Source: an uncultured bacterium (GTDB lineage Bacteria; Zixibacteria; MSB-5A5; CAIYYT01). Taken from it: a stretch of 64,000 nt of DNA. The stretch lies in contig CAVSCK010000005.1 in NCBI GenBank assembly GCA_963726455.1, positions 160,001-224,000 of the forward strand, written 5' to 3'. Position numbers and translations under genes: made by a program. The notes under the pieces were generated by a model that had not been told where the DNA came from, did no database searches, and was given only the letters and a program-made list of their open reading frames with translations. Below are positions 1 to 64,000 of this stretch, piece by piece. Position 1 is the stretch's first letter. Every line of letters starts with the position of its first letter.

Positions 1-885
1 CGTGCCATCACCGTTGGCATCGCCCATGCCGCTGGAGGTTCCCTGGCAGTCTCCCGGAGCCGCTCCACCGGCAAAGATGTATTGAATCAAAAAGACGGCA
101 TCCGAGATATCGATGGCGTCATCGCTGTTGGCGTCACCGCACTGGCAACATTGCAGCGCTACCTTGCCGTCGACCAACACGCGCTTGGTGGAATCCACGG
201 AGCAGTACCAACGTTCGGTGTAGGTCGTGTCATACCAGGACGTGCAGATCGTGTCCGGTCCGACAATGATGTATGTCGCACAATTAGTGTAAGTCGTGTC
301 CACATGCAGATAGTAGTTGCAACCGATTACTCCCGGAGGCGAATCCGCGTTAGAGAAACGCGTTTCCGTCCGGTTGATATGCAGGTTGATTGCGCCTATA
401 TTACACAGTGTGTCTCCCAGCGCGCCGTTGGTTTCCATGATCAAGTTGAAAAGAATGCCGCTTCCCGGAGGCATCGGCTTGACGACTCGCGGCGAGTCCG
501 GATCACACAATGCGGAAATCTTTACGAGGCCGTGAAGCGAATCCAGAATTCGCGTCTCGAACCACTTCCAGCCACGCACCCTCGTTCCCACCGTGTCGAA
601 CTTCGCCTTGACTATTGTTCCCTGCTGGGACAGAACGGCAAACCGCACGAATTCGGGAATGCTGGAACTCAGCAACAATTCAAAACCCGACACGGAGTCG
701 TAAATGTTGTTGAGATACACGGGAACAACGATGTGGTTGTTCGACAAAGCCGTCGTTACTGATTCTACCTGGCAAATCAGTTCCACGCTTGTGGGTGTGG
801 TCGCGACATCCTTGCTCATAAGGGTCACACCGAGCGGTAGTACGAAGATCAGCGCCAGTGATAGATAACGCCATTTGGGGGCCAT
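1..885 (-). CDS. Secreted cohesin-like + dockerin domain protein (3' end runs off the window)
   Basis: Not in ORF track. Manual translation from ATG at 885 (RBS AAGGAGG) gives MAPKWRYLSLALIFVLPLG..., then a cohesin-like VPVYLNNIYDSVSGFELLL. The window-start end reads CGDANSDDAIDISDAVFLIQYIFAGGAAPGDC...GDANGDGT (dockerin) in the same frame. Confidence 0.8.
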   Translation of the reverse strand, partial: MAPKWRYLSLALIFVLPLGVTLMSKDVATTPTSVELICQVESVTTALSNNHIVVPVYLNNIYDSVSGFELLLSSSIPEFVRFAVLSQQGTIVKAKFDTVGTRVRGWKWFETRILDSLHGLVKISALCDPDSPRVVKPMPPGSGILFNLIMETNGALGDTLCNIGAINLHINRTETRFSNADSPPGVIGCNYYLHVDTTYTNCATYIIVGPDTICTSWYDTTYTERWYCSVDSTKRVLVDGKVALQCCQCGDANSDDAIDISDAVFLIQYIFAGGAAPGDCQGTSSGMGDANGDGT

Positions 886-1396
886 TAAGCAACCTCCTTG
901 CTCAAGAAAAGAGTTACTGTACCGTTACTTGTTTAATCGGTAGCTGTGTGGCCTTTTACAGTCTCCGCCGTGTAAATTTAGGTTGCGTCGCCTAATTCTG
1001 GTAAGAACCTAGTTCAAATGTTCGAGTCTGCAATGCGTCTTGACGGGGACTCAAAACGCATCGGGGTAGTCTTTGATTAACGCAGTACGATCAGATCATT
1101 AAATGTTTCGACACAGTTGTTGAAACCTGGTTATCACGTCTCTCGTCGATTGTAAGTTAGTTAGCAAGAAATCTGATCTTTAAGACCTTGTGTTCACTTC
1201 GAAGGGAAATATATGGTTAGCGCCCGAAGTTGTCAATAACAAATTTGGGATTTCCCCCGATTTTTGCCCCCCAACCCTGTTGCAATTTAGTCCACCCCTG
1301 GGTCCGGCGGCGTGCCAAAACGACCCTGCGGCGCCCCGCGGAAAACTTCCACCGGCTAAGTCAGTTGCGGGATTGTCTGTCTAATATGTGAACAGC

Positions 1397-1488
1397 AAAA
1401 AAAGAGGCCGAAGCACAGGATGCCAAATCTGAGAGGGGGGCAGGAAACTCAAATTTGGGACAACACCCTACTTCAGCCTTCAAAGCTT
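1397..1488 (-). ncRNA. Candidate ~90-nt small RNA: long imperfect hairpin with C/U-rich loop and U7 tail
   Basis: Minus strand reads GAAGGCUGAAGUAGGGUGUUGUCCCAAAUUUGAG-loop-CUCAGAUUUGGCAUCCUGUGCUUCGGCCUC-UUUUUUU, directly after a sigma70-like promoter. Confidence 0.55.
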
Positions 1489-1494
1489 AAACGC

Positions 1495-1523
1495 AGTTTA
1501 TCACCCACTGTTCCAAAATGCAA
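1495..1523 (-). promoter_or_regulatory. sigma70-type promoter of the candidate sRNA
   Basis: TTGCAT-17 bp-TAAACT with extended -10 TG. Confidence 0.6.
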
Positions 1524-1634
1524 GTGAAAAATCTTCGGCAATTTCAAAAAAATGTTAGTCCCCCCGAAATCAAAGTGATCCCGCCTGGATTCCTCAGTAG
1601 CACGCTCCCCAAGAGGCGAATCCCCTAAGCACTA

Positions 1635-2657
1635 TCAGGTCAAGCCGTTATCCGGAGCGCCAAACAGGTCTGTCTGACCTTCGGCATCCAACTTTCTGGG
1701 AGTGCTCTCAGATTCAGTCATCTTGGCAAGAAACCCTTGAAAGTCCGTGCCCTCCAAAGTTAGCCCCACGGCTCCCGTTCTGATCAGGAGACGGTTCCCT
1801 TCTGGAATATGATCTCCGTCCCGCACGAACAATAGCGACCATCTTTGTCTGAGATTCTCCATGGCCCCTGACCAGGTTCCGCCGCTTCCGGCAGTGGCGC
1901 TGACGACCAGCGACCAGTCCGCCAGAGCATAAATGTGCTTGTTGCGAGCCATCGCCGTTCCGACGGTAAACCCCGCGTCTGGACGATATGGTGTCACGAG
2001 CGTCAATTTTCTCCTTTCCAGGTAGCTGCGATGCTCATCAACTTCTGCCTGCTTCAACAGACTCTCCGCCAAGATTCCGACCGCTTGCCCCCCTCCCTCG
2101 ACGGCAGCCAGCATCGCCCGCGCGTCTACTCCGCGAGCGCCCCCGGAAACAACCACGATACCTTGCTGCGCGCAGGCGGAGCCAACCCCTTCAGCAAAAT
2201 CGAGTGACTCACTGTCGGCATCGCGCGAACCCACGACCGCCAGTCCGCCTTGCCCCAGAAGCGACTTGTCGCCGACCCCGAATAAGATCGGTGGTGTCGC
2301 TTTTCCCAACCGGCTGGCAAGACGATCGGGAAAGATAGAATCTGCCACACTGATAAACCAGATTCCACGCTCGTGCCAAGAACCGAGCAGTTCGCCAAAC
2401 TCGGACTTACGGCTCAACAACAATTCGAGCCGTTCCGGTGTAAGACCGGTCACCAGTTTCGGTGGCAACTGCGAGCGAATGTCCGGCATCAGGAGTCCCG
2501 GCAGGCCGAGCCCCAGACTTTTTACCCAGGCATAGACTCGATTAAATTCGCTTGGTCCGAGGATTTTCGGGCTGCCGAAGTCATCTTCCTTGCTCCCCGG
2601 AACGCATAACAACAATGCAATCTCTGTATCAATGCTGCAGGTCATTTCGTCGTACAT
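1635..2657 (-). CDS. dprA: DNA-processing protein DprA/Smf family
   Basis: PPILFGVGD, LAVVGSR, VVSGGARGVD and AMARNKHIYALAD motifs. Confidence 0.9.
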   Translation of the reverse strand: MYDEMTCSIDTEIALLLCVPGSKEDDFGSPKILGPSEFNRVYAWVKSLGLGLPGLLMPDIRSQLPPKLVTGLTPERLELLLSRKSEFGELLGSWHERGIWFISVADSIFPDRLASRLGKATPPILFGVGDKSLLGQGGLAVVGSRDADSESLDFAEGVGSACAQQGIVVVSGGARGVDARAMLAAVEGGGQAVGILAESLLKQAEVDEHRSYLERRKLTLVTPYRPDAGFTVGTAMARNKHIYALADWSLVVSATAGSGGTWSGAMENLRQRWSLLFVRDGDHIPEGNRLLIRTGAVGLTLEGTDFQGFLAKMTESESTPRKLDAEGQTDLFGAPDNGLT

Positions 2658-2664
2658 TTCTCTC

Positions 2665-4758
2665 TCACTCCGATGTTGTCACGGCCAATGCGTACGGATA
2701 AACCGGACCGCTTCCTGCCTGGCGCAGCAGCGCTCCGATTACTGTCAAAGTCCAACCCGAATCGATCATGTCGTCCATCAGTAGCACGGCGCCCGGACGG
2801 ACAAGCTCACGCTTCACTTCAAAGACGCCGTCAAGATTCCGCGCCTGTTGAAAGCTGTTGTATCTCAGTTTCTGTGCCTCCGTCTGTTTCACCTTGGCAA
2901 CGCAGGGAATAAACGGCAATCGCAATTCGCGCGCCAGACGTTCCGCGAACTTCGGCACCAAGGTCGGATTGTTCAACGATGGCACGCACGCCACCCATTG
3001 CGGAAATGGCCGCGGCTGCCAGTTGATGCGGATCAAATCGAACGAGGCATTCACCAATTCCTGCGGAAATGATCCTTCCTGTTGTTTGCCTCGACGGACT
3101 GCGCTGCCCCAACCGGCGTCTCCCCATTTGCAGAGCGCTCTTCCCTCCTCCAACTTCAGCGCGTCTGATATCAAACCCGAAAACGGATATTGCTGAAACG
3201 CGCCGACCGGCCATTTTTTGCGCGGTGTGATTACGCGACTACTGTGCCGCAGGAACCTTTCCGCATCAGCCAAGGATTTCTGTTCGTACGATTCCGAAAG
3301 CAGTGGCTGCTTCAGGCAATTGGCGCAACGTCCGCACGGGCTAGCGTCTTGATCATCAAGTTCTTTCTTGAGAAACGTCATCAGGCAATCGTTGGTTCGC
3401 ATGTATTCCTGCATGCGTGACTGTTCCGTCCGTCTGATCTGGAACAACTCATTGGCGCGGGTATCATCGTAAACATAGGCGCCCGGATTCGCATGCCACT
3501 TTGACTGTGCCTTCGTTATCGGGGCCGCAGATTCAACGGACAGCACCGACAGTACCTTCTCGATACTGGTGCGGCGAATGTTAACTGCGCCCTCGATCTC
3601 CGCCAGACTCAAGCCGGACGGCGCTCTTCTCAAGACCTCCAGTACCTGTTCCACATGCTTAGTCAACGGCATGGCGGTGCGTATGAAGTAGTCGGTTATC
3701 TCATCATCCTCATCTCCGCTCAGCAGTATTCCGAATGCTTCCTTCACTGCCCGTCCCGCCCGGCCTACCTGCTGGTAATAATGAATCACCGAACCGGGGC
3801 GCTGGTAGTGGATCACAAATCCGATATCCGGCTTGTCGAATCCCATCCCCAGAGCCGACGTTGCCACCAGCGCCTTGACTTCATTGTCGAGCAGTTGCTG
3901 CTCCAGTTCCGTCCGCTGCTCGGTGGCAAGCGCTCCCCAATAGGGCTGGGCATTTATGTGCTTCATCTGCAGGAATCGGGCCACTCGTTGAGCATCCTCG
4001 ACTGTCAGAGTGTACACGATTCCGCTTCCCGATATCGACGGCAGATGATCGGCGAGCCATGCCAATCGTGCCGCCTGGCTGGGCAGCAGAATCGTCTGCA
4101 ATCGCAAACTCTCCCGTTCCAATGGCCCGCGTTGTATCACCAAACCCGACGCCATCTGCGTGACGATGTCTTCCACAACGCGATTGTTAGCTGTCGCCGT
4201 CGTGGCCAGAATTGGCATGTCGCGCGGCATCATTTTCAGGACTTTCGGGATACGGCGATAATCGGGGCGGAAATCGTGCCCCCAATCGGAAATGCAATGC
4301 GCTTCGTCCACGACGAACAATCCAATTTTGTTTGCCAACGGGCGCAACACCATGGCACAGAATTGTTCGTGGGCCAGTCGCTCCGGCGATACCAATAGAA
4401 TATCCACCTTGCCCGCCTGCAACTTAGCCATTACATCCCACCATTCACTGACATTCGCCGAGTTGATCGTGGCGGCGCGCAGGTTCATTCGCTCCGCTGC
4501 CTGAATTTGATTTCGCATAAGTGCCAGTAACGGTGAGATCAAAAGTGTCGGTCCCGCGCCCTGATCTCGCAACAGACGGGTGGCCATAAAGTACAATATG
4601 CTTTTGCCCCAGCCGGTGCGCTGCACCACCAGCATCCGGCCTTTGCGATAAACCAAATGATGTACTGCTTCCCATTGCCCGTCGCGAAACGTCGCCTCGG
4701 GATTGTTCAATGCCTGACGCAATAGCTCCACGCCATGATTCTGAAGGACAGAATCCAT
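2665..4758 (-). CDS. RecQ-family DEAH helicase with C-terminal ComF-like phosphoribosyltransferase domain
   Basis: QRTGWGKS, VDEAHCISDWGHDFRPDY, ALGMGFDKPD, QQVGRAGR, Zn site CGRCANC, and PRTase motif LLMDDMIDSGWT. Confidence 0.92.
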   Translation of the reverse strand: MDSVLQNHGVELLRQALNNPEATFRDGQWEAVHHLVYRKGRMLVVQRTGWGKSILYFMATRLLRDQGAGPTLLISPLLALMRNQIQAAERMNLRAATINSANVSEWWDVMAKLQAGKVDILLVSPERLAHEQFCAMVLRPLANKIGLFVVDEAHCISDWGHDFRPDYRRIPKVLKMMPRDMPILATTATANNRVVEDIVTQMASGLVIQRGPLERESLRLQTILLPSQAARLAWLADHLPSISGSGIVYTLTVEDAQRVARFLQMKHINAQPYWGALATEQRTELEQQLLDNEVKALVATSALGMGFDKPDIGFVIHYQRPGSVIHYYQQVGRAGRAVKEAFGILLSGDEDDEITDYFIRTAMPLTKHVEQVLEVLRRAPSGLSLAEIEGAVNIRRTSIEKVLSVLSVESAAPITKAQSKWHANPGAYVYDDTRANELFQIRRTEQSRMQEYMRTNDCLMTFLKKELDDQDASPCGRCANCLKQPLLSESYEQKSLADAERFLRHSSRVITPRKKWPVGAFQQYPFSGLISDALKLEEGRALCKWGDAGWGSAVRRGKQQEGSFPQELVNASFDLIRINWQPRPFPQWVACVPSLNNPTLVPKFAERLARELRLPFIPCVAKVKQTEAQKLRYNSFQQARNLDGVFEVKRELVRPGAVLLMDDMIDSGWTLTVIGALLRQAGSGPVYPYALAVTTSE

Positions 4759-4963
4759 GTACGCCTCCCCGCTGATTTTTCGAAGAGTTTGGCGGCAGGC
4801 AGGTCCACTCCTGCTACGCGTTATCTGCTGGGCTCAAGGGATCAGGGCAGCATTAGGGAAGAGTATGTCATTATTACTAAGGAAACGCAATCACATTTTG
4901 CGGAGATAAGTCGGGAGCGGCAGACACACACGACACGTGTGAAAAAGATGGCAAGAGTTTCGA

Positions 4964-5194
4964 TCAGGAGGCGCGGACGTACTGTCTGACTTCAACCTGC
5001 GCGCCAGATTTGGCCAGACTTTCCGCAGTGGTCAACAGCTCGGACGAAACCGCCTGATCCACATACTGCTCTCCGCAATTCGGGCAGACTTGCGCCGGCA
5101 CTCCCTTAACCACGAGAGTCAGACTTCCGCGCTCAAGGGTCACGGTGGCAACGCCTTCCTGAGTGTCTGATTTTCGACAGACAACGCATTTCAT
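4964..5194 (-). CDS. YgiT-type (MqsA N-terminal-like) zinc finger protein, putative antitoxin
   Basis: MKCVVC...VKGVPAQVCPNCGE; ATGA overlap with the upstream DUF4258 gene. Confidence 0.85.
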   Translation of the reverse strand: MKCVVCRKSDTQEGVATVTLERGSLTLVVKGVPAQVCPNCGEQYVDQAVSSELLTTAESLAKSGAQVEVRQYVRAS

Positions 5195-5469
5195 ATTTTT
5201 CGTCTCCTGAATTCCTTGTCCCACTGATCTGGGTCGGGTTGATATACGGTAATCACAATATTCTCATCGTCAACTCTGTTATACGCAGCAACGACGTGGA
5301 TGTGACGGCCTCTGGCTTGACCGGATATCAATCTGCTCGGATAGGGCGAGTCGTCGGGATAATCCTCGATCACTTCGCCGGAAGTCAACACGTCCTTTAC
5401 GTCATCGGTCGAAATGCCGCGCTGGAACATGCGCTCAAGCGAATGCACTCGATAGATAATTCGAGCCAT
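5191..5469 (-). CDS. DUF4258 family protein, putative RelE-like toxin
   Basis: HSLERMFQRGIS...IEDYPDD.PYPS.LI.G...HVV...ITVY.PDP..W. Confidence 0.85.
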   Translation of the reverse strand: MARIIYRVHSLERMFQRGISTDDVKDVLTSGEVIEDYPDDSPYPSRLISGQARGRHIHVVAAYNRVDDENIVITVYQPDPDQWDKEFRRRKI

Positions 5470-5533
5470 GTAAACAAAGATAGATAACTATACTGTCAAA
5501 ACCCAGAAGATTTCGCGTGGTCCGCGAATCCTC

Positions 5534-7474
5534 CTATTTCAGCAGCACCATCTTGCGATTCTTCACAAAGTCAATCCCTGACACCTCCAGTCGATAGAAG
5601 TACACCCCGCTGGCCACCGGCTGACCTGAGTCATCGGCGCCGTCCCAATAGACAACGTGCCGACCCGGGAATTGCCGGTCGTCGATTAGTGTGGTCACCC
5701 TTTGGCCTATGGAATTGTAGACGACAAGCCGAACCGTTGCCGGTTGCGCCCCGATATTAGGCAATGAGTAGACCAGCGCCGTGGTCGCATTAAACGGATT
5801 AGGATAGTTCTGTTCCAGTTCAATTGATGCCGGAAGCTCGGCATTGCCCGGGTCGGTAACATCGGTCACCAGAAACTGCAGCTCGGCAGTGGGTTGTGAA
5901 ACCAAGAGCGAGCTGTCGACTGCCACTAAGACGTAATAGTAGTTCTGCTGTGCTACTACCTGAGTGTCGCGGAACGTGATCGGCAGTGTGTCGAGATAGG
6001 ACTGTCTGCCAATACCACTGTCACCGACGCTGAAATAAGCGCGCACATGTCCCGAATCAAGGGAGACCGGTGAACTTTCGGAGCGAAACAGGACATAGTG
6101 GCGCAGGTCACTTTCGGAGTTCTTCTGCCACCTGACGATTGTTGAAGTCGTACCGCCGCTGCCGCTGAAGCTCTGGGGAGTAGCCGGAGGGAAGTCCTGG
6201 TAGACGTAGAACTCTCCACCCTGTCCTCCCAACGGCCCGATGTCGGAACGACTGCCGTCCAGATCGAAGATTCCCGGATGCCCGGCGTCGATGCAGGGCG
6301 AACCACGCTGCAACTGATTGCTGACAGTATCGGCAAACATGGGATCCTGAAAGAGGTTGTGATCGACGATCTGGGTGTCGGAGGGAGCACTGACGATGTG
6401 TGGCGAAGTGAAAACAGAGTCGAAGACTACCAACCCTTGTGCTAACAGCACTGCTGGTCTGACGCAGTCCAGATAGAAGTCATTGTAATTGATTTCCAGA
6501 CGGAAGGGGCCGGGCCACGACCGCTCGAAGTCGATGTTGATGGGGCTTTGTTTTCCGATGAAGATGTTGTTGCTGATGTAAGCTTCTTCATACAAGCCCA
6601 GCCAGATCAGGCTCATCCAACTGTGTTCGTCCGAGCCTTCAAATAGGTTGTTCTGTATCCGAACATGGGGTCCGTTAGACAAAATGTATTCGCTGGAAAA
6701 CGCATTAGGATCCGACGGCGGAACCATATTGTCCAGAAACAGGTTATTTTCGACAATCATCCAGCCCGGCAGGGACATGTTCTGGATATCCGATTGCATC
6801 CCCCGGAAAATATTATTGCGTATGGTCGCCGTGCCCCCTCCCAGCATCCAGTACAACCTGATCCCGATTGAATAATACTGGCGATAGTGGAAACTCTCGA
6901 TGGTATTGTTCTTAAAGAGCAAACTCGTCGCGCCTACACCAATATCGACAATCGGCCCTTCAGACCTTGCACAATTCCAGAACAGACAGTTCCGAATCTC
7001 TGTTAGATAAGCAGTGGAGAAGATCGGAGATTCCGTACCCTCAAAGCGGCATCGATCAAACAATAACGTGTCATGTTGATCTCCGGCCTTGAAGATCGTC
7101 GAGGCGAGAGGGAGGCCGTCAGTCCTGAGAAAGTTGATTCTTGAAATGCTGATCGTACCGGAAACCGAGTAGATTTGCTCGTAGTTGCTTAACCCAATTC
7201 TGATCGTCGTCGAGTCCCACCCGGCTCCAAGCAAACACATGCCGGAACCCAGCACAATCGAATCCGGCTCCACAAATTCGCCCGCTCCCACCCGAATCGT
7301 ATCATTGGGCTGCGCCACGCCGGCTGCCAAGGCCGGTCGCGCTGCTGCCGTCTCCCAAGTCGTATAGGGCGGAGTGTTGCTCCCCGTTTCGGACACGTAC
7401 CGCGTCGTCGCCAGAACCTGACAGGATCCCGCCACCACCAGCACCACAATTATGCAGATTTCCCTAATCTTCAT
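5534..7474 (-). CDS. Secreted parallel beta-helix protein with FN3-like and FlgD/T9SS-like C-terminal domain
   Basis: Signal peptide from MKIREICII; Asn-rich beta-helix repeats; SPCIDAG; QNYPNPFN...WDGADDSGQPVASGVYFYRL...KMVLLK. Confidence 0.85.
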   Translation of the reverse strand: MKIREICIIVVLVVAGSCQVLATTRYVSETGSNTPPYTTWETAAARPALAAGVAQPNDTIRVGAGEFVEPDSIVLGSGMCLLGAGWDSTTIRIGLSNYEQIYSVSGTISISRINFLRTDGLPLASTIFKAGDQHDTLLFDRCRFEGTESPIFSTAYLTEIRNCLFWNCARSEGPIVDIGVGATSLLFKNNTIESFHYRQYYSIGIRLYWMLGGGTATIRNNIFRGMQSDIQNMSLPGWMIVENNLFLDNMVPPSDPNAFSSEYILSNGPHVRIQNNLFEGSDEHSWMSLIWLGLYEEAYISNNIFIGKQSPINIDFERSWPGPFRLEINYNDFYLDCVRPAVLLAQGLVVFDSVFTSPHIVSAPSDTQIVDHNLFQDPMFADTVSNQLQRGSPCIDAGHPGIFDLDGSRSDIGPLGGQGGEFYVYQDFPPATPQSFSGSGGTTSTIVRWQKNSESDLRHYVLFRSESSPVSLDSGHVRAYFSVGDSGIGRQSYLDTLPITFRDTQVVAQQNYYYVLVAVDSSLLVSQPTAELQFLVTDVTDPGNAELPASIELEQNYPNPFNATTALVYSLPNIGAQPATVRLVVYNSIGQRVTTLIDDRQFPGRHVVYWDGADDSGQPVASGVYFYRLEVSGIDFVKNRKMVLLK

Positions 7475-7723
7475 CTGCCACCTCCTGAAGTCTCGTTTTC
7501 GCCAAACGCACAATCAAGATAATTCAATCTAAATAGTTGTCAAGATGGTAAGTCGCATTAGCCGCGCTGCACTTATCCCCATATCTTCCGACTGCCAAAC
7601 GTCCGGCCCGCCTGCCCCCAAACTTTTCTTGCCTTTTCCCGCGCCTCTTTATGTATATATAGGCAAGAACTTTATCAGTTCACTAACTTTGACGATGACT
7701 GGATATAGACTTAGGAGGGAACT

Positions 7724-8035
7724 ATGACCGACCGTTTTGATGACAAGCGCATCAATGAAGCGCTCGAACTACTTAATGAAGTGGCACATGACAAGAAAGC
7801 GGAGTTGCAGACTATGATGTCCAACAAGTATGGCGAATTGCGCACGGCCATCGGTGGCGTCGCCGGCAAGCTGCAGCATGATGTCGTCGAGACCTATCAT
7901 CGCGGCACGGAGAAGGCCAAGGAACTGGCGTCCGAGGTAGATGAGAGCGTGCACAAAAATCCCTGGCCGTACCTTGGCGGCACGGCGCTGGGATTTCTGA
8001 TTCTAGGTTATTTCCTCGGCAGATCGAAGAAGTAA
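7724..8035 (+). CDS. DUF883/ElaB-YqjD-like tail-anchored protein
   Basis: Helical N-terminus, VHKNPW, single C-terminal TM, RBS AGGAGG. Confidence 0.8.
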   Translation: MTDRFDDKRINEALELLNEVAHDKKAELQTMMSNKYGELRTAIGGVAGKLQHDVVETYHRGTEKAKELASEVDESVHKNPWPYLGGTALGFLILGYFLGRSKK

Positions 8036-8107
8036 GCCCGAGTAACATCAAAAATGGCGTGAGCGGCGGCATCAAACCGCCGTCGCTCCCATCTCAAAGA
8101 AAGCGAT

Positions 8108-8485
8108 ATGTCTATTTCTAATTTCGTTAAGGACCTGATCGAATCATATATCAAGACCACGATCGACCTGCTTAAGCTCGAAGCAGCTATCGCCTATCTC
8201 AATGTCATCAAAGGCACTCGGCGGTTCTTCATCGTCGTGTCGCTGTTGATCCTGTGCGCCGTGATCCTCGGCTGCGGATTCCTGCTGGTGCCGGTTTCGC
8301 TACTATTGTTCATGCCCTGGACGCTGCAAACCAAGGCAATTGTCGGCATCTGTATCGGCGGCGCCTACATCCTGATTCCGCTGATTGTCATGTCGATGCT
8401 GCTGTCGCAAAAACGCTGGGTCAAGTGGTCGGGCGTGGGCAAATTAGTCGGCCAGGTTCGTCGCAGCCGCCCCCACGCAAGCTAG
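8108..8485 (+). CDS. Two-TM membrane protein (YqjE-like position after DUF883)
   Basis: Two hydrophobic helices; gene context. Confidence 0.65.
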   Translation: MSISNFVKDLIESYIKTTIDLLKLEAAIAYLNVIKGTRRFFIVVSLLILCAVILGCGFLLVPVSLLLFMPWTLQTKAIVGICIGGAYILIPLIVMSMLLSQKRWVKWSGVGKLVGQVRRSRPHAS

Positions 8486-8553
8486 CAGTCGGCCTCCTGT
8501 TTCGACTCTGCAACGCTTGACAATTTCCTTCAAACTATCTTATTGCCCCCGTT

Positions 8554-9015
8554 ATGAGTTCGAATACCCCCGGGTTCTTTCGACTGCTGCTGACCCCTGC
8601 CGGCGCAGCAATTGCCATCATCAGTTTCTTTCTGCCCTGGATTCAGATTTCCTGCCTGGGTACTTCGGTTTACTCTGGGTTTGATTTCGGCGAGATCTAC
8701 TGGCTCGTACCGAGCATGGCGGCCATAATTCTCGGCGGGTACTTGCTATTGCGCAAGTCGAAGCGACTTAACCTGCTCAAGATTCTGACCATCGCGGCAA
8801 CTGTAGTAGCCATCGGGGTGATTGTTTATGGCAGCATCACTGTCGCCGGAGGCAAGAGAATCCTCCTCGTAAAGCTGGGACCTGATGACGTCCACCTGAA
8901 AATTCATGTTGGCGGATACGGTACCTTTGCCGGATATTTGCTGGCGATGATTGGCGTCACGCAGCCGCGACGAAAGCGCAAGGAGCGCCTGCCGACCAAT
9001 ACCACGACTACCTGA
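8554..9015 (+). CDS. Hypothetical 4-TM membrane protein
   Basis: FFLPW motif and four hydrophobic segments. Confidence 0.7.
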   Translation: MSSNTPGFFRLLLTPAGAAIAIISFFLPWIQISCLGTSVYSGFDFGEIYWLVPSMAAIILGGYLLLRKSKRLNLLKILTIAATVVAIGVIVYGSITVAGGKRILLVKLGPDDVHLKIHVGGYGTFAGYLLAMIGVTQPRRKRKERLPTNTTTT

Positions 9016-9108
9016 CGGCGGGGACACTCGTTAAAAGTGCAGATGAAAAAGAGGCGATATCAACCTGAATCACACCAACCCAATCGCTCAATGCGTAGAT
9101 AGCTAAAG

Positions 9109-10749
9109 ATGTACCGCTTAACTTGCCCAACACTTCCCGGCCGTTATGACTGGCTGCTAAGATCGGGGACTTACATCATCGGTCGTGATTCGCAGGTTGA
9201 CCTGGTCGTGAACGACGGCACCGTGTCGCGCCGCCACGCCCAGATCGACGTTGCCGAGGATGGCCAAATCCGGCTTACCGATCTGGGCAGTCTCAACGGC
9301 ACGCTGGTCAACGACCGCAAGGTCAGCGGCGCCATTGAAATCAAGTCAGGTGACGCTGTGACTTTCGGCACGGTCGGATTTATGCTGGCGCTCGCAGAAG
9401 CGGAAACTCCCAAACCCGCTCTTAACGTCACCACCGACACCGAAAGTCACACTTCAATTTCGTCGCTACCCATCGATGAGGCGCTAAAGCCGCTCGCGCT
9501 CAAAGACTACACCAATCCGCAGATCTTCAAGGCTATCTCCGACATGGCGAAAATGCTGATCCTGCCGCAGAGTGTTGACGAAATGTTTGGCGAGGCATTG
9601 GACTTGCTCCAGCAGATTATCAGCTCCGAACGTGCCGCCGTGTTCTTGGCGCCTGCCGGAAGCGACAATGTTCAACTTGCCACCTACCGACTGTCAGACA
9701 AGAAAAGTTCCGACTCGTTCAAAATATCGCGGTCAATCGTCAAGGAAGTTCTGGACAAAAAGAACGCCGTGCTGTTCTCCGACCTGATCGCCGACGAACG
9801 CTTTGCCAAACAGGAATCGATCATGGTTTCCGGTATACGTTCGGCGATGGCGGTTCCGCTGATCAACGAGAAACAGGTGCTCGGCATACTTTACACTGAC
9901 ACCACCGATCCCTGGCAACGCTTCAGTGAGGAATCACTAAAAGTCACCGCGACATTCGGCAACATTCTCGCCGCCAAGATTATCAATCACGAGCTGCTAA
10001 AGGAACGCCAGGAGAAAGAAGCGCTGGAATCGGAACTGCGTATTGCCTCGCAGATTCAGGAAGGGCTGATGCCCAAAGTGCTGCCGGAAGTCGACGGCTA
10101 TGTACTGCACGCCTTCCAGATGCAGTGCAAAATGGTCGGCGGCGATCTTTACGACGTTGCCATGCTCCCCGACGGCCGCCTGTTTTTCCTGCTGGCAGAT
10201 GTATCCGGTAAGGGCATGGGCGCCGCGCTGTTGGCTTCGAATATTCTGTCCGCCTTTCGGATGTTGCGCAGTAATGCCGCGTTTGACGTTGCCGATGCCG
10301 TTACGCGTGTCAACGCTCAGCTCCATGCATCCAGTCGTTCCGGAGACTTTGCGACGGCATTTGTGGCGACGCTGGACACCAAGAGCCACCTGCTTACCTA
10401 TGTCAACGCCGGCCACAATTCACCACTGCTCGTTCGCAATGGCGGCGTGCTGGAACAAGTTGGCGCCACGGGGATTCCCCTCGGTCTGTTCGATGGCATG
10501 TCCTGGGAATCCGGTATGCTGACGCTGTCATCCGGTGATCGTCTTCTGCTTTTCACCGACGGCATTCCCGAAGCCATCAACGCCGGCGAGGAATTCTATT
10601 CCGATGAGAAGCTGGAGCACTTCACAGTAGAACATCGTGATCAGCCACCGGCAGATTTTTCGAGATCACTGATAGATGACGTTTCCCAGTTCGTCGGCTC
10701 CGCGCCGCGCAGCGATGATATCACGATCATGTTGCTTGAACGAAAGTAG
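9109..10749 (+). CDS. FHA-GAF-SpoIIE (PP2C/RsbU-like) serine phosphatase
   Basis: IGR..VSRRHA..DLGSLNGT (FHA); SAMAVPL (GAF); VGGDLYD, DVSGKG, FTDG, DDIT (PP2C). Confidence 0.93.
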   Translation: MYRLTCPTLPGRYDWLLRSGTYIIGRDSQVDLVVNDGTVSRRHAQIDVAEDGQIRLTDLGSLNGTLVNDRKVSGAIEIKSGDAVTFGTVGFMLALAEAETPKPALNVTTDTESHTSISSLPIDEALKPLALKDYTNPQIFKAISDMAKMLILPQSVDEMFGEALDLLQQIISSERAAVFLAPAGSDNVQLATYRLSDKKSSDSFKISRSIVKEVLDKKNAVLFSDLIADERFAKQESIMVSGIRSAMAVPLINEKQVLGILYTDTTDPWQRFSEESLKVTATFGNILAAKIINHELLKERQEKEALESELRIASQIQEGLMPKVLPEVDGYVLHAFQMQCKMVGGDLYDVAMLPDGRLFFLLADVSGKGMGAALLASNILSAFRMLRSNAAFDVADAVTRVNAQLHASSRSGDFATAFVATLDTKSHLLTYVNAGHNSPLLVRNGGVLEQVGATGIPLGLFDGMSWESGMLTLSSGDRLLLFTDGIPEAINAGEEFYSDEKLEHFTVEHRDQPPADFSRSLIDDVSQFVGSAPRSDDITIMLLERK

Positions 10750-10808
10750 TGATAGAATACAGATGAATTTGCACAACTTTAGAATAGGCCACTCGTATAC
10801 AGACTATC

Positions 10809-11726
10809 GTGACTGAACCGGTAATTGAAGTCCAGAATCTGCACAAAGAGTATGGTCCCACGATCGCTGTGGATGACGTCTCTTTCGAAGTCTATCAGGG
10901 CGAAATCTTTGGCATGGTCGGCACCAACGGCGCCGGCAAGACCACGACCATTGAATGTATCGAGGGTTTGCGGAAGCAGGATCGTGGCACAGTACAGGTG
11001 CTCGGTTTCGATCCGCAAAGCAACGGCAACAAGCTCCGGCAGTCGCTCGGAGTCCAGTTGCAGGAATCACAGTTGCAACCACGGCTCAAAGTTTGGGAAG
11101 CACTCGATCTGTTTTCTTCTTTCTATGAATCACCCCTCGACTGGCAAAAATTGCTCGTTCAACTTGGACTCACCGAAAAACGAAACACCGCTTTCGCACG
11201 ACTTTCCGGCGGCCAGAAGCAACGTCTGCAGATTGCCCTGGCACTCGTCAACGATCCCAAACTGGTGTTCTTCGATGAATTAACCACCGGACTCGACCCG
11301 CAGGCGCGCCATGCCATGTGGGATCTGATTCGCTCGGTGCGTGACAACGGCAAGACTATTTTTCTCACGACCCACTTTATGGACGAGGCCGAGCGGCTCT
11401 GCGATCGCGTCGCCATTATGGACAAGGGCAATATCATCGCTCTCGATACACCGGAAAACCTGATCCGCAATCTCGGAGTTGAAAGCCGGGTCGTTTTCAC
11501 CCTAAACGAACCGCACGACATTTCTTGCTGTAACAAGCTGTCCGGTGTTTCGCGCGTTGAGCAAAACGGCGATCGCGTGCACGTGCAGGGCAAAGGCGAC
11601 ATGCTCGTCGTCGAGGTTGTCACCACGCTCGCCAAAGAAGGCATACGTTTCCGCGATTTGCGCACTGAGCAGCCGAACCTTGAGGATGTCTTCCTCGCGC
11701 TGACCGGCCATGAGATGAAGGACTAA
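10809..11726 (+). CDS. ABC-2 type exporter ATP-binding protein
   Basis: GTNGAGKTT, LSGGQKQR, FFDELTTGLD. Confidence 0.95.
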   Translation: MTEPVIEVQNLHKEYGPTIAVDDVSFEVYQGEIFGMVGTNGAGKTTTIECIEGLRKQDRGTVQVLGFDPQSNGNKLRQSLGVQLQESQLQPRLKVWEALDLFSSFYESPLDWQKLLVQLGLTEKRNTAFARLSGGQKQRLQIALALVNDPKLVFFDELTTGLDPQARHAMWDLIRSVRDNGKTIFLTTHFMDEAERLCDRVAIMDKGNIIALDTPENLIRNLGVESRVVFTLNEPHDISCCNKLSGVSRVEQNGDRVHVQGKGDMLVVEVVTTLAKEGIRFRDLRTEQPNLEDVFLALTGHEMKD

Positions 11727-11730
11727 GTAT

Positions 11731-12486
11731 ATGCGTGGCTTTTGGAAATTGGCGTTCGTGGAATTCAAATTGTTCTTGCGGGAACCGTCGGCGGCATTCT
11801 TTACGCTGGTATTTCCCCTGATGATGCTCTTTCTGTTCGGCGCCGTTTTCGGCAACAAACCGGAATTTATGGGCCGATTTGGCACCGGAACATTCGGCAC
11901 AGTTGATCTGTCGATCCCAGCATATACGGCGATGATCATAGCCACAACTGGACTGGTGTCGCTGACAATCACTATCTCCTCCGCTCGCGAACTGGGAATC
12001 CTGCGCCGCTTTCATACCACGCCATTGACGCCAACCGCGATCCTCACATCGCAGGTATTGGTCTTATTCGTTATGACCACGCTTGGAATGGTTTTGCTGG
12101 TGATCGCAGCCATCATCACATACGATCTCCGGTTCGCCGGCAACGCATTTTCGGTGATACTGGGTTTCTTGTTGTCGTCTGCCAGCTTCTTTGCGTTAGG
12201 GTTTGTCCTGGCCAGTTTAGTGCGGACGTCGCGGAGCGCGCAAGTCGTGGCGATGGCTCTGTACTATCCGATGCTCTTCCTTTCCGGAGCGGCAATTCCC
12301 AAATGGGTGCTTCCGGAAGCCGTCCGCAGCTACGGTCAGATTCTCCCGCTCACTCATGTTGTCAACCTGTTAATCGGCCTTTGGATGGGCGAACCCTGGA
12401 GCGCACATATCAAAGAAGTTGTCGTGCTGGTCGTCATGCTGATCGCCGGCTTGATCATTTCCGCCCGTACTTTTCGCTGGGAATAG
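11731..12486 (+). CDS. ABC-2 type exporter permease
   Basis: Six TMs, RELGILRR, FLSG, terminal FRWE. Confidence 0.92.
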   Translation: MRGFWKLAFVEFKLFLREPSAAFFTLVFPLMMLFLFGAVFGNKPEFMGRFGTGTFGTVDLSIPAYTAMIIATTGLVSLTITISSARELGILRRFHTTPLTPTAILTSQVLVLFVMTTLGMVLLVIAAIITYDLRFAGNAFSVILGFLLSSASFFALGFVLASLVRTSRSAQVVAMALYYPMLFLSGAAIPKWVLPEAVRSYGQILPLTHVVNLLIGLWMGEPWSAHIKEVVVLVVMLIAGLIISARTFRWE

Positions 12487-12531
12487 CTTCACTCACGTCT
12501 TCAAGTCGTTTTTCCTCTTCGTATGTGCCCG

Positions 12532-12892
12532 GTAGGATGAACATTCTTGTTTGTCCACATCGCGCGTACAACGGACAAGCAAGAATGCTTATCCTACTGA
12601 CCCCTATCTCATGTAGAAGGAATCGCGGCGAGTGTACGACTCAGTAGGACGAACATTCCTGTTTGTCTATGTCGCGCGTACAACGGACAAGCAAGAGTGC
12701 TTATCCTACTGACCCCTATCTCATGTATAAGGAATCGCGGCGAGTGTACGACTCAGTAGGACGAACATTCCTGTTTGTCTATGTCGCGCGTACAACGGAC
12801 AAGCAAGAATGCTCATCCTACTAACCCCTATCTCACTTGGAAGGAATCGCGGCGAGTGTGCGACCCAGTAGGACGAACATTCCTGTTTGTCC
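12532..12892. repeat. Tandem array (~3.2 x 112 bp) of GTAG-type REP doublets (BIME/REPIN-like)
   Basis: GTAGGAYGAACATTCYTGTTTGTC starts at 12532, 12644, 12756 and 12868. Each of the three full units contains the inverted partner GACAAGCAAGARTGCTYATCCTAC. Confidence 0.85.
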
Positions 12893-13159
12893 ATTTCCCA
12901 TTTATCTTCCCTTCGCCTTCCGGGAGAGGAGTCCTCCTCAAAAAACCGAACCGGCCTCCTCAAGTTTTTCCCCGATTTCTCGATAAATCTAGTACCATTG
13001 TGGAATAACAGGACAGCTTTTGAATGTTTTTGTTGACGCTGACGTTTCCGCATCCCATCCTCAAGTGAAGTGGTCCCGGATTTGTGAACTACTTCACAAA
13101 GAGGTTATCAGGACTAAAGAGGAATTAACACTTAGCTTTAACTCAGTGACGAGGTTGAT

Positions 13160-14134
13160 ATGAGCAAACAAGGACGTCTGCGAGTCGCCACGACTCTGCC
13201 GCTCCTTTTTTTCCTGTTTGCGTCTCTCACGCTGCTGGCTGCTTCTCCACCCTACTCGCGCGACGAAATGATTACCAAATCGGCCGCGTGTCTGGATTGC
13301 CATCAGGAGATGGCCGACAGTCTGGTAGGTTCGAAGCATCAGCTCACGGTCGCCGACGACAAACTCTCCAAAATCGTTGTCGGCTGCATTGGCTGCCATC
13401 GCGGCTGGGAGCAACATCTGGAAAATCCATCGGCCGAGAATATCGAAAATCCGGCCAATCTCCTGTTACCGAAACAGGCCGAAGTCTGCTCCAGTTGCCA
13501 TCAGGGTGATCATCAGGCAAGTATGTTCACCACCGACCCGCATGGCCGCGCGCAACTCGGCTGCAACACGTGCCACAAAGTTCACGGCAACAAAAACCAG
13601 TATTTGGTTCGCGATGACGGCGAGAATTATTGCGCCACCTGTCATACCGACGTGATGGCCGAGTTCAAAAGCCGTTCCGCGCATCCGCTCGTGACCGGCA
13701 ATATCAAGTGTGCCAGTTGCCACTATCCCAGGGATATCAAGGATCCAATGTTGGCGCGTGGCATCGACTGGACGTGCCAGAATTGCCACTCCGAGTTTGC
13801 CGGCCCGCATCCGTTCGAGCATCCGGTGACTGAAACTTATCTGTTCAACGGCGGCGGCTGCACCGAATGCCACCGGCCGCACGGATCACCAAATGACCGC
13901 CTGCTGGCGCAGCCCGGCAACGGTGTCTGCCTGCAATGTCACGGCATTCCGCCGCTACATCGCACCATGCATGACGGGCTCGGTGTCCGCGTCGATTGCG
14001 TCAATTGTCATACCGATATTCATGGTTCCGATGACAACCGCAAATTCCTCGACCCGAATCTGCAGGCGAAATTCTTCGCCGACTGCTGGCAATCAGGTTG
14101 CCATGACACGGTGCGGCCAGGAGGTGCAAGATGA
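13160..14134 (+). CDS. Periplasmic decaheme c-type cytochrome (MtrA/DmsE-like)
   Basis: Signal peptide, 10 CxxCH motifs, plus a C-terminal CX4CH (CWQSGCH). Confidence 0.9.
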   Translation: MSKQGRLRVATTLPLLFFLFASLTLLAASPPYSRDEMITKSAACLDCHQEMADSLVGSKHQLTVADDKLSKIVVGCIGCHRGWEQHLENPSAENIENPANLLLPKQAEVCSSCHQGDHQASMFTTDPHGRAQLGCNTCHKVHGNKNQYLVRDDGENYCATCHTDVMAEFKSRSAHPLVTGNIKCASCHYPRDIKDPMLARGIDWTCQNCHSEFAGPHPFEHPVTETYLFNGGGCTECHRPHGSPNDRLLAQPGNGVCLQCHGIPPLHRTMHDGLGVRVDCVNCHTDIHGSDDNRKFLDPNLQAKFFADCWQSGCHDTVRPGGAR

Positions 14135-15681
14135 AGTTGCTCAAGATCGCATTTCTCGGCATAATGATCGTCGTCGCTGTTACTGCCACGGCAGTTGCCG
14201 CCGGCAGCGGCGAGGCCAAATTTGGCTACACTTTTCTTGATGAAACCGGAAATCTCTCGGTCGACCGCTCGACGTTCAATGACTATCAGGGCGCCGCGTT
14301 GTCGTTGGAGAATTTCCGTTACAACTTCAAGAATGGGACCTACATCCGCGCCAATCTGCGCAATATAACGTTGAACAATCGCAACCTGACCGCGGACTTT
14401 GGCAAACCGGGGTTCTATTCGCTGAAATTATTCCACAACCAGTTCCGTCGCATCTATGATTTCGACGGCGGCCACGCCACGCGCCGGCATGTCGAGGGTG
14501 GTTCGCTCTCTTTCTATCCGGTCCGTTATATCGAAATCTTCGGCGGCGGGTCACGCATGGGACGCAGCGGCTCCACGATTGACCTGTTCCATCCCGAGCC
14601 GGTTCCCAGCGGCGTGCCGGTTGATTACAAGCAAACTTTCTTCAACGGCGGCGCCCGCATCAACTATCGCGGCATCATGCTGGTAGGAGAATACTGCGGC
14701 AATCAGTTCCGAGACAAACTGGTCAGCAGTCGCGATCAGGATCGCAAGTTGGGACGCCTGTCCGCCACGATTCCCGTTCCGAAATACGAATGGGTGGTGT
14801 TGCAGGGCGGCTTCCGGCACTTCGAAACCAAGTTTAAGACCTCTGATTTTACGATCAGTTCGAATCGTGGCTGGGGCACGGCGGCGCTGGCATTGCCGAA
14901 GAATTTCACGGTCAAGTATTTCTTTATGCTTGATCGCACGTCTTCGGACAGCGACTACACCGCCACCGACAATATCGTGCACGCGGCCTATGCCGGCTAC
15001 ACGTATCGTCAAAAGGCGGGGGTGACCGTCGGCTATCAACATGATCTGAACGACCAGTATTTCAAGGAATATCAGGGTAACTCTTTCTATGGTTCCGGCT
15101 GGTTCAAACCGATGCCGCTGGCAGAACTGCGCGCTGAATACGGCAATCGCAAGGAAGACGTGAAAGAGGGCGTGCGCCTCATCGGCAACGAAGATGTCAA
15201 CCGCTTGCTGATTTCCGGCAAGATCCGCTGCAAAAAAGGCGGTAGCTTTGCTGCAAAGTTCGAAAGCCGGATTCGCAAGAACGACGACATCGGCAGTAAA
15301 GTCACGATGAACCGCGCCACCGTCGACCTCGGCATGAGCGAGAAGTGCGGCACGGTTTCGCTGGGTTACTCTTACAGCACGGGTGATTACACGAATATCA
15401 CTCAGGAATTCAAGTTCACCGATCACATGCTGTATGGTGACGCAACCACCAAAGAATATCGCGGCGTGACTCTCGGCGCCGGCGCGACCTACTATCGCAG
15501 CAAGCGCGACCTCGATGTCGAAAGCTTCAATGTCAGATTTTCCGGAGCGTATCGGTTCACCGATGACCTCCGACTCGAAGCGATCTATAACGCTTATAAC
15601 TTTGATGATTTTCTGGTGCGGGATCAGTACTACACCGCCAATATCGTCGAAATCAATTTGATCAAAGGAATATCTTTCTAA
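14131..15681 (+). CDS. Outer-membrane beta-barrel porin (MtrB-like position)
   Basis: Signal peptide, alternating aromatic beta-strands, terminal F; ATGA-coupled to the decaheme gene. Confidence 0.8.
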   Translation: MKLLKIAFLGIMIVVAVTATAVAAGSGEAKFGYTFLDETGNLSVDRSTFNDYQGAALSLENFRYNFKNGTYIRANLRNITLNNRNLTADFGKPGFYSLKLFHNQFRRIYDFDGGHATRRHVEGGSLSFYPVRYIEIFGGGSRMGRSGSTIDLFHPEPVPSGVPVDYKQTFFNGGARINYRGIMLVGEYCGNQFRDKLVSSRDQDRKLGRLSATIPVPKYEWVVLQGGFRHFETKFKTSDFTISSNRGWGTAALALPKNFTVKYFFMLDRTSSDSDYTATDNIVHAAYAGYTYRQKAGVTVGYQHDLNDQYFKEYQGNSFYGSGWFKPMPLAELRAEYGNRKEDVKEGVRLIGNEDVNRLLISGKIRCKKGGSFAAKFESRIRKNDDIGSKVTMNRATVDLGMSEKCGTVSLGYSYSTGDYTNITQEFKFTDHMLYGDATTKEYRGVTLGAGATYYRSKRDLDVESFNVRFSGAYRFTDDLRLEAIYNAYNFDDFLVRDQYYTANIVEINLIKGISF

Positions 15682-15690
15682 GGAGGAATC

Positions 15691-16782
15691 ATGAGGAACC
15701 TACGTATCCTCGGCTTTGTCGCTCTGATTGTGTTGATTGCAGTCATCGCCGGCTGCGAGCGCAAAGTTGTCAACCAACCCGCCAACAACAATCAACAACT
15801 GACCGGTTGTTTCACTTGTCATGGCGAGGAAAGTTTCGGCGGCGCCCTTCTGCAGGCGCAGGGCGAATGGGCTAATTCCATTCACGCCTCAGGTAACAAC
15901 GTCGACTACACTAATCGCGACAAGAGCGATTGCTCAATGTGTCACGACCAGCAGGGCTTCCTGCAATACCTTAATACCGGCGCAGTCGACACACTGCATT
16001 ACCAGTCGGTGAGTGCCATTCACTGTTTCACCTGTCACGCACCGCACGAGAGTGGCACGCTCCTTTTAAGAACCGAAGCTCCATATGCGCTTCAAAACGG
16101 CGTGATCTTCGACAAAGGCGCGGCCAATATTTGCGTTCGTTGCCATCACACGCGCACATCTCTTGATGTCACCCTCGGAACTGCTGACACCGTAAAATTG
16201 TCCACCCGCATGGGCCCGCATCATGGTCCGCAGGGCGACATGCTGCAGGGTACTTTGGGATTCCAGTTCTCTGGCGTTACCTATCCGACTGTATCTCAGC
16301 ACGGCGACAATGTTCCCGATGGCTGCATCGGTTGCCACATGGGTAATCCGCAAGCGCATGACGGCTACCGCATCGGTGGTCACAGCTTCAACATGACCTA
16401 TTTTGATGACGAATCGGGCAGCGAATACACTCTTGTCGGCGTCTGCCAGGTTTGTCACGCTGCCGCAACGGATTTAGACTTCAATTTGAAGAACGTAGAC
16501 TATAACAACAACGGTGAACTGGAAGGCATTCAGACTGAACTCAATGGTCTGAGAGACACGTTGTCTTACTGGCTCGCACTTTCGAAGGCATTAACAGTAG
16601 ACTCTACGGTCACCCCACCCGAGTACGCAATCAAGAACAATAAGGTGGTTACCAGAAACGTTGCTGGCGCAGTTTACAACTGGGTGCTCTTTAACGAAGA
16701 TCGCTCGCAGGGTGTTCACAATCCGCAGTATTTCTATACACTGTTGAAGAGCTCCATTGATTATTTGAAAGCGCATCAATAG
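15691..16782 (+). CDS. Hexaheme c-type cytochrome lipoprotein
   Basis: Lipobox VIAGC; 6 CxxCH; GPHHGPQGDML and DRSQGVHNP motifs. Confidence 0.88.
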   Translation: MRNLRILGFVALIVLIAVIAGCERKVVNQPANNNQQLTGCFTCHGEESFGGALLQAQGEWANSIHASGNNVDYTNRDKSDCSMCHDQQGFLQYLNTGAVDTLHYQSVSAIHCFTCHAPHESGTLLLRTEAPYALQNGVIFDKGAANICVRCHHTRTSLDVTLGTADTVKLSTRMGPHHGPQGDMLQGTLGFQFSGVTYPTVSQHGDNVPDGCIGCHMGNPQAHDGYRIGGHSFNMTYFDDESGSEYTLVGVCQVCHAAATDLDFNLKNVDYNNNGELEGIQTELNGLRDTLSYWLALSKALTVDSTVTPPEYAIKNNKVVTRNVAGAVYNWVLFNEDRSQGVHNPQYFYTLLKSSIDYLKAHQ

Positions 16783-16825
16783 TCAACAGATGGTGAACAC
16801 GTAGTTCACTATTAACTACAAAGAT

Positions 16826-16858
16826 AAACCTCCGGGTCGAACGGCCCGGAGGTTTTTT
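16826..16858 (+). terminator. Intrinsic terminator (possibly bidirectional)
   Basis: AAACCTCCGGG..CCCGGAGGTTTTTT between convergent genes. Confidence 0.8.
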
Positions 16859-16880
16859 GTATCTATGCCTATGTGAGTAC

Positions 16881-17972
16881 TTACGACGCTTTACGGTGGT
16901 GTTTCAGGAAATCCCAGAAGACGTAGTCGCCCAGATTGTTCGGAGAGGCAAAATACGCACGTCCGTGATTCAGTTCGGTCAGCTTCTGCACAAAACGGCG
17001 GAGATAAGGATCTTCTGCGATCATAAAGGTCGTGATCGGTATACGCTTTTTGCGGCAGACTATCGCTTCATCAAGCGTACGGTTTACGACAATCGGATCC
17101 AGTCCGAACGGGTTCTTGTACTGGCTGCCGTCGCTGCGGGTGATCATCGACGGTTTGCCGTCCGTAATCATGAAGATTTGCTTGTTGGAACTACGCTTTT
17201 TCAGGAGGATCTGCCTTGCCATTTGCAGACCTGCCTTGGTGTTGGTGTGGTACGGCCCCACGCCGATGTAAGGAAGATCCTTGATTTGCACCTTCTGCGC
17301 GAAATCTCCGAACAACACAATCTCCAATTCATCCTTCGGAAACCGCGTCAGAATCATCTCGGTAAATGCCAGCGCCACCTGTTTCGCCGGAGTAATTCGA
17401 TCCTCGCCATACAGTATCATCGAGTGCGAAATGTCGATCAACATCACTGTGGCGCAGTTGGTGACCTGCTCCGTTTCGAACACCTCGAGGTCATCCTCCG
17501 ACATATCGGAAGAGAGTGATCCGGTACGTGACAGCGTGTTGAGCAACGAGTTAGGGAAGTCGATATTGCGCAGGTTATCACCGAAAGTAAATCGCCGTCT
17601 TTCCGGCAACACTTCCTCCGACAGCCCACCTTCCTTGTTCACGGCATGATTTCCCAAATTGGAGGATTTGAGATGCTCGAAGATCTTAACGAACGAGTCC
17701 TGGCGCAAGGCCCGCTCACCTTTGCGCGTCAGACTTATGCCGCTCTTGTCGGTCGCCGTCAGCTTATTCTGTTCAAGCTGACGCTTAAATGCCTCCAGAT
17801 CGGCGTCCTTAGGCAGGTACCCCATCTTCTTGAGCTGTTCCATGATCTTCAGCGCCGTCTTGATGTCGCCGTTGACCTGCAACAACAAATGATTGAATAC
17901 CTGCATCAAGTCGCGCATCTGCCGCAGCATGCGAAACAGCGAGTCATCCCACTGGGAGTATATCAGCCGCAT
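16881..17972 (-). CDS. vWA domain protein (partner of chelatase-like AAA+)
   Basis: MIDAS DISHSM, TN, ITDGKP. Confidence 0.88.
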   Translation of the reverse strand: MRLIYSQWDDSLFRMLRQMRDLMQVFNHLLLQVNGDIKTALKIMEQLKKMGYLPKDADLEAFKRQLEQNKLTATDKSGISLTRKGERALRQDSFVKIFEHLKSSNLGNHAVNKEGGLSEEVLPERRRFTFGDNLRNIDFPNSLLNTLSRTGSLSSDMSEDDLEVFETEQVTNCATVMLIDISHSMILYGEDRITPAKQVALAFTEMILTRFPKDELEIVLFGDFAQKVQIKDLPYIGVGPYHTNTKAGLQMARQILLKKRSSNKQIFMITDGKPSMITRSDGSQYKNPFGLDPIVVNRTLDEAIVCRKKRIPITTFMIAEDPYLRRFVQKLTELNHGRAYFASPNNLGDYVFWDFLKHHRKAS

Positions 17973-17974
17973 TG

Positions 17975-19441
17975 TTAGTCCTTCAGTATGTTTTCGAGCA
18001 TGTCGACGTAGACGAACTTGTTGTCCGGCGATTCCTTGGCGATGATGTTGTGCCGATGCAATCCCTCAAGGATGAATTCCATCGCCAGGTATGACTCCCG
18101 CTCATTTTTGGGCTTGAAGTACTTCTGCGCGATTTCCTTTAATCCCACAATCTGCGCCAGCGCCGCCTTGTAATCCTTGTACGGCAACTCGTCCGACAGT
18201 TCCAGACGTTTACCCGACGCGAAGAAATCGATCACCGGTTCGTAGACATTCTCTTGCGCCCGTTGTCTATCCTCGTTCACATTCTTGGGCCGGCGCGGCG
18301 CCGGGAAATAATGCCCGAAAACTTTCTTGGTAGCTTCACCGATCAGATTGACCGCCACAATCGACGGCCCCTCCAGTTCGCCTTCGTACACCAGTTCCAC
18401 TTTCCCGACGATCGACGATAACACGGCAAACAGGTCGCAGATGCGCGGATAGGAGTCATTGTCCTTGTTGATGGCGGCGCGCCGCTCGATGTTGGACAGC
18501 ATGTTTTCATAGGCCGAAATCGTCAACCGCGCCGAGACACCTGATCCCTGGTCAACATGTTCACTGGAGCGCGCTTCAAACGCGATCTGTTCAATGATGT
18601 CCCGCATCAATTCTGGTATCTCGATCTTGGCCGGCCGGTCGGTCCACGCTTCCTGCTGTGTGATTGATTTCGCAATTTCGATACTCGCCGGATAATGCGT
18701 GTTTATCTGCGAGGCGATACGATCTTTCAGCGGCGTGATGATATTTCCGCGGTTCGTGTAGTCTTCCGGATTCGCGGTAAACGCCAGCATCATATCCAGT
18801 GGCACGCGGATCGGAAAGCCCCTGATTTGAAAATCATTTTCTTCCAGAATATTCAGCAAGGCCACCTGTATGCGCGGCTGCAGATCAGGGAGTTCGTTGA
18901 TTGCGAAAATGCCCCGATTCGTACGCGGCACGATACCCCAGTGAATCACTTCCTCGTCCGACAGGTCGAGTTTCTCCCGCACCGCCTTGATCGGATCAAG
19001 GTCGCCGATCAAATCGGCGACCGACACGTCAGGTGTCGCCAGTTTTTCATTATAGCGCAGATCCCGTGGCATCCAGTCGATTTCCAGGTCGTCTCCGGCT
19101 TGACCCACCAGCTTTTTGCTGTGCGAAGTAATGGGACGGAACGGGTCCTCGTTAAGAGGACTCCCTTTGATGATCGGCAGGTATTCGTCAAGGAAACTTA
19201 CCAACTGCCGTAGTATCCTCGTTTTGGCCTGGCCGCGCAATCCCAGCAGCAGGATATCGTGTTTGGACAGTATTGCGTTCTCCAGTTGGGGCAGCACCGA
19301 CCGCTCATAGCCCAGTATTCCCGGCCAGCGGCTCTTGCCGGCCTTGATTTGCTCTATCAGATTCTCGCGCAGTTCTTCCTTGGTGGATCGACTCCGGTAT
19401 CCGGTAGCTTTCAACTCGCCCAGCGTCTTCGGTTTTTTCAT
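17975..19441 (-). CDS. Magnesium-chelatase-like AAA+ ATPase
   Basis: GLRGQAKT, FAINELPDL, TANPEDYTNRG; an alternative GTG start lies at 19462. Confidence 0.88.
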   Translation of the reverse strand: MKKPKTLGELKATGYRSRSTKEELRENLIEQIKAGKSRWPGILGYERSVLPQLENAILSKHDILLLGLRGQAKTRILRQLVSFLDEYLPIIKGSPLNEDPFRPITSHSKKLVGQAGDDLEIDWMPRDLRYNEKLATPDVSVADLIGDLDPIKAVREKLDLSDEEVIHWGIVPRTNRGIFAINELPDLQPRIQVALLNILEENDFQIRGFPIRVPLDMMLAFTANPEDYTNRGNIITPLKDRIASQINTHYPASIEIAKSITQQEAWTDRPAKIEIPELMRDIIEQIAFEARSSEHVDQGSGVSARLTISAYENMLSNIERRAAINKDNDSYPRICDLFAVLSSIVGKVELVYEGELEGPSIVAVNLIGEATKKVFGHYFPAPRRPKNVNEDRQRAQENVYEPVIDFFASGKRLELSDELPYKDYKAALAQIVGLKEIAQKYFKPKNERESYLAMEFILEGLHRHNIIAKESPDNKFVYVDMLENILKD

Positions 19442-19678
19442 CGTCTCTCTTTCATCCTTCACAAATCGTTACACGTTATACGCGCATCGACTGGAACTGA
19501 TTGCCTGAAGCGGTTGTTCTTAAAACGAATGCTCAATGCCAGATAATTCGAATTCCGTATCTTGTGTGAGGTATAATTGATGCTATATTTGCGCGGTTCG
19601 AAATGAAACCAGGATGAATGTGTTGCCCATAATCAACTTACATAAGGAAAATCCGACAGTCGCCGATATAGACAGAGA

Positions 19679-22255
19679 ATGACTATGGTTAAAGCTCTCA
19701 GATATGTTCAGGTGGAGCCGGTTCTGCCCGATGGGTTGAAACCGCTCAAGGAAATTGCGCTTAATCTCTGGTGGACCTGGAATCAGGACGCCATTCGTCT
19801 CTTCCGCCGCGTTGACAACAAACTCTGGGAAGAGACGGGACACAATCCAATCAAACTCCTAAGCCAGATGCCGCAGGAGAAGCTGGAGAAACTCGAACGC
19901 GATCTCAGCTTCCGGGCGCATCTGGAAGGTGTCTATCGCAATCTGGTCGTCTACCAACACAACAGCAACTGGTTCAATGAACAGCACTTTCAAAGCGAAC
20001 AGCCGGAGATCGCCTACTTTTCCGCCGAATTCGGCATCACGGAGTGTCTGCCGATTTATTCCGGCGGCCTGGGCGTGCTTGCCGGCGATCACCTGAAATC
20101 ATCATCGGATCTTGGATTACCCTTGATCGGCTTCGGATTGTTGTACCAGCGCGGCTACTTCCAGCAGTATCTCAACGCCGACGGCTGGCAACAAGAATAC
20201 TATCCTGATCTCGATTTCTCCGCGCTGCCGATCACCGAGGCACTTGATCGCAACGGGCAGCCATTGATCGTGAGCATCGATTTCCCCGGACGCAAGGTCT
20301 GGATCAAAGTTTGGAAAGCACAGGTCGGCCGGACACCGCTGTATCTGCTGGACACCAGCATTCCGCAGAACTCCGGCGAGGATCGTGAAATCACGAGCCA
20401 CCTGTACGGCGGCGATAACGACACCCGCATCCGTCAGGAAATGGTGCTCGGTATCGGTGGAGTGACGGCACTCGACGAATTAGGTTATGCCCCGTCCGTG
20501 TATCACATGAATGAAGGACATTCGGCATTTCTGGCGATCGACCGGACACGCCGCCACATGGAGAAGGACGGATTGTCCTACCGTGAAGCCGCCCTCTTAG
20601 TCAAGCAGACCACGATATTTACGACCCACACTCCCGTGCAGGCAGGAATCGACCGGTTTTCGCGGGAACTCGTGGAAAGATATTTCCGGCATTACTTGCC
20701 CAAATTGGGACTGAGCTTCGGCGAGTTTTTCGCGCTCGGGCAGCAGCATGAGCGTGAACATTCTTCCGAGTTCAACATGGCCCATCTCGCCATGAATTTC
20801 TCGTCATATATCAATGGCGTCTCGAAATTGCACGCCGAAGTTTCGCGGCGAATGTGGCAGTCATCCTGGCCAAAGGTTCCATTGGAGGAAATTCCGCTGA
20901 CTGCGATCACAAACGGCGTTCATACCCGCTCCTGGATTTCGGCCGAGATTTGCGAATTGTATGATCGTTACCTCGGAATCGGCTGGCTGGAAGAGGCCGC
21001 CAATCACACTTTCTGGTCGAATGTCGACGAGATCAATGACAGCGAACTCTGGCGCATACACGAGATGCGGCGCGAGAAGATGATTTCCTTTGTGAGACGC
21101 CGTCTGCGCGACCAGTACCAGCGACGCGGCGCCACGGCCGCCGAAATCAGACAGGCCAGCGAGGTTCTCAATGCGGGCTATCTTACGATCGGTTTCTCAC
21201 GGCGCTTTGCCGCCTACAAGCGCGGCACTCTGATCTTCCGAAATATCGAACGACTGAAAAAGATTCTCAACCACACCGATCGGCCGGTGCAACTGATCTT
21301 TGCCGGCAAAGCTCATCCCCGCGACAACTACGGCAAAGAGCTTATCAAGACCATCGTGCATCTGGCCCGCGATCCCCTGTTCCGCGATCGCATAGTCTTT
21401 CTGGAAAATTACGATCTCGCTGTTGCCCGCTATCTGGTGCAAGGCGTCGACATCTGGCTTAATACGCCGCGCCGGCCGATGGAAGCATCCGGCACCAGCG
21501 GCATGAAGGTAATCTTCAACGGCGGACTTAATCTCAGCGTTTTGGACGGCTGGTGGTGCGAGGGATACAACGTCAATACCGGCTGGGCGATCGGCTCCGG
21601 CGAGGAATACGACAATCTCGACTACCAGGATGATGTCGAGGCGAATGCGCTGTACGACGTACTCGAAAAGGAAATAGCGCCGCTGTTTTACGATCGCAGC
21701 CGGGACAATATTCCGCGCGATTGGCTGGCCAAAATGAAGTGTTCGATCAAGACATTGGCGCCGATGTTCAATTCCAATCGCATGGTGCAGGAGTATACGG
21801 AGAAATTCTACGTCAACGCGTATCGACAGAACAAGATTCTGCGCCACGAGAATTTCGCCGAGGTGAAATCGCTGGCCAGTTGGTACAAACACCTGGTCGA
21901 CAAGTGGTCCGACGTACGCATTCTTGAGATCAGCACCAAGACGCCGCCGAAGCTTAACGTAAACGAGGAAATTCAGATCGAAGCCAAGATCTTCGTGGGT
22001 GAATTAACGCCGGACGATGTCGCCGTCGAACTTTACATGGGCAAGCTATCGACGTCGGGAGAAATCATCGATCCGATGTCAGTCGAGATGACCGCCGACG
22101 GCAATCCGCACGCCGGCATCTACAATTATCACTGCGCCAAACCCCTGTCGTCCAGCGGCCGGCTGGGCTACTCGGTGCGAGTGTTGCCGGGCCACCGCAG
22201 TCTCGTGCATCCTTTGGAGATGCGCCTGATCACCTGGGCCGAGGGCGACCTGTAA
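19679..22255 (+). CDS. glgP: Alpha-glucan (glycogen) phosphorylase
   Basis: YSGGLGVLAGD, HMNEGH, EASGTSGMK (PLP lysine). Confidence 0.95.
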   Translation: MTMVKALRYVQVEPVLPDGLKPLKEIALNLWWTWNQDAIRLFRRVDNKLWEETGHNPIKLLSQMPQEKLEKLERDLSFRAHLEGVYRNLVVYQHNSNWFNEQHFQSEQPEIAYFSAEFGITECLPIYSGGLGVLAGDHLKSSSDLGLPLIGFGLLYQRGYFQQYLNADGWQQEYYPDLDFSALPITEALDRNGQPLIVSIDFPGRKVWIKVWKAQVGRTPLYLLDTSIPQNSGEDREITSHLYGGDNDTRIRQEMVLGIGGVTALDELGYAPSVYHMNEGHSAFLAIDRTRRHMEKDGLSYREAALLVKQTTIFTTHTPVQAGIDRFSRELVERYFRHYLPKLGLSFGEFFALGQQHEREHSSEFNMAHLAMNFSSYINGVSKLHAEVSRRMWQSSWPKVPLEEIPLTAITNGVHTRSWISAEICELYDRYLGIGWLEEAANHTFWSNVDEINDSELWRIHEMRREKMISFVRRRLRDQYQRRGATAAEIRQASEVLNAGYLTIGFSRRFAAYKRGTLIFRNIERLKKILNHTDRPVQLIFAGKAHPRDNYGKELIKTIVHLARDPLFRDRIVFLENYDLAVARYLVQGVDIWLNTPRRPMEASGTSGMKVIFNGGLNLSVLDGWWCEGYNVNTGWAIGSGEEYDNLDYQDDVEANALYDVLEKEIAPLFYDRSRDNIPRDWLAKMKCSIKTLAPMFNSNRMVQEYTEKFYVNAYRQNKILRHENFAEVKSLASWYKHLVDKWSDVRILEISTKTPPKLNVNEEIQIEAKIFVGELTPDDVAVELYMGKLSTSGEIIDPMSVEMTADGNPHAGIYNYHCAKPLSSSGRLGYSVRVLPGHRSLVHPLEMRLITWAEGDL

Positions 22256-22284
22256 TCACGATATCGTCTGACAGACAAGACAAT

Positions 22285-22365
22285 GAACGGCAGCCGGCAC
22301 GGGCTGCCGTTTCAGTTTGTGGACACAAAGAAAGCGGGAGTCCGTCTGTGAAGACGAACTCCCGT
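22285..22365. terminator. Two adjacent hairpins between convergent genes
   Basis: AACGGCAGCC..GGCTGCCGTT and GCGGGAGT.CGTC..GACGAACTCCCGT. Confidence 0.6.
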
Positions 22366-22410
22366 TATTAGCGGAAAAGTAATCAGGATCTAAATCGATC
22401 CGTCAGACTT

Positions 22411-25400
22411 TTACTTTCCGGAGCAAGGAGCCGGACCACCCGAGAAGATGTACTGAATCATGTACACCGCATCGGAGATGTCAATCGCGCGATCACAGTT
22501 GGTGTCGCCGACAAGCATGTTCGACGGACCAGGCTGTCCCGCGAAAATGAATCCAATCATCGCGACTGGATCGGAGATGTCCAGATTACCACTCAGGTCA
22601 AAGTCACCAGGAAGCACAACGAAGTTAGACGGGGTAATAAACTGTCCCGGGTTAACCGAGCTGTGTCCGATGAGAGCCACGCTGCCTACGATGGAAAACG
22701 GAGTCGCATCGTTGAAAGTACCTGCTACGGTGAACGTACCGTCGGTGCTATCATACAATGTGCCATAGAACGGCAGGAAGGCGGTCGCCGGCATCGATAC
22801 CTTCACCGCGCCGCAATAGATACCAGTGTAACTGGCAACCACTGTGGCCGGAGCGGACGTGCCATTGACCGTAACAGACGCCAGATTGACGTCACCGGCC
22901 AGATGGCCACCGCCGAAGTTACCGACGTAGAACTGGTCGACAATCGGATCAATCGCCTGCGTGAAGTAGGCATACTGCGGATTCGGTACGATTACCGCGG
23001 TCGGCGGAACCACCGGATACGGAGCAAGATTGATCGTGTAGTCTTCAACTTCACCGTAGGACGTGTTGCCGCAAGGAGCGACTGCGCCGGTGTAGGTGAT
23101 TCTGACTCTCATCAGCTTCGTGCCAGGAGTGACCGTGCAAGGCGCGGTGATCGTGCCATGGTATGGGCCACCACCCGGGGTGCCGGAGAACACAATTTGC
23201 TCATCCGAGGCAAAGCAGAAGTCGTTATTCCAATCGATCCAGCCACCGCACTGGTCACTGCTGTACGGAAGACCGTTAGTCACGGTAATCGCATAGCTGA
23301 GACCCTGCGTCATGTTGGCCTGCATCGACGTGAAGTCGGAATATCCGCCGCCACCGCAGCTGGACGAATTGTTGAGGTCAGCCACGGAAACGTTGCTGAT
23401 GTACTCGTCGCACAGACTCGTGCCCGCGGTACAGTAATTGACAACCGGTACACCGTTCACATGAATCGTGTACGGACCGGAAGCATCGTAACCCGGGTCA
23501 TTGAGCACCGGCAGATACCAGGTGCCGGCCGGCAGACCTTGGAACGTAATTGTGACGTTACCGTCGCCGCAAGCCGTGAAGTTGTAGCTGCCAATTACGT
23601 AATTGCCGCAGGGGCAACCATCGACAACTACGATGTAGACGTTACCAAAGGCCGGGGTCGTGCCGCAATAGTCAACGGTCACGTTCATGCACTCGGTCGT
23701 CGTGAAAGCATGCCAGGCTTCGTCGCCAAGCAGCGCGCAGTCGGTCGTGGCACCGGCGTTGTTACCCGTGAAGGTAAGCGGAGTGCCGGCAACCAACGCT
23801 TCCGGCGTAACCGAGGTGCAATTGTCGTTCGGCGGAGGAGGCGTGCAGGATGTAGTCAGGAATCCGTTGCCGCTGGCGGTGCCGTAACCACCAACCTGAA
23901 TCAGGTACTGGTGTCCGACTGTGCCGGCGAACGAAACCATTGACTGTACTCCGCAAGCATCGTCGTTCTGTGCAATCAGAACGCTCGGCGGGCAGGTGAA
24001 GCCGTCGAATACCTGGAGTTTGGTATCGAACCCGGAACCGCAAAGGCTGACAACCACGCCGCCATCGCAGTCAGCGGTATACGCGTACCAGATATCATTA
24101 GAAGTTATATACGAATCCGGACCATCCGGGGTGCCCTGCACAGTTGAGAACGCCAGATTGGTAACATTGCCAATCGCGATTGCGTTGGCGCAGTTATCAT
24201 TCGACGGCGGGCCGGCCGGGACGGTGAAGGACATATCAAAACTAGGAATGCATGTCGGCGAGGGCCATGTATCTACGATGAGATAATAGGTGCCGGCAGT
24301 AAGACTGACGCCATACATCGTCTGGGCTGCACCACTGGATGAGGCCGTCTTCATATAGAGACAGGTCGTCGGATCGGGCGGGCAGGCGTCGTCAATCAGG
24401 AAGCCCATGTAAGTCGTGCCCTTGGGATCGATAGTCAGATCGAAGGTCGTCGCTTGAGTGAGCTCGAGTTTGTAGACGATGTCTTCGCCACCGTCATAGT
24501 AGCCAAGGCAGGTGGTGCCATTATAGTCGTCACCCAAACCGCAGTTCGACTGATTGAGAATCGATACTGGCAGAGTAGTCGGATCGAGCGCGATCGGAAT
24601 GGCTGAGGCGCAGTCAACACCAGGTGTCGGGGCGCCGCAGCTGGTCGTCAACACACCGGCGCCGACGTTGGTGCCATAACCGGCGACTTCAATCAGGAAC
24701 TGCTGACCGGTAACGCACGGGAACGTCGCCTTGGAAGCGTACGCGCTTCCAGTCGGGAAACCGCTGCAACCGTCGTCATTGGTCGCTGCCACAAGCGTCG
24801 GAGGGCAGGTCGTGCCGTCCCAAACACGGATCTTGGTATCCATAGCGGTACCACAGAGTGAGGCAGTGCCAACGCCGTCGCAAGACGCAGTATAAGCGAA
24901 CCAAACGTTCGGAGCAGTTATGAAGCCGCCCGGCCCGTCAAGCGTAGCTGACGAGGTGTTCCACGCCAAGTCGGTAACGTCGCCAATCGCTGTAGCACTG
25001 GCGCAGTTGTCGTTGGCCGGCGGAAGAGCCATTGCTTGGAACACAAGATCAAAAGCCGGAATGCAGTTCGGGGTCGGCCAAGTGTCGACCATCATGTAGT
25101 AAGTGCCGGCTGCAAGCGTGACACCCGAAAGAGTGTAGGCCGTGCCGCCGCTGCTGGTCTTTGAATACAGGCAGGCTGTGGGATCCAGTGGGCAAGCATC
25201 ATCGATGGCCCAGCCGGTCCAGGCCGAACCCTTGGGATCAAGCGTAATGCTGATCGAGATCGGGTCGGTAACGGTTATTTTGTAGGTAACATCCTCGCCG
25301 CCGTCATAGGAACCAAGGCAGGTGTTGGAATAAGTATTTCCATTGCCGCAGTTAGTCTGACCGGCAACAGTCTGCGGGAGACTGCCCGCGCCGAGGGTAA

Positions 25401-25692
25401 TTGACAACGGGTTTGAACAATCGTAGGCATTCGTGCCTTCGGGCGACGAAGCAACTTCGCTGGCGTTCGGGTTGATTGCGCCTTCGGGAAGTTCCTTGAT
25501 GCTCGCGGGATCTGCGGGATGCTCGGTGCCGTTCGCAGCATTCTTCAATTGAATGTTCGAATCAGCGGGACGGTCCATTTTAACTTTGATTTGGACCGGC
25601 GTATCTTGTTTCACAGCGAGAGCGGAGGTACACAGCGCCAACACTGCGAGCAAAGTAACGAGAATCCGTAACGTCATTCTACATGAACTCAT
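22411..25692 (-). CDS. Large secreted modular Cys-rich protein: repeated PPC-like modules, GEVED domain, C-terminal dockerin
   Basis: Signal peptide; duplicated YDGGED..TYY..VDTWP and NDNC..A modules; YGEVEDY; GDFDLSGNLDISD...GDTNCDRAIDISDAVY. Confidence 0.85.
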   Translation of the reverse strand: MSSCRMTLRILVTLLAVLALCTSALAVKQDTPVQIKVKMDRPADSNIQLKNAANGTEHPADPASIKELPEGAINPNASEVASSPEGTNAYDCSNPLSITLGAGSLPQTVAGQTNCGNGNTYSNTCLGSYDGGEDVTYKITVTDPISISITLDPKGSAWTGWAIDDACPLDPTACLYSKTSSGGTAYTLSGVTLAAGTYYMMVDTWPTPNCIPAFDLVFQAMALPPANDNCASATAIGDVTDLAWNTSSATLDGPGGFITAPNVWFAYTASCDGVGTASLCGTAMDTKIRVWDGTTCPPTLVAATNDDGCSGFPTGSAYASKATFPCVTGQQFLIEVAGYGTNVGAGVLTTSCGAPTPGVDCASAIPIALDPTTLPVSILNQSNCGLGDDYNGTTCLGYYDGGEDIVYKLELTQATTFDLTIDPKGTTYMGFLIDDACPPDPTTCLYMKTASSSGAAQTMYGVSLTAGTYYLIVDTWPSPTCIPSFDMSFTVPAGPPSNDNCANAIAIGNVTNLAFSTVQGTPDGPDSYITSNDIWYAYTADCDGGVVVSLCGSGFDTKLQVFDGFTCPPSVLIAQNDDACGVQSMVSFAGTVGHQYLIQVGGYGTASGNGFLTTSCTPPPPNDNCTSVTPEALVAGTPLTFTGNNAGATTDCALLGDEAWHAFTTTECMNVTVDYCGTTPAFGNVYIVVVDGCPCGNYVIGSYNFTACGDGNVTITFQGLPAGTWYLPVLNDPGYDASGPYTIHVNGVPVVNYCTAGTSLCDEYISNVSVADLNNSSSCGGGGYSDFTSMQANMTQGLSYAITVTNGLPYSSDQCGGWIDWNNDFCFASDEQIVFSGTPGGGPYHGTITAPCTVTPGTKLMRVRITYTGAVAPCGNTSYGEVEDYTINLAPYPVVPPTAVIVPNPQYAYFTQAIDPIVDQFYVGNFGGGHLAGDVNLASVTVNGTSAPATVVASYTGIYCGAVKVSMPATAFLPFYGTLYDSTDGTFTVAGTFNDATPFSIVGSVALIGHSSVNPGQFITPSNFVVLPGDFDLSGNLDISDPVAMIGFIFAGQPGPSNMLVGDTNCDRAIDISDAVYMIQYIFSGGPAPCSGK

Positions 25693-26084
25693 GGATTCAC
25701 CTTTCTTTACCTAAAAGTTGAAGTATCAGTTGTTTCTCGATTGCGACATCCGTCCTGAGGACTCAGACGGATTAGACCATAGTTGTCTCCTCCCTCATGT
25801 CATTTGGTTCGTGTTGCACTTTACCATACATGTGATTGCTTGGTGTGTGGCGCACCGCCGGCGCCAACTCACATATTTAAGATTTAACTCAACTTAAACA
25901 GCGTCTCGATGATAAGACCTTTGGTTAACCTGTGCTAAAATTATGAACAAACGACGAATTGTCAACATTTTTTTGTAGTTTCACCGAGATTAAGCCAAAA
26001 ATCAGCCGGGAGGCGAATCACCACCGAGGCAGTCCTCTTTCCGGTTTTTCGAGCATTCCCCACTCCAGATGTTAGAGGATATCG

Positions 26085-26113
26085 TTGACATTGTCAGGCC
26101 GGGGTGTTATAGT
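26085..26113 (+). promoter_or_regulatory. sigma70 promoter
   Basis: TTGACA-17-TATAGT with extended TG. Confidence 0.75.
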
Positions 26114-26191
26114 ACGAATTCTAATTTAGCGGGCTGATTGTCCCGGCATAAAAAGGATTATCGTAATTTCGAGTATACAGGACAGGAATTG

Positions 26192-28045
26192 ATGGCAGAA
26201 AAGAAACCGCAAGATATTGAAGTAATACTGGCAACTGATTGTGGTTCAACCACAACCAAAGCCATTCTGATTGAGAAAAGAGACGGCCAATATCGGTTGA
26301 TCGTCCGCGGCGAAGCACCGACAACAGTTGAGGCGCCGTTCGAGGATGTTACGATGGGCGTGCTCAATGCGGTCGGCGAAGTCGAGGAGTTGTCGGGCCG
26401 GAAGCTTCTGGACGAAAACGGGAAGATCATCACCCCCCGGTCGCCGGACGGCCAGAAGGTCGGAACGGATATTTACATCTCGACCAGCTCGGCCGGTGGT
26501 GGCCTCCAGATGATGGTAGCCGGAGTGGTGCGCTCGATGACTGCCGAATCGGCGGAACGGGCGGCATTGGGAGCGGGCGCAATCGTGATGGATGTGATTG
26601 CCTCGAATGACAAACGCCAACCCTATCAGCAGATTGAGCGCATTCGGCACCTGCGTCCGGATATGATCCTGTTGTCGGGCGGCATCGACGGCGGCACTAC
26701 GACGCACGTGGTTGAAATAGCGGAATTGATCTCGGCAGCCGATCCCAGACCACGGCTCGGGTCGAGTTACAAGCTGCCCGTGATCTATGCCGGTAATATC
26801 GAAGCTCGCAAGGCGGTTAGTGACACACTGAAGGAAAAGGTTGATCTGATCATTACCGACAACTTACGACCGGTGCTGGAGCGCGAGAATCTGCTGCCCG
26901 CGCGCGAAGCCATCCACGATCTGTTCCTCGAGCACGTGATGGCGCAGGCGCCGGGATACCGCAAGCTGATGGGTATGACTGATGCACCAATCATGCCGAC
27001 ACCGGGCGCAGTCGGATTAATCATCAAGACAATTTCCGAGATCGAGAAAATCGAAGTGGTCGGTGTCGACATCGGTGGCGCCACGACCGACGTGTTCTCG
27101 GTATTTCAGGGAGTGTTCAACCGCACGGTGTCCGCCAACCTCGGGATGAGCTACTCGGTGTCGAACGTGTTTGCCGAAGCCGGATTGCCGAACGTCATGC
27201 GCTGGGTACCGTTCCACATGGAAGAACGCGACCTGCGCAACCGCGTGAAGAACAAGATGATTCGCCCGACGACGATTCCGCAATCGATGGAAGAACTGAT
27301 TTTCGAGCAAGCCATCGCCAAGGAAGCACTGCGGCTGGCGTTTATTCAGCACAAGAATTTTGCCACCGTGCTCAAAGGCGTGCAGCAGCAGCGGACGATC
27401 GCCGACGCGTTCGATCAGAAAGCATCGGGCGGTACGCTGGTCAATATGATGACGCTGAATATGCTGATCGGTTCGGGCGGTGTGTTGTCACACGCGCCGC
27501 GCCGCCAGCAGTCGGCGTTGATGATGATCGACGCTTTCCTACCGGAAGGCATTACGCGCCTGTCGGTCGATTCGATTTTCATGATGCCGCAGTTGGGCGT
27601 GTTATCGACGGTGCATCCGCAGGCGGCGACGGAAGTGTTCAACAAGGACTGCCTTATTCATCTCGGCACTTGCATTGCGCCGGCAGGCGACGCCAAAGAA
27701 GGCCGGGAGATGATGGAATATCATCTGGAATTCCCGGACGGCCGCAAGGAAGACGGCAAGCTGATGTTCGGCGAGATGAAATGTTTCCCGCTCGGTTTTG
27801 ACGAAAAGACCGCTCTACCTTTGAAGGCCAAAGCATCATTCAAACCTTCGGGCAAGTTGGATATCGGATCCGGACCGGGGACGAATACCGAAACGGAAGT
27901 GTCGGGCGGCGTGGTCGGAGTCATTCTCGACGGCCGAGGCAGACCGTTCGTGCTGCCCACCGATGATGCAATAAGAGTGCGCAAGTTGAAAGAGTGGATG
28001 ACGACTCTGAACATTTATCCGAAAGAGGCGCTGGAGAGAGCTTGA
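26192..28045 (+). CDS. glmL: Glutamate mutase L (GlmL/MutL)-like ASKHA ATPase
   Basis: ATDCGSTTTK, TSSAGGGL, LSGGIDGG, MPTP, VDIGGATTDVFS. Confidence 0.85.
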   Translation: MAEKKPQDIEVILATDCGSTTTKAILIEKRDGQYRLIVRGEAPTTVEAPFEDVTMGVLNAVGEVEELSGRKLLDENGKIITPRSPDGQKVGTDIYISTSSAGGGLQMMVAGVVRSMTAESAERAALGAGAIVMDVIASNDKRQPYQQIERIRHLRPDMILLSGGIDGGTTTHVVEIAELISAADPRPRLGSSYKLPVIYAGNIEARKAVSDTLKEKVDLIITDNLRPVLERENLLPAREAIHDLFLEHVMAQAPGYRKLMGMTDAPIMPTPGAVGLIIKTISEIEKIEVVGVDIGGATTDVFSVFQGVFNRTVSANLGMSYSVSNVFAEAGLPNVMRWVPFHMEERDLRNRVKNKMIRPTTIPQSMEELIFEQAIAKEALRLAFIQHKNFATVLKGVQQQRTIADAFDQKASGGTLVNMMTLNMLIGSGGVLSHAPRRQQSALMMIDAFLPEGITRLSVDSIFMMPQLGVLSTVHPQAATEVFNKDCLIHLGTCIAPAGDAKEGREMMEYHLEFPDGRKEDGKLMFGEMKCFPLGFDEKTALPLKAKASFKPSGKLDIGSGPGTNTETEVSGGVVGVILDGRGRPFVLPTDDAIRVRKLKEWMTTLNIYPKEALERA

Positions 28046-28120
28046 TCATAGGGGCGATGTCGCAGGGTGAGCGGCGCCGCCGTTGAATAAGAGATTTACG
28101 ATTTGGTTTAGAGGCAATAA

Positions 28121-29248
28121 ATGGCACATACCTATACCCCCGGTTTGAAAGTTTCCGAAAAGGAACTGATTACCAAGAAGAGAATTCTCCCGCTCAAGGG
28201 TGACGTGATCGTCAAAGTCGGCGACAAGGTTCATCCCGATGACGTGGTAGCGCGCACGCATCTTCCCGGCCCGGTGGAAACCACCAACGTCGCCAATATC
28301 CTGGGCGTGCCGCCGGAAGACATCATGGCTTGCATGCTGAAGAAAGAAGGCGATCCGGTCAAGCCAAATGAAGTGATCGCGATGAACAAGTCATTCTTCG
28401 GGCTGTTCAAGTCGGAAGCGCGCTCCAAGATCGAAGGCAGCATCGAGACCATCTCGCAAGTCACCGGACAGGTGCTGCTGCGCGGCCTGCCGGTACCGGT
28501 GCAAGTCAAGGCATACCTGGAATCGGAAGTCGTGGAGACTTTCCCGAAAGAGGGTGTAGCGGTGTCGTGCTATGGATCGTTCGTGCAGGGAATTTTCGGC
28601 ATCGGCGGCGAGACGCACGGCGAATTGAAATGCGTGGTGCCGGATAACAGAACACCGCTGACCGACAACCTGATCGACGAATCATGCAAAGGCAAGATTC
28701 TGCTCGGTGGGTCAATCGTTACGGCGGATGCAGTTAGAAAAGCGATTAAGGTCGGAGCAGCGGGAATTGTCACCGGCGGGTTTTCGGACAAAGACCTACG
28801 CGATTTCCTTGGCTACGATATCGGTGTGGCGATTACCGGTTCAGAAGATCTCGGTGTGACGCTGGTGTTCACCGAGGGATTCGGCGAGATCATGATGGCG
28901 AAGAAGACGTTCGATCTGCTCAAGTCCAAAGTCGGCCAAATTGCCTGTATCAACGGCGCAACACAGATTCGCGCGGGCGTCATTCGGCCGGAAGTGATTA
29001 TACCGATCAAGAGCGATATCAAAATAACTCAAGGCGTCGCCGCCAAGCACGGGCAAGGTCTGGACATCGGATCGCCAATTCGCGTGATTCGCGCCCCCTA
29101 TTTCGGCAAGCTGGGCAAGGTGACGGCATTACCATCACCGTTGCAGGTACTCGAATCGGAATCCAAGGCGCGTGTGCTGGAGGTGGAGTTTGAATCGGGT
29201 GAAAGGGCGACAATTCCGCGGGCGAATGTGGAGATGATCGAGGAGTAG
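28121..29248 (+). CDS. Conserved hypothetical protein typically linked to GlmL-like genes (barrel-sandwich hybrid repeats, C-terminal KOW-like)
   Basis: AYTPGL-like N-terminus, QGIFGIGGE, GATQIRAGVIRPE, IPRANVE. Confidence 0.75.
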   Translation: MAHTYTPGLKVSEKELITKKRILPLKGDVIVKVGDKVHPDDVVARTHLPGPVETTNVANILGVPPEDIMACMLKKEGDPVKPNEVIAMNKSFFGLFKSEARSKIEGSIETISQVTGQVLLRGLPVPVQVKAYLESEVVETFPKEGVAVSCYGSFVQGIFGIGGETHGELKCVVPDNRTPLTDNLIDESCKGKILLGGSIVTADAVRKAIKVGAAGIVTGGFSDKDLRDFLGYDIGVAITGSEDLGVTLVFTEGFGEIMMAKKTFDLLKSKVGQIACINGATQIRAGVIRPEVIIPIKSDIKITQGVAAKHGQGLDIGSPIRVIRAPYFGKLGKVTALPSPLQVLESESKARVLEVEFESGERATIPRANVEMIEE

Positions 29249-29372
29249 TCGATTCGCTTCTTCTTCCAGAAACTCAGGCGGACGCTACGGCATCCCCTGC
29301 GGGCAATGCATGTCAGCAGATAACCTCCGGTGGCCTTAGTGTTGCGATGCTCAACTGCCGCGTGGTGATTTA

Positions 29373-29717
29373 ATGGTTGATTGGAAAGACGAAAAGGTCT
29401 GGGCGACCTTGTGCCATCTGAGCGCAATCATCGGATTCGTGCTTCCCTTCGGACATATCATCGGACCGTTTATGTTCTGGATGGTCAAGAAAGATGAGTC
29501 GCCGCTGGTTGATTCCTGCGGCAAGGAAGCGATGAATTTTCAGATCAGCATGACGATCTACATGATCATCGCGGTACTGCTGATGCTGGTAATATACGGG
29601 GGGCCCCTATTCGTGGGGCTAGTATTCGTCGATCTGTTCCTGGTGATCAGCGCCTCGGTGAAGACTTCAGAAGGTCAGACATACAGGTATCCACTGACGA
29701 TTCGGTTGATCAAGTGA
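29373..29717 (+). CDS. DUF4870 membrane protein
   Basis: WATLCHLS, GKEAMNFQIS, YRYPLTIRLIK. Confidence 0.9.
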   Translation: MVDWKDEKVWATLCHLSAIIGFVLPFGHIIGPFMFWMVKKDESPLVDSCGKEAMNFQISMTIYMIIAVLLMLVIYGGPLFVGLVFVDLFLVISASVKTSEGQTYRYPLTIRLIK

Positions 29718-30063
29718 CTGTGATCTTACTGCGACGGTTTCGGGGGTGAGGATTGCCAGCCGGGAACTGCCCATAATGACGTGTGGGTCGATGTAACAAA
29801 TCGTTCCCCCAATGGCGGTTGTCGATTCGGGAGGAACCTGATTCGATTACGAATATTTGCGAATTATTGCGACCGTGGCCAATGGCGCTTTCAATCGTGC
29901 CGCCGCTTGAGACGATGACGCTGAGTCGCTTCTGGCATCAGCAATTCGCGAGCCGTCGCCGAAATTTTGCCGCCGTTACGCTGCAACGTCAATCGCAATT
30001 GAGATCCTTCTCCGCTTCGCCCAAGGTGAGCGGCTGGACTCCATGCGAGATACAAGAGCATAA

Positions 30064-31554
30064 TCATAATGCTAATGAAGCGACCACTCGAATGATACGC
30101 CGTGCAGAGATAAAGTAGTATTTCTTCTCAGGATCGGAAATGGTCACGGTCAACAAATACTTGCTACTCTTCAAGCCAGACTCAAGACTTGCCGACATAT
30201 CGACTGGGATTACTCCGTCTGCCGAGTCAAACTTTCTCTTTAGCAAAGTCTTGGTCTTGGACTTGGACTTTGACTGATTCATGATTTCAAGCAACTTATT
30301 CCTTCGATCCGATTCCCATTCACCATCCTTGAAAGGTATTCCAAGACTATCCTCGACAACGACCGGCTCTGAAGTTGAAATTGTGCCTTCGTTGTTACGT
30401 ACTATGTCAGGAATTCTTTGCAGAGTCAGCCAAGCCACAAACTCCATTCCATGTCTCTCTGGAAGCGTGACTTCAAAGTAGACACTGAGATTTCTGTATA
30501 GTAAAGCCTCGGGATTGTCATACAGTTCTGACTTTGTTCCTCGAATTATTCCAGATTCTACATTATCGCCTGTCGCAATGCTCTTGTTGAGTATCAGTAG
30601 GTCACTTATCTTTTGGTCCTTTGGTATCTCAAACTTGATCCAATCGTCTCCTTCATTACCCGCATCTCCTTTGACCAACAAGTGAGCATTGTAAGTTCCA
30701 GGTTGCAGCTTTGTAAGATTGAGATAAGACATGGCTCTAAACTGAGAACGATCCCTGCGACTGGCTGCAGTGAGAACACCCCGGAGTATTTGAAGATCAC
30801 ATACCTGAGACGCACTATCCAAGAAGACGGACTTTGTACTATCGAAAAGCTCAACCCTGACTCTGAGGTATCTGAGTTTGAGAGTTGCGGCTGTGAACTG
30901 ATCGCCAGGTACCCAGACACTGAACCAAACATCAGTGGCCGAGTCAGATGGAAACTTTGAGCAGTTGATCAGAGGCCAGATTGGATGAGCCAAGGGAAAC
31001 CCTTGCTCATCCTCCTCAACTATATGAGTTGGATAGTTCCTATCAAACTCAGACCAACATGAGATTTCCAAAGGCTTCTGACCATCCTCTGCTGATGGCC
31101 AAATGAACGTCCAAAGTCTGCAATCTTTACCTGCCTTGCATTTCCCAGTCATAATGATCTCGTTTTTCGGTATACCATTCTGGATGAACAATGACCAGCG
31201 TGAGTCAGGCAACGGATCGTCTATAGTAGTTCCAAGCAGGCCTTTGGCTCGCAGCGAGTCACAATAGTTCAAACGCCGGGCTATTTCGTCCCATGTTCTC
31301 TTGTAACCTCGCGCCCAGACATTGACACAGGTTTGAACTTCGTGAAAGTCATACGCCATTGTGAACTCTCTCTTGGCGTACTCTGGATCGACAATCAGAA
31401 AGAGGGCATACATACGCTGGATGTATGCCCTCTCCTCGGTATCTTGAACTGTGGACAATGATCGAAGTATTGGTTCCTGTGTTTGCATCTGAGCCAGACT
31501 TTGAGTGCTGGCACAGATTAGAAATAGCAACAACAGTAGGATACGTTTGGGCAT
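30064..31554 (-). CDS. Secreted hypothetical protein, possibly degenerate GWxTD-domain family (cassette L4 cargo)
   Basis: Signal peptide; RRLNYCD..DSRWSLFIQNGIP resembles the GWxTD DRG.IY..YG.P motif; C-terminal Ig-like segments; lower GC. Confidence 0.6.
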   Translation of the reverse strand: MPKRILLLLLFLICASTQSLAQMQTQEPILRSLSTVQDTEERAYIQRMYALFLIVDPEYAKREFTMAYDFHEVQTCVNVWARGYKRTWDEIARRLNYCDSLRAKGLLGTTIDDPLPDSRWSLFIQNGIPKNEIIMTGKCKAGKDCRLWTFIWPSAEDGQKPLEISCWSEFDRNYPTHIVEEDEQGFPLAHPIWPLINCSKFPSDSATDVWFSVWVPGDQFTAATLKLRYLRVRVELFDSTKSVFLDSASQVCDLQILRGVLTAASRRDRSQFRAMSYLNLTKLQPGTYNAHLLVKGDAGNEGDDWIKFEIPKDQKISDLLILNKSIATGDNVESGIIRGTKSELYDNPEALLYRNLSVYFEVTLPERHGMEFVAWLTLQRIPDIVRNNEGTISTSEPVVVEDSLGIPFKDGEWESDRRNKLLEIMNQSKSKSKTKTLLKRKFDSADGVIPVDMSASLESGLKSSKYLLTVTISDPEKKYYFISARRIIRVVASLAL

Positions 31555-31579
31555 CTGAACCTCAGTCGCTCACCGCCTC

Positions 31580-31768
31580 TCAGATCCCTGGTTGGTCACA
31601 ATAGGTACATGTCCAAATGCACCAACCACTGACTGAAAAGCAGCAGATCTCGTAGCAGCGATTTGCTGAAGTTGTCGATCCCTTGTTACCTTGACTCGCA
31701 ATGCTGAGTCCGGTTAGGAACAAAGCCAGCAACAAACCCGCAACTACCTGCCTCCAGAGTCTTCTCAT
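31580..31768 (-). CDS. Small secreted six-cysteine peptide precursor
   Basis: Signal peptide + RCYEICCFSVSGWCIWTCTYCDQPGI; RBS GGGG; ATGA-type overlap with the upstream gene's stop. Confidence 0.7.
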   Translation of the reverse strand: MRRLWRQVVAGLLLALFLTGLSIASQGNKGSTTSANRCYEICCFSVSGWCIWTCTYCDQPGI

Positions 31769-32238
31769 TTAATCCCCCTAATCTGAGCATGTCCACCAAA
31801 ATACCTGTTCAACCTTTCAAACGAAAGATTGTCTTCTTTTATAGTCATCAATGTAATTCCAGTAACGGGATCGATTGCAGTTCTGGTGATTGCATATCTA
31901 TCCTGCTTTTCCGATGGACAGCCGCAGTCAGAAATACCGGTCAACTCATAGAAATAGGTCGAGTCTGATTGAAAGACGATAGAAAGTCTGACTGCCTGAT
32001 TCAGTGAATCAGACAATATGGCCAGACTACGCTTCAGTTGAGGATATTCCTCAAAGGATGCTGGTGATAATTTGGGAAGGTCAAAGTTGGATTGAACTAC
32101 TGCTTCAGACATTGGTGTCGAGTTTACGTTGTGTCTGAAGATTTTATACAAAGAGAAGAAAGTCCAACCGATAGACACAATCAGAACGACTGAAAGAAGG
32201 ACATCCAAGACTCTGCGAAGTCCAACTGGCAATTCCAT
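31765..32238 (-). CDS. N-terminally anchored hypothetical protein (first gene of cassette L4)
   Basis: GGAGG RBS before ATG at 32238; one TM; in-frame upstream ATG at 32286. Confidence 0.65.
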   Translation of the reverse strand: MELPVGLRRVLDVLLSVVLIVSIGWTFFSLYKIFRHNVNSTPMSEAVVQSNFDLPKLSPASFEEYPQLKRSLAILSDSLNQAVRLSIVFQSDSTYFYELTGISDCGCPSEKQDRYAITRTAIDPVTGITLMTIKEDNLSFERLNRYFGGHAQIRGIK

Positions 32239-32380
32239 ACTGCCTCCACTCATGAACTGGAAAGGCCCAGTTCTTGCCACAGCCATTTTGCATGCCGCCT
32301 GCCACTGACAGGTTCTGTCAGTACCAAGTCAGATAACCTGGAAACATCGGCAGTAGAGTTCTGCCACTGCCAGAGTGTTA

Positions 32381-32396
32381 TGCAAGCAGTGTGCCG
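32381..32396 (-). promoter_or_regulatory. sigma54 -24/-12 promoter, cassette L4
   Basis: CGGCAC-ACTGC-TTGCA. Confidence 0.8.
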
Positions 32397-32484
32397 GATC
32401 AGAGTTTGAACAGTCAAAATCTGCTAAGTAAAGATATGTAAAGAAGATAACGAATCATTGTGAGAGTGTCCGCCTGCGGAAAAA

Positions 32485-32522
32485 TTCGCGAATTATTCGC
32501 GAATTCGCGAAAAGTTCGCGAA
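32485..32522. promoter_or_regulatory. Putative enhancer (UAS): 4 x TTCGCGAA
   Basis: Palindromes at 32485, 32496, 32504 and 32515; an extra copy at 32590. Confidence 0.75.
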
Positions 32523-32624
32523 ACATTACGAGGATTTGCGAGTCGATATTATAAGGTGCTGTCTTTCAATCAATTAGTCATTCGCAGTTTTCGCGAACTC
32601 TTTACGAGGATTTGCGAGTCGATG

Positions 32625-32660
32625 TTCCAGCCGACGGGATGTTACTCCCGTCGGCAGGAA
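32625..32660 (-). terminator. Conserved cassette-end hairpin (L3)
   Basis: TTCCAGCCGACGGGA-TGTTAC-TCCCGTCGGCAGGAA right after the dockerin stop codon. Confidence 0.7.
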
Positions 32661-32674
32661 TATATGCGATGCAG

Positions 32675-32953
32675 TTATTGGCAAATGCCGCAGTGTGGTT
32701 GCGCACCGCCGGCAAAGGCATATTGAACTATGTAGGCGACGTCGGATATGTCCCTTTGTGCATCGACCAAGATGGTACTAGGTGGAAAAATGTGAAGCAC
32801 TCGGAAGTCCAAGCGTTCCATTAGAATCACCTTCGTGGTAAGTTCGTCGATCGATTCCGTACGAAATTCGAGGTAGTTCATCCGGGTGAAGGCGCCACAT
32901 GTCGCTGTAGCAAAGAGAAAGCACGCGACAACGGCCAAAAATCTCCAATTCAT
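32675..32953 (-). pseudogene. Internally deleted paralog of the 33902..35980 metalloprotease-dockerin gene
   Basis: Signal peptide + YLEF..LHIFPPS (cf. YIEL..IHVFPPS) fused in frame to the identical last 25 aa DISDVAYIVQYAFAGGAQPHCGICQ. Confidence 0.75.
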
Positions 32954-32993
32954 TTTGTCCTTCCCCTTGGGGAGGCGCGGGCATTCCTTTGCT

Positions 32994-33377
32994 CTACGGG
33001 TTGTCACGAACGAGCTGGAAATCAACACCCAGCATGGTGCCCGAAGTCGCTCCAAGCGTAGTGCTCTTTGTCTGGTAACCGCTCTTTCCGGCGTATACCT
33101 GCCGATTTATCCTGCCAAAGCTAACCCAGGAATATCTTCCGCTGCTGTCCGCGTACACTCGATTGAAATGAATCGTATCCGAGGCAGATTCACTGAACCA
33201 ACCACCGACCAGGGGGGTGCCTCCGAGACTATCCGTGATTGTGCCCGAAACATTGGTTCCACCATGATCGCCCTCGCTGCATGACTCAATTGTCAACAGA
33301 GACAGCGTCGCAGAAACCAACAGGATGACGAGAATGCCTGCGCCTGTTCCAATGCTTAAAAGGTGTTCCGTTTTCAT
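32994..33377 (-). CDS. Small lipoprotein-like protein with carboxypeptidase-regulatory-like (beta-sandwich) domain
   Basis: Hydrophobic leader ending IESC; VSGTITDS...ADSSGRY..AGKSGYQT..VDFQL; RBS GGGAGG. Confidence 0.75.
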   Translation of the reverse strand: MKTEHLLSIGTGAGILVILLVSATLSLLTIESCSEGDHGGTNVSGTITDSLGGTPLVGGWFSESASDTIHFNRVYADSSGRYSWVSFGRINRQVYAGKSGYQTKSTTLGATSGTMLGVDFQLVRDNP

Positions 33378-33509
33378 TGTTAACCTCCCTCTCAGAGTGT
33401 GAGACTTATGATCCTTCATCGCGCGGGGGCAAGGAGCGACCCTTGCGTTACGTTCTGCTTTTGGGCCCCTCCGCGATCACTGACGTTTGAATCCCTGATT
33501 TGTGCAACG

Positions 33510-33581
33510 TCAACGATCCCTGGCGCACAACGCCGGAGGGGCTCGTTGTATTCCGAATAAGTTTGTGAACAAGTCACTCAT
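33510..33581 (-). CDS. Leader uORF with RAPP motif (MSDLFTNLFGIQRAPPALCARDR)
   Basis: GAGGGGAAGG RBS-GCAAA-ATG; conserved at 40101..40172. Confidence 0.6.
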   Translation of the reverse strand: MSDLFTNLFGIQRAPPALCARDR

Positions 33582-33684
33582 TTTGCCTTCCCCTCGTCAC
33601 TGACAGGATCTGACAGTGAACGCTGTTCGAGCGCTACCCTGGAAAAATTGGCTTTGGCGTTCAGCCACCATCAGCAGGATGTAG

Positions 33685-33700
33685 TGCAACAAGTGTGCCG
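33685..33700 (-). promoter_or_regulatory. sigma54 promoter, cassette L3 (no TTCGCGAA enhancer upstream)
   Basis: CGGCAC-ACTTG-TTGCA. Confidence 0.78.
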
Positions 33701-33851
33701 AGTGGGAGTTTGAACTGTCAGATTTTGCTAAGTGCGAGTTTGCAAAGAGGCCCACCAGCGCATAGCTCCTCCGCTGTTCCAGACTCCAAGATATGCAAGT
33801 CGTGGAGTCGTCGTAACACTTTTTTACTGGAAAGCGTGCGGAGAGTCAACG

Positions 33852-33887
33852 TTCCTGCCGACGGGATGTTACTCCCGTCGGCAGGAA
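33852..33887 (-). terminator. Conserved cassette-end hairpin (L2)
   Basis: Perfect 15-bp stem TTCCTGCCGACGGGA/TCCCGTCGGCAGGAA. Confidence 0.75.
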
Positions 33888-33901
33888 TATATGCTAAGCA
33901 G

Positions 33902-35980
33902 TTACTGGCAAATGCCACAATGTGGCTGCGCACCGCCAGCAAAGGCATATTGAACTATGTAGGCGACGTCGGAAATATCAACCGTGCAGTCGCCATTGGC
34001 GTCGCCTAGCCCAGTTGGTATCTGACAATCGCCCGGTTCCGGCCCCCCGGCGAAGATGTACTGGACAAGATAGACGGCGTCGGAAATATCAACTGAACCG
34101 CTGCCGTCGGCATCCCCGCAATAGGTGCACTGATAGTTGAAAGTGTAATTGATCGTCTGGGACTTGCCGCCATCAGGTCGCCAGGCATAAAACCGAGCCG
34201 TGTAAGTTTGATCCTGCGGCAGGAACATCATCGGCAAGGACTGCGGATAGTTCGATGCGTACAGCTTGTCCCAGATCGGTCGAGCAACGAGGTTATTTTG
34301 AGAATCGTATATGAAGCAGCGCACGTACGCCCAACTCTCAGTGAGCTTCCAATTTAGGAAGCCGTTGGAGTAGCTGATGTCAGTGAACACTGGGGATATC
34401 GATGGATCGGAGGAATTCAACCTGATCGTAAACGGCGAGCCATTGTTGATAGTTACATAATAGATCTGACCTGTGACGCAGGTCTGGTCGTCGTAATTGT
34501 GACCGTCCCAAATCGCGAAACTTTGGGTCGGGCTCACTCGGAACATATTGTCATCGGTAACAGATATCAGATTGACGAAATCCATGTCCAGCGTGTAGAT
34601 ACGCACCAGGTCGCCAGGATTCACATTTTGAATCGACTGCCAGCCGCCGTTGTTGGGATCGATAGGATCGCAAACGCCGTCGCCGTCAGAATCTCGCCAG
34701 CCAAGGTGTGCCAACGTGCTCGGGCACGCCCCCGAATAGTCCGACGTCTTCATAACACAGTACAAACATGGCTCACAGCAGTGTTGGCAATTAGCGTTAG
34801 GAACTTGAAGATAGCCGAACCTGTCCTGGCAAGAGGAATTGCCGCTGCAGTCACCCCCTTGGCGTTCATATTCGTCTGGTGCACGAAACAGGTGCGAGAT
34901 CTCGTGAGACAGTCGTTCGTGCAACCGAACCGCGCTCGCGTCAGTCATGTATCCCGATACCATCAGGGGGCCCATATAGTCCCTGTGTTCGGTGCCCGAC
35001 ATGACACAGAAGCCAGAGGCCCCGGCAGGGAAACCGTCCAGAAAGTAACGGGGCGACGGTTGGTTGACGTTTCTGACAACGTACGCAATTATGCCCCAGT
35101 TGGCTTGCAAGTCCTTCCTTAAGGAATTGACCATGCCAAAGGCTCCGTCCCACTTATCAGCGTAGCCAAAATTCTCCTGAATCTGGCTTAACCAACCGAA
35201 GCAGTAGGACGCCAAGGGGTAACAAAGACTCAGAGGAGTCTGATTGTTAGGGTAGAGATAGGCATCGCAGGGTTCATTAATCATTATGGGCACTCCGTCT
35301 TGGATGTTGAACGAATGGATTCCCGCTGCCCGGCTTTCTCTATAGATCCAGCACAGGCGAGCGTTGTTTTCGGTCGCCAACTCCCACAGGAAGTGGCAAG
35401 CTTCCACAGTCTCGACCAGAACACTGTCTAGCTCATAACTTGTCCAGTCTTCATCATGACTTTCACTCTCCGGAGTGATGAGCCATACTGCCACCTTTCC
35501 CATCAGATAATTCGCTGTGAACATGTTGGCGGGAGAGGGCACGGGAAAACTTGCGACTGGCACCGGCAGAAGTAGCGAATCCGCGAGAGTCGGTGGAGAA
35601 CCTTCATCACGAAAATTAGACGATTTCGACAACGAAGGTTCATTACTGTCTCTGATACAAAGAAAACTTTCGTACGCACCGCGATTCGATGCCCTTTGGG
35701 TCATTTGCTTGCCGCCAACGAACACAGATATTTTGTCGAACTGCGACACTGCTGTTCGAGGATCAACGCTGAGAATCTCGACAATCGCAGCTCCAGCTGC
35801 TTCGGCCGAGGGTGGGAACACATGAATCGGTCGCAAACCCCCAATTTCGAGCTGCTCAAGAACGGAATCCATTTCGGAAAAGCTCCCCACATTTAATTCT
35901 ATATAGCCTAAGTTGCTGCCAATTGCGCAGGCCGCAATGAAACAGATGGACGCTGCCATGACTGCCATTGATCGCAACAT
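33902..35980 (-). CDS. Secreted zinc metalloprotease-like protein with C-terminal double dockerin
   Basis: Signal peptide; HEISHLFRAPDEY; CVM Met-turn-like; CGDADGSGSVDISDAVYLVQYIFAGG...GDANGDCTVDISD. Confidence 0.82.
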   Translation of the reverse strand: MLRSMAVMAASICFIAACAIGSNLGYIELNVGSFSEMDSVLEQLEIGGLRPIHVFPPSAEAAGAAIVEILSVDPRTAVSQFDKISVFVGGKQMTQRASNRGAYESFLCIRDSNEPSLSKSSNFRDEGSPPTLADSLLLPVPVASFPVPSPANMFTANYLMGKVAVWLITPESESHDEDWTSYELDSVLVETVEACHFLWELATENNARLCWIYRESRAAGIHSFNIQDGVPIMINEPCDAYLYPNNQTPLSLCYPLASYCFGWLSQIQENFGYADKWDGAFGMVNSLRKDLQANWGIIAYVVRNVNQPSPRYFLDGFPAGASGFCVMSGTEHRDYMGPLMVSGYMTDASAVRLHERLSHEISHLFRAPDEYERQGGDCSGNSSCQDRFGYLQVPNANCQHCCEPCLYCVMKTSDYSGACPSTLAHLGWRDSDGDGVCDPIDPNNGGWQSIQNVNPGDLVRIYTLDMDFVNLISVTDDNMFRVSPTQSFAIWDGHNYDDQTCVTGQIYYVTINNGSPFTIRLNSSDPSISPVFTDISYSNGFLNWKLTESWAYVRCFIYDSQNNLVARPIWDKLYASNYPQSLPMMFLPQDQTYTARFYAWRPDGGKSQTINYTFNYQCTYCGDADGSGSVDISDAVYLVQYIFAGGPEPGDCQIPTGLGDANGDCTVDISDVAYIVQYAFAGGAQPHCGICQ

Positions 35981-36001
35981 GCCTCCTTTCGACTTCGCGC
36001 A

Positions 36002-36361
36002 TCATTCAACACGACACAAATAGAAATAGACGCGTGCATCGGCCGTGAGATCTCGGAAATACTCCCGCTTGGAGCGGTACCCGGTGGCCGATGCCCATAG
36101 ATAACGGTTGCGTCCAGGTGTCGTGTACAGATGGAAAGAACCCGAAGTGTTAGTGTATACGGGACTGAAATTTGTGTCCGGTTCACTCTCGTTTCCCCAC
36201 CGAACACAGGCATTTGACATAGGAGTGTCCGTCGCACTGTCTGTCACCACTCCGCTGACGAGTACACTCGGATCGCCAAGGTTCCTACTGTGGCAACCTA
36301 CGGCCAAGACAATGACGGCAAGCGCAAACGCGCTCAACGCAACGATCCTTGATACTTTCAC
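36002..36361 (-). CDS. Small lipoprotein with carboxypeptidase-regulatory-like domain
   Basis: AAGGAG RBS + GTG at 36361; lipobox LAVGC; VSGVVTDSAT..TNTSGSF..SATGY; paralog of 32994..33377. Confidence 0.78.
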   Translation of the reverse strand: MKVSRIVALSAFALAVIVLAVGCHSRNLGDPSVLVSGVVTDSATDTPMSNACVRWGNESEPDTNFSPVYTNTSGSFHLYTTPGRNRYLWASATGYRSKREYFRDLTADARVYFYLCRVE

Positions 36362-36624
36362 GACTTTCTCCTTCCAAAAACGTTTCCAACGCACTGTCTT
36401 ATCTTCATCGAGACTTTCCCGGTTTCGACACTTGAGCAGGCATGGGTCCGAGGATGTTAATCCGTAGCGGTTGACTCGGAACCCCGACCCAACTATCCTG
36501 CCCCACTCATCTGGATCCACTATCCCGACGGATACTGGCCCAATGGAAACTAAGTCTCGCCATTGTTACTGACGTTCAATAACTCACTTTGTGGAGTGTC
36601 AGCAACATTTAATTGACACGGTCC

Positions 36625-36675
36625 TCACGGCGGAGCTTTGTTAATTCTGAAAGGAACGGTTATATGTTCAGTCAT
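36625..36675 (-). CDS. Leader uORF ending KAPP-stop (MTEHITVPFRINKAPP)
   Basis: Same RBS/ATG context as the other leaders; aligns without gaps with MKDLFTNLFGIQRAPP. Confidence 0.55.
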   Translation of the reverse strand: MTEHITVPFRINKAPP

Positions 36676-36778
36676 TTTGCCTTCCCCCCGTCACTGACAG
36701 GATCTGACAGTGGACGGTGTTCGTGCGCTACCCTGGAAAGATTGGCTTTGGCGTTCAGCCACCATCAGCAGGATGTAG

Positions 36779-36794
36779 TGCAACAAGTGTGCCG
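36779..36794 (-). promoter_or_regulatory. sigma54 promoter, cassette L2
   Basis: CGGCAC-ACTTG-TTGCA. Confidence 0.8.
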
Positions 36795-36882
36795 AGTCGG
36801 AGTTTGAACTGTCAGATTTTGCTAAGTGCGAGCTTGCAAAGATGTTAGCCAAGCATCGACATAATCGTCGTCATACCAATTT

Positions 36883-36901
36883 CTCGCGAAAAGTTCGCGA
36901 A
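36883..36901. promoter_or_regulatory. Putative enhancer: 2 x (T/C)TCGCGAA
   Basis: CTCGCGAA-AAG-TTCGCGAA followed by TTACGAGGATTTG. Confidence 0.65.
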
Positions 36902-36931
36902 ACCTTACGAGGATTTGTGAGTCGATGTTCC

Positions 36932-36959
36932 TGCCGACGGGATGTTAGTCCCGCCGGCA
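36932..36959 (-). terminator. Cassette-end hairpin variant (L1)
   Basis: TGCCGACGGGA-TGTTAG-TCCCGCCGGCA after the S8 gene stop. Confidence 0.6.
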
Positions 36960-36977
36960 TTAACATTGAGAATACGG

Positions 36978-38819
36978 CTACAAACAGCTCCCACAGTGTG
37001 GTCGTGCGCCACCGGCAAAGATGTACTGTATCAAGAAGACAGCGTCGGAGATGTCGACAGCGCAATCGCCGTTGGCATCGGCAAGGCCGGCCTGTACCTG
37101 GCAATCGCGTGGTGCGGCGCCACCAGCGAAAATGTATTGGATGATATACACAGCGTCCGCGATGTCGACGGTGAGATCGTCGTTGGCATCGCCACAGCTC
37201 TTGCAGGCGATCATCACCGCACGCTGCTCGTTGACACGTCCCCAGCCGACCTGGTCATTGACGCGGCGGTATTCATTATCGGGCACGCCGTAGTGCTGCC
37301 GTTCGCACGACTTGCGAAGGATGTCGTACATGACCTCCGCCGAATCCTGATAGTGCCACCCCATCAGCCAAGGATCACGCACCAGCAGTCGGGCAGCGAT
37401 CCCCGCCACCACCGGTGCCGCGAAGGAAGTGCCGGTCAGGTGGCAAGCGTAATTTTCGTTTTCGTCACATGTATTACCCGACGTGCTAGGATTCAAACCA
37501 CCATAGCCCATCAAGTCGAGCGACCACAGATCCTTGCCCGGCGCCAGCAGATCAAGTGTCGCGCCTGTTGCCGAGCCGTCAACGCGATCATCCTTGTTGT
37601 CGCTCATGCCGACCCCAAGTACGTACCGTGAACTCGCTGGATACTCCACCCAACCTTTGTTCCCCGCAGCGACAATTGTGATCTTGCCGTTGCGATACAT
37701 CTCCCCCAACCTCCGCTCAATTTCGGAACTGTAGTTGATGCTCCAGGTGATGCACACGATTTGTGCCGCACCCGGCTGATAGCACACCCAGTCGAGGGCG
37801 CGAAGCCACACCGAGTTACTCGTCATACCGTACCAGTCCACGATCTTCACCGGCATTATTCTGGGCCGCGACTCCGTCCCCGCAAGTCCCACGGCGTTGT
37901 TTGTGTAGGCTTCCAGGATTCCTAAAACTGCCGTGCCGTGCCAGCAAATAGGATTCGAGTAGGTGCATTCGGTCGACGGATCATCGTCCGGCGGTCCGCC
38001 TGCCGACCAGCCCGCAGCATCGTATGGATGCCACCAGCAGTTGGACCGGAAGTCCTCGTGTGTCATCTGGTAGCCGGCATCCAAGACGGCTACGATAGGA
38101 GGCGTTAAGTTCGGATCGGAATACGGTTGCGCCGCTTCCCAGTCGATATCGGCCCCGGGCGTGCCGCCATTCTGACCGGTGTTTTTGAATTGCCACTGCT
38201 CTCCAAAGTAGGGATCGTTGGTGTTGGCATGCGCAGGATAGGTCAGATTCGGCTCCGCAACAATGCACAGACCGGTGTTGTTGAGGTTGCGTGCCAACTG
38301 CGTTATGTCGTAGGAATATCTGCCATTGTAGCTCACAATATGTGTCACCGTCAGACTCTCTTGGAAAGTCTCGGTGACCGTAAGACTGTAGATATGTTCA
38401 GTGGAGACAATCTGTTCCGGCGTCGTGGTCGGTTTCCAAGTAATAATCAAAGAGTTGTCCAACTTGCCACGGTCATCATAGACGGTCCTGACCACGGGGT
38501 TGACCATCAAGATGGTATCATTCATTCTTAGCGAACTCATGACGTCCTGAAGATCATAGCCCGTCTCGATGCCGAATACGAAGAACTGATTCGGGGCCTC
38601 TTCAATGTCGAAGGTGTCACTGAGAAAGGGCTGGGCAATGGCAAACTCAGCCGCGTTCGGCCCGGGGATGTTTGGATCGAAGCGAATCTCCACGAGATTA
38701 GTATAAGTCTCAAAATAGAGCGGACTGCCGTCCAAATCGTAATACCAATAGTTGCCCTGAGCATGCAGAGGAGCCGCCAACAGGGCCAGCAGGAACATGA
38801 CTGCAATTATCTTTTTCAT
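36978..38819 (-). CDS. Secreted S8 (subtilisin-like) serine peptidase with C-terminal double dockerin
   Basis: Likely true start MKKIIAVMFLL at 38819; VAVLDAG, HGTAV, AAGN, GTSFAAP; CGDANDDLTVDIADAVYIIQYIFAGG. Confidence 0.9.
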   Translation of the reverse strand: MKKIIAVMFLLALLAAPLHAQGNYWYYDLDGSPLYFETYTNLVEIRFDPNIPGPNAAEFAIAQPFLSDTFDIEEAPNQFFVFGIETGYDLQDVMSSLRMNDTILMVNPVVRTVYDDRGKLDNSLIITWKPTTTPEQIVSTEHIYSLTVTETFQESLTVTHIVSYNGRYSYDITQLARNLNNTGLCIVAEPNLTYPAHANTNDPYFGEQWQFKNTGQNGGTPGADIDWEAAQPYSDPNLTPPIVAVLDAGYQMTHEDFRSNCWWHPYDAAGWSAGGPPDDDPSTECTYSNPICWHGTAVLGILEAYTNNAVGLAGTESRPRIMPVKIVDWYGMTSNSVWLRALDWVCYQPGAAQIVCITWSINYSSEIERRLGEMYRNGKITIVAAGNKGWVEYPASSRYVLGVGMSDNKDDRVDGSATGATLDLLAPGKDLWSLDLMGYGGLNPSTSGNTCDENENYACHLTGTSFAAPVVAGIAARLLVRDPWLMGWHYQDSAEVMYDILRKSCERQHYGVPDNEYRRVNDQVGWGRVNEQRAVMIACKSCGDANDDLTVDIADAVYIIQYIFAGGAAPRDCQVQAGLADANGDCAVDISDAVFLIQYIFAGGARPHCGSCL

Positions 38820-38889
38820 TTTGTTAGACTCCGATTCTAGATTTTCGGACCGATGCGCATCTGGTAAGGCAGACGCTGTAGGTCCGGGG

Positions 38890-39978
38890 TTATGACTTTT
38901 CGTTACTCTTCTTGAGATTGGTGTCAACCACCAGCACCGATCCGGGCATGCGACCAGCCATTCGGCCCGTGGCGACATAAGCTTTCTCACCTGTGGGTGA
39001 AAAAATGATGTCGGAACCGGCGAGCGGAACGAGTGGATTAGGACCGTAGCCGAAGAGCGAGATACCCTGGCGATAGGCGCCGCTGGCGGCATCGAAAACA
39101 TAGATCGTTCCCGAGTCCCAGTCCCAGCCGGGTATGCCAGGATCCGTCATCCAGACTTCGCTGCCGTCAGGCGATACAGCGATCCCGCCGAATCGGCCCA
39201 GCGTCGGATAAGCCCAGATTACGCTTCGGCTGTTGAGATCGTAGCCCATTACGAAGCTCCGTCCGAGATCGTTGAACCACCGAAGGCACTTGAAGTAGAG
39301 CCGGTTTCGAGTGAAATCAATGCACGACCCAATCGGCTGGATAGTGTCTCCGGGCACGAGGTGCATGGGCAGCAACTCCAGCTTGCGGTCAAGGTAATCG
39401 TAGCTGTAGTAATCGAAACCGAGACTACGGTCACCGTTGCCATAGAGTAAGTGGCGTGCTTCGTCCACCCACAGGCCGTAGAACCCGACGATCGTGTCGA
39501 TTCGCTCCACCGCAAAGGATGGCAGATTCATAATGTACAACTCCCCCTGCATACTATTGCCGAGCGCCAGTCCTCGTTGGTTGTCGATGACCGGCAAGAA
39601 ATAGCGGGGCAGTTCAGTCACAAACTGGAGTGTTTGCGCATCGTAGACACGAGTTCGGGCATTGGCAAAGTCGACTGGGTTATAATCGACGATCAGATAG
39701 CGACCATCACCTGTCACTTCCAACCCGGCTGCGTCCCCGAATGACTTGGCTTCCGTAATGCTGTCCACCACAGAGTCACTTTCCATGTCGATCTTGTAGA
39801 CGTTGGACAGAGCTATGTTGAACTCCGAATAGTACAACCACCCCTTGTAATGCTGCACGACTGGATCGGTCGGACAGGTGGGGCAGTCTTTGGAGCAGCC
39901 GGCGGCCATCAGGGCGACCAACAGCAACAGCGCCGTCAGTGAACCGCGGACGCTTCCGAGCAATAACACTTTCTTCAT
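38890..39978 (-). CDS. YncE-like beta-propeller lipoprotein (3' end possibly frameshifted)
   Basis: Lipobox AAGC, CPTCP, SPDGSEVW, FSPTGEKAYV repeats. Confidence 0.8.
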   Translation of the reverse strand: MKKVLLLGSVRGSLTALLLLVALMAAGCSKDCPTCPTDPVVQHYKGWLYYSEFNIALSNVYKIDMESDSVVDSITEAKSFGDAAGLEVTGDGRYLIVDYNPVDFANARTRVYDAQTLQFVTELPRYFLPVIDNQRGLALGNSMQGELYIMNLPSFAVERIDTIVGFYGLWVDEARHLLYGNGDRSLGFDYYSYDYLDRKLELLPMHLVPGDTIQPIGSCIDFTRNRLYFKCLRWFNDLGRSFVMGYDLNSRSVIWAYPTLGRFGGIAVSPDGSEVWMTDPGIPGWDWDSGTIYVFDAASGAYRQGISLFGYGPNPLVPLAGSDIIFSPTGEKAYVATGRMAGRMPGSVLVVDTNLKKSNEKS

Positions 39979-40100
39979 GACATTCTCCCTTCTTAGCTGT
40001 AACTTACCTGCGAATTGTCAGCAGAGCGCAAACTTGCGTTACGTTCTGCTTTTGGGCCCCTCCGCGATCACTGACGTTTGAATCCCTGATTTGTGCAACG

Positions 40101-40172
40101 TCAACGATCCCTGGCGGACAACGCCGGAGGGGCTCGTTGTATTCCGAATAAGTTTGTGAACAAGTCCTTCAT
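40101..40172 (-). CDS. Leader uORF with RAPP motif (MKDLFTNLFGIQRAPPALSARDR)
   Basis: GGGGAAGG RBS; lies within the predicted sigma54 transcript leader; its 3' half forms a hairpin over 40056..40133. Confidence 0.6.
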   Translation of the reverse strand: MKDLFTNLFGIQRAPPALSARDR

Positions 40173-40274
40173 TTTGCCTTCCCCCGTCACTGACAGGATC
40201 TGACAGTGGACGGTGTTCGTGCGCTACCCTGGAAAGATTGGCTTTGGCGTTCAGCCACCATCAGCAGGATGTAG

Positions 40275-40290
40275 TGCAACAAGTGTGCCG
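40275..40290 (-). promoter_or_regulatory. sigma54 promoter, cassette L1
   Basis: CGGCAC-ACTTG-TTGCA; IHF-like TAAGT..TTTGCAAAGATGTTA upstream. Confidence 0.82.
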
Positions 40291-40378
40291 ACTGAGAGTT
40301 TGAACTCTCAGATTTTGCTAAGTGCGAGTTTGCAAAGATGTTAGCCAAGCATCGACATAATCGTCGTCATACTAATTT

Positions 40379-40416
40379 CTCGCGAAATATTCGCGAATTC
40401 GCGAAAAGTTCGCGAA
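40379..40416. promoter_or_regulatory. Putative enhancer: 4 x (T/C)TCGCGAA
   Basis: Sites at 40379, 40390, 40398 and 40409 (11/8/11 spacing, as in L4). Confidence 0.78.
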
Positions 40417-40560
40417 ACCTTACGAGGATTTGCGGCTCCATGTTCTTCTGACCGAGAGGCGGATTCACCGGTTTCGGTGAGGTGATTTCCAGGGGCGTCT
40501 TTGACGATATAAAATGCAGAGACGAAACTAAACAATTTGGAGCGTTATACGTTTTTTCTA

Positions 40561-40588
40561 TTGACAGCACGCTTCACAAGTTTATATT
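40561..40588 (+). promoter_or_regulatory. sigma70 promoter of the secreted-protein/regulator operon
   Basis: TTGACA-16-TATATT. Confidence 0.7.
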
Positions 40589-40638
40589 CGCATTTAGGAT
40601 AGCAAAAAAAGAGCAAGACTCAAACCCAGAGTTTAACT

Positions 40639-40992
40639 ATGATCAAAAGGTTGATGTTATTGGCGACCTTATCGGTCCTCCTCGGGGTGTTGGTACTTTC
40701 CGTGCCGCTCGTGGCCGCTGACAGTGCGAGACCGCTGAAGGGACAGACGACGGTGGTCAAGGCACAACCGGTCACAGCGGGACCCTCGGTTCAAGCAGTT
40801 CCAGCAGCAGGCGCATCATTCCTGCAATTCCTGAGATTCAATATTGCGCGCTGGCTGGGTATTCCCGGTCCGGTAGTCGCGCCAAAGCCGCCGGTCAAGG
40901 ATGGACCGCAGAAGAGCAGTGGCAACTGGATAATTGACCCAAGATATATTAGTGCACCAATGAGGGATAACGGGGGACATGAGCCAACTTAG
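40639..40992 (+). CDS. Small secreted protein (candidate signalling pro-peptide)
   Basis: Sec signal ending VAA-D; Pro/Ala-rich linker, one amphipathic helix, short polar C-terminus; 18 bp upstream of the TPR regulator. Confidence 0.7.
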   Translation: MIKRLMLLATLSVLLGVLVLSVPLVAADSARPLKGQTTVVKAQPVTAGPSVQAVPAAGASFLQFLRFNIARWLGIPGPVVAPKPPVKDGPQKSSGNWIIDPRYISAPMRDNGGHEPT

Positions 40993-41010
40993 TGATAAGG
41001 TATCGCTCTA

Positions 41011-43241
41011 ATGATGATAAGTATTGAGCGTACATTTGCTCAAGTCCACGCTTTGATTGAAAGGGCGGACTATGCCGAGGCGGAGAAGCTTCTTGCACCG
41101 GTGAGAAGTGAGTGCAAAACTCGGAGGGACGCCACGTCGCTTTCCGAAATGTACTTCTGTTACGGAAGATGTTACTATTACACTGGCAGGTATACCAAGG
41201 CCCTAGCTCGTCTGAGAGCGGCTGTCCGCTTATGCCAGGATTCAGCAAATCACAGACTCTTTGCGCGAGAAAAGGTGCTTCTGGGCGTGATTATGCGATC
41301 CCAGGGTAGACAACGAGATGCCGTAGAAGCATTTACAGAAGCTTTTGCTGCGCGCAAGAGGGCGAGGGACTATGACGGACTCTTTGTCCCCCTTGTCCAT
41401 CTCGCACTTTCCCACTTTTTAGGCGGAGATTTGCATCAAGCGCGGTCCGTCATTGGCGAGGCGCTTTCATACACTCTGAAATACAACGGGGTCTCGGATC
41501 TGCGCCTCTGCCTTCTCAATCGTTTTCTTTTCGAGATGTTCTCTGGCGAGCTTGCCAAGTGCCAGGAGACGCTTGCCGAAGTACGTCTACAGGAGCTCGG
41601 CGTCGTGGATTCGGCGCATGTCAGCTTACACTCCGGCCAATTATTCCTCTTCAGAATGCAGAGTGCCGAAGCGAGCGCTCTGATCAAAGAGGCGATGAAT
41701 ACTTACGCTCGAAACCAGATTCGCAGAGACTACGTCGTCTGCCTTGAGTTCCTCGGCATGAACGAGTACTTCGCGGGCAACTACAAGAAAGCGAAAGCAT
41801 ACTACCAACAGGTTCTCGAGATGCCGGAGCCGACGGCCTCGGCGGTGGCGCAGACACTCAGAATGCTGGCGGATGTCTACATAGCGGAAGGCAATTGGCA
41901 GAAAGCGACCGAGACGGCCGCCAAAGCTGAACAGGCGATTACGAAGATCAACGAACGCATCGAACTGGGCGCTTTGTGGCGGGCACTGGCGCAGATTGCC
42001 GAACATGACGGTGATGCGGCTGCGGCGCGCGAGTCCTGATACAGAAGTCGCTGGAACTGTTGCAGCAGTGCGGTGCGCGCTACGAGTTGGCGCTCAGCCA
42101 TGTGGCCGCCGGAATGTCAGCCGCGTTCACAATGGAGGAACGCCGCAATCATCTGGAACTGGCCCGGACGCTGTTCACCGAAATGGGCGTGCCGAAACGC
42201 GTGGCGCAGGTCGAGAAAGCAATTGCCGGGCTGAATCGTGCGGATAAGAAAACGGCTCGCGACGGTAAAGCCAGGATTGAGGCGCCGACAATTATCACCC
42301 GCAGCCCCATGATGCTGTCAATCCTGGAGCAGATCGCGATGGCGCGTGAGTCCGATCTCACGGTGTTAATCACGGGTGAAACGGGAACCGGCAAGGACCT
42401 GATCGCGGAGTATATTCATTACACTTCCCGGCGCGCTGACAAACCGTTTCGTAATGAGAACACTGCCGCCATCACGGAGTCGCTGCTGGAGACGGAATTG
42501 TTTGGCCATTGTAAAGGCGCCTATTCCGGAGCCGACTATGACAAGCCGGGACTGATCGAGTCGAGCGACGGCGGGACGTTCTGCTTCAACGAGATCGCCG
42601 AAATTCCACCGGCGACGCAGGCGAAGCTTTTGCAGGTGCTGGAAAGCAAAAGTGTGCGCCGCCTGGGCGAGGTCGACAAGCGACCGATTGACGTACGCTT
42701 TGTGGCGATGACCAACCAGAATCTGCCGGCTCTGATTGCCCGCCATGAGTTCCGCGAAGACTTATATCACCGGCTGCAGCAGTTGACCTTCCAGTTGCCA
42801 CCGTTACGCGATCGCCGGGAAGATATCACGCCGCTGTTCGAGCATTTCCTGTTATTGGCTGGATTCAGAAAGGAAGGATTGCCGAGCGCGCAACATCCGC
42901 TGGTGGTGGATCGGCTGCGTGAACTGGACTGGCCGGGCAACGTGCGCGAATTGCGCAATTTCTCCGGACGGGTGGCGGCATTGGCTCCCGACGGCGACAC
43001 CAATAAGATCCTGCGCCTCATTGAGGATCAGGCCAGAGAACACGCGAAGAAAGCTGCATCCGACGACAACAACGGCAATGGCCGCCAGACTCCGTACCGC
43101 GAATCTGACGCCGAAGCGCTGGATACGGAAGAAATGGCGGAATGTCTGGAGCGTTGCCGGGGCAATCTCTCGGCCACCGCCCGCGAACTCAACATTCCCG
43201 AGTCCACCCTGCGCTATCGCCTCCGCAGGCAGGGCAAGTAG
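41011..43241 (+). CDS. TPR-domain sigma54 enhancer-binding protein (TPR-AAA+-Fis HTH), split by a frameshift near 42035
   Basis: 41011..42039 is TPR repeats; the other frame continues LIQKSLELLQQC into GETGTGKD, ELFGHCKGAYSGA, FREDLYHRL, WPGNVREL and HTH GNLSATARELNIPESTLRYRL. Confidence 0.88.
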
Positions 43242-43364
43242 CCCGTCGCTGAATCAGACTTAATCAAATTCCACGCACGTCATCCTTCTTCGGACAAAGA
43301 GTCGTCCGGCAAGAGTCGCTGATCGCTGTCTCGCGAACGTGGAGCCGCAAATCCTCGTAAAGAA

Positions 43365-43402
43365 TTCGCGAATTCGCGAACGTTTCGCTAATTTTTCGCG
43401 AA
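43365..43402. promoter_or_regulatory. Putative enhancer: TTCGCGAA x3 + TTCGCTAA
   Basis: Sites at 43365, 43373, 43384 and 43395. Confidence 0.75.
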
Positions 43403-43488
43403 TCTGCGAGTCGGGGTTTGCGAACAAACTTGCACTCCCGGTTTTGTCATTCAACGAGTTAGCAAATTAGTTCCATCACATCCTGAAT

Positions 43489-43504
43489 TGGCACGCCGGT
43501 TGCA
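43489..43504 (+). promoter_or_regulatory. sigma54 promoter, cassette R1
   Basis: TGGCAC-GCCGG-TTGCA; IHF-like ATTCAACGAGTTA upstream. Confidence 0.88.
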
Positions 43505-43549
43505 TTACCGTACTGCAACTGGGCACGGAGTCCATGTCAGGAGAGGAAA

Positions 43550-43633
43550 GTGGCAGGAAGAAAGATTGATACACACGCTGAGGGTACGAACCTCAAAACC
43601 ACACAACTTGCTCTTTTCAGGCGACCCCCGTGA
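43550..43633 (+). CDS. Leader uORF ending RRPP-stop (MAGRKIDTHAEGTNLKTTQLALFRRPP)
   Basis: AGGAGAGG RBS + GTG; a hairpin overlaps the PP-stop codons. Confidence 0.5.
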   Translation: MAGRKIDTHAEGTNLKTTQLALFRRPP

Positions 43634-43765
43634 TGCCCCGCTATCCAAACCTGGTGTCACGGGTAGCACAAGCGACCGGCAGCCACCAAAGCTGCCGGTT
43701 GCTGGAAATCAAAGTAAGTAAAGGTTGAATTTGATGGAATTGTTTACATTCATAGGAGGCAGAAA

Positions 43766-44497
43766 ATGAAGAAGATTATCAGCGGAATCATGATCGTCGT
43801 CTGGTTGGCGACGTTGGTGGGAGGTTGTCAAAGCGGCAATCAGGTTCCGAACAAGGTAGCCGAGCCGCAAAGTTCAGCAATTGAGTCAGGCAACAGCAAG
43901 ATCATGGTTGATCCAAGTCAGGAGAAACATTCCATACTCATGGCGAATCTGGCGTTGCCCGCAGTGGCGAACTTTACCGACACGCTGGAAGCACAGGGCT
44001 ACGGGTACCGGGAAAATAATTCAGTCATCCTGATCGAAAATCACTATGATGACGAGTGGCGAGACGCCGTGCAACCGGCAAACACAGATCAAAGTCTCAA
44101 GCGCTCTCCGAACAGGAGGATCATCGGCGCCGACACTTTAGTCTGGCAAGTTTTCGAGAATGCGGCACTCGATTCGAGCAAACATACGGCGATCATAACG
44201 GGTTACCATGAAGGCCAAGTCAAGAGTGTCTTCGTCGAAGCGAATGTGACTGTCGAGAACCACTCACTCATTCGGGGTATGGTCTTAGATGGAAATGGGT
44301 CCACAATGGATGATCCCCTTGTTTTCGGCTTTTGGACCAACTGGGGTACTTGTGTCGCGGTGGCCACGGCTCGCTGCCTCGTTACTTGTGGGTTATCGGG
44401 ACCACTATACCTACATTGTCTCGCGGGGTGCGAAGGTTGGGCCATCACCTTCTGCGCTATTGGGGCATACTTAACTTGCTTGATAACTAACAGATAG
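43766..44497 (+). CDS. Lipoprotein with C-terminal hydrophobic Cys-rich bacteriocin-like (halocin C8-like) tip
   Basis: Lipobox VGGC; C-terminal WTNWGTCVAVATARCLVTCGLSGPLYLHCLAGCEGWAITFCAIGAYLTCLITNR (7 Cys). Confidence 0.7.
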   Translation: MKKIISGIMIVVWLATLVGGCQSGNQVPNKVAEPQSSAIESGNSKIMVDPSQEKHSILMANLALPAVANFTDTLEAQGYGYRENNSVILIENHYDDEWRDAVQPANTDQSLKRSPNRRIIGADTLVWQVFENAALDSSKHTAIITGYHEGQVKSVFVEANVTVENHSLIRGMVLDGNGSTMDDPLVFGFWTNWGTCVAVATARCLVTCGLSGPLYLHCLAGCEGWAITFCAIGAYLTCLITNR

Positions 44498-44520
44498 TAG
44501 ATGAGAAGGAATCACATCTA

Positions 44521-44772
44521 ATGAATTGGCTCGCTTCAAAGAAGAACGGCATCAGGATTTCGACTGCTGTCTTTTGTCTCACGGGTGTGCTGTTGCTCGC
44601 CGTAGCTCGGCCCTGGCTGGCCTGGGGTATAGCCGGGCTCGCAGCAGGCCTTGTCAGCTTACCTTCTGCATGCGGGGGAAAGTTCACATTTTGGAAAGTT
44701 TTGGGAATCCTGTCAGCCGAGAGTATTGGGGCGGGTCTGCTTGCCCATTTAATCTATTTGGTAACCCGTTAG
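44521..44772 (+). CDS. Small 3-TM membrane protein, candidate immunity protein
   Basis: Directly after the Cys-rich precursor; similar to 48188..48445 (TFW[K/Q]V). Confidence 0.65.
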   Translation: MNWLASKKNGIRISTAVFCLTGVLLLAVARPWLAWGIAGLAAGLVSLPSACGGKFTFWKVLGILSAESIGAGLLAHLIYLVTR

Positions 44773-44908
44773 AAGCGACAACATCGGATTTGCACCGCAG
44801 GATGTGTCACAGGGTCGGAGTGACGTTACTTCGACCCTATTGATCATAAACATGGCCGTCGCCGAAGCGCGGCTCGATTACCGAACTTAGATTTTCTGCT
44901 TAAGTTCA

Positions 44909-44983
44909 GTAGGTCGAAACCCCTGGTGGAATTAAGTGTTCTCTACAACTCCCTTTCCGGGGTTTCGACACTTTCGTAACTAC
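44909..44983. repeat. REP-like inverted element (GTCGAAACCCC/GGGGTTTCGAC family)
   Basis: GTAGGTCGAAACCCC...GGGGTTTCGAC...CTAC; related sites near 56488..56548 and 63859. Confidence 0.55.
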
Positions 44984-45196
44984 ACTCCTTACGATTATCC
45001 ATCCCACAACGAAAACTCGTAGTCTAAGCACAGTACCTCACCGAACGTGGACTCGCAAATCCTCGTAAAGAATTCGCGAATTCGCGAACGTTTCGCTAAT
45101 TTTTCGCGAATCTGCGAGTCGGGGTTTGCGAACAAACTTGCACTCCCGGTTTTGTCATTCAACGAGTTAGCAAATTAGTTCCATCACATCCTGAAT

Positions 45197-45212
45197 TGGC
45201 ACGCCGGTTGCA
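45197..45212 (+). promoter_or_regulatory. sigma54 promoter, cassette R2
   Basis: TGGCAC-GCCGG-TTGCA. Confidence 0.88.
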
Positions 45213-45257
45213 TTACCGTACTGCAACTGGGCACGGAGTCCATGTCAGGAGAGGAAA

Positions 45258-45341
45258 GTGGCAGGAAGAAAGATTGATACACACGCTGAGGGTACGAACC
45301 TCAAAACCACACAACTTGCTCTTTTCAGGCGACCCCCGTGA
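45258..45341 (+). CDS. Leader uORF ending RRPP-stop (copy 2)
   Basis: Identical to 43550..43633. Confidence 0.5.
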   Translation: MAGRKIDTHAEGTNLKTTQLALFRRPP

Positions 45342-45473
45342 TGCCCCGCTATCCAAACCTGGTGTCACGGGTAGCACAAGCGACCGGCAGCCACCAAAGC
45401 TGCCGGTCGCGGGAAATCAAAGTAAGTAAAGGTTGAATTTGATGGAATTGTTTACATTCATAGGAGGCAGAAA

Positions 45474-46350
45474 ATGAAGAAGATTATCAGTGGAATCATG
45501 ATCGTCGTCTGGTTGGCGACGTTGGTGGGAGGTTGCAACCAAACCAGTAGGCCCAGTTCGTCGCAAGAGACTGCCGTTGCTCAATTTGAACTCGAATCTG
45601 CGAAAGTTCGGGTCACTCATTTCGCTTACGATTCCCAACAAGGAAGCTTCCAAGTCAATATGCAGTTAGCTTGGTCTGGTGGCGAAGTTACGAAGAACGT
45701 CGCTGCCTTTACAGCGCAGCGGTTGAATGGTGCGTGGAACGGTGCCAGTGTGAGTCTTCGCGACGAGCGTGGGAAGCTTCTTTGGGAATACTTTATCGAT
45801 TGGGACATCAATGATACCACTTGGATAAGAATTCAGGAAAGAACCGACAGAGACGCGCTCTCGATCAAGGAGATTCAGACCCCAATTCGACCACCGAGGA
45901 ATACGTCTTCAATGGAGTGCGGAAGAATTTCACTTGTCCGAAGTATTTGTCGGAAAGTCTGTCAAACGCCAAGCCCGCGACGTTGTCCGAGGCCGATCAG
46001 AGTTTATTGGAGGAGCTGAAGAGTCAGTTTCTTTCGTTCTATAATCCGGACAACAGCCTGTCGTCCAATCGTTACGGCCTTTTGCTGAACGAGCTGCTTA
46101 GCAATGACGGCTTTAAGACCTGGATGAGGAGTTCTGTCGTAGGTGCCGGCACTGCTTCGCACCAGGAAGGCCTGGCGTTATTCACGGACAAGTCAGAGAA
46201 GACAAAGGACTGGAATTGCACTCTGGCCGACGCCTGTTCTACTTTTAGGTGCTCGGGAACAGGCTTAGCAATCCATTGTGTGTTCCCTGCATCGGGTTGA
46301 GTATTGCATGCCTCATTGCAGATATCGTAGGCCTAATTCAGGACAAATAA
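45474..46350 (+). pseudogene. Frameshifted lipoprotein with C-terminal Cys-rich bacteriocin-like tip (may be intact if indels are sequencing errors)
   Basis: Adding one C (~45881) and one A (~46271) in short homopolymers restores one ORF ending DWNCTLADACSTFRCSGTGLANPLCVPCIGLSIACLIADIVGLIQDK*. Confidence 0.65.
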
Positions 46351-46418
46351 CGGAAACAAGTGCAGTCCAAGAAGATGTTAACCGTATCTTCGGATACTAG
46401 ATTTTCAGGAGATTACAG

Positions 46419-46663
46419 ATGGGAATTGTGCTTTTTCTACTAGCTGCCTTGATCCTAATGATTGGCGGTGTATGGCTAATGTTTGAGTCGCTCAAGTACA
46501 AGAAGCCTGATTCACCTCGCTACCCAGTTCACATATCCGGCCTGGTTCACTCCGGTCTGGAAACAAAGAGATGGTTCACTCCCACTTGATATCGAAGAAA
46601 TGCACTCGGGTGTTCGCTCACGGGATGTGGCGCGCTCCTCGGCCTCATCTATTCGACACTTAA
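46419..46663 (+). pseudogene. Small membrane protein, frameshifted (candidate immunity for R2)
   Basis: AGGAG RBS + MGIVLFLLAALILMIGGVWLMF; a second hydrophobic segment (GCGALLGLIY) lies in another frame. Confidence 0.45.
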
Positions 46664-46875
46664 GATATGTGTGTACCGCTGATCGTGCAACACCACGGAA
46701 CACGCAGGACCAAAAGTCTCGACGAAAGAAACTATCGCGGCGCAAATCGAATTGCGCCGCGAGTATTTCTCAGAATCGCACTGTTGCCCATCTTCTGCAA
46801 TGACCGCGCCCGCGGACCCGCACCTTCTAGCGGTGATGCCGGCCGACTAACCAGAGTCCGAATTAGGAGGACGAG

Positions 46876-47600
46876 ATGATTCAAATGAATCCGAGCAGAA
46901 ATACTTGCATCGGAATTGCTTGGCACTTTTCTCGTGGCCAAGGTAAACGCCGTACCCGGATAACACTTAGGCGAAATTCTCGGGAGGGAAACTGCCGATG
47001 GGCGTTAAGCCGGCGAGCGAAAACTCTTGGACGATCTGGTTGGGAAAGGATCGCGCACGCCGCAATGGACCCGATAGCTCAAGTGCCATCTACGATCGCA
47101 AAAGTGGCCTGGTACGTGCTTCGGGAGAAGTTCAGTTTACTGCAATTCACGGTCAACTGCAGGAGGTCACGATACGACGGTCGATCCTACTCGACCTTCG
47201 CCGACGGAGTCGCAGGATCACTGGCGCCGGCGACAGCGAAAGTGTCCAAAACGGACTCCCTGAAAACAATCGCCGGCCACCGCTGTCGGCTGTTTCTTGA
47301 GCACATCAAAACTCCCTCCGGTTCCGAAAGCACCGCCGGAGATCTGCAAGTTTGGGCGACCACTGATATCGCCTATGACAAGGACTATACAACACGATCG
47401 AGAACGTCCCTCCGCAAGGTCGCCCTTACAAACAGCAGGACACGGAGGAACTGAAGATCGAAGGAATCGCGGTCTTATCAAATAGTAATGCGCGGAACTG
47501 GCTGCCATTGACAATTTAGAATTCGAATCAATCGAGGAGCTGATCGAGTCCGGGAAAAGGATGCGCCTGCAGGGTGGTTTGCTATACCGTCGGATTACAA
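46876..47600 (+). pseudogene. Frameshifted DUF4412/GLPGLI-like secreted protein
   Basis: AGGAGG RBS; KTDSLKTIAGHRC..QVWATTDI matches the paralog 48577..49323; fragments lie in several frames. Confidence 0.55.
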
Positions 47601-47658
47601 TGGTACAAGGGCGGGGAGTAACGCCGCATCGCAGGTTCGCAGTGCACTCGCCTTTGGA

Positions 47659-48132
47659 ATGGTACTGCCAGCTACGAATGATATGACGATGTTTTGGCAC
47701 GGGACAAAAGATCTGGCCGGTGAGGCGAAGAGTTCGCCGCTAACCTTGGCGGTGTTCTTCTCATCGGGTACACGGTGTCCCTCAAGACTAATGGAGATCA
47801 AGGCCTATGAGCGGTTGCTGCCCGTGTTTCGGGAGCGCGGACAGCGCATAGTCGGGGTCGCCTGTCCCAAGGATTCGATTATGATTTGCGAACTACTGTC
47901 GGCGGAGTCACTTCACATTCCGCTCGTAATCTACGATCCGGAAGGATCGGATCTTGGGCTGACATTCGAGCAGATGGGAATCGCGCCGGATAATATGCCC
48001 TTCAAGATTGCGTATGATTCAACGTTTACGGCTATCTACATGCGCGGCGCCGACTACACGCCGGAAAGTCAGAAGGAGTTCGAGACGGCGATGCTTAGAC
48101 TCAGTGAGGCGGTAGCGTCAGGGTGTCTGTGA
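47659..48132 (+). CDS. Redoxin/thioredoxin-fold-like protein (N-terminus probably frameshifted)
   Basis: LAVFFSSGTRCPS..EI, IVGV, P motif; no CxxC. Confidence 0.45.
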   Translation: MVLPATNDMTMFWHGTKDLAGEAKSSPLTLAVFFSSGTRCPSRLMEIKAYERLLPVFRERGQRIVGVACPKDSIMICELLSAESLHIPLVIYDPEGSDLGLTFEQMGIAPDNMPFKIAYDSTFTAIYMRGADYTPESQKEFETAMLRLSEAVASGCL

Positions 48133-48187
48133 CAAAACCCGGAGGAATGGTCGAATGAAAATAGCTGTAGATAGACAGGAGTAGCAG

Positions 48188-48445
48188 ATGTTCAAGAACT
48201 GGGGTCCCAATTCCACTTATGGCTACAAAATCGGCAGCATAATGGGTCTGATCGGAGGAATTGGATTAGCGGTCGTACCAGGCTGGATTGCCTTTGCCAT
48301 AGCGACCGGGGCTGCGGCTGTCGTGCCGATTCCGAACAGGCCGCGAACGTTCTGGCAAGTGGTGTTGTCTGTAGCAGCGATGGGCATAGTTGGCGGAGCC
48401 ATTGGCGAACTGGTTGCAAGACTGTTTCCTCATTTGACGAGTTGA
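48188..48445 (+). CDS. Small 3-TM membrane protein, paralog of 44521..44772
   Basis: AGGAG RBS; W.A...A..AA..V..P....TFWQV pattern. Confidence 0.65.
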   Translation: MFKNWGPNSTYGYKIGSIMGLIGGIGLAVVPGWIAFAIATGAAAVVPIPNRPRTFWQVVLSVAAMGIVGGAIGELVARLFPHLTS

Positions 48446-48576
48446 GCCGCGCAGTCTGTAGATATTCAAACACCAGGTCGGAGCATAAATTCTCCGACCT
48501 TTTTAATCAAAGACACAGTTGCCGCAAGATTACGGCCTGAGTAGAAGAGACTAATTTCCGAATAGGAGTCAATTGT

Positions 48577-49323
48577 ATGTCCTCAAAATCTATTCTTCTT
48601 CTGACAGCAGCAATGATATTTGCCGCATCGCAATTATCAGCCGGAGAAGCGACGAAAAGCGTGCGGCTCAGATATGCGAACAGTATACCAGAGATGAATA
48701 TTGGCGGCATGACCATGCCGGCGCGAGTTGATACGATGACGTATTGGGTCACTACCGGGGCATCCAGAGTTGACATGGTCAATGGGACATCGACCATATA
48801 TAATGCCAAGACCGGACATTGCTACCGGCTCTACACCAAATTCAAGTTCTACCAGGACATGAACCCCGGAGGCGCAGCGAGTGATTCCTTCAATCTCTTC
48901 AGGGAAGGATTGCAGGAGATGCGACCCCAGTTGAAGTCGCAACTGACGCCCACGGATTCGTTCAAAGTCATCAAGGGTTATCGTTGCCGTATGTATCTGA
49001 TGGATTCTCGAGCGCCCGAGTTAATGATGACACAGTCGTCGGAGATCTGGGCCACCGAGGACATCAAAGTTGATACAACCGTGTGGCACGGAATCTTCAC
49101 CCGAGGCGTATCCTCAGATAATGGTTTCGCGAAATGGGGAAAGGAATTCGACAAGATTGACGGAGTGATTGTGCTACAAGTCAGCAAAGTTGCGGTAAAC
49201 AGCGAGGCGATCAAGTTGCCATCATCAACGAGTACCTTCGAGTTGATCGACGTCGCGGAACAGCAGGCGCCGGTGGGTTACTATGAACTTCCCAACGATT
49301 ACGAGGTCAAACCGGGAGAGTAG
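48577..49323 (+). CDS. DUF4412-like secreted protein
   Basis: Signal peptide; KVIKGYRC..Y..EIWATEDI; APVGYYELPNDY. Confidence 0.7.
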   Translation: MSSKSILLLTAAMIFAASQLSAGEATKSVRLRYANSIPEMNIGGMTMPARVDTMTYWVTTGASRVDMVNGTSTIYNAKTGHCYRLYTKFKFYQDMNPGGAASDSFNLFREGLQEMRPQLKSQLTPTDSFKVIKGYRCRMYLMDSRAPELMMTQSSEIWATEDIKVDTTVWHGIFTRGVSSDNGFAKWGKEFDKIDGVIVLQVSKVAVNSEAIKLPSSTSTFELIDVAEQQAPVGYYELPNDYEVKPGE

Positions 49324-49326
49324 CCG

Positions 49327-50079
49327 TCAGAGTTTCGTGATTTCGCCGATGTTGTTGCAGATGCGGGTCGGGCGATAGGGATAGCGCTTGACCTCATCGG
49401 CTGAAGTAACGCCCGACAGAACCAGTATCGTCTCCATACCGGATTGGATGCCGGCGATGATGTCCGTCTCCATGTTGTCGCCGATCATGACGGTATTCTC
49501 GGAGTGAGCGCCGATCTGGCGCAACGCCGCGCGCATCATGTAGGGATTAGGTTTGCCGATGTAGAACGGATGGATTCCGGTGACACGTTCGATCGGCGCC
49601 GCCAGCGCGCCGCAGGACGGAAAGCCGGAGGGACCGGAGACATCGGGATTGGTAGCGATGAAACGGGCGCCGTGGCGAATCAGGTGAATGGCCTTCTCGA
49701 TCATTTCGAAATTGTAGGAGCGCGTCTCGCCGAGGACGACATAATCGGGATTCTGCTCCGTGACCATGAAACCCTCTTGATATAGAGCATGCGTCAATGC
49801 GCCTTCCCCGATGACAAAGACTTTATCGCCCGCAGCTTGAGACTTGAGGAAAGCCGCAGTCGCCAAGGCCGACGTATAGAAATGCTCGGCAGCAACATTG
49901 AGTCCTGCGAGTTTGACTCGATGCTGCAGGTCGCCGGGAGTCAGCGACGGGTAATTCGTGAGGAACAGGAACGGATTTCCTTCCCTCTCGAGCATATCAA
50001 CGAACTTCGTAGCGCCTTCGATCAGATTGTTATCCCAGATGATGACGCCATCCATATCGCATAATACTGACTTGATCAT
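49327..50079 (-). CDS. nagD: HAD-IIA hydrolase NagD
   Basis: DMDGV, FLTN, IATNPD, GKPN, IGDNMETDI, VLSGVT. Confidence 0.92.
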   Translation of the reverse strand: MIKSVLCDMDGVIIWDNNLIEGATKFVDMLEREGNPFLFLTNYPSLTPGDLQHRVKLAGLNVAAEHFYTSALATAAFLKSQAAGDKVFVIGEGALTHALYQEGFMVTEQNPDYVVLGETRSYNFEMIEKAIHLIRHGARFIATNPDVSGPSGFPSCGALAAPIERVTGIHPFYIGKPNPYMMRAALRQIGAHSENTVMIGDNMETDIIAGIQSGMETILVLSGVTSADEVKRYPYRPTRICNNIGEITKL

Positions 50080-50381
50080 CGCGTGATTCCTCGCAGTCAA
50101 ACGAGACTTATTCAACCAGGCATACGTCGTGGTGCAACGCGACGCGATGGTCATATTAGGGCAAAAGACCGTGAAGTCAATAAATACGTTGAACGTTCAC
50201 GGCACTTGTTCGTAAGATGAAGAAGAGCGAGAGGGCGGGCTATTACGAAGACGCTTTCGGTACGGTTTTGTCGGTACGTTAAGGAGCCCTCGCCATTAGT
50301 GACGTTGTTGCGAAGAAGACCAAGGTCCTCTTCAGTCCGAATATATTTCGAATCCCGGATCTGAAATCCGGAGACCTGCGG

Positions 50382-51959
50382 TTGTGGAATCGACACGGTC
50401 GCGTGCCGATCTATTTCTCCCTCCTGCTGATACACATTTTACTTGCAGTGGTCTTTCTACTGAATCGCGAACCGGGCACCAATGCAGCGGTAACCGGGTT
50501 TCCGCTGGACGATGCCTGGATCCATCTGGTGTATGGTCAGTCGATCGCGCATTCGGGTCTCCCCTATTACAATGCCGGCGAATTGGAAGCAGGATTTACG
50601 AGTCCCGTGTGGATCGGCGTGTTGGGAGTTGCGGAGTTTGTCGGAGGGGTGCTGCCCATTTCGGCGGTGATGCTGGTCAAAATGTTTGGCGTACTGTGCG
50701 GCTGGTTTATGAGCATCGGTATGTATGAATTGTGTCGGCGAATCATCAAGCAGCAGGCTGCGGCAATACTCGGAGGCGTGATGATAGCAGCATACCCGGC
50801 GTTTGCATTCGCGCAGTTGTCGGGGATGGAGGTCTGCCTCGCGACCGCTTTGACGTTGTGGGCAGTGGTACTGTGGTTGGATGGCAGATTCTGGCGCAGC
50901 GGAATTCTGTTGGCGCTGTCATATTTGACGCGACCGGAGACGATAATTCTGACGGCAGTCATCGCCGTTGCACAGACAGTGAGTCTATCTGGCGATGTGA
51001 TTGGAACCAGGGTGAGGAAGTTAGTGAAACTGGTGGCGCCCGTTGCCCTTGCGGGAGCATTGTGGTGCGTCTATTGCCTTATCGTGACTGGCCACCCGCT
51101 GCCGAACACATTCTATGCCAAATTCAACGCCGGAAACTTCGCAGTCTGGTTTGGAAATTTGCTCAGCAGCATTGTGATCCAGATGCCGACTATGTTTGTG
51201 TTCGCGGGAGTGCTGGCCTATGTGATCGGCCTGGTGGTTATGTGGCGTAAGAAAACGTGGAAGACACTTGTAGTGGTAGCGTATCCGTGGGTCTTCCTGG
51301 CGAGCATTGCGATGTCCAGAGAGATGCCTTCGATGTGTGGTAGCTATTTCTATTGGCTACGGTACGCATTACCGGCAATGCCGTTCATCTTGGCCATAAT
51401 GGTGACAGGAGTCAGCGCCATTTGGCAACCGGAACAGGCGGGGATTTCGATGAATTGGTGGCTGGGGCATGAACGTTGGTGGAAGATAGCTGCCGTCACG
51501 CTGGCCGTGTTGCTCTTTACGAAGTATCCGACCACGATGGCGCGTGAAAGATCGCAGTTTGCCTGGAATTGCCAGAACATCAATGAAGTGCAGGTCGAAT
51601 TCGGGAAATGGGTCAAGCGAACAGTGCCGAGGGAGGCAGCGGTGTTGGTTAATGACGCGGGAGCAATTCGGTATTTCGGCGAACACAAGACGATCGATTT
51701 AGGAGGACTGAACAATCAGCAGTTGCTGTTCGATCTTAGCTTGTGGAGAGATGTCTCTCAAAAACCGGAGTCGCTGGTGGAATATATGCGCAGACAAAAG
51801 GCCGATTATTTCGTTGCGATCCCGAGCTGGTTCCCGGTACTGTTAAACGACCAGGGATTTGGCCAGAGGTTTGTGCCGGTCAAGGAACTGGGGAGCAGCC
51901 GTTATACGATTACATCATTTCCTCAAAGTCAAATGATCGCATTCGGGCTGCACGGTTAA
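50382..51959 (+). CDS. GT-C superfamily membrane glycosyltransferase-like protein
   Basis: DDAWIH after TM1, SGME, TRPE, PLPNTFYAK, DAGAIRY; multiple TMs. Confidence 0.8.
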   Translation: MWNRHGRVPIYFSLLLIHILLAVVFLLNREPGTNAAVTGFPLDDAWIHLVYGQSIAHSGLPYYNAGELEAGFTSPVWIGVLGVAEFVGGVLPISAVMLVKMFGVLCGWFMSIGMYELCRRIIKQQAAAILGGVMIAAYPAFAFAQLSGMEVCLATALTLWAVVLWLDGRFWRSGILLALSYLTRPETIILTAVIAVAQTVSLSGDVIGTRVRKLVKLVAPVALAGALWCVYCLIVTGHPLPNTFYAKFNAGNFAVWFGNLLSSIVIQMPTMFVFAGVLAYVIGLVVMWRKKTWKTLVVVAYPWVFLASIAMSREMPSMCGSYFYWLRYALPAMPFILAIMVTGVSAIWQPEQAGISMNWWLGHERWWKIAAVTLAVLLFTKYPTTMARERSQFAWNCQNINEVQVEFGKWVKRTVPREAAVLVNDAGAIRYFGEHKTIDLGGLNNQQLLFDLSLWRDVSQKPESLVEYMRRQKADYFVAIPSWFPVLLNDQGFGQRFVPVKELGSSRYTITSFPQSQMIAFGLHG

Positions 51960-52649
51960 CAGTCCGTCCCCCCTTGCCGAATGAATTTACCAAATTAGCC
52001 GGCATTTTCTGAACCATCGCATTTTCAGGTCGACAGTTGCATTAGAAAGTGACTGATAACATGACTGCGAATGGATTAATGATGGAGCATGACCTGCTAT
52101 ATCGAAAGGCCTTCCGAGAATATCTGAACGATGATCTCGAGGCGGCAAGAAGTACCGCGACGCAGGCATTTCAAAAGGCGCTGGATTCACGACGATCGTG
52201 CGGTAAGTCCATGCCGACGCGGCGGTTCTGCTGTCGTGCGGGGATACTGCTGCAGGCGATAGAATGGCGATCACTATTGGCACAAGATAGGTGACACCAT
52301 ACGGAACGGGTCGGCAGGACCGCTCCCCCTTTCGGACTGCCGACCTGGTTCTGAGTTGCGAGGAGCGTATCGGACGGGTTACGGGCCGGAGCGGGACTGA
52401 CAAAACATGATGGGGTGCGCAGAATAAGGCGGGGAACTAACTACCAGCCGTCCTGGTTGGGGACAATTTCCACGAATAGTGGCAAATCTCAAACGCATAC
52501 TGTCTGGATTTCGTTTTGCTTTCATCGTCAGATGAGGAAGGCGGCAGCCGGCTGATTCTTTCGCTGAAGCATGCGTATGACCGGCAAGTCGATTCCGTTT
52601 ACTTCGGAGATTAACGCTGAGGAAAAAGTGAAAGGCGAGGAGACAAGAT

Positions 52650-53558
52650 ATGCCTAAGATCACGACACATTTGTGGTATGACAAAGAAGCCAAGGAAGCC
52701 GCCGAGTTCTACACATCAGTATTCAAAGACTCGAAGATCAAGAGCTCAACAACGCTGCATAACTCACACTCCGGCACGATAGACATTGTAAGCATCGAAG
52801 TGATGGGACAGGATTTCACTCTTCTGAGCGCCGGTCCGTTATTCAAATTCAATCCGTCCATATCATTTCTGGTCGCCTGTGAGACGAAGGACGAGGTGGA
52901 TACGCTGTGGAAGAAGCTTTCCCCGGGCGGTTCGCCACTCATGGAGCTTGGCGAGTATCCCTTCAGCGCCCGCTACGGATGGTTGCGGGACAAGTACGGC
53001 CTATCCTGGCAGTTGATTTTCATCGGCAACCTCAACATCAAGCAGCGCATCACACCGACGCTGATGTTTGTCGGCAATCAGTGCGGCAAAGTCGAAGAAG
53101 CGATCAACTTTTACGCGTCAGTGTTCCACAATTCGAAACTCGGCGACATCCTCCGCTATGGAGAGGGGCAGGGTCCCGACAAGCCAGGTACAGTCGCGCA
53201 CGCCGCATTTACGCTGGAAGGACAAGAGTTTGCGGCGATGGACAGCGCCCTTGAGCACAACTTTGCCTTCAACGAAGCCATCTCTTTAATGGTGCACTGT
53301 AAGACGCAGGAAGAAATCGATTACTACTGGGGAAAACTCTCGGCAGTTCCAAAGGCGGAACAGTGTGGCTGGCTCAAAGACAAATACGGCGTCTCCTGGC
53401 AGATCGTGCCTACCGTTATGAACGAGATGTTCAAGGAAAAAGACGGCAGGAAATTGGCGCGAGTGATGGAGGCGTTTCTCAAAATGAAGAAATTTGACAT
53501 CGCGGCCTTGGAGGACGCCTTCGAAGGTCGTGAAATGAAACGGCCAATACATCAGTAA
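52650..53558 (+). CDS. Tandem VOC/PhnB (3-demethylubiquinone-9 3-methyltransferase-like) protein
   Basis: Two repeats ending GWLRDKYGLSWQ and GWLKDKYGVSWQ. Confidence 0.9.
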   Translation: MPKITTHLWYDKEAKEAAEFYTSVFKDSKIKSSTTLHNSHSGTIDIVSIEVMGQDFTLLSAGPLFKFNPSISFLVACETKDEVDTLWKKLSPGGSPLMELGEYPFSARYGWLRDKYGLSWQLIFIGNLNIKQRITPTLMFVGNQCGKVEEAINFYASVFHNSKLGDILRYGEGQGPDKPGTVAHAAFTLEGQEFAAMDSALEHNFAFNEAISLMVHCKTQEEIDYYWGKLSAVPKAEQCGWLKDKYGVSWQIVPTVMNEMFKEKDGRKLARVMEAFLKMKKFDIAALEDAFEGREMKRPIHQ

Positions 53559-53573
53559 CACACGGAGGAGAAA

Positions 53574-54044
53574 ATGACGAGACTAAACATCTACCTCAAT
53601 TTCGCGGGAAACACGGAAGAAGCGTTCAACTTCTACAAATCAGTTTTCGGCGGAAATTTCTCGCAGGTGGTTCGATTCAAAGACATGCCCATGCCGGGCA
53701 CGAACTTTCCCAAAGAGAGTGAAGACAAGATTATGTACATGGACCTGCCGATCAACAAGGACACGATTCTGATGGGTACCGATGCCTTGGAATCCCATGG
53801 GCATAAGATGACGCAGGGGAACAATGTTCACATATCGATACATCCCGACAGTAAAGAAGAAGCCGACAGAATATTCAGTGCGCTGTCCAAGAGCGGTGCT
53901 GTGGAGATGCCGATAGCCGATCAAGCCTGGGGTACCTACTGGGGTAACTTCACGGATAAGTTCGGCGTGCATTGGATGGTGAACTATGCCAAAGCAACCA
54001 ATGAGGTGAAGTCGGCGGAACGGCAGACGTCCAAAGTGCGATAA
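53574..54044 (+). CDS. VOC/PhnB family protein
   Basis: YLNFAGNTEEAFNFYKSVFGG..DKFGVHWMVN. Confidence 0.9.
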   Translation: MTRLNIYLNFAGNTEEAFNFYKSVFGGNFSQVVRFKDMPMPGTNFPKESEDKIMYMDLPINKDTILMGTDALESHGHKMTQGNNVHISIHPDSKEEADRIFSALSKSGAVEMPIADQAWGTYWGNFTDKFGVHWMVNYAKATNEVKSAERQTSKVR

Positions 54045-54062
54045 GTTACGAGTTTGGGCGCA

Positions 54063-54292
54063 GTAGGTCAGGGAGCCCGACATCGAGTTCGTGATGTCTG
54101 ATTGCCGTACATAACTGCGTTCCGGCAAAGAAGCTATCGATCCTGTCTCGAAGGGCTCTTGACAATTCGGGCTTTCGCCTCACGAAGTCAAGTCGTCAGG
54201 AGCCCTATTTCGCAGGTCACTCTTATTACCGCAAATTTCGAAGTTGGCTTTGGAAGCAACTACCCAAAATTCCGCCGGGCTCGCTGACCTAC
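54063..54292. repeat. REP-like nested inverted repeats between convergent genes
   Basis: GTAGGTCAGGGAGCCC ... GGGCTCTTGAC ... GTCAGGAGCCC ... GGGCTCGCTGACCTAC. Confidence 0.55.
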
Positions 54293-54357
54293 GACAATAC
54301 ATTAGTGATTGGTCGCGGACGCAGGAAGTCCTAATGTCTGCCACAACTTTGTATGAT

Positions 54358-55029
54358 CTATTCGAGTTGCGTGAGGCCTTCGCGGATGGCGTACTTGGTG
54401 AGTTCGGCGATCGTGTGCAAATCGAGTTTATCCATGATCTGTTTGCGGTGGGTCTCGATAGTCTTGACGCTGATATTAAGAGCCGCCGCGATCTCCTTGG
54501 TGTTTTTGCCCTCGGCGAGCAGTTGGAGCACTTCCCGTTCGCGTGAACTGAGTTGAGTGTAGACTGTAGTTTCAGCGCCTTTGGCGAGTTGAATATAATC
54601 CTCGACAACGATATTGGTGATTTTGCGGCTGAGATAGACCTGGTTGCCGGTCACGGCGACGATGGCGTCCATCAATTCCTCGACGGCAGAATCTTTTAGC
54701 AGATAGCCGCGCGCGCCGGCCTTAAGCGCCTCGATAACGAAACGGCGGTCGGCGTGCATCGACAGCACGATGATTCGAATCGGTGTTTCCTGTGCGAGAA
54801 TCTGGCGCGTGGCCTCGATGCCATTGAGTTTGGGCATAGTGACATCCATCAAGATAACATCGGGTTTAAGTTGCTGAGCCAATTGAACGGCTGAAGCGCC
54901 GTCCTCTGCTTCGCCCACAATTTCGATTCCGGGTTGTTTGCTCAAGAGCGAGTGCAAACCGTGACGGAAAAGGCCGTGATCATCGGCTAGCAGCAGGCGA
55001 GTGACAGCACTACCGGGACGCGAATTCAC
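54358..55029 (-). CDS. NarL/LuxR-family response regulator
   Basis: LADDH, LMDVTMP, LSSREREVL, TIETHRKQIMDKL. Confidence 0.95.
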   Translation of the reverse strand: MNSRPGSAVTRLLLADDHGLFRHGLHSLLSKQPGIEIVGEAEDGASAVQLAQQLKPDVILMDVTMPKLNGIEATRQILAQETPIRIIVLSMHADRRFVIEALKAGARGYLLKDSAVEELMDAIVAVTGNQVYLSRKITNIVVEDYIQLAKGAETTVYTQLSSREREVLQLLAEGKNTKEIAAALNISVKTIETHRKQIMDKLDLHTIAELTKYAIREGLTQLE

Positions 55030-56210
55030 ACCGGCACTCCAATCGTTACGGTCGTGCCCCGGCCTTTGCGCGATTCGATCTGGAATTTGCCATCGAGGAA
55101 ACGCATGCGTTCTTTGACACTGAACAATCCAAATGCCTTGCTGTCGTGAGCTCCGGTATCAAGATGCCGGGTGTCAAAGCCGATGCCGTTGTCGGCTACG
55201 GATACGGAGAAGTGTCCATCATTGCCCGACAAGCTGATTGTGACTTGATCGGCGCAGGCATGTTTGGCGACGTTGGTAAGCAGCTCGTGAATGCATTTGA
55301 ACAGGACGACCTGTACTTCCTCTGCCAACACGGTGCCGTTTGTATGAGATGCCACTTGGGCGGAAAAACCGTGCTTTTGTTCAAACTGCTCTGCCAGCCA
55401 CTCGATGGCGGCTTCCAGGCCGAGTTCGTAAAGAATCGGCGGGCTGATCTCGAAGGTCAGGTTGCGCGTGTACTGAATTGTTTTGTCCAGCAATGAAAGG
55501 ATTTCCTGAATGTTTTGTTCGTAGTCGGAGAATGCCTTGTCGGTTCGGAACTCGCTTACGCGCATACGGATGAAAGCCAGCGACTGGCCGATATGATCAT
55601 GCAGGTCGGCGGCGATAGCCCGGCGTTCGCGCTCCTCTGCCAACGACAGTTCGGAATTGAGTTGACGCAGTTGTTCCTGATAGGCGGTGATCTGACGCTG
55701 GGCGCGTTCCTGTTCGCGCAGTTGTTCCTGCAGGGCTTTGTTAGTGGCGCGCAAGTCGACGGTGCGGTCGCGCACCTGGCGCTCAAGTTCATCGTGCGCG
55801 TTGCGGAGGGCTTCATCAGCGAGCCGGTGCTGGAAGTACGAGCGCAACATCTCGGCAATTGATTCGATGAGTTCGCGTTCTTCGGCCAGAAATGGACCGT
55901 CGACTTCGGCAGGCCGGGCTTCCAGATAGCGGACCTCGATCATTCCCGTTTCGCCGGTCGGAATGGCAAATTCAGCCGTTTGAACCCAGGGTGAGTAGGC
56001 GTAATTGTTGGTCGCGCAATCAACGTGCAGGAAGCGAATGCGGACGGCGGTGATTTCCGGAAATTGCCAGGCGCTGCGCAGCGACGCAACCAGCTCGTTG
56101 ATGACCGTGGTTGCCGAGCGATGGTTGTCCTGCAGGAGGCGCGCGGTGCGATGCAGAGCGGTCAATTCCTTGACGCGTTCGCCGAGTTTGTGCAAAAGGT
56201 CGTCTCTCAC
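55026..56210 (-). CDS. Cytoplasmic HisKA_3 sensor histidine kinase
   Basis: ERRAIAADLHDHIGQ, ELLTNVAKHA, DNGIGF, GRGT; no TM. Confidence 0.92.
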   Translation of the reverse strand: MRDDLLHKLGERVKELTALHRTARLLQDNHRSATTVINELVASLRSAWQFPEITAVRIRFLHVDCATNNYAYSPWVQTAEFAIPTGETGMIEVRYLEARPAEVDGPFLAEERELIESIAEMLRSYFQHRLADEALRNAHDELERQVRDRTVDLRATNKALQEQLREQERAQRQITAYQEQLRQLNSELSLAEERERRAIAADLHDHIGQSLAFIRMRVSEFRTDKAFSDYEQNIQEILSLLDKTIQYTRNLTFEISPPILYELGLEAAIEWLAEQFEQKHGFSAQVASHTNGTVLAEEVQVVLFKCIHELLTNVAKHACADQVTISLSGNDGHFSVSVADNGIGFDTRHLDTGAHDSKAFGLFSVKERMRFLDGKFQIESRKGRGTTVTIGVPV

Positions 56211-56599
56211 ATACCCAGTATAGCAAACGGCGCGGTCACGGGCAACCAGTCAGATAAGGGATTGCGAAGTCCAAAATCAGGATTTCCCTGATTGCCCTGA
56301 GACGTTTTCCGATGGAAATTTGGGCAGTTTTTGGATCAGTGGTTGGTCCCGATCCAAAGATGGCGACTGGCAACCTGTGCCGGGAGGGTGAATGTGTAAA
56401 GAGTTAACTCGCATCAGAAACTTACACTTCATCCGTACCCTCTCCGGCACGCGGTTGTCGGTTTTTTTCAACTAGTTGCCGAGCTCTGTCGAAACCCCCG
56501 CGAATGTACTGCAACAAATAGGTTATTCAACCGCAAGGGGGTTTTGACTTTCCACCATACCAACAGGATAGAGAAAACGCCAGCGGGGGGCGCAGCGGG

Positions 56600-57457
56600 C
56601 TAGCGGTCGGGCAAGGTACCGTTGTCGGCGACGGCGAGTGGGTATGACCCGAGAATCTTCAGGTAGCTGGTTATCTCCTGCAAGTGATTGATGGCGTTGC
56701 GGGCGGCTTCATCGTCGACATGGCCGACGAAATCGAGATAGAAATAGTATTCCCAAACGCGTTTGCGCAACGGGCGCGATTCGATTTTTGTGAGGTCAAG
56801 ATCGCGCAGGGCAAATACTGAGAGGGCTTTGAAGAGCGCGCCGGGGACGTTCTTGAGTGAAAAGACAATCGAAGTCTTGCACGGGCGCGTTGGCGTAGCG
56901 GCTTGTTTCGAGAGAACCAGAAAACGGGTGAAGTTGTCCGGTTCGTCCTGAATGCCTTCGGCGATCAGATTCAGTCCGTAGTACTCGGCGGCAAATTTTC
57001 CGGCGATCGCAGCGGCGTTGGTAAGTACGCCTTCCTTGAGCATTTTGGCAGCCCCGGCAGTATCATAAGCAGCGACGGCTTTGTACTGTGGGTGTATGTC
57101 AAAGAAATGTTCGCATTGTTCGAGCGCCACCGGATGCGAATGGATGTTCTGCACGTCCGACAGCGCAACTCCGACAGGCGCCATGATGTAATGAACGATG
57201 CGCTGGCTCCTCTCCCCTATTACCAGCAGATCGTGCCTGAGCAGCAGATCGTAGTTTCGATGAATGCTCCCGACCAGCGAGTTTTCGATTGGCACTAATC
57301 CAAAGTCGGCCTTGCCCGCCTCGACCGACTCGAAGACATCCTCAAAGGCATGATACGGCAGCGGCTCGATATTGCCTTCGAAAAACGCCAGCGCCGCCTC
57401 ATGGGAGTAGGAACCGCATTCACCTTGAAACGATACTTTAGGCATAGTCTTAGTCAT
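56600..57457 (-). CDS. pheA: Prephenate dehydratase
   Basis: FQGECGSYS, PIENS, NFTRF, LTKIESRP, LGSYP. Confidence 0.95.
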   Translation of the reverse strand: MTKTMPKVSFQGECGSYSHEAALAFFEGNIEPLPYHAFEDVFESVEAGKADFGLVPIENSLVGSIHRNYDLLLRHDLLVIGERSQRIVHYIMAPVGVALSDVQNIHSHPVALEQCEHFFDIHPQYKAVAAYDTAGAAKMLKEGVLTNAAAIAGKFAAEYYGLNLIAEGIQDEPDNFTRFLVLSKQAATPTRPCKTSIVFSLKNVPGALFKALSVFALRDLDLTKIESRPLRKRVWEYYFYLDFVGHVDDEAARNAINHLQEITSYLKILGSYPLAVADNGTLPDR

Positions 57458-57547
57458 TCTTTCGGCAAGGATACGGGGTTAGGTTAGTTAAAAACAGTCG
57501 CAATCTCGGCAGCAAGCAGATCGCGCAAGACGCTGTTTGTGTTTCGG

Positions 57548-59299
57548 TCACCACCTTTGAAGACTCCGTGTGACGGTATAGGTACCGGCTTTAAAATGAT
57601 AGCTGCATGGACCGGGGCACCAATTGGTGGCGTCGAACTTGATCTCTTTGAAACCAACATCCCGACCAGAGAGGGATTGGGCCGCTCCCCTAACACCGAA
57701 AACTTCAATGCTCCACTCGGTCAATCGGGGCAGGTAGAATGCGATCTTGGCGTCTTTGCGACCCGGCCAGGTGAGCCAGTCGTTGGACGAAGTACTTATA
57801 AAGGGCGGAGGAATCGAGTCGGGGTACGTGTACAGGAGACTGCCATTGTTGTCGGACAGCTGTACTGCAACGAGTTTGGCGTTACCACCGATTGTGAGCA
57901 ATTTGTTATGGCCGGCAGGCAGGTAAATGTTACGGCACTCCGCTAGGCGCCCGGAGTCAGGCCCATCGGCATCGCAAACGCCAAGAACGCGCAGTTCTCT
58001 TGCGGTGGTGTCATAGAAGCTGGTAATGGGAAGGGCAGACTGTGATATCGCGGTGCAAACACTGTCGCAGTTGAACACGGCAATTACGCCTGCGACATTA
58101 GATCGGGACTCCACTGACAGATCGCCGTTAGCGAATGATATGAAAGCAGAATCGGAGGTGAACTCTGGCTTTCTGCCCCAAACTTCGTCCCCCACGATGA
58201 TCCTTCGCAAGAAGACGAGATCGGCAATGGTCATCGGCCTTCCATCACGGTTGACATCAGAACATTCCCAAGCCACCTCTGTCATGGCGTCGTGCTGAGG
58301 TTTGTGGTCCGAAATCCCCAAACTCCAATCTTGCATGGAATTGAGCTGAAAAGTGTCGCTCCAAATCGAGGACTCCGCTCCGCGCCGGAGAAGATCCGCC
58401 AGAAGTTTGGCATCCCCAATTTCGTTGTCGGTGCCGTTGAGATTGAGGTCCAGGAGACCGCGAATATCGACGTCGAGTCCGATTACGTCGACTCCGCCAT
58501 TCTCGAAGTCGACGAGATGCGCGACTTGCTGGCCCGCCCGGAGACTGTCACAGTCGCCGCAAATGCCGCCGAAATGAGGCCAGAACTGACAATCCGCTCC
58601 CGTAATTTCATCAAGCCTGAGTGAGTCTCTTCCATCTTGCCAACCCGGCATGTCGATCACGCGGCGCGACACGAACAGGCTGTCTCGTCGGGAGGAAATG
58701 AAAGCATTGTCGGTGCATTCCGTCCAGCAGAAACGAACGGGCGAATACGTTCCCTCGTATGTCCGGTCAGCAGTAACATACATCTTCAGTCGAACAAGCT
58801 CGCCCCCGTCAGGAACGCTCGTAGCTTTTCGACGTGAGTTCGTGGAAGAATCGACGGCGGCCTTGACTTGCAAGATTGTCAAAGGACAATCACCCGGGCT
58901 TGTGGCTGTTTGCACAATTTTATAGGTGAAATACTTCCAGTCACAGCCGGACTTATCGAGAGCTGAGCCTAACTCGGCGGATACGTCCTTGAATACGGTA
59001 GGATCGTAACCGATGTCGAAACCAAACCCGCTGAAATTTTGAGTGCCGCTGGACTTGATGATGGATATGCCCGGATCGTGGCACTGGATTGACCTTACCG
59101 GCCGGGTAATTTTGATGACGAGGTGAGGCGGCTGTATACTGTCGCCCGTGCCGAGAAATGCTGCCTGCAAGGCATCAGAAGTAAGAAGAAACAGGATCAG
59201 ACCCAAAACAATCGTAGCACCGAAGATGCTGCTGCAATCCCTGCCTATGTCTGAAAATCGTGATGTTGTGCTCGCGGCCTGGTTTTGCTTTAGGTTCAT
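57548..59299 (-). CDS. Secreted cohesin-like + dockerin-like protein
   Basis: GFGFDIGYD, WKYFTY, PVRFCW..C.DN, DLNLNG..NEIGDA, SDVNRDG..TIADLV. Confidence 0.75.
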   Translation of the reverse strand: MNLKQNQAASTTSRFSDIGRDCSSIFGATIVLGLILFLLTSDALQAAFLGTGDSIQPPHLVIKITRPVRSIQCHDPGISIIKSSGTQNFSGFGFDIGYDPTVFKDVSAELGSALDKSGCDWKYFTYKIVQTATSPGDCPLTILQVKAAVDSSTNSRRKATSVPDGGELVRLKMYVTADRTYEGTYSPVRFCWTECTDNAFISSRRDSLFVSRRVIDMPGWQDGRDSLRLDEITGADCQFWPHFGGICGDCDSLRAGQQVAHLVDFENGGVDVIGLDVDIRGLLDLNLNGTDNEIGDAKLLADLLRRGAESSIWSDTFQLNSMQDWSLGISDHKPQHDAMTEVAWECSDVNRDGRPMTIADLVFLRRIIVGDEVWGRKPEFTSDSAFISFANGDLSVESRSNVAGVIAVFNCDSVCTAISQSALPITSFYDTTARELRVLGVCDADGPDSGRLAECRNIYLPAGHNKLLTIGGNAKLVAVQLSDNNGSLLYTYPDSIPPPFISTSSNDWLTWPGRKDAKIAFYLPRLTEWSIEVFGVRGAAQSLSGRDVGFKEIKFDATNWCPGPCSYHFKAGTYTVTRSLQRW

Positions 59300-59312
59300 C
59301 GAAGTTCCCAGA

Positions 59313-60899
59313 CTACTTGGCTATTTGTCGAGCCAATGAAGATGCCCCAGCAATGGCTTTCACCGTGTACACTCCCGGCAGATAATCCGCCCAGATCCAG
59401 TCGAAGTACTTCGTCCCCGCGTCTGTTCCGGAATAAGTCTTCAGGATTTGTTGTCGCGCGTTTGAAATTTCAATGCGCCAATCAGTCTTCTCGGGAAGTC
59501 CGAGATTAATCCTAACGCGGTCACTTCTGAATGGATTGACCGAACATTCTAGGGCAAACGACAGAGGCACGTGTTGGTCGCCAAGAGATGCGATCAAAAG
59601 GTTGCCGTCATAATCAGAAAATTGGATCGACTTCAATGTCACTTGACCGAGTATCCTAAACAGTGAATTGTCTCCCGGACCAAGACAGCGCAGAAAGCAG
59701 CTTTTGTCCCGACCGACCAGACAGAACTGGAGAACTCGCAGTTCCCTCGTTGTTGAGTCGTAATAGGTCGACAAGGGAAGATTGCACTGCGACTCAACCT
59801 GGTAGTCCCGATCGCTTGCGAATGTGGCGAACACTCCGGCAATTTTGGCGAGCGACTTTGTACTCAGGACTTCGTTGGCGAAATTGACTGTCACGGCATC
59901 GCCCATCGAGTTGAGCCTCGCAATTGGCTTTGCATCGCCTGTGATTAGCCGTTGTAAATAGACGAGGTCAGCCACCGTGAGCGGCTGTCCGTCGTCGTTC
60001 ATGTCTGACATAGCCAGAGTCTCGTTCTTGGCCGAGTCGCTCAAAGTTGACAACCCCTGTAACAGGTAATTGGCAAGTAGGGACTCGTCGCTGATTTCGT
60101 TGGCGATACCGTTCAGATTGATGTCTCCAAGTGCCGTAGGATCACCACCGCAGACGAAGTCCAGGCCGCCGTTTCGAAAAGTGATTCCGGCGTGTGATTC
60201 AGGCGTTTTCTCCTTTTGCCGGCAGTTGCTGGGTATACCGCCGTAAGAAAAACAGAAGTTGGCGCCCTGTCCGGTCAGAAGAGTGCGATTGGCGGAATAC
60301 TTCAGATCGTAGTTCCAATCGAGGACACTGTCTGCGGCGAGCGGCTGCCGTTTGCGAACGGTAGTCAGAGTATTGTCCGAGCAACTGCCCCAGACGAATC
60401 TGATCGGCAGAAACTCGCAATCAGCCAAATTGCGAACCATGAATTCCACACTTGCCAATTCGCCGCCATCGGGAATTACATAACATCCCGCACTAGTCTC
60501 TTTACCAATCGAATCGGCGGCAGCCCGGATACGCACCAGTCCTCTCGGACACTGACCGGTGCAAGTATCGACCGTCTCAAGGCCGCAGGTGAAATATCGC
60601 CAGCGACACCCCTTGTCGGAAAGAGCGGCGCCGATCTTGCCAGAGACGAATTGCATTCTGCTGGTGTCATAATCGACCAGCAAATTGAACGTGCGAATCG
60701 GCTCGCTGCCGGCCGCCTTGGAAACGGAGACGTAAGCAGATTGTCCGGAGAGGGCACTGTGAACGCGCCCGATTTCGATGCGAAAAGGTTTGAACTCGAT
60801 CGCAGAAATCGAATCGGGCTTGGCACCATACGCCAAGCTCCAGGACAGTGAGAATACATGTATAAGAATGATGAATGTGCGGACAGTATTCACTGACAT
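59313..60899 (-). CDS. Secreted cohesin-like + dockerin-like protein (paralog of 57548..59299)
   Basis: Start moved to MSVNTVR because the ORF-track start overlaps the tRNA; FNLLVDYD, WRYFTC, GDINLNGIANEISD, SDMNDDG..TVADLV. Confidence 0.75.
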   Translation of the reverse strand: MSVNTVRTFIILIHVFSLSWSLAYGAKPDSISAIEFKPFRIEIGRVHSALSGQSAYVSVSKAAGSEPIRTFNLLVDYDTSRMQFVSGKIGAALSDKGCRWRYFTCGLETVDTCTGQCPRGLVRIRAAADSIGKETSAGCYVIPDGGELASVEFMVRNLADCEFLPIRFVWGSCSDNTLTTVRKRQPLAADSVLDWNYDLKYSANRTLLTGQGANFCFSYGGIPSNCRQKEKTPESHAGITFRNGGLDFVCGGDPTALGDINLNGIANEISDESLLANYLLQGLSTLSDSAKNETLAMSDMNDDGQPLTVADLVYLQRLITGDAKPIARLNSMGDAVTVNFANEVLSTKSLAKIAGVFATFASDRDYQVESQCNLPLSTYYDSTTRELRVLQFCLVGRDKSCFLRCLGPGDNSLFRILGQVTLKSIQFSDYDGNLLIASLGDQHVPLSFALECSVNPFRSDRVRINLGLPEKTDWRIEISNARQQILKTYSGTDAGTKYFDWIWADYLPGVYTVKAIAGASSLARQIAK

Positions 60900-60931
60900 G
60901 TAAAGCCGCGGAATGGGTGAGTAATTAGTAA

Positions 60932-61003
60932 CTGGGGTGCCAGGATTCGAACCTGGGAATGGCAGCTCCAAAGGCTGCTGACTTACCGCTTGTCGACACC
61001 CCA
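60932..61003 (-). tRNA. tRNA-Gln(TTG)
   Basis: TGGGGTG acceptor stem, GCAGC-CTTTGGA-GCTGC anticodon arm, GGTTCGAATCC T-arm. Confidence 0.95.
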
Positions 61004-61012
61004 ATCCGACCA

Positions 61013-61041
61013 ATGATACGTTTTTGCGCGGGCAGAGTCAA
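61013..61041 (-). promoter_or_regulatory. sigma70 promoter of tRNA-Gln
   Basis: TTGACT-17-TATCAT. Confidence 0.7.
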
Positions 61042-61064
61042 TGCCCCCGGCAAAAAAAGCGCGA

Positions 61065-61358
61065 TCAGCTTTCCCAGCTACCGGTGCCGACGACCGCCGA
61101 CGAGTCGTGGAGGGCTTCCTCGTAGGCCGCGAGAATTTTCTCCTCGATGAGCCGGCGCATTTCGCTGTTGATCGGATGGGCAATGTCCTGGTACTTGCCC
61201 TGCGGCATGCGGCGCGACGGCATACTGACGAAGTAGCCCGACTTACCGCTGATGATTTTGAGCCCGCGTACTACGAATTGGTTGTCGAAGGTGATGTTGA
61301 CAAAGGCCTTGAGCTTGTCCTCATTCCTGAGTGTCACCCTGATCTCTGTGATTTCCAC
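61065..61358 (-). CDS. spoVG: Septation regulator SpoVG
   Basis: MEITEIRV..LKAFVNITFD..FVSMPSR..DIAHPIN. Confidence 0.95.
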   Translation of the reverse strand: MEITEIRVTLRNEDKLKAFVNITFDNQFVVRGLKIISGKSGYFVSMPSRRMPQGKYQDIAHPINSEMRRLIEEKILAAYEEALHDSSAVVGTGSWES

Positions 61359-61396
61359 GGCTCCCTCCCTCTGACAGGGTCCCGATGATATGTCGA

Positions 61397-62260
61397 TTAT
61401 TCCAGCTGAATCGGGTCAACAATGAATACCCGCCAGCCGAAACGCTCCGCTATGTTCGTCTCCAGCCCGGGATCTGGTGCGTGATCAAACAAGCCAAAAA
61501 ACGCGGAGCCGCTGCCGGACAGCGCCACAACATTCGCACCTGCCTCCCAGAGAGTTTTTGCGCACAAGGACACGGCCGGATGACTTTCAGTCACCAGTCG
61601 CTCGAAATCATTGCCTATACTCTTCAGCAATGGAAAAAGCTCTTCGCTTGGGATCGCCCGATTAAAGTTAAGGTTCGTGGAAATATCTGTCAAGTATTTT
61701 TTTACCTGGGCATAGGCCAGTGCGGTCGAAACGGCAAAATCGGGGGCGACAAGTATAATGTGGTAATCGCGGGGCAAATTGACATATTCTACAAGGTCGC
61801 CGCGCCCGGAAAGCAGCGCCGAGCCGCCCGAAAAGAAAAACGGCACGTCACTTCCGAGCCGGGCGCCCAATTCCCTTAGCCGCTCGTCAGGCAGATCGAG
61901 GCCCAACAGGCGGTTCACGCCCTTCAGAGCAGCAGCCGCATCTGAGCTTCCTCCCCCCAAACCCGAGCCAACCGGAATTCGCTTGGTAAGTTCGACGCGG
62001 ACACCGCGAGTGCAGCAGGTTTCCTGATGCAGAAGCTCGATCGCCTTCCAGATGATGTTGGAGCTGTCGAGCGGAACATTGGCCGCACCACCGGTAAGTT
62101 CGATGCCGCTTTCGATCCTTGAGAATTGGAGAGTATCGTAGAGACTGACTGCTTGTACCAGCGAGTAGATATCATGGAAACCGTCGGGGCGTTTGCGCAG
62201 GACTTTGAGGAAGAGATTGATCTTTGCCGGCGCCTGCAGTGTGAGACTGGCGTTCGGCAT
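61397..62260 (-). CDS. ispE: 4-diphosphocytidyl-2-C-methyl-D-erythritol kinase
   Basis: APAKINLFL, KRIPVGSGLGGGSSDAA, LGSDVPFF, LSGSGS. Confidence 0.95.
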   Translation of the reverse strand: MPNASLTLQAPAKINLFLKVLRKRPDGFHDIYSLVQAVSLYDTLQFSRIESGIELTGGAANVPLDSSNIIWKAIELLHQETCCTRGVRVELTKRIPVGSGLGGGSSDAAAALKGVNRLLGLDLPDERLRELGARLGSDVPFFFSGGSALLSGRGDLVEYVNLPRDYHIILVAPDFAVSTALAYAQVKKYLTDISTNLNFNRAIPSEELFPLLKSIGNDFERLVTESHPAVSLCAKTLWEAGANVVALSGSGSAFFGLFDHAPDPGLETNIAERFGWRVFIVDPIQLE

Positions 62261-63816
62261 CAGTCGATTAGCCCCTGGAGGTAATAGGATAGCAGCAAGT
62301 CAAGCCCAACACGATCGCGACTGACGCCGCATTGGTTCTGATAGTTGCTGAAATGGGCATAGGAAACCGCGAGATGACCTTGGACAGTCTGCGAATGAAA
62401 GAATTCTGCACCGGCACGAACCGAGGGAGACGTTTCGACGATGCCCGACGGGAATTTTACGTGTTTGGGAACGCCCGATGCGGCGAATTGCTGGATACGT
62501 CCCTCGCCGTGACGGTTGTACTGGAACTCCAGTTCCAGGTCGCAATTGACATTAAGGTGATAGCGAAGCAGCGCCAGCGTTCTATCGAGATCGTCGCCGC
62601 CGAAGTAGCCGATGGGTTGGCCATCGTTAAGATAGAGATTCTGCGGCTTGACCTGGCCGTACACTGTTGTGTTGACGCGGGTATAACTGAGTTTGCCGAA
62701 CAGCCGCTTGAATCCGAACGGCTCAAGCGCGTCGACACCGACTTTGTAGCCGACCTGGTGCGGCTCAGAAACGAAATCAATCTGGAAATCGTCAATCATG
62801 AGCTCCGCAAAGATTCGGGCTCGCCGGGGCCAGTAAACCGCGAGATCGAGGCCGAGGAACAGGTTGTCATCGGTGCGACGATTGTATTGCTCCCAGTAAT
62901 AGGGCAAGAAGGGATTGAGATAGTGCCACTCGATCGGGCGGTTGTAGCCACCATACAGGGCGATTTCCGAAATGCCCAACTCAAACACGCCCTGCTTACG
63001 AAACGACAGGCGATGAGCGGATAGATAGCGCACCAACGTCGAATCGTTGTGCTGGATATCATCGAGCCGGGCAATGAAGTAGTCGAAACGAAACGCTTTG
63101 TGTTCGTACCCAAGCCAGATGCGATCGAAGGCAGGTGAATTATCCGACAGCAGGAGTGCATCATGCTGCTCCGGTCCCCAGACCATGTACGATCGGCCGA
63201 CCGAACCGAAGATGCCTTTGCGATAGAAATAGAGGGCGGCATTATCAAGCCAGCCGGTAATCTTCTTCTTCCACTTGCGGCCATTGAACTGCGAACTGAG
63301 TTCACCGTGGTTTTCGACACGAGCGCGGATATGAACCTGCAGACTAGGATTAGGACTAACCCACGACTCGGCGGTAATGCCGACCCGATGCACCGGCACG
63401 GTGTCCTTTGCAGCAAGTTCCTGCACAAAGGGGATAAATCGCAAGTGCAGGGCAGGATATGTACCGCGAGGACGGTGAATTCCAGTCAGCGAATTGAGAT
63501 CGAACGTCCGTTCGCGATTATCGAACGGATATCGATCTTTGATTGCCATCGCAACGGTGGACGAATTTTGGTTAGTGCTGGTTTCCGGACGATAAGTCAG
63601 GTGAGGCAGAATGTTGGAATAAAGCCGGCTCAAGTTGTCGACGAGCAAGTACTCTTCCCAATATCCGTTGGCAATGTAGTCGGCGGACTCAAGCCGCGTT
63701 ACCAGGAGATTAGTGGAATCGCATGGCGCACAACATTGACTGAAGGATACATGGGTGCTGTCTGCCGAGGCCTGTACGAATGCCAGCAGCAGTAACAGCA
63801 TGACAAATCGGGGCAT
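62260..63816 (-). CDS. Capsule assembly Wzi-family outer-membrane protein
   Basis: Signal peptide; GRSYMVWGP..LLLSDN, YLSAHRL, YLNPF, ELMIDD. Confidence 0.75.
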   Translation of the reverse strand: MPRFVMLLLLLAFVQASADSTHVSFSQCCAPCDSTNLLVTRLESADYIANGYWEEYLLVDNLSRLYSNILPHLTYRPETSTNQNSSTVAMAIKDRYPFDNRERTFDLNSLTGIHRPRGTYPALHLRFIPFVQELAAKDTVPVHRVGITAESWVSPNPSLQVHIRARVENHGELSSQFNGRKWKKKITGWLDNAALYFYRKGIFGSVGRSYMVWGPEQHDALLLSDNSPAFDRIWLGYEHKAFRFDYFIARLDDIQHNDSTLVRYLSAHRLSFRKQGVFELGISEIALYGGYNRPIEWHYLNPFLPYYWEQYNRRTDDNLFLGLDLAVYWPRRARIFAELMIDDFQIDFVSEPHQVGYKVGVDALEPFGFKRLFGKLSYTRVNTTVYGQVKPQNLYLNDGQPIGYFGGDDLDRTLALLRYHLNVNCDLELEFQYNRHGEGRIQQFAASGVPKHVKFPSGIVETSPSVRAGAEFFHSQTVQGHLAVSYAHFSNYQNQCGVSRDRVGLDLLLSYYLQGLID

Positions 63817-64000
63817 GAGCTTATTTAATCCTTGCCGTAAAAAATGTCAACGGAAATCGGGGTTTCGACGTTAACAGAGACTATGACGCGGCCGAAGCGA
63901 ATTCGAGGAAAAAAGATTTTGCATTTTGCCTGCTGGCGCGTCAGATTAATGGTAATTGCGGAGTGGAACACTAATCGGAGCAACTGATTGACTCATAAGC

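Follow-up and report, generated by a model that had tools for sequence, protein, structure and literature searches.

Conserved short open reading frames in the leaders of secreted-peptidase cassettes look like miniature ribosome-stalling leader peptides

Organization of the locus

The window analysed in this work is a stretch of 64,000 nucleotides whose cassette island includes three leaders, L1, L2 and L3, each of them with an upstream open reading frame (uORF) on the minus strand (Table 1). The three uORFs had been proposed in the initial annotation, and all of them are present with an SD and an ATG; the upstream sequence is GGGGAAGG-CAAA-ATG in each case, and in L1 the SD GGGGAAGG lies 4 nt from the ATG. 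Since L1 and L3 are near-identical copies (repeat D6, 98%), they were taken as one observation in counting. L1-L3 have homogenised promoters and 5'UTRs (95-100% identity). In the fourth, diverged leader copy the equivalent CAAAATG start is in frame with a 173-aa ORF (MAVARTGPFQFMSGGS...), and the PP motif has been lost.

Table 1. Features of the cassette island, with positions in the window
Feature	Position	Strand	Description
Fourth leader copy	32284..32429	minus	diverged (71% identity); sequence comparison
L1 cargo	32994..33377	minus	127 aa, membrane-anchored or lipoprotein-like; weak CarboxypepD_reg-like match
RNA element, L1	33463..33544	minus	single-sequence folds; consensus structure and covariation
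uORF L1	33510..33581	minus	23 codons and TGA: MSDLFTNLFGIQRAPPALCARDR, stop; RAPP is codons 13-16
Putative sigma54-type promoter, L1	33685..33699	minus	match to GGCACACTTGTTGCA; genome pattern scan
RNA element, L2	36552..36638	minus	consensus structure and covariation
uORF L2	36625..36675	minus	16 codons and TGA: MTEHITVPFRINKAPP, stop; KAPP, then stop at once
S8 peptidase with dockerin	36978..39101	minus	after the L3 cargo lipoprotein
L3 cargo	38890..39978	minus	362-aa lipoprotein (CSKDCPTCP...YKGWLYY)
RNA element, L3	40054..40135	minus	single-sequence folds; consensus structure and covariation
uORF L3	40101..40172	minus	23 codons and TGA: MKDLFTNLFGIQRAPPALSARDR, stop; recent L1 duplicate
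Central regulator	41011..43241	plus	TPR domain 41011..42039; sigma54 activator AAA+/HTH_8 (Sigma54_activat and HTH_8) 42060..43241
Right-arm uORF	43550..43633	plus	GTG start: VAGRKIDTHAEGTNLKTTQLALFRRPP, stop; identical second copy 45258..45341

The CarboxypepD_reg-like match of the L1 cargo (E 2.8e-4) is below the Pfam cut-off. The cargo cassettes also encode an HExxH-containing 692-aa protein, and homologues of the L3 cargo with an upstream uORF were found in two related genomes (G002 and G003) and in a metagenome locus (L096). The 15-mer GGCACACTTGTTGCA of L1 is repeated at 36779-36793 (L2) and 40275-40289 (L3), and what sigma54 requires is present: the GG-N10-GC element, an rpoN DNA-binding domain (197 bits) and an enhancer-binding protein in the island. 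The TPR and AAA+/HTH_8 parts of the latter are in different frames here and form a single ORF of ~730 aa in relatives. The sigma54 control of the leaders that had been proposed earlier is thus consistent with the predicted promoters, the neighbouring TPR/enhancer-binding regulator and rpoN, but one orthologous leader has a sigma70-like TTGACA-18-TACAAT site upstream, so this control is not a fixed property.

The right-arm leaders contain a second conserved uORF, which ends in LALFRRPP-TGA and has orthologues in G002 (two copies) and G003. Across the 3 species this end shows only two DNA differences (AGG/AGA and CGA/CGT), both synonymous, and the LALFRRPP-TGA pattern gave 5 matches, all within the genus (3 of 21 family genomes). 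The initial annotation had included neither the right-arm uORFs nor the role of the APP codons as a helix strand, described below.

Conservation of the leader peptides

The divergence of the L2 DNA after the ATG, without gaps, had been pointed out before and was confirmed: L2 and L1 are identical at 45/48 positions in the 48 nt 5' of the ATG and at 26/48 in the opening 16 codons (48 nt) of the ORF, which align gap-free (9/16, 11/16 and 6/16 at codon positions 1, 2 and 3). When the 22 differences were held constant in a permutation test of 20,000 trials, a stop-free frame with a protein similarity at least as high as observed was obtained with P = 0.006-0.0085, and [RK]APP was retained with P = 0.00125. 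Genome-wide, 418 intergenic short ORFs have an ATG start, 10-40 aa and an SD-like sequence; [RK][AG]PP or a terminal PP occurs in 3/418, which are exactly L1-L3, and [RK][AG]PP in 6/3131 of the full set of such short ORFs. As L1 and L3 are recent duplicates and the 5' regions of L1-L3 are homogenised, conservation within this genome is by itself weak evidence.

Six further homologues were found: three congeneric species contribute five, and a metagenome contig the sixth. They are G002 C273 (MTDITDTPFRVERGPPHAILKK..., later stop; core RGPP), G002 C150 (MNWQKPAPFRNNKAPP, stop; KAPP), G002 C113 (MNWQKHAPLRSNKAPP, stop; KAPP, with CCC as the last Pro codon and TAA as the stop), G003 C120 (MNWHKPAPLRANKAPP, stop; KAPP), L096 (MSDFVIAPFSVDRAPPA, stop; RAPP) and G001 C221, which is broken by a premature stop. 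Together with L1/L3 and L2 of the present genome (G000), the five intact ones make seven distinct intact forms, in all of which (7/7) Pro-Pro occupies codons 15-16. The family consensus is M-x6-P-[FL]-R-x-N-[RK]-[AG]-P-P: P8, F/L9, R10, N12 (in some cases Q, E or D), R/K13, A/G14, P15 and P16 are conserved, codons 2-7 vary freely, and codon 11 is hypervariable while its neighbours are fixed. Of the residues that were said to be kept, T6, F9, I11 and (R/K)APP are indeed shared by L2 and L1, but T6 and I11 vary in the wider family. The peptides have 16-36 aa, with 12 residues ahead of the core and 0-20 between the core and the stop, and the cargo start lies 146-255 nt 3' of the PP codons.

The coding signature is clear in this set. 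Frame 0 is free of stops in 7/7 forms and the other two frames contain stops in 5/7 and 7/7; the BLOSUM score per site is 2.11 in frame 0 vs 0.61 and 0.44 in the others; and the nucleotide identity in codons 8-16 is 0.75/0.79/0.49 at codon positions 1/2/3. The selection at the protein level suggested earlier, and the conservation of the frame among homologues, are thus borne out by members from three other species and a metagenome contig. The NKAPP-TGA pattern was present in 4/4 genomes of the genus and in 4/197 others in the class (the reversed control pattern gave 8 matches); of the 7 matches in the GTDB-wide scan, 3 are uORFs, their ATG being located 16 codons upstream, and the other 4 lack such an ATG. 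The uORFs are real and conserved in related species, and L1-L3 are probably members of a family of leader peptides, spread through the genus, that are translated and act in cis.

Regarding the motif, RAPP by itself is reported to be insufficient for arrest and to need a suitable N-terminal neighbouring sequence. According to PMC12992588, the RAPP-like (RQH) core is R(or Q/H)-[A/G]-P-P; RAPP and RGPP serve as versatile arrest cores, with Pro in both the P and the A site at the stall and no relief by EF-P. In ApcA, ApdA and ApdP, none of the 19 other residues could stand in for the Arg of RAPP, and a change of Ala to Arg was non-permissive. The core R-[AG]-P-P is present in L1, L3 and L096 (RAPP) and in G002 C273 (RGPP), and absent from L2, the three KAPP homologues and the right-arm uORF (RRPP). 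Over 3032 gene proxies, the proteome contains RAPP 1 time vs 11.3 expected, RGPP 0 vs 9.9 and RAGP 2 vs 19, with AAPP (20 vs 16.8) and AGPP (13 vs 14.8) as undepleted control motifs; KAPP (7 vs 9.0) and RRPP (8 vs 7.6) are not avoided. Since RAPP and RGPP are strongly avoided and KAPP and RRPP are not, L1 and L3 match the known arrest core and L2 and the right arm do not; the irreplaceable Arg likewise places L2 and the right-arm uORF outside it. The earlier claim of a RAPP-type stalling motif therefore stands for RAPP and does not extend to KAPP. It had also been stated that CutF-type uORFs carry RAPP, which needs correction: in the main text of the CutF report (PMC9973294) the string "RAPP" appears 0 times and the wording is "proline-rich motif", and the copper-related uORF with RAPP in the literature is CruR/DUF2946 (PMC9426467).

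All four KAPP members (L2, G002 C150, G002 C113 and G003 C120) have the stop codon directly after the motif, which points to a pause at termination. Pro-Pro-stop ends are found in L2, G002 C150, G002 C113 (TAA), G003 C120 and the right-arm uORFs of G000, G002 and G003; according to PMC3834316, C-terminal Pro-Pro hinders termination in every tested context. Genes ending in PP are only mildly rare in the genome (3 vs 6.2 expected). Pausing at termination seems the more likely activity of the L2 (KAPP-stop) and right-arm (RRPP-stop) uORFs.

RNA helix in the leaders and predicted folding

The motif codons are also part of an RNA structure. In L1, codons 13-16 (GAGCCCCUCCG) pair with CGGAGGGGC ~75 nt downstream, and this outer helix encloses an inner hairpin with the loop yCCACAAA. 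Between L1 and L2, changes from U-A to G-C and from C-G to U-G retain the pairing. Across 8 leaders, 89.9% of the cells are paired, and in 9/18 pairs both partners have changed; covariation scored 0.407, vs 0.197 in shuffles (0/500 as high) and 0.03-0.14 in slid controls. The R/K switch, at position 2 of codon 13, covaries with its own pairing partner. Codons 13-16 could owe some of their conservation to the helix. A search of Rfam gave no match.

In thermodynamic predictions, masking the footprint of a stalled ribosome left the cargo SD no more open than before in 6/7 leaders. The probabilities of an unpaired SD in the free/stalled states were 0.53/0.53, 0.50/0.51, 0.70/0.60, 0.41/0.41, 0.60/0.61, 0.67/0.67 and 0.50/0.75, and the predicted second hairpin was unaffected by the masking. 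A SecM-type unmasking of the SD is not supported by this modelled accessibility, which was not raised in 6/7 leaders. Between the uORFs and the cargo no terminator-like site was found within the window, while the G002 C150 leader has one weak such site; a classical terminator/antiterminator attenuator is supported neither by the terminator scan of the window nor by the second hairpin, which stays static under masking in the predicted folds. Rho is present, but the leader spacers, which are strongly structured, have C/G ratios of 0.73-1.12 (<1 in 7/8) and show no C-rich Rho-loading region 3' of the stop. Predicted folding and base composition thus do not support a Rho or terminator switch.

Possible mechanism and comparison with known systems

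As a whole, we favour an explanation in which conserved leader peptides would have the ribosome held at the Pro-Pro pair, the helix would be kept open, and cassette expression would be set in this way. For the R-type leaders (RAPP in L1/L3; RGPP or RAPP in homologues) this hold would be the arrest already known for nascent chains, Pro15 occupying the P site and Pro16 the A site. On the K-type (KAPP-stop, L2) and right-arm (RRPP-stop) uORFs, the ribosome would be slow to terminate once Pro-Pro forms the C-terminus. The parked ribosome would leave the outer helix open and thereby set the expression of the lipoprotein and secreted-protease cassettes. Pulling force is not an option for the release because the nascent chain has only 15-16 residues and no localisation signal; the input is likely the translational status, i.e. 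the supply of Pro-tRNA or EF-P, or ribosome rescue, and occupancy might possibly reach the cargo genes via mRNA folding, Rho access or 5' stabilisation. A more specific proposal is only tentative: a minimal RAPP/RGPP arrest module, with a 15-residue chain wholly in the exit tunnel, may be evolutionarily interchangeable with a termination-pause module (KAPP-/RRPP-stop) that occupies an identical place on the mRNA, and both, with the stall-codon helix, may form a ribosome-occupancy switch that tunes sigma54-driven secreted-peptidase cassettes to proline/EF-P supply or ribosome rescue.

Sensing of supply could also operate without nascent-chain-specific arrest, with the Pro codons reporting Pro-tRNA or EF-P availability in an attenuator for which the Trp pair in trpL and the Pro codons of mgtL and mgtP are the comparators. 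The tandem Pro codons come late in a 16-codon leader, amid alternative-looking RNA structure; the cassettes code for secreted peptidases (an S8 enzyme with a dockerin, and the HExxH-containing protein), so induction on amino-acid shortage would be sensible; and PMC3641672 and PMC6460261 offer a precedent in Salmonella leader ORFs whose Pro codons respond to EF-P or proline. This reading is nevertheless unlikely: the conserved [RK]13, [AG]14, R10 and P8 would be superfluous in a pure codon sensor, RAPP and RGPP are specifically avoided in the proteome, folding and the window scan gave no terminator/antiterminator pair, and RAPP arrest is described as independent of EF-P (PMC12992588, PMC9426467).

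A purely structural RNA leader, for protein binding or processing, in which the helices and the yCCACAAA loop are functional and the short ORF is incidental, fits the strong covariation of both helices, the codon 13 R/K difference that covaries with its partner, and the predicted folding, which shows no translational switch. Furthermore, a CCNCC strand pairing with GGNGG necessarily gives Pro-Pro in one frame, and in a sister genus (g2) with the same cargo the short frames are embedded in hairpins (..CRRLTP and ..RSPPSLTLPWS, each followed by a stop) and their start codons are not conserved. Against it, 7/7 intact members retain an ATG preceded by an SD at 7-9 nt despite differing sequence in the SD region, the spacing of ATG and PP is a constant 15 codons, free of indels, though the divergence of codons 2-7 is saturated, frame 0 is the sole open frame, and the third codon position is the least conserved (0.49 vs 0.75 and 0.79). 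Codons 8-10 (P-F/L-R) are conserved yet outside the helix, G002 C113 has CCC-TAA for CCG-TGA, keeping Pro-stop and not the RNA letters, and Rfam has no match; we consider an incidental ORF quite unlikely. Very improbable is that the uORFs encode trans-acting functional small proteins, or that chance resemblance and gene conversion among paralogous leaders produced the pattern. The recent duplication of L1 and L3 and the 95-100% identity of promoter and 5'UTR would agree with it, but homologues exist in three other species and a metagenome contig under different promoters/5'UTRs, the genome-wide null gave 3/418, and the N-terminal half varies freely, unlike that of a folded or targeted small protein.

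Under the favoured explanation of ribosomes held at Pro-Pro, the uORFs would be a conserved, minimal variant of RAPP-type arrest uORFs, without signal peptide and previously undescribed. The RAPP-type arrest peptides known so far are membrane proteins or are exported, and pulling force frees their stall; how such arrest could be used or relieved in a force-free way is posed as a question in the discussion of PMC12992588, and the 16-codon leaders may be a natural minimal system for that question, with an arrest-competent chain of 15 residues. They would offer natural variants at the critical Arg (R/K) and Ala (A/G) positions, and a stop directly after PP seems linked to the R/K choice. For the organism, they suggest a candidate post-initiation control layer on an island of secreted-peptidase cassettes. 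The uORFs are below gene-caller length cut-offs, and therefore surveys of annotated proteomes probably miss them; further such leaders may exist elsewhere. According to PMC10987492, published searches required an N-terminal signal or membrane segment and a spacer of >30 residues to the arrest site.

Among known systems, the termination type resembles the YbeL-PP model, as L2, three homologues and the right-arm uORF likewise end in Pro-Pro-stop, mostly with UGA, and tnaC, too, encodes a short leader peptide far upstream of the first structural gene. In contrast to TnaC and YbeL-PP, no ligand is known here, there is no C-rich Rho-loading region after the stop, and PP-ending genes are only mildly under-represented. 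SecM-secA, MifM-yidC2 and CutF-cutO share the layout of a candidate stalling uORF upstream of a structured RNA, whereas here the stall-codon helix closes far upstream of the cargo SD. Salmonella mgtL and mgtP are also short leader ORFs without signal peptide, whose Pro codons couple translation speed to alternative leader structure; their sequence context is different, and no terminator or Rho signature was found in the leaders studied here.

The closest likeness in the motif is to the RAPP/RGPP (RQH) peptides ApdA, ApdP, seven S. lividans uORFs and Bordetella pertussis CruR, which share the R-[AG]-P-P C-terminal core with the R-type members. They have in common with the present family that a small ORF precedes the regulated genes on their own strand, that its N-terminal part is variable and its C-terminal part conserved, and that the host proteome avoids the motif. 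CruR also has a long spacer to the next gene (162 nt vs 146-255 nt here), and in both the motif lies a few residues from the stop. However, known RQH peptides are mostly of 100-200 aa, and the leaders described here have 16-36, with a nascent chain of 15-16 residues at the presumed stall; unlike the RQH monitoring substrates, they lack both a signal peptide and a membrane segment. They also differ in that Arg alternates with Lys among homologues, the Lys forms always ending in a stop, in that the motif codons are a strand of a covarying helix, and in their cargo of secreted peptidase cassettes under predicted sigma54 control.

The leader uORFs and their island

The three short uORFs L1, L2 and L3, which the initial annotation had placed in the left-arm leaders, were recovered at exactly its positions, on the minus strand, and share the start context GGGGAAGG-CAAA-ATG. 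L1 and L3 arose by a recent duplication (98%, repeat D6), and the promoter and 5'UTR are near-identical in all three leaders. In the 48 nt 5' of the ATG, L1 and L2 are identical at 45 sites; from the ATG on, identity falls to 26/48 without gaps, the identical sites being 9, 11 and 6 of 16 at codon positions 1, 2 and 3. When these 22 differences were held fixed in a permutation of 20,000 trials, [RK]APP was kept with P = 0.00125, and a protein similarity at least as high as observed, with no stop, was reached with P = 0.006-0.0085. This upholds the earlier claim that L2 diverged in DNA after the ATG and still aligned gaplessly with (R/K)APP retained. Among 418 intergenic short ORFs of the whole genome (ATG start, 10-40 aa, SD-like sequence), three carry [RK][AG]PP or a PP end, and they are exactly L1, L2 and L3. 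The fourth, diverged leader copy keeps the CAAAATG start, in frame into a 173-aa ORF, and has lost the PP motif. In a look-up of sequencing runs, one DNA run contained a 0.06 share of the words and no RNA run was listed.

Coordinates and sequences of the uORFs and associated features (window positions unless a contig is named)
Feature	Position	Strand	Sequence or remark
uORF L1	33581..33510	minus	peptide MSDLFTNLFGIQRAPPALCARDR-stop
uORF L2	36675..36625	minus	peptide MTEHITVPFRINKAPP-stop
uORF L3	40172..40101	minus	peptide MKDLFTNLFGIQRAPPALSARDR-stop
Fourth leader copy, diverged	32284-32429	minus	71% identity; own sigma54-type site
Right-arm uORF, two copies	43550..43633, 45258..45341	plus	GTG start; VAGRKIDTHAEGTNLKTTQLALFRRPP-stop
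TTCGCGAA palindrome clusters	32486-32550, 36865-36929, 40380-40444, 43355-43410		upstream of sigma54-type sites
TPR protein	41011..42039	plus	junction with activator at 42030-42060
Sigma54 activator	42060..43241	plus	
CACTGTCAGATCCTGTCAGTG repeat	33598-33618, 36692-36712, 40188-40208	minus	just 5' of uORF SD
Dockerin-end/hairpin block	32616-32752, 33843-33979, 36919-37055		hairpin CCTGCCGACGGG...CCCGTCGGCAGG
Loop yCCACAAA, one example	36580-36590	minus	alignment columns 93-100
uORF, G002 left arm			MTDITDTPFRVERGPPHAILKKRVTATPQNGDIKRL-stop; behind sigma54-type site
uORF, G002 C150			MNWQKPAPFRNNKAPP-stop; upstream of 362-aa lipoprotein homologue
uORF, G002 C113			MNWQKHAPLRSNKAPP-stop; upstream of 362-aa lipoprotein homologue; stop TAA, last Pro CCC
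uORF, G003 C120			MNWHKPAPLRANKAPP-stop; upstream of 362-aa lipoprotein homologue
uORF homologue, G001 C221 (locus L095)	around 1468-1518		homologue of the KAPP-stop uORF; GTG start

The leaders are part of an island that occupies 32-45 kb of the window. Its centre encodes a TPR protein and a sigma54 activator, the latter with the domains Sigma54_activat and HTH_8. These two genes lie in different frames, and in relatives the regulator is a single open frame of about 720-800 aa; the split is due either to a frameshift or to a mistake in the assembly. In each left-arm cassette, a leader is combined with a small lipoprotein-like protein and a large secreted, dockerin-bearing enzyme; one of these enzymes is an S8 peptidase and the other a 692-aa protein in which an HExxH motif was read. 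A repeated block, in which the 3' end of the large cargo genes, coding for the dockerin, adjoins a GC-rich hairpin, marks the cassette boundaries and suggests duplication of whole cassettes. The element CACTGTCAGATCCTGTCAGTG, an imperfect hairpin or direct repeat, is also present at two unrelated intergenic places of the genome (contig C4, 687378 and 1464912) and twice in G003, another species of the genus, and is thus a separate small repeat of its own.

Repeats of the palindrome TTCGCGAA precede sigma54-type sites (GGCAC-N5-TTGCA) by ~90 nt, a combination unique to the island within the genome, and their clusters are probably the binding sites of the activator. In the sister genus, the matching position is occupied by TGACGAAAC-GGTTTCGTCA palindromes. 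The sigma54 control proposed for the uORFs is in agreement with these sites, with the activator and with the presence of rpoN in the genome, but it does not extend to every member: the C150 uORF of G002, a further species of the genus, has a sigma70-like TTGACA-18-TACAAT site just 5' of it, and so the module is not tied to sigma54.

Homologues and constraints on the uORF region

Compared with 40 relatives by BLAST, the 251-nt leader had a leader-length match only within its own genome, and otherwise just two short matches (22 and 25 nt) to the CTGTCAGATYCTGTCAG motif, in G003. Homologous loci were located through regulator and cargo protein searches. Among the 16 inspected of 31 non-self matches, with partial and contig-edge matches left out, the uORF precedes 3/3 homologues of the 362-aa lipoprotein that the genus has outside the genome under study. 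In the species G001, the homologue has a premature TAA at codon 9 and a partly deleted hairpin, and looks like a copy in decay. Metagenomes queried with 10 aligned cargo proteins yielded two loci, one with a RAPP uORF and the other of the sister-genus type; the metagenome contig L096 presents a sigma54-type site, the uORF MSDFVIAPFSVDRAPPA-stop and a perfect 11-bp helix, GAGCCCCUCCG/CGGAGGGGCUC. A metagenome scan for an exact 22-nt piece of the inner hairpin returned 0 matches. The pattern AAYAARGCNCCNCCNTGA was found in 4/4 genomes of the genus and 4/197 others in the class, its reversed control giving 8 matches. In the scan of the whole species collection, P-[FL]-R-x-N-K-A-P-P-stop matched seven times. 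Three of the matches, from records with the title Candidatus Zixiibacteriota or 'uncultured bacterium', have an ATG 16 codons upstream and are thereby uORFs; the remaining four lack a start at that point.

In the sister genus and one metagenome contig (L058, L059, L060, L074, L075 and L097), the same cargo family is accompanied by hairpin-embedded short frames that end in ..CRRLTP-TGA or contain RSPP (L060, MNHSTINRSPPSLTLPWS-stop). Their translation is doubtful, since their start codons are not conserved.

The compared sequences place the uORF region under both coding and RNA-structure constraint. On the coding side, frame 0 is open in 7/7 members, the other two frames having stops in 5/7 and 7/7, and BLOSUM per site is 2.11 in frame 0 vs 0.61 and 0.44. 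Nucleotide identity in codons 8-16 is 0.75/0.79/0.49 at positions 1/2/3, so that the third position is the least identical, and the selection at the protein level and frame conservation that had been proposed are borne out. PP falls at codons 15-16 in 7/7 distinct intact members. Codons 2-7 are free to vary, yet without any indel; codon 11, although its neighbours are fixed, varies among six residues, including I, V, N, S and A; codons 10, 13, 14, 15 and 16 vary synonymously, and in G002 C113 CCG-TGA is replaced by CCC-TAA. Whole-ORF pN/pS (0.24-1.39, 15 pairs) is uninformative because codons 2-7 are saturated.

On the RNA side, the 5' strand of an outer helix is made up of codons 13-16. Its partner strand lies ~75 nt downstream, and the helix encloses an inner hairpin whose loop reads yCCACAAA. 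Across eight leaders, 89.9% of cells are paired and both sides have changed in 9/18 pairs; the covariation score is 0.407 vs 0.197 in shuffles (0/500 reach it) and 0.03-0.14 with slid partners. Position 2 of codon 13, where R and K differ, covaries with its pairing partner, and for this reason the RNA explains part of the conservation; it accounts neither for the start codon and the frame nor for the fixed length and codons 8-10. An Rfam scan of window 30000-46000 with E up to 1 gave no match but one chance microRNA. In some leaders a downstream CUUUGUG complements the loop; this CUUUGUG can pair with uORF codons 12-13 as well, so that a three-way alternative pairing may be possible.

The right-arm uORF, a second kind located in the other arm of the island and beyond the interval first noted, ends in LALFRRPP-TGA, and G002 (two copies) and G003 have ...VLALFRRPP-stop. 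Its last nine codons differ solely in AGG/AGA and CGA/CGT, both synonymous. The PP-stop codons are the 5' strand of a hairpin, after which a second strong hairpin follows. Its pattern gave five matches, all within the genus, in 3/21 family genomes, and the control one match.

Presumed stalling and action on the cargo

We infer that ribosomes stall at the uORFs. RAPP and RGPP are reported to be versatile arrest cores, unrelieved by EF-P, in which Arg is irreplaceable and Gly is tolerated for Ala; according to the same report, RAPP by itself is insufficient and needs a suitable neighbouring sequence (PMC12992588). In 3032 gene proxies of the genome, RAPP was found once vs 11.3 expected, RGPP 0 times vs 9.9 and RAGP twice vs 19, while KAPP (7 vs 9.0), RRPP (8 vs 7.6) and AAPP (20 vs 16.8) are not avoided; found/expected ratios are 0.0-0.15 for RAPP, RGPP, RAGP, QAPP and KGPP. 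This proxy is in line with the avoidance of RAPP-like motifs already published at the proteome scale, and from its selectivity the organism seems sensitive to Arg-type cores. Such a core fits L1, L3 and the homologues with RGPP or RAPP, but neither L2 nor the right arm; of the RAPP/KAPP stalling motif put forward initially, the RAPP half fits the known core, whereas a stalling role for the KAPP of L2 is at odds with both the irreplaceable Arg and the lack of avoidance.

The stop codon follows PP directly in 4/4 KAPP members, in the RRPP members as well, and in 0/3 RAPP/RGPP lineages, which read on for at least one further codon; the association of the R/K choice with the stop has few independent events behind it. 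C-terminal Pro-Pro is reported to hamper termination in every context tested in E. coli (PMC3834316), and the two kinds of ending can hence be read as two modes in which the ribosome would be held at almost one and the same point of the mRNA. A terminal PP is only mildly rare among the genes of the genome (3 found vs 6.2 expected).

Several ways in which a stall could act on the cargo were considered. If the stalled ribosome unmasked the cargo SD, masking its footprint should open that site, but predicted accessibility was not raised in 6/7 leaders, and the second hairpin was unaltered in the folding prediction. Rho is present, but the uORF-cargo spacers (132-255 nt) are structured, with C/G of 0.73-1.12, a composition that gives no support to Rho loading; CruR, in which RAPP arrest is reported to block Rho termination (PMC9426467), differs in this respect. 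Intrinsic-terminator control is not supported, no terminator-like site being present between uORFs and cargo in the window leaders; G002 C150 has one weak site of this kind. Release by a pulling force is excluded, because 15-16 residues are made at the presumed stall and they contain no localisation signal. The likely inputs to a stall would be the supply of Pro-tRNA or of EF-P, or ribosome rescue.

Taken together, it is very probable that the uORFs are translated, selected leader peptides; the full reading as stalling leaders is favoured with less assurance.

Relation to known arrest peptides

The statement that CutF-type uORFs carry RAPP has to be corrected to CruR (DUF2946), as 'RAPP' occurs 0 times in the main text of the CutF paper (PMC9973294). 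Among the paper listings searched, no RAPP/RGPP-type leader this short or signal-less appeared; the orphan RAPP/RGPP uORFs that two surveys list by phylum (PMC10987492, PMC12992588) may include related uORFs. Of the known systems, the class of RAPP/RGPP arrest peptides, with ApdA, ApdP, CruR and the S. lividans uORFs, comes nearest. The uORFs described here differ from this class in their size, in having no signal, in their Lys and stop variants and in the built-in helix, but they have in common with it the core, its place within the ORF and the proteome avoidance.
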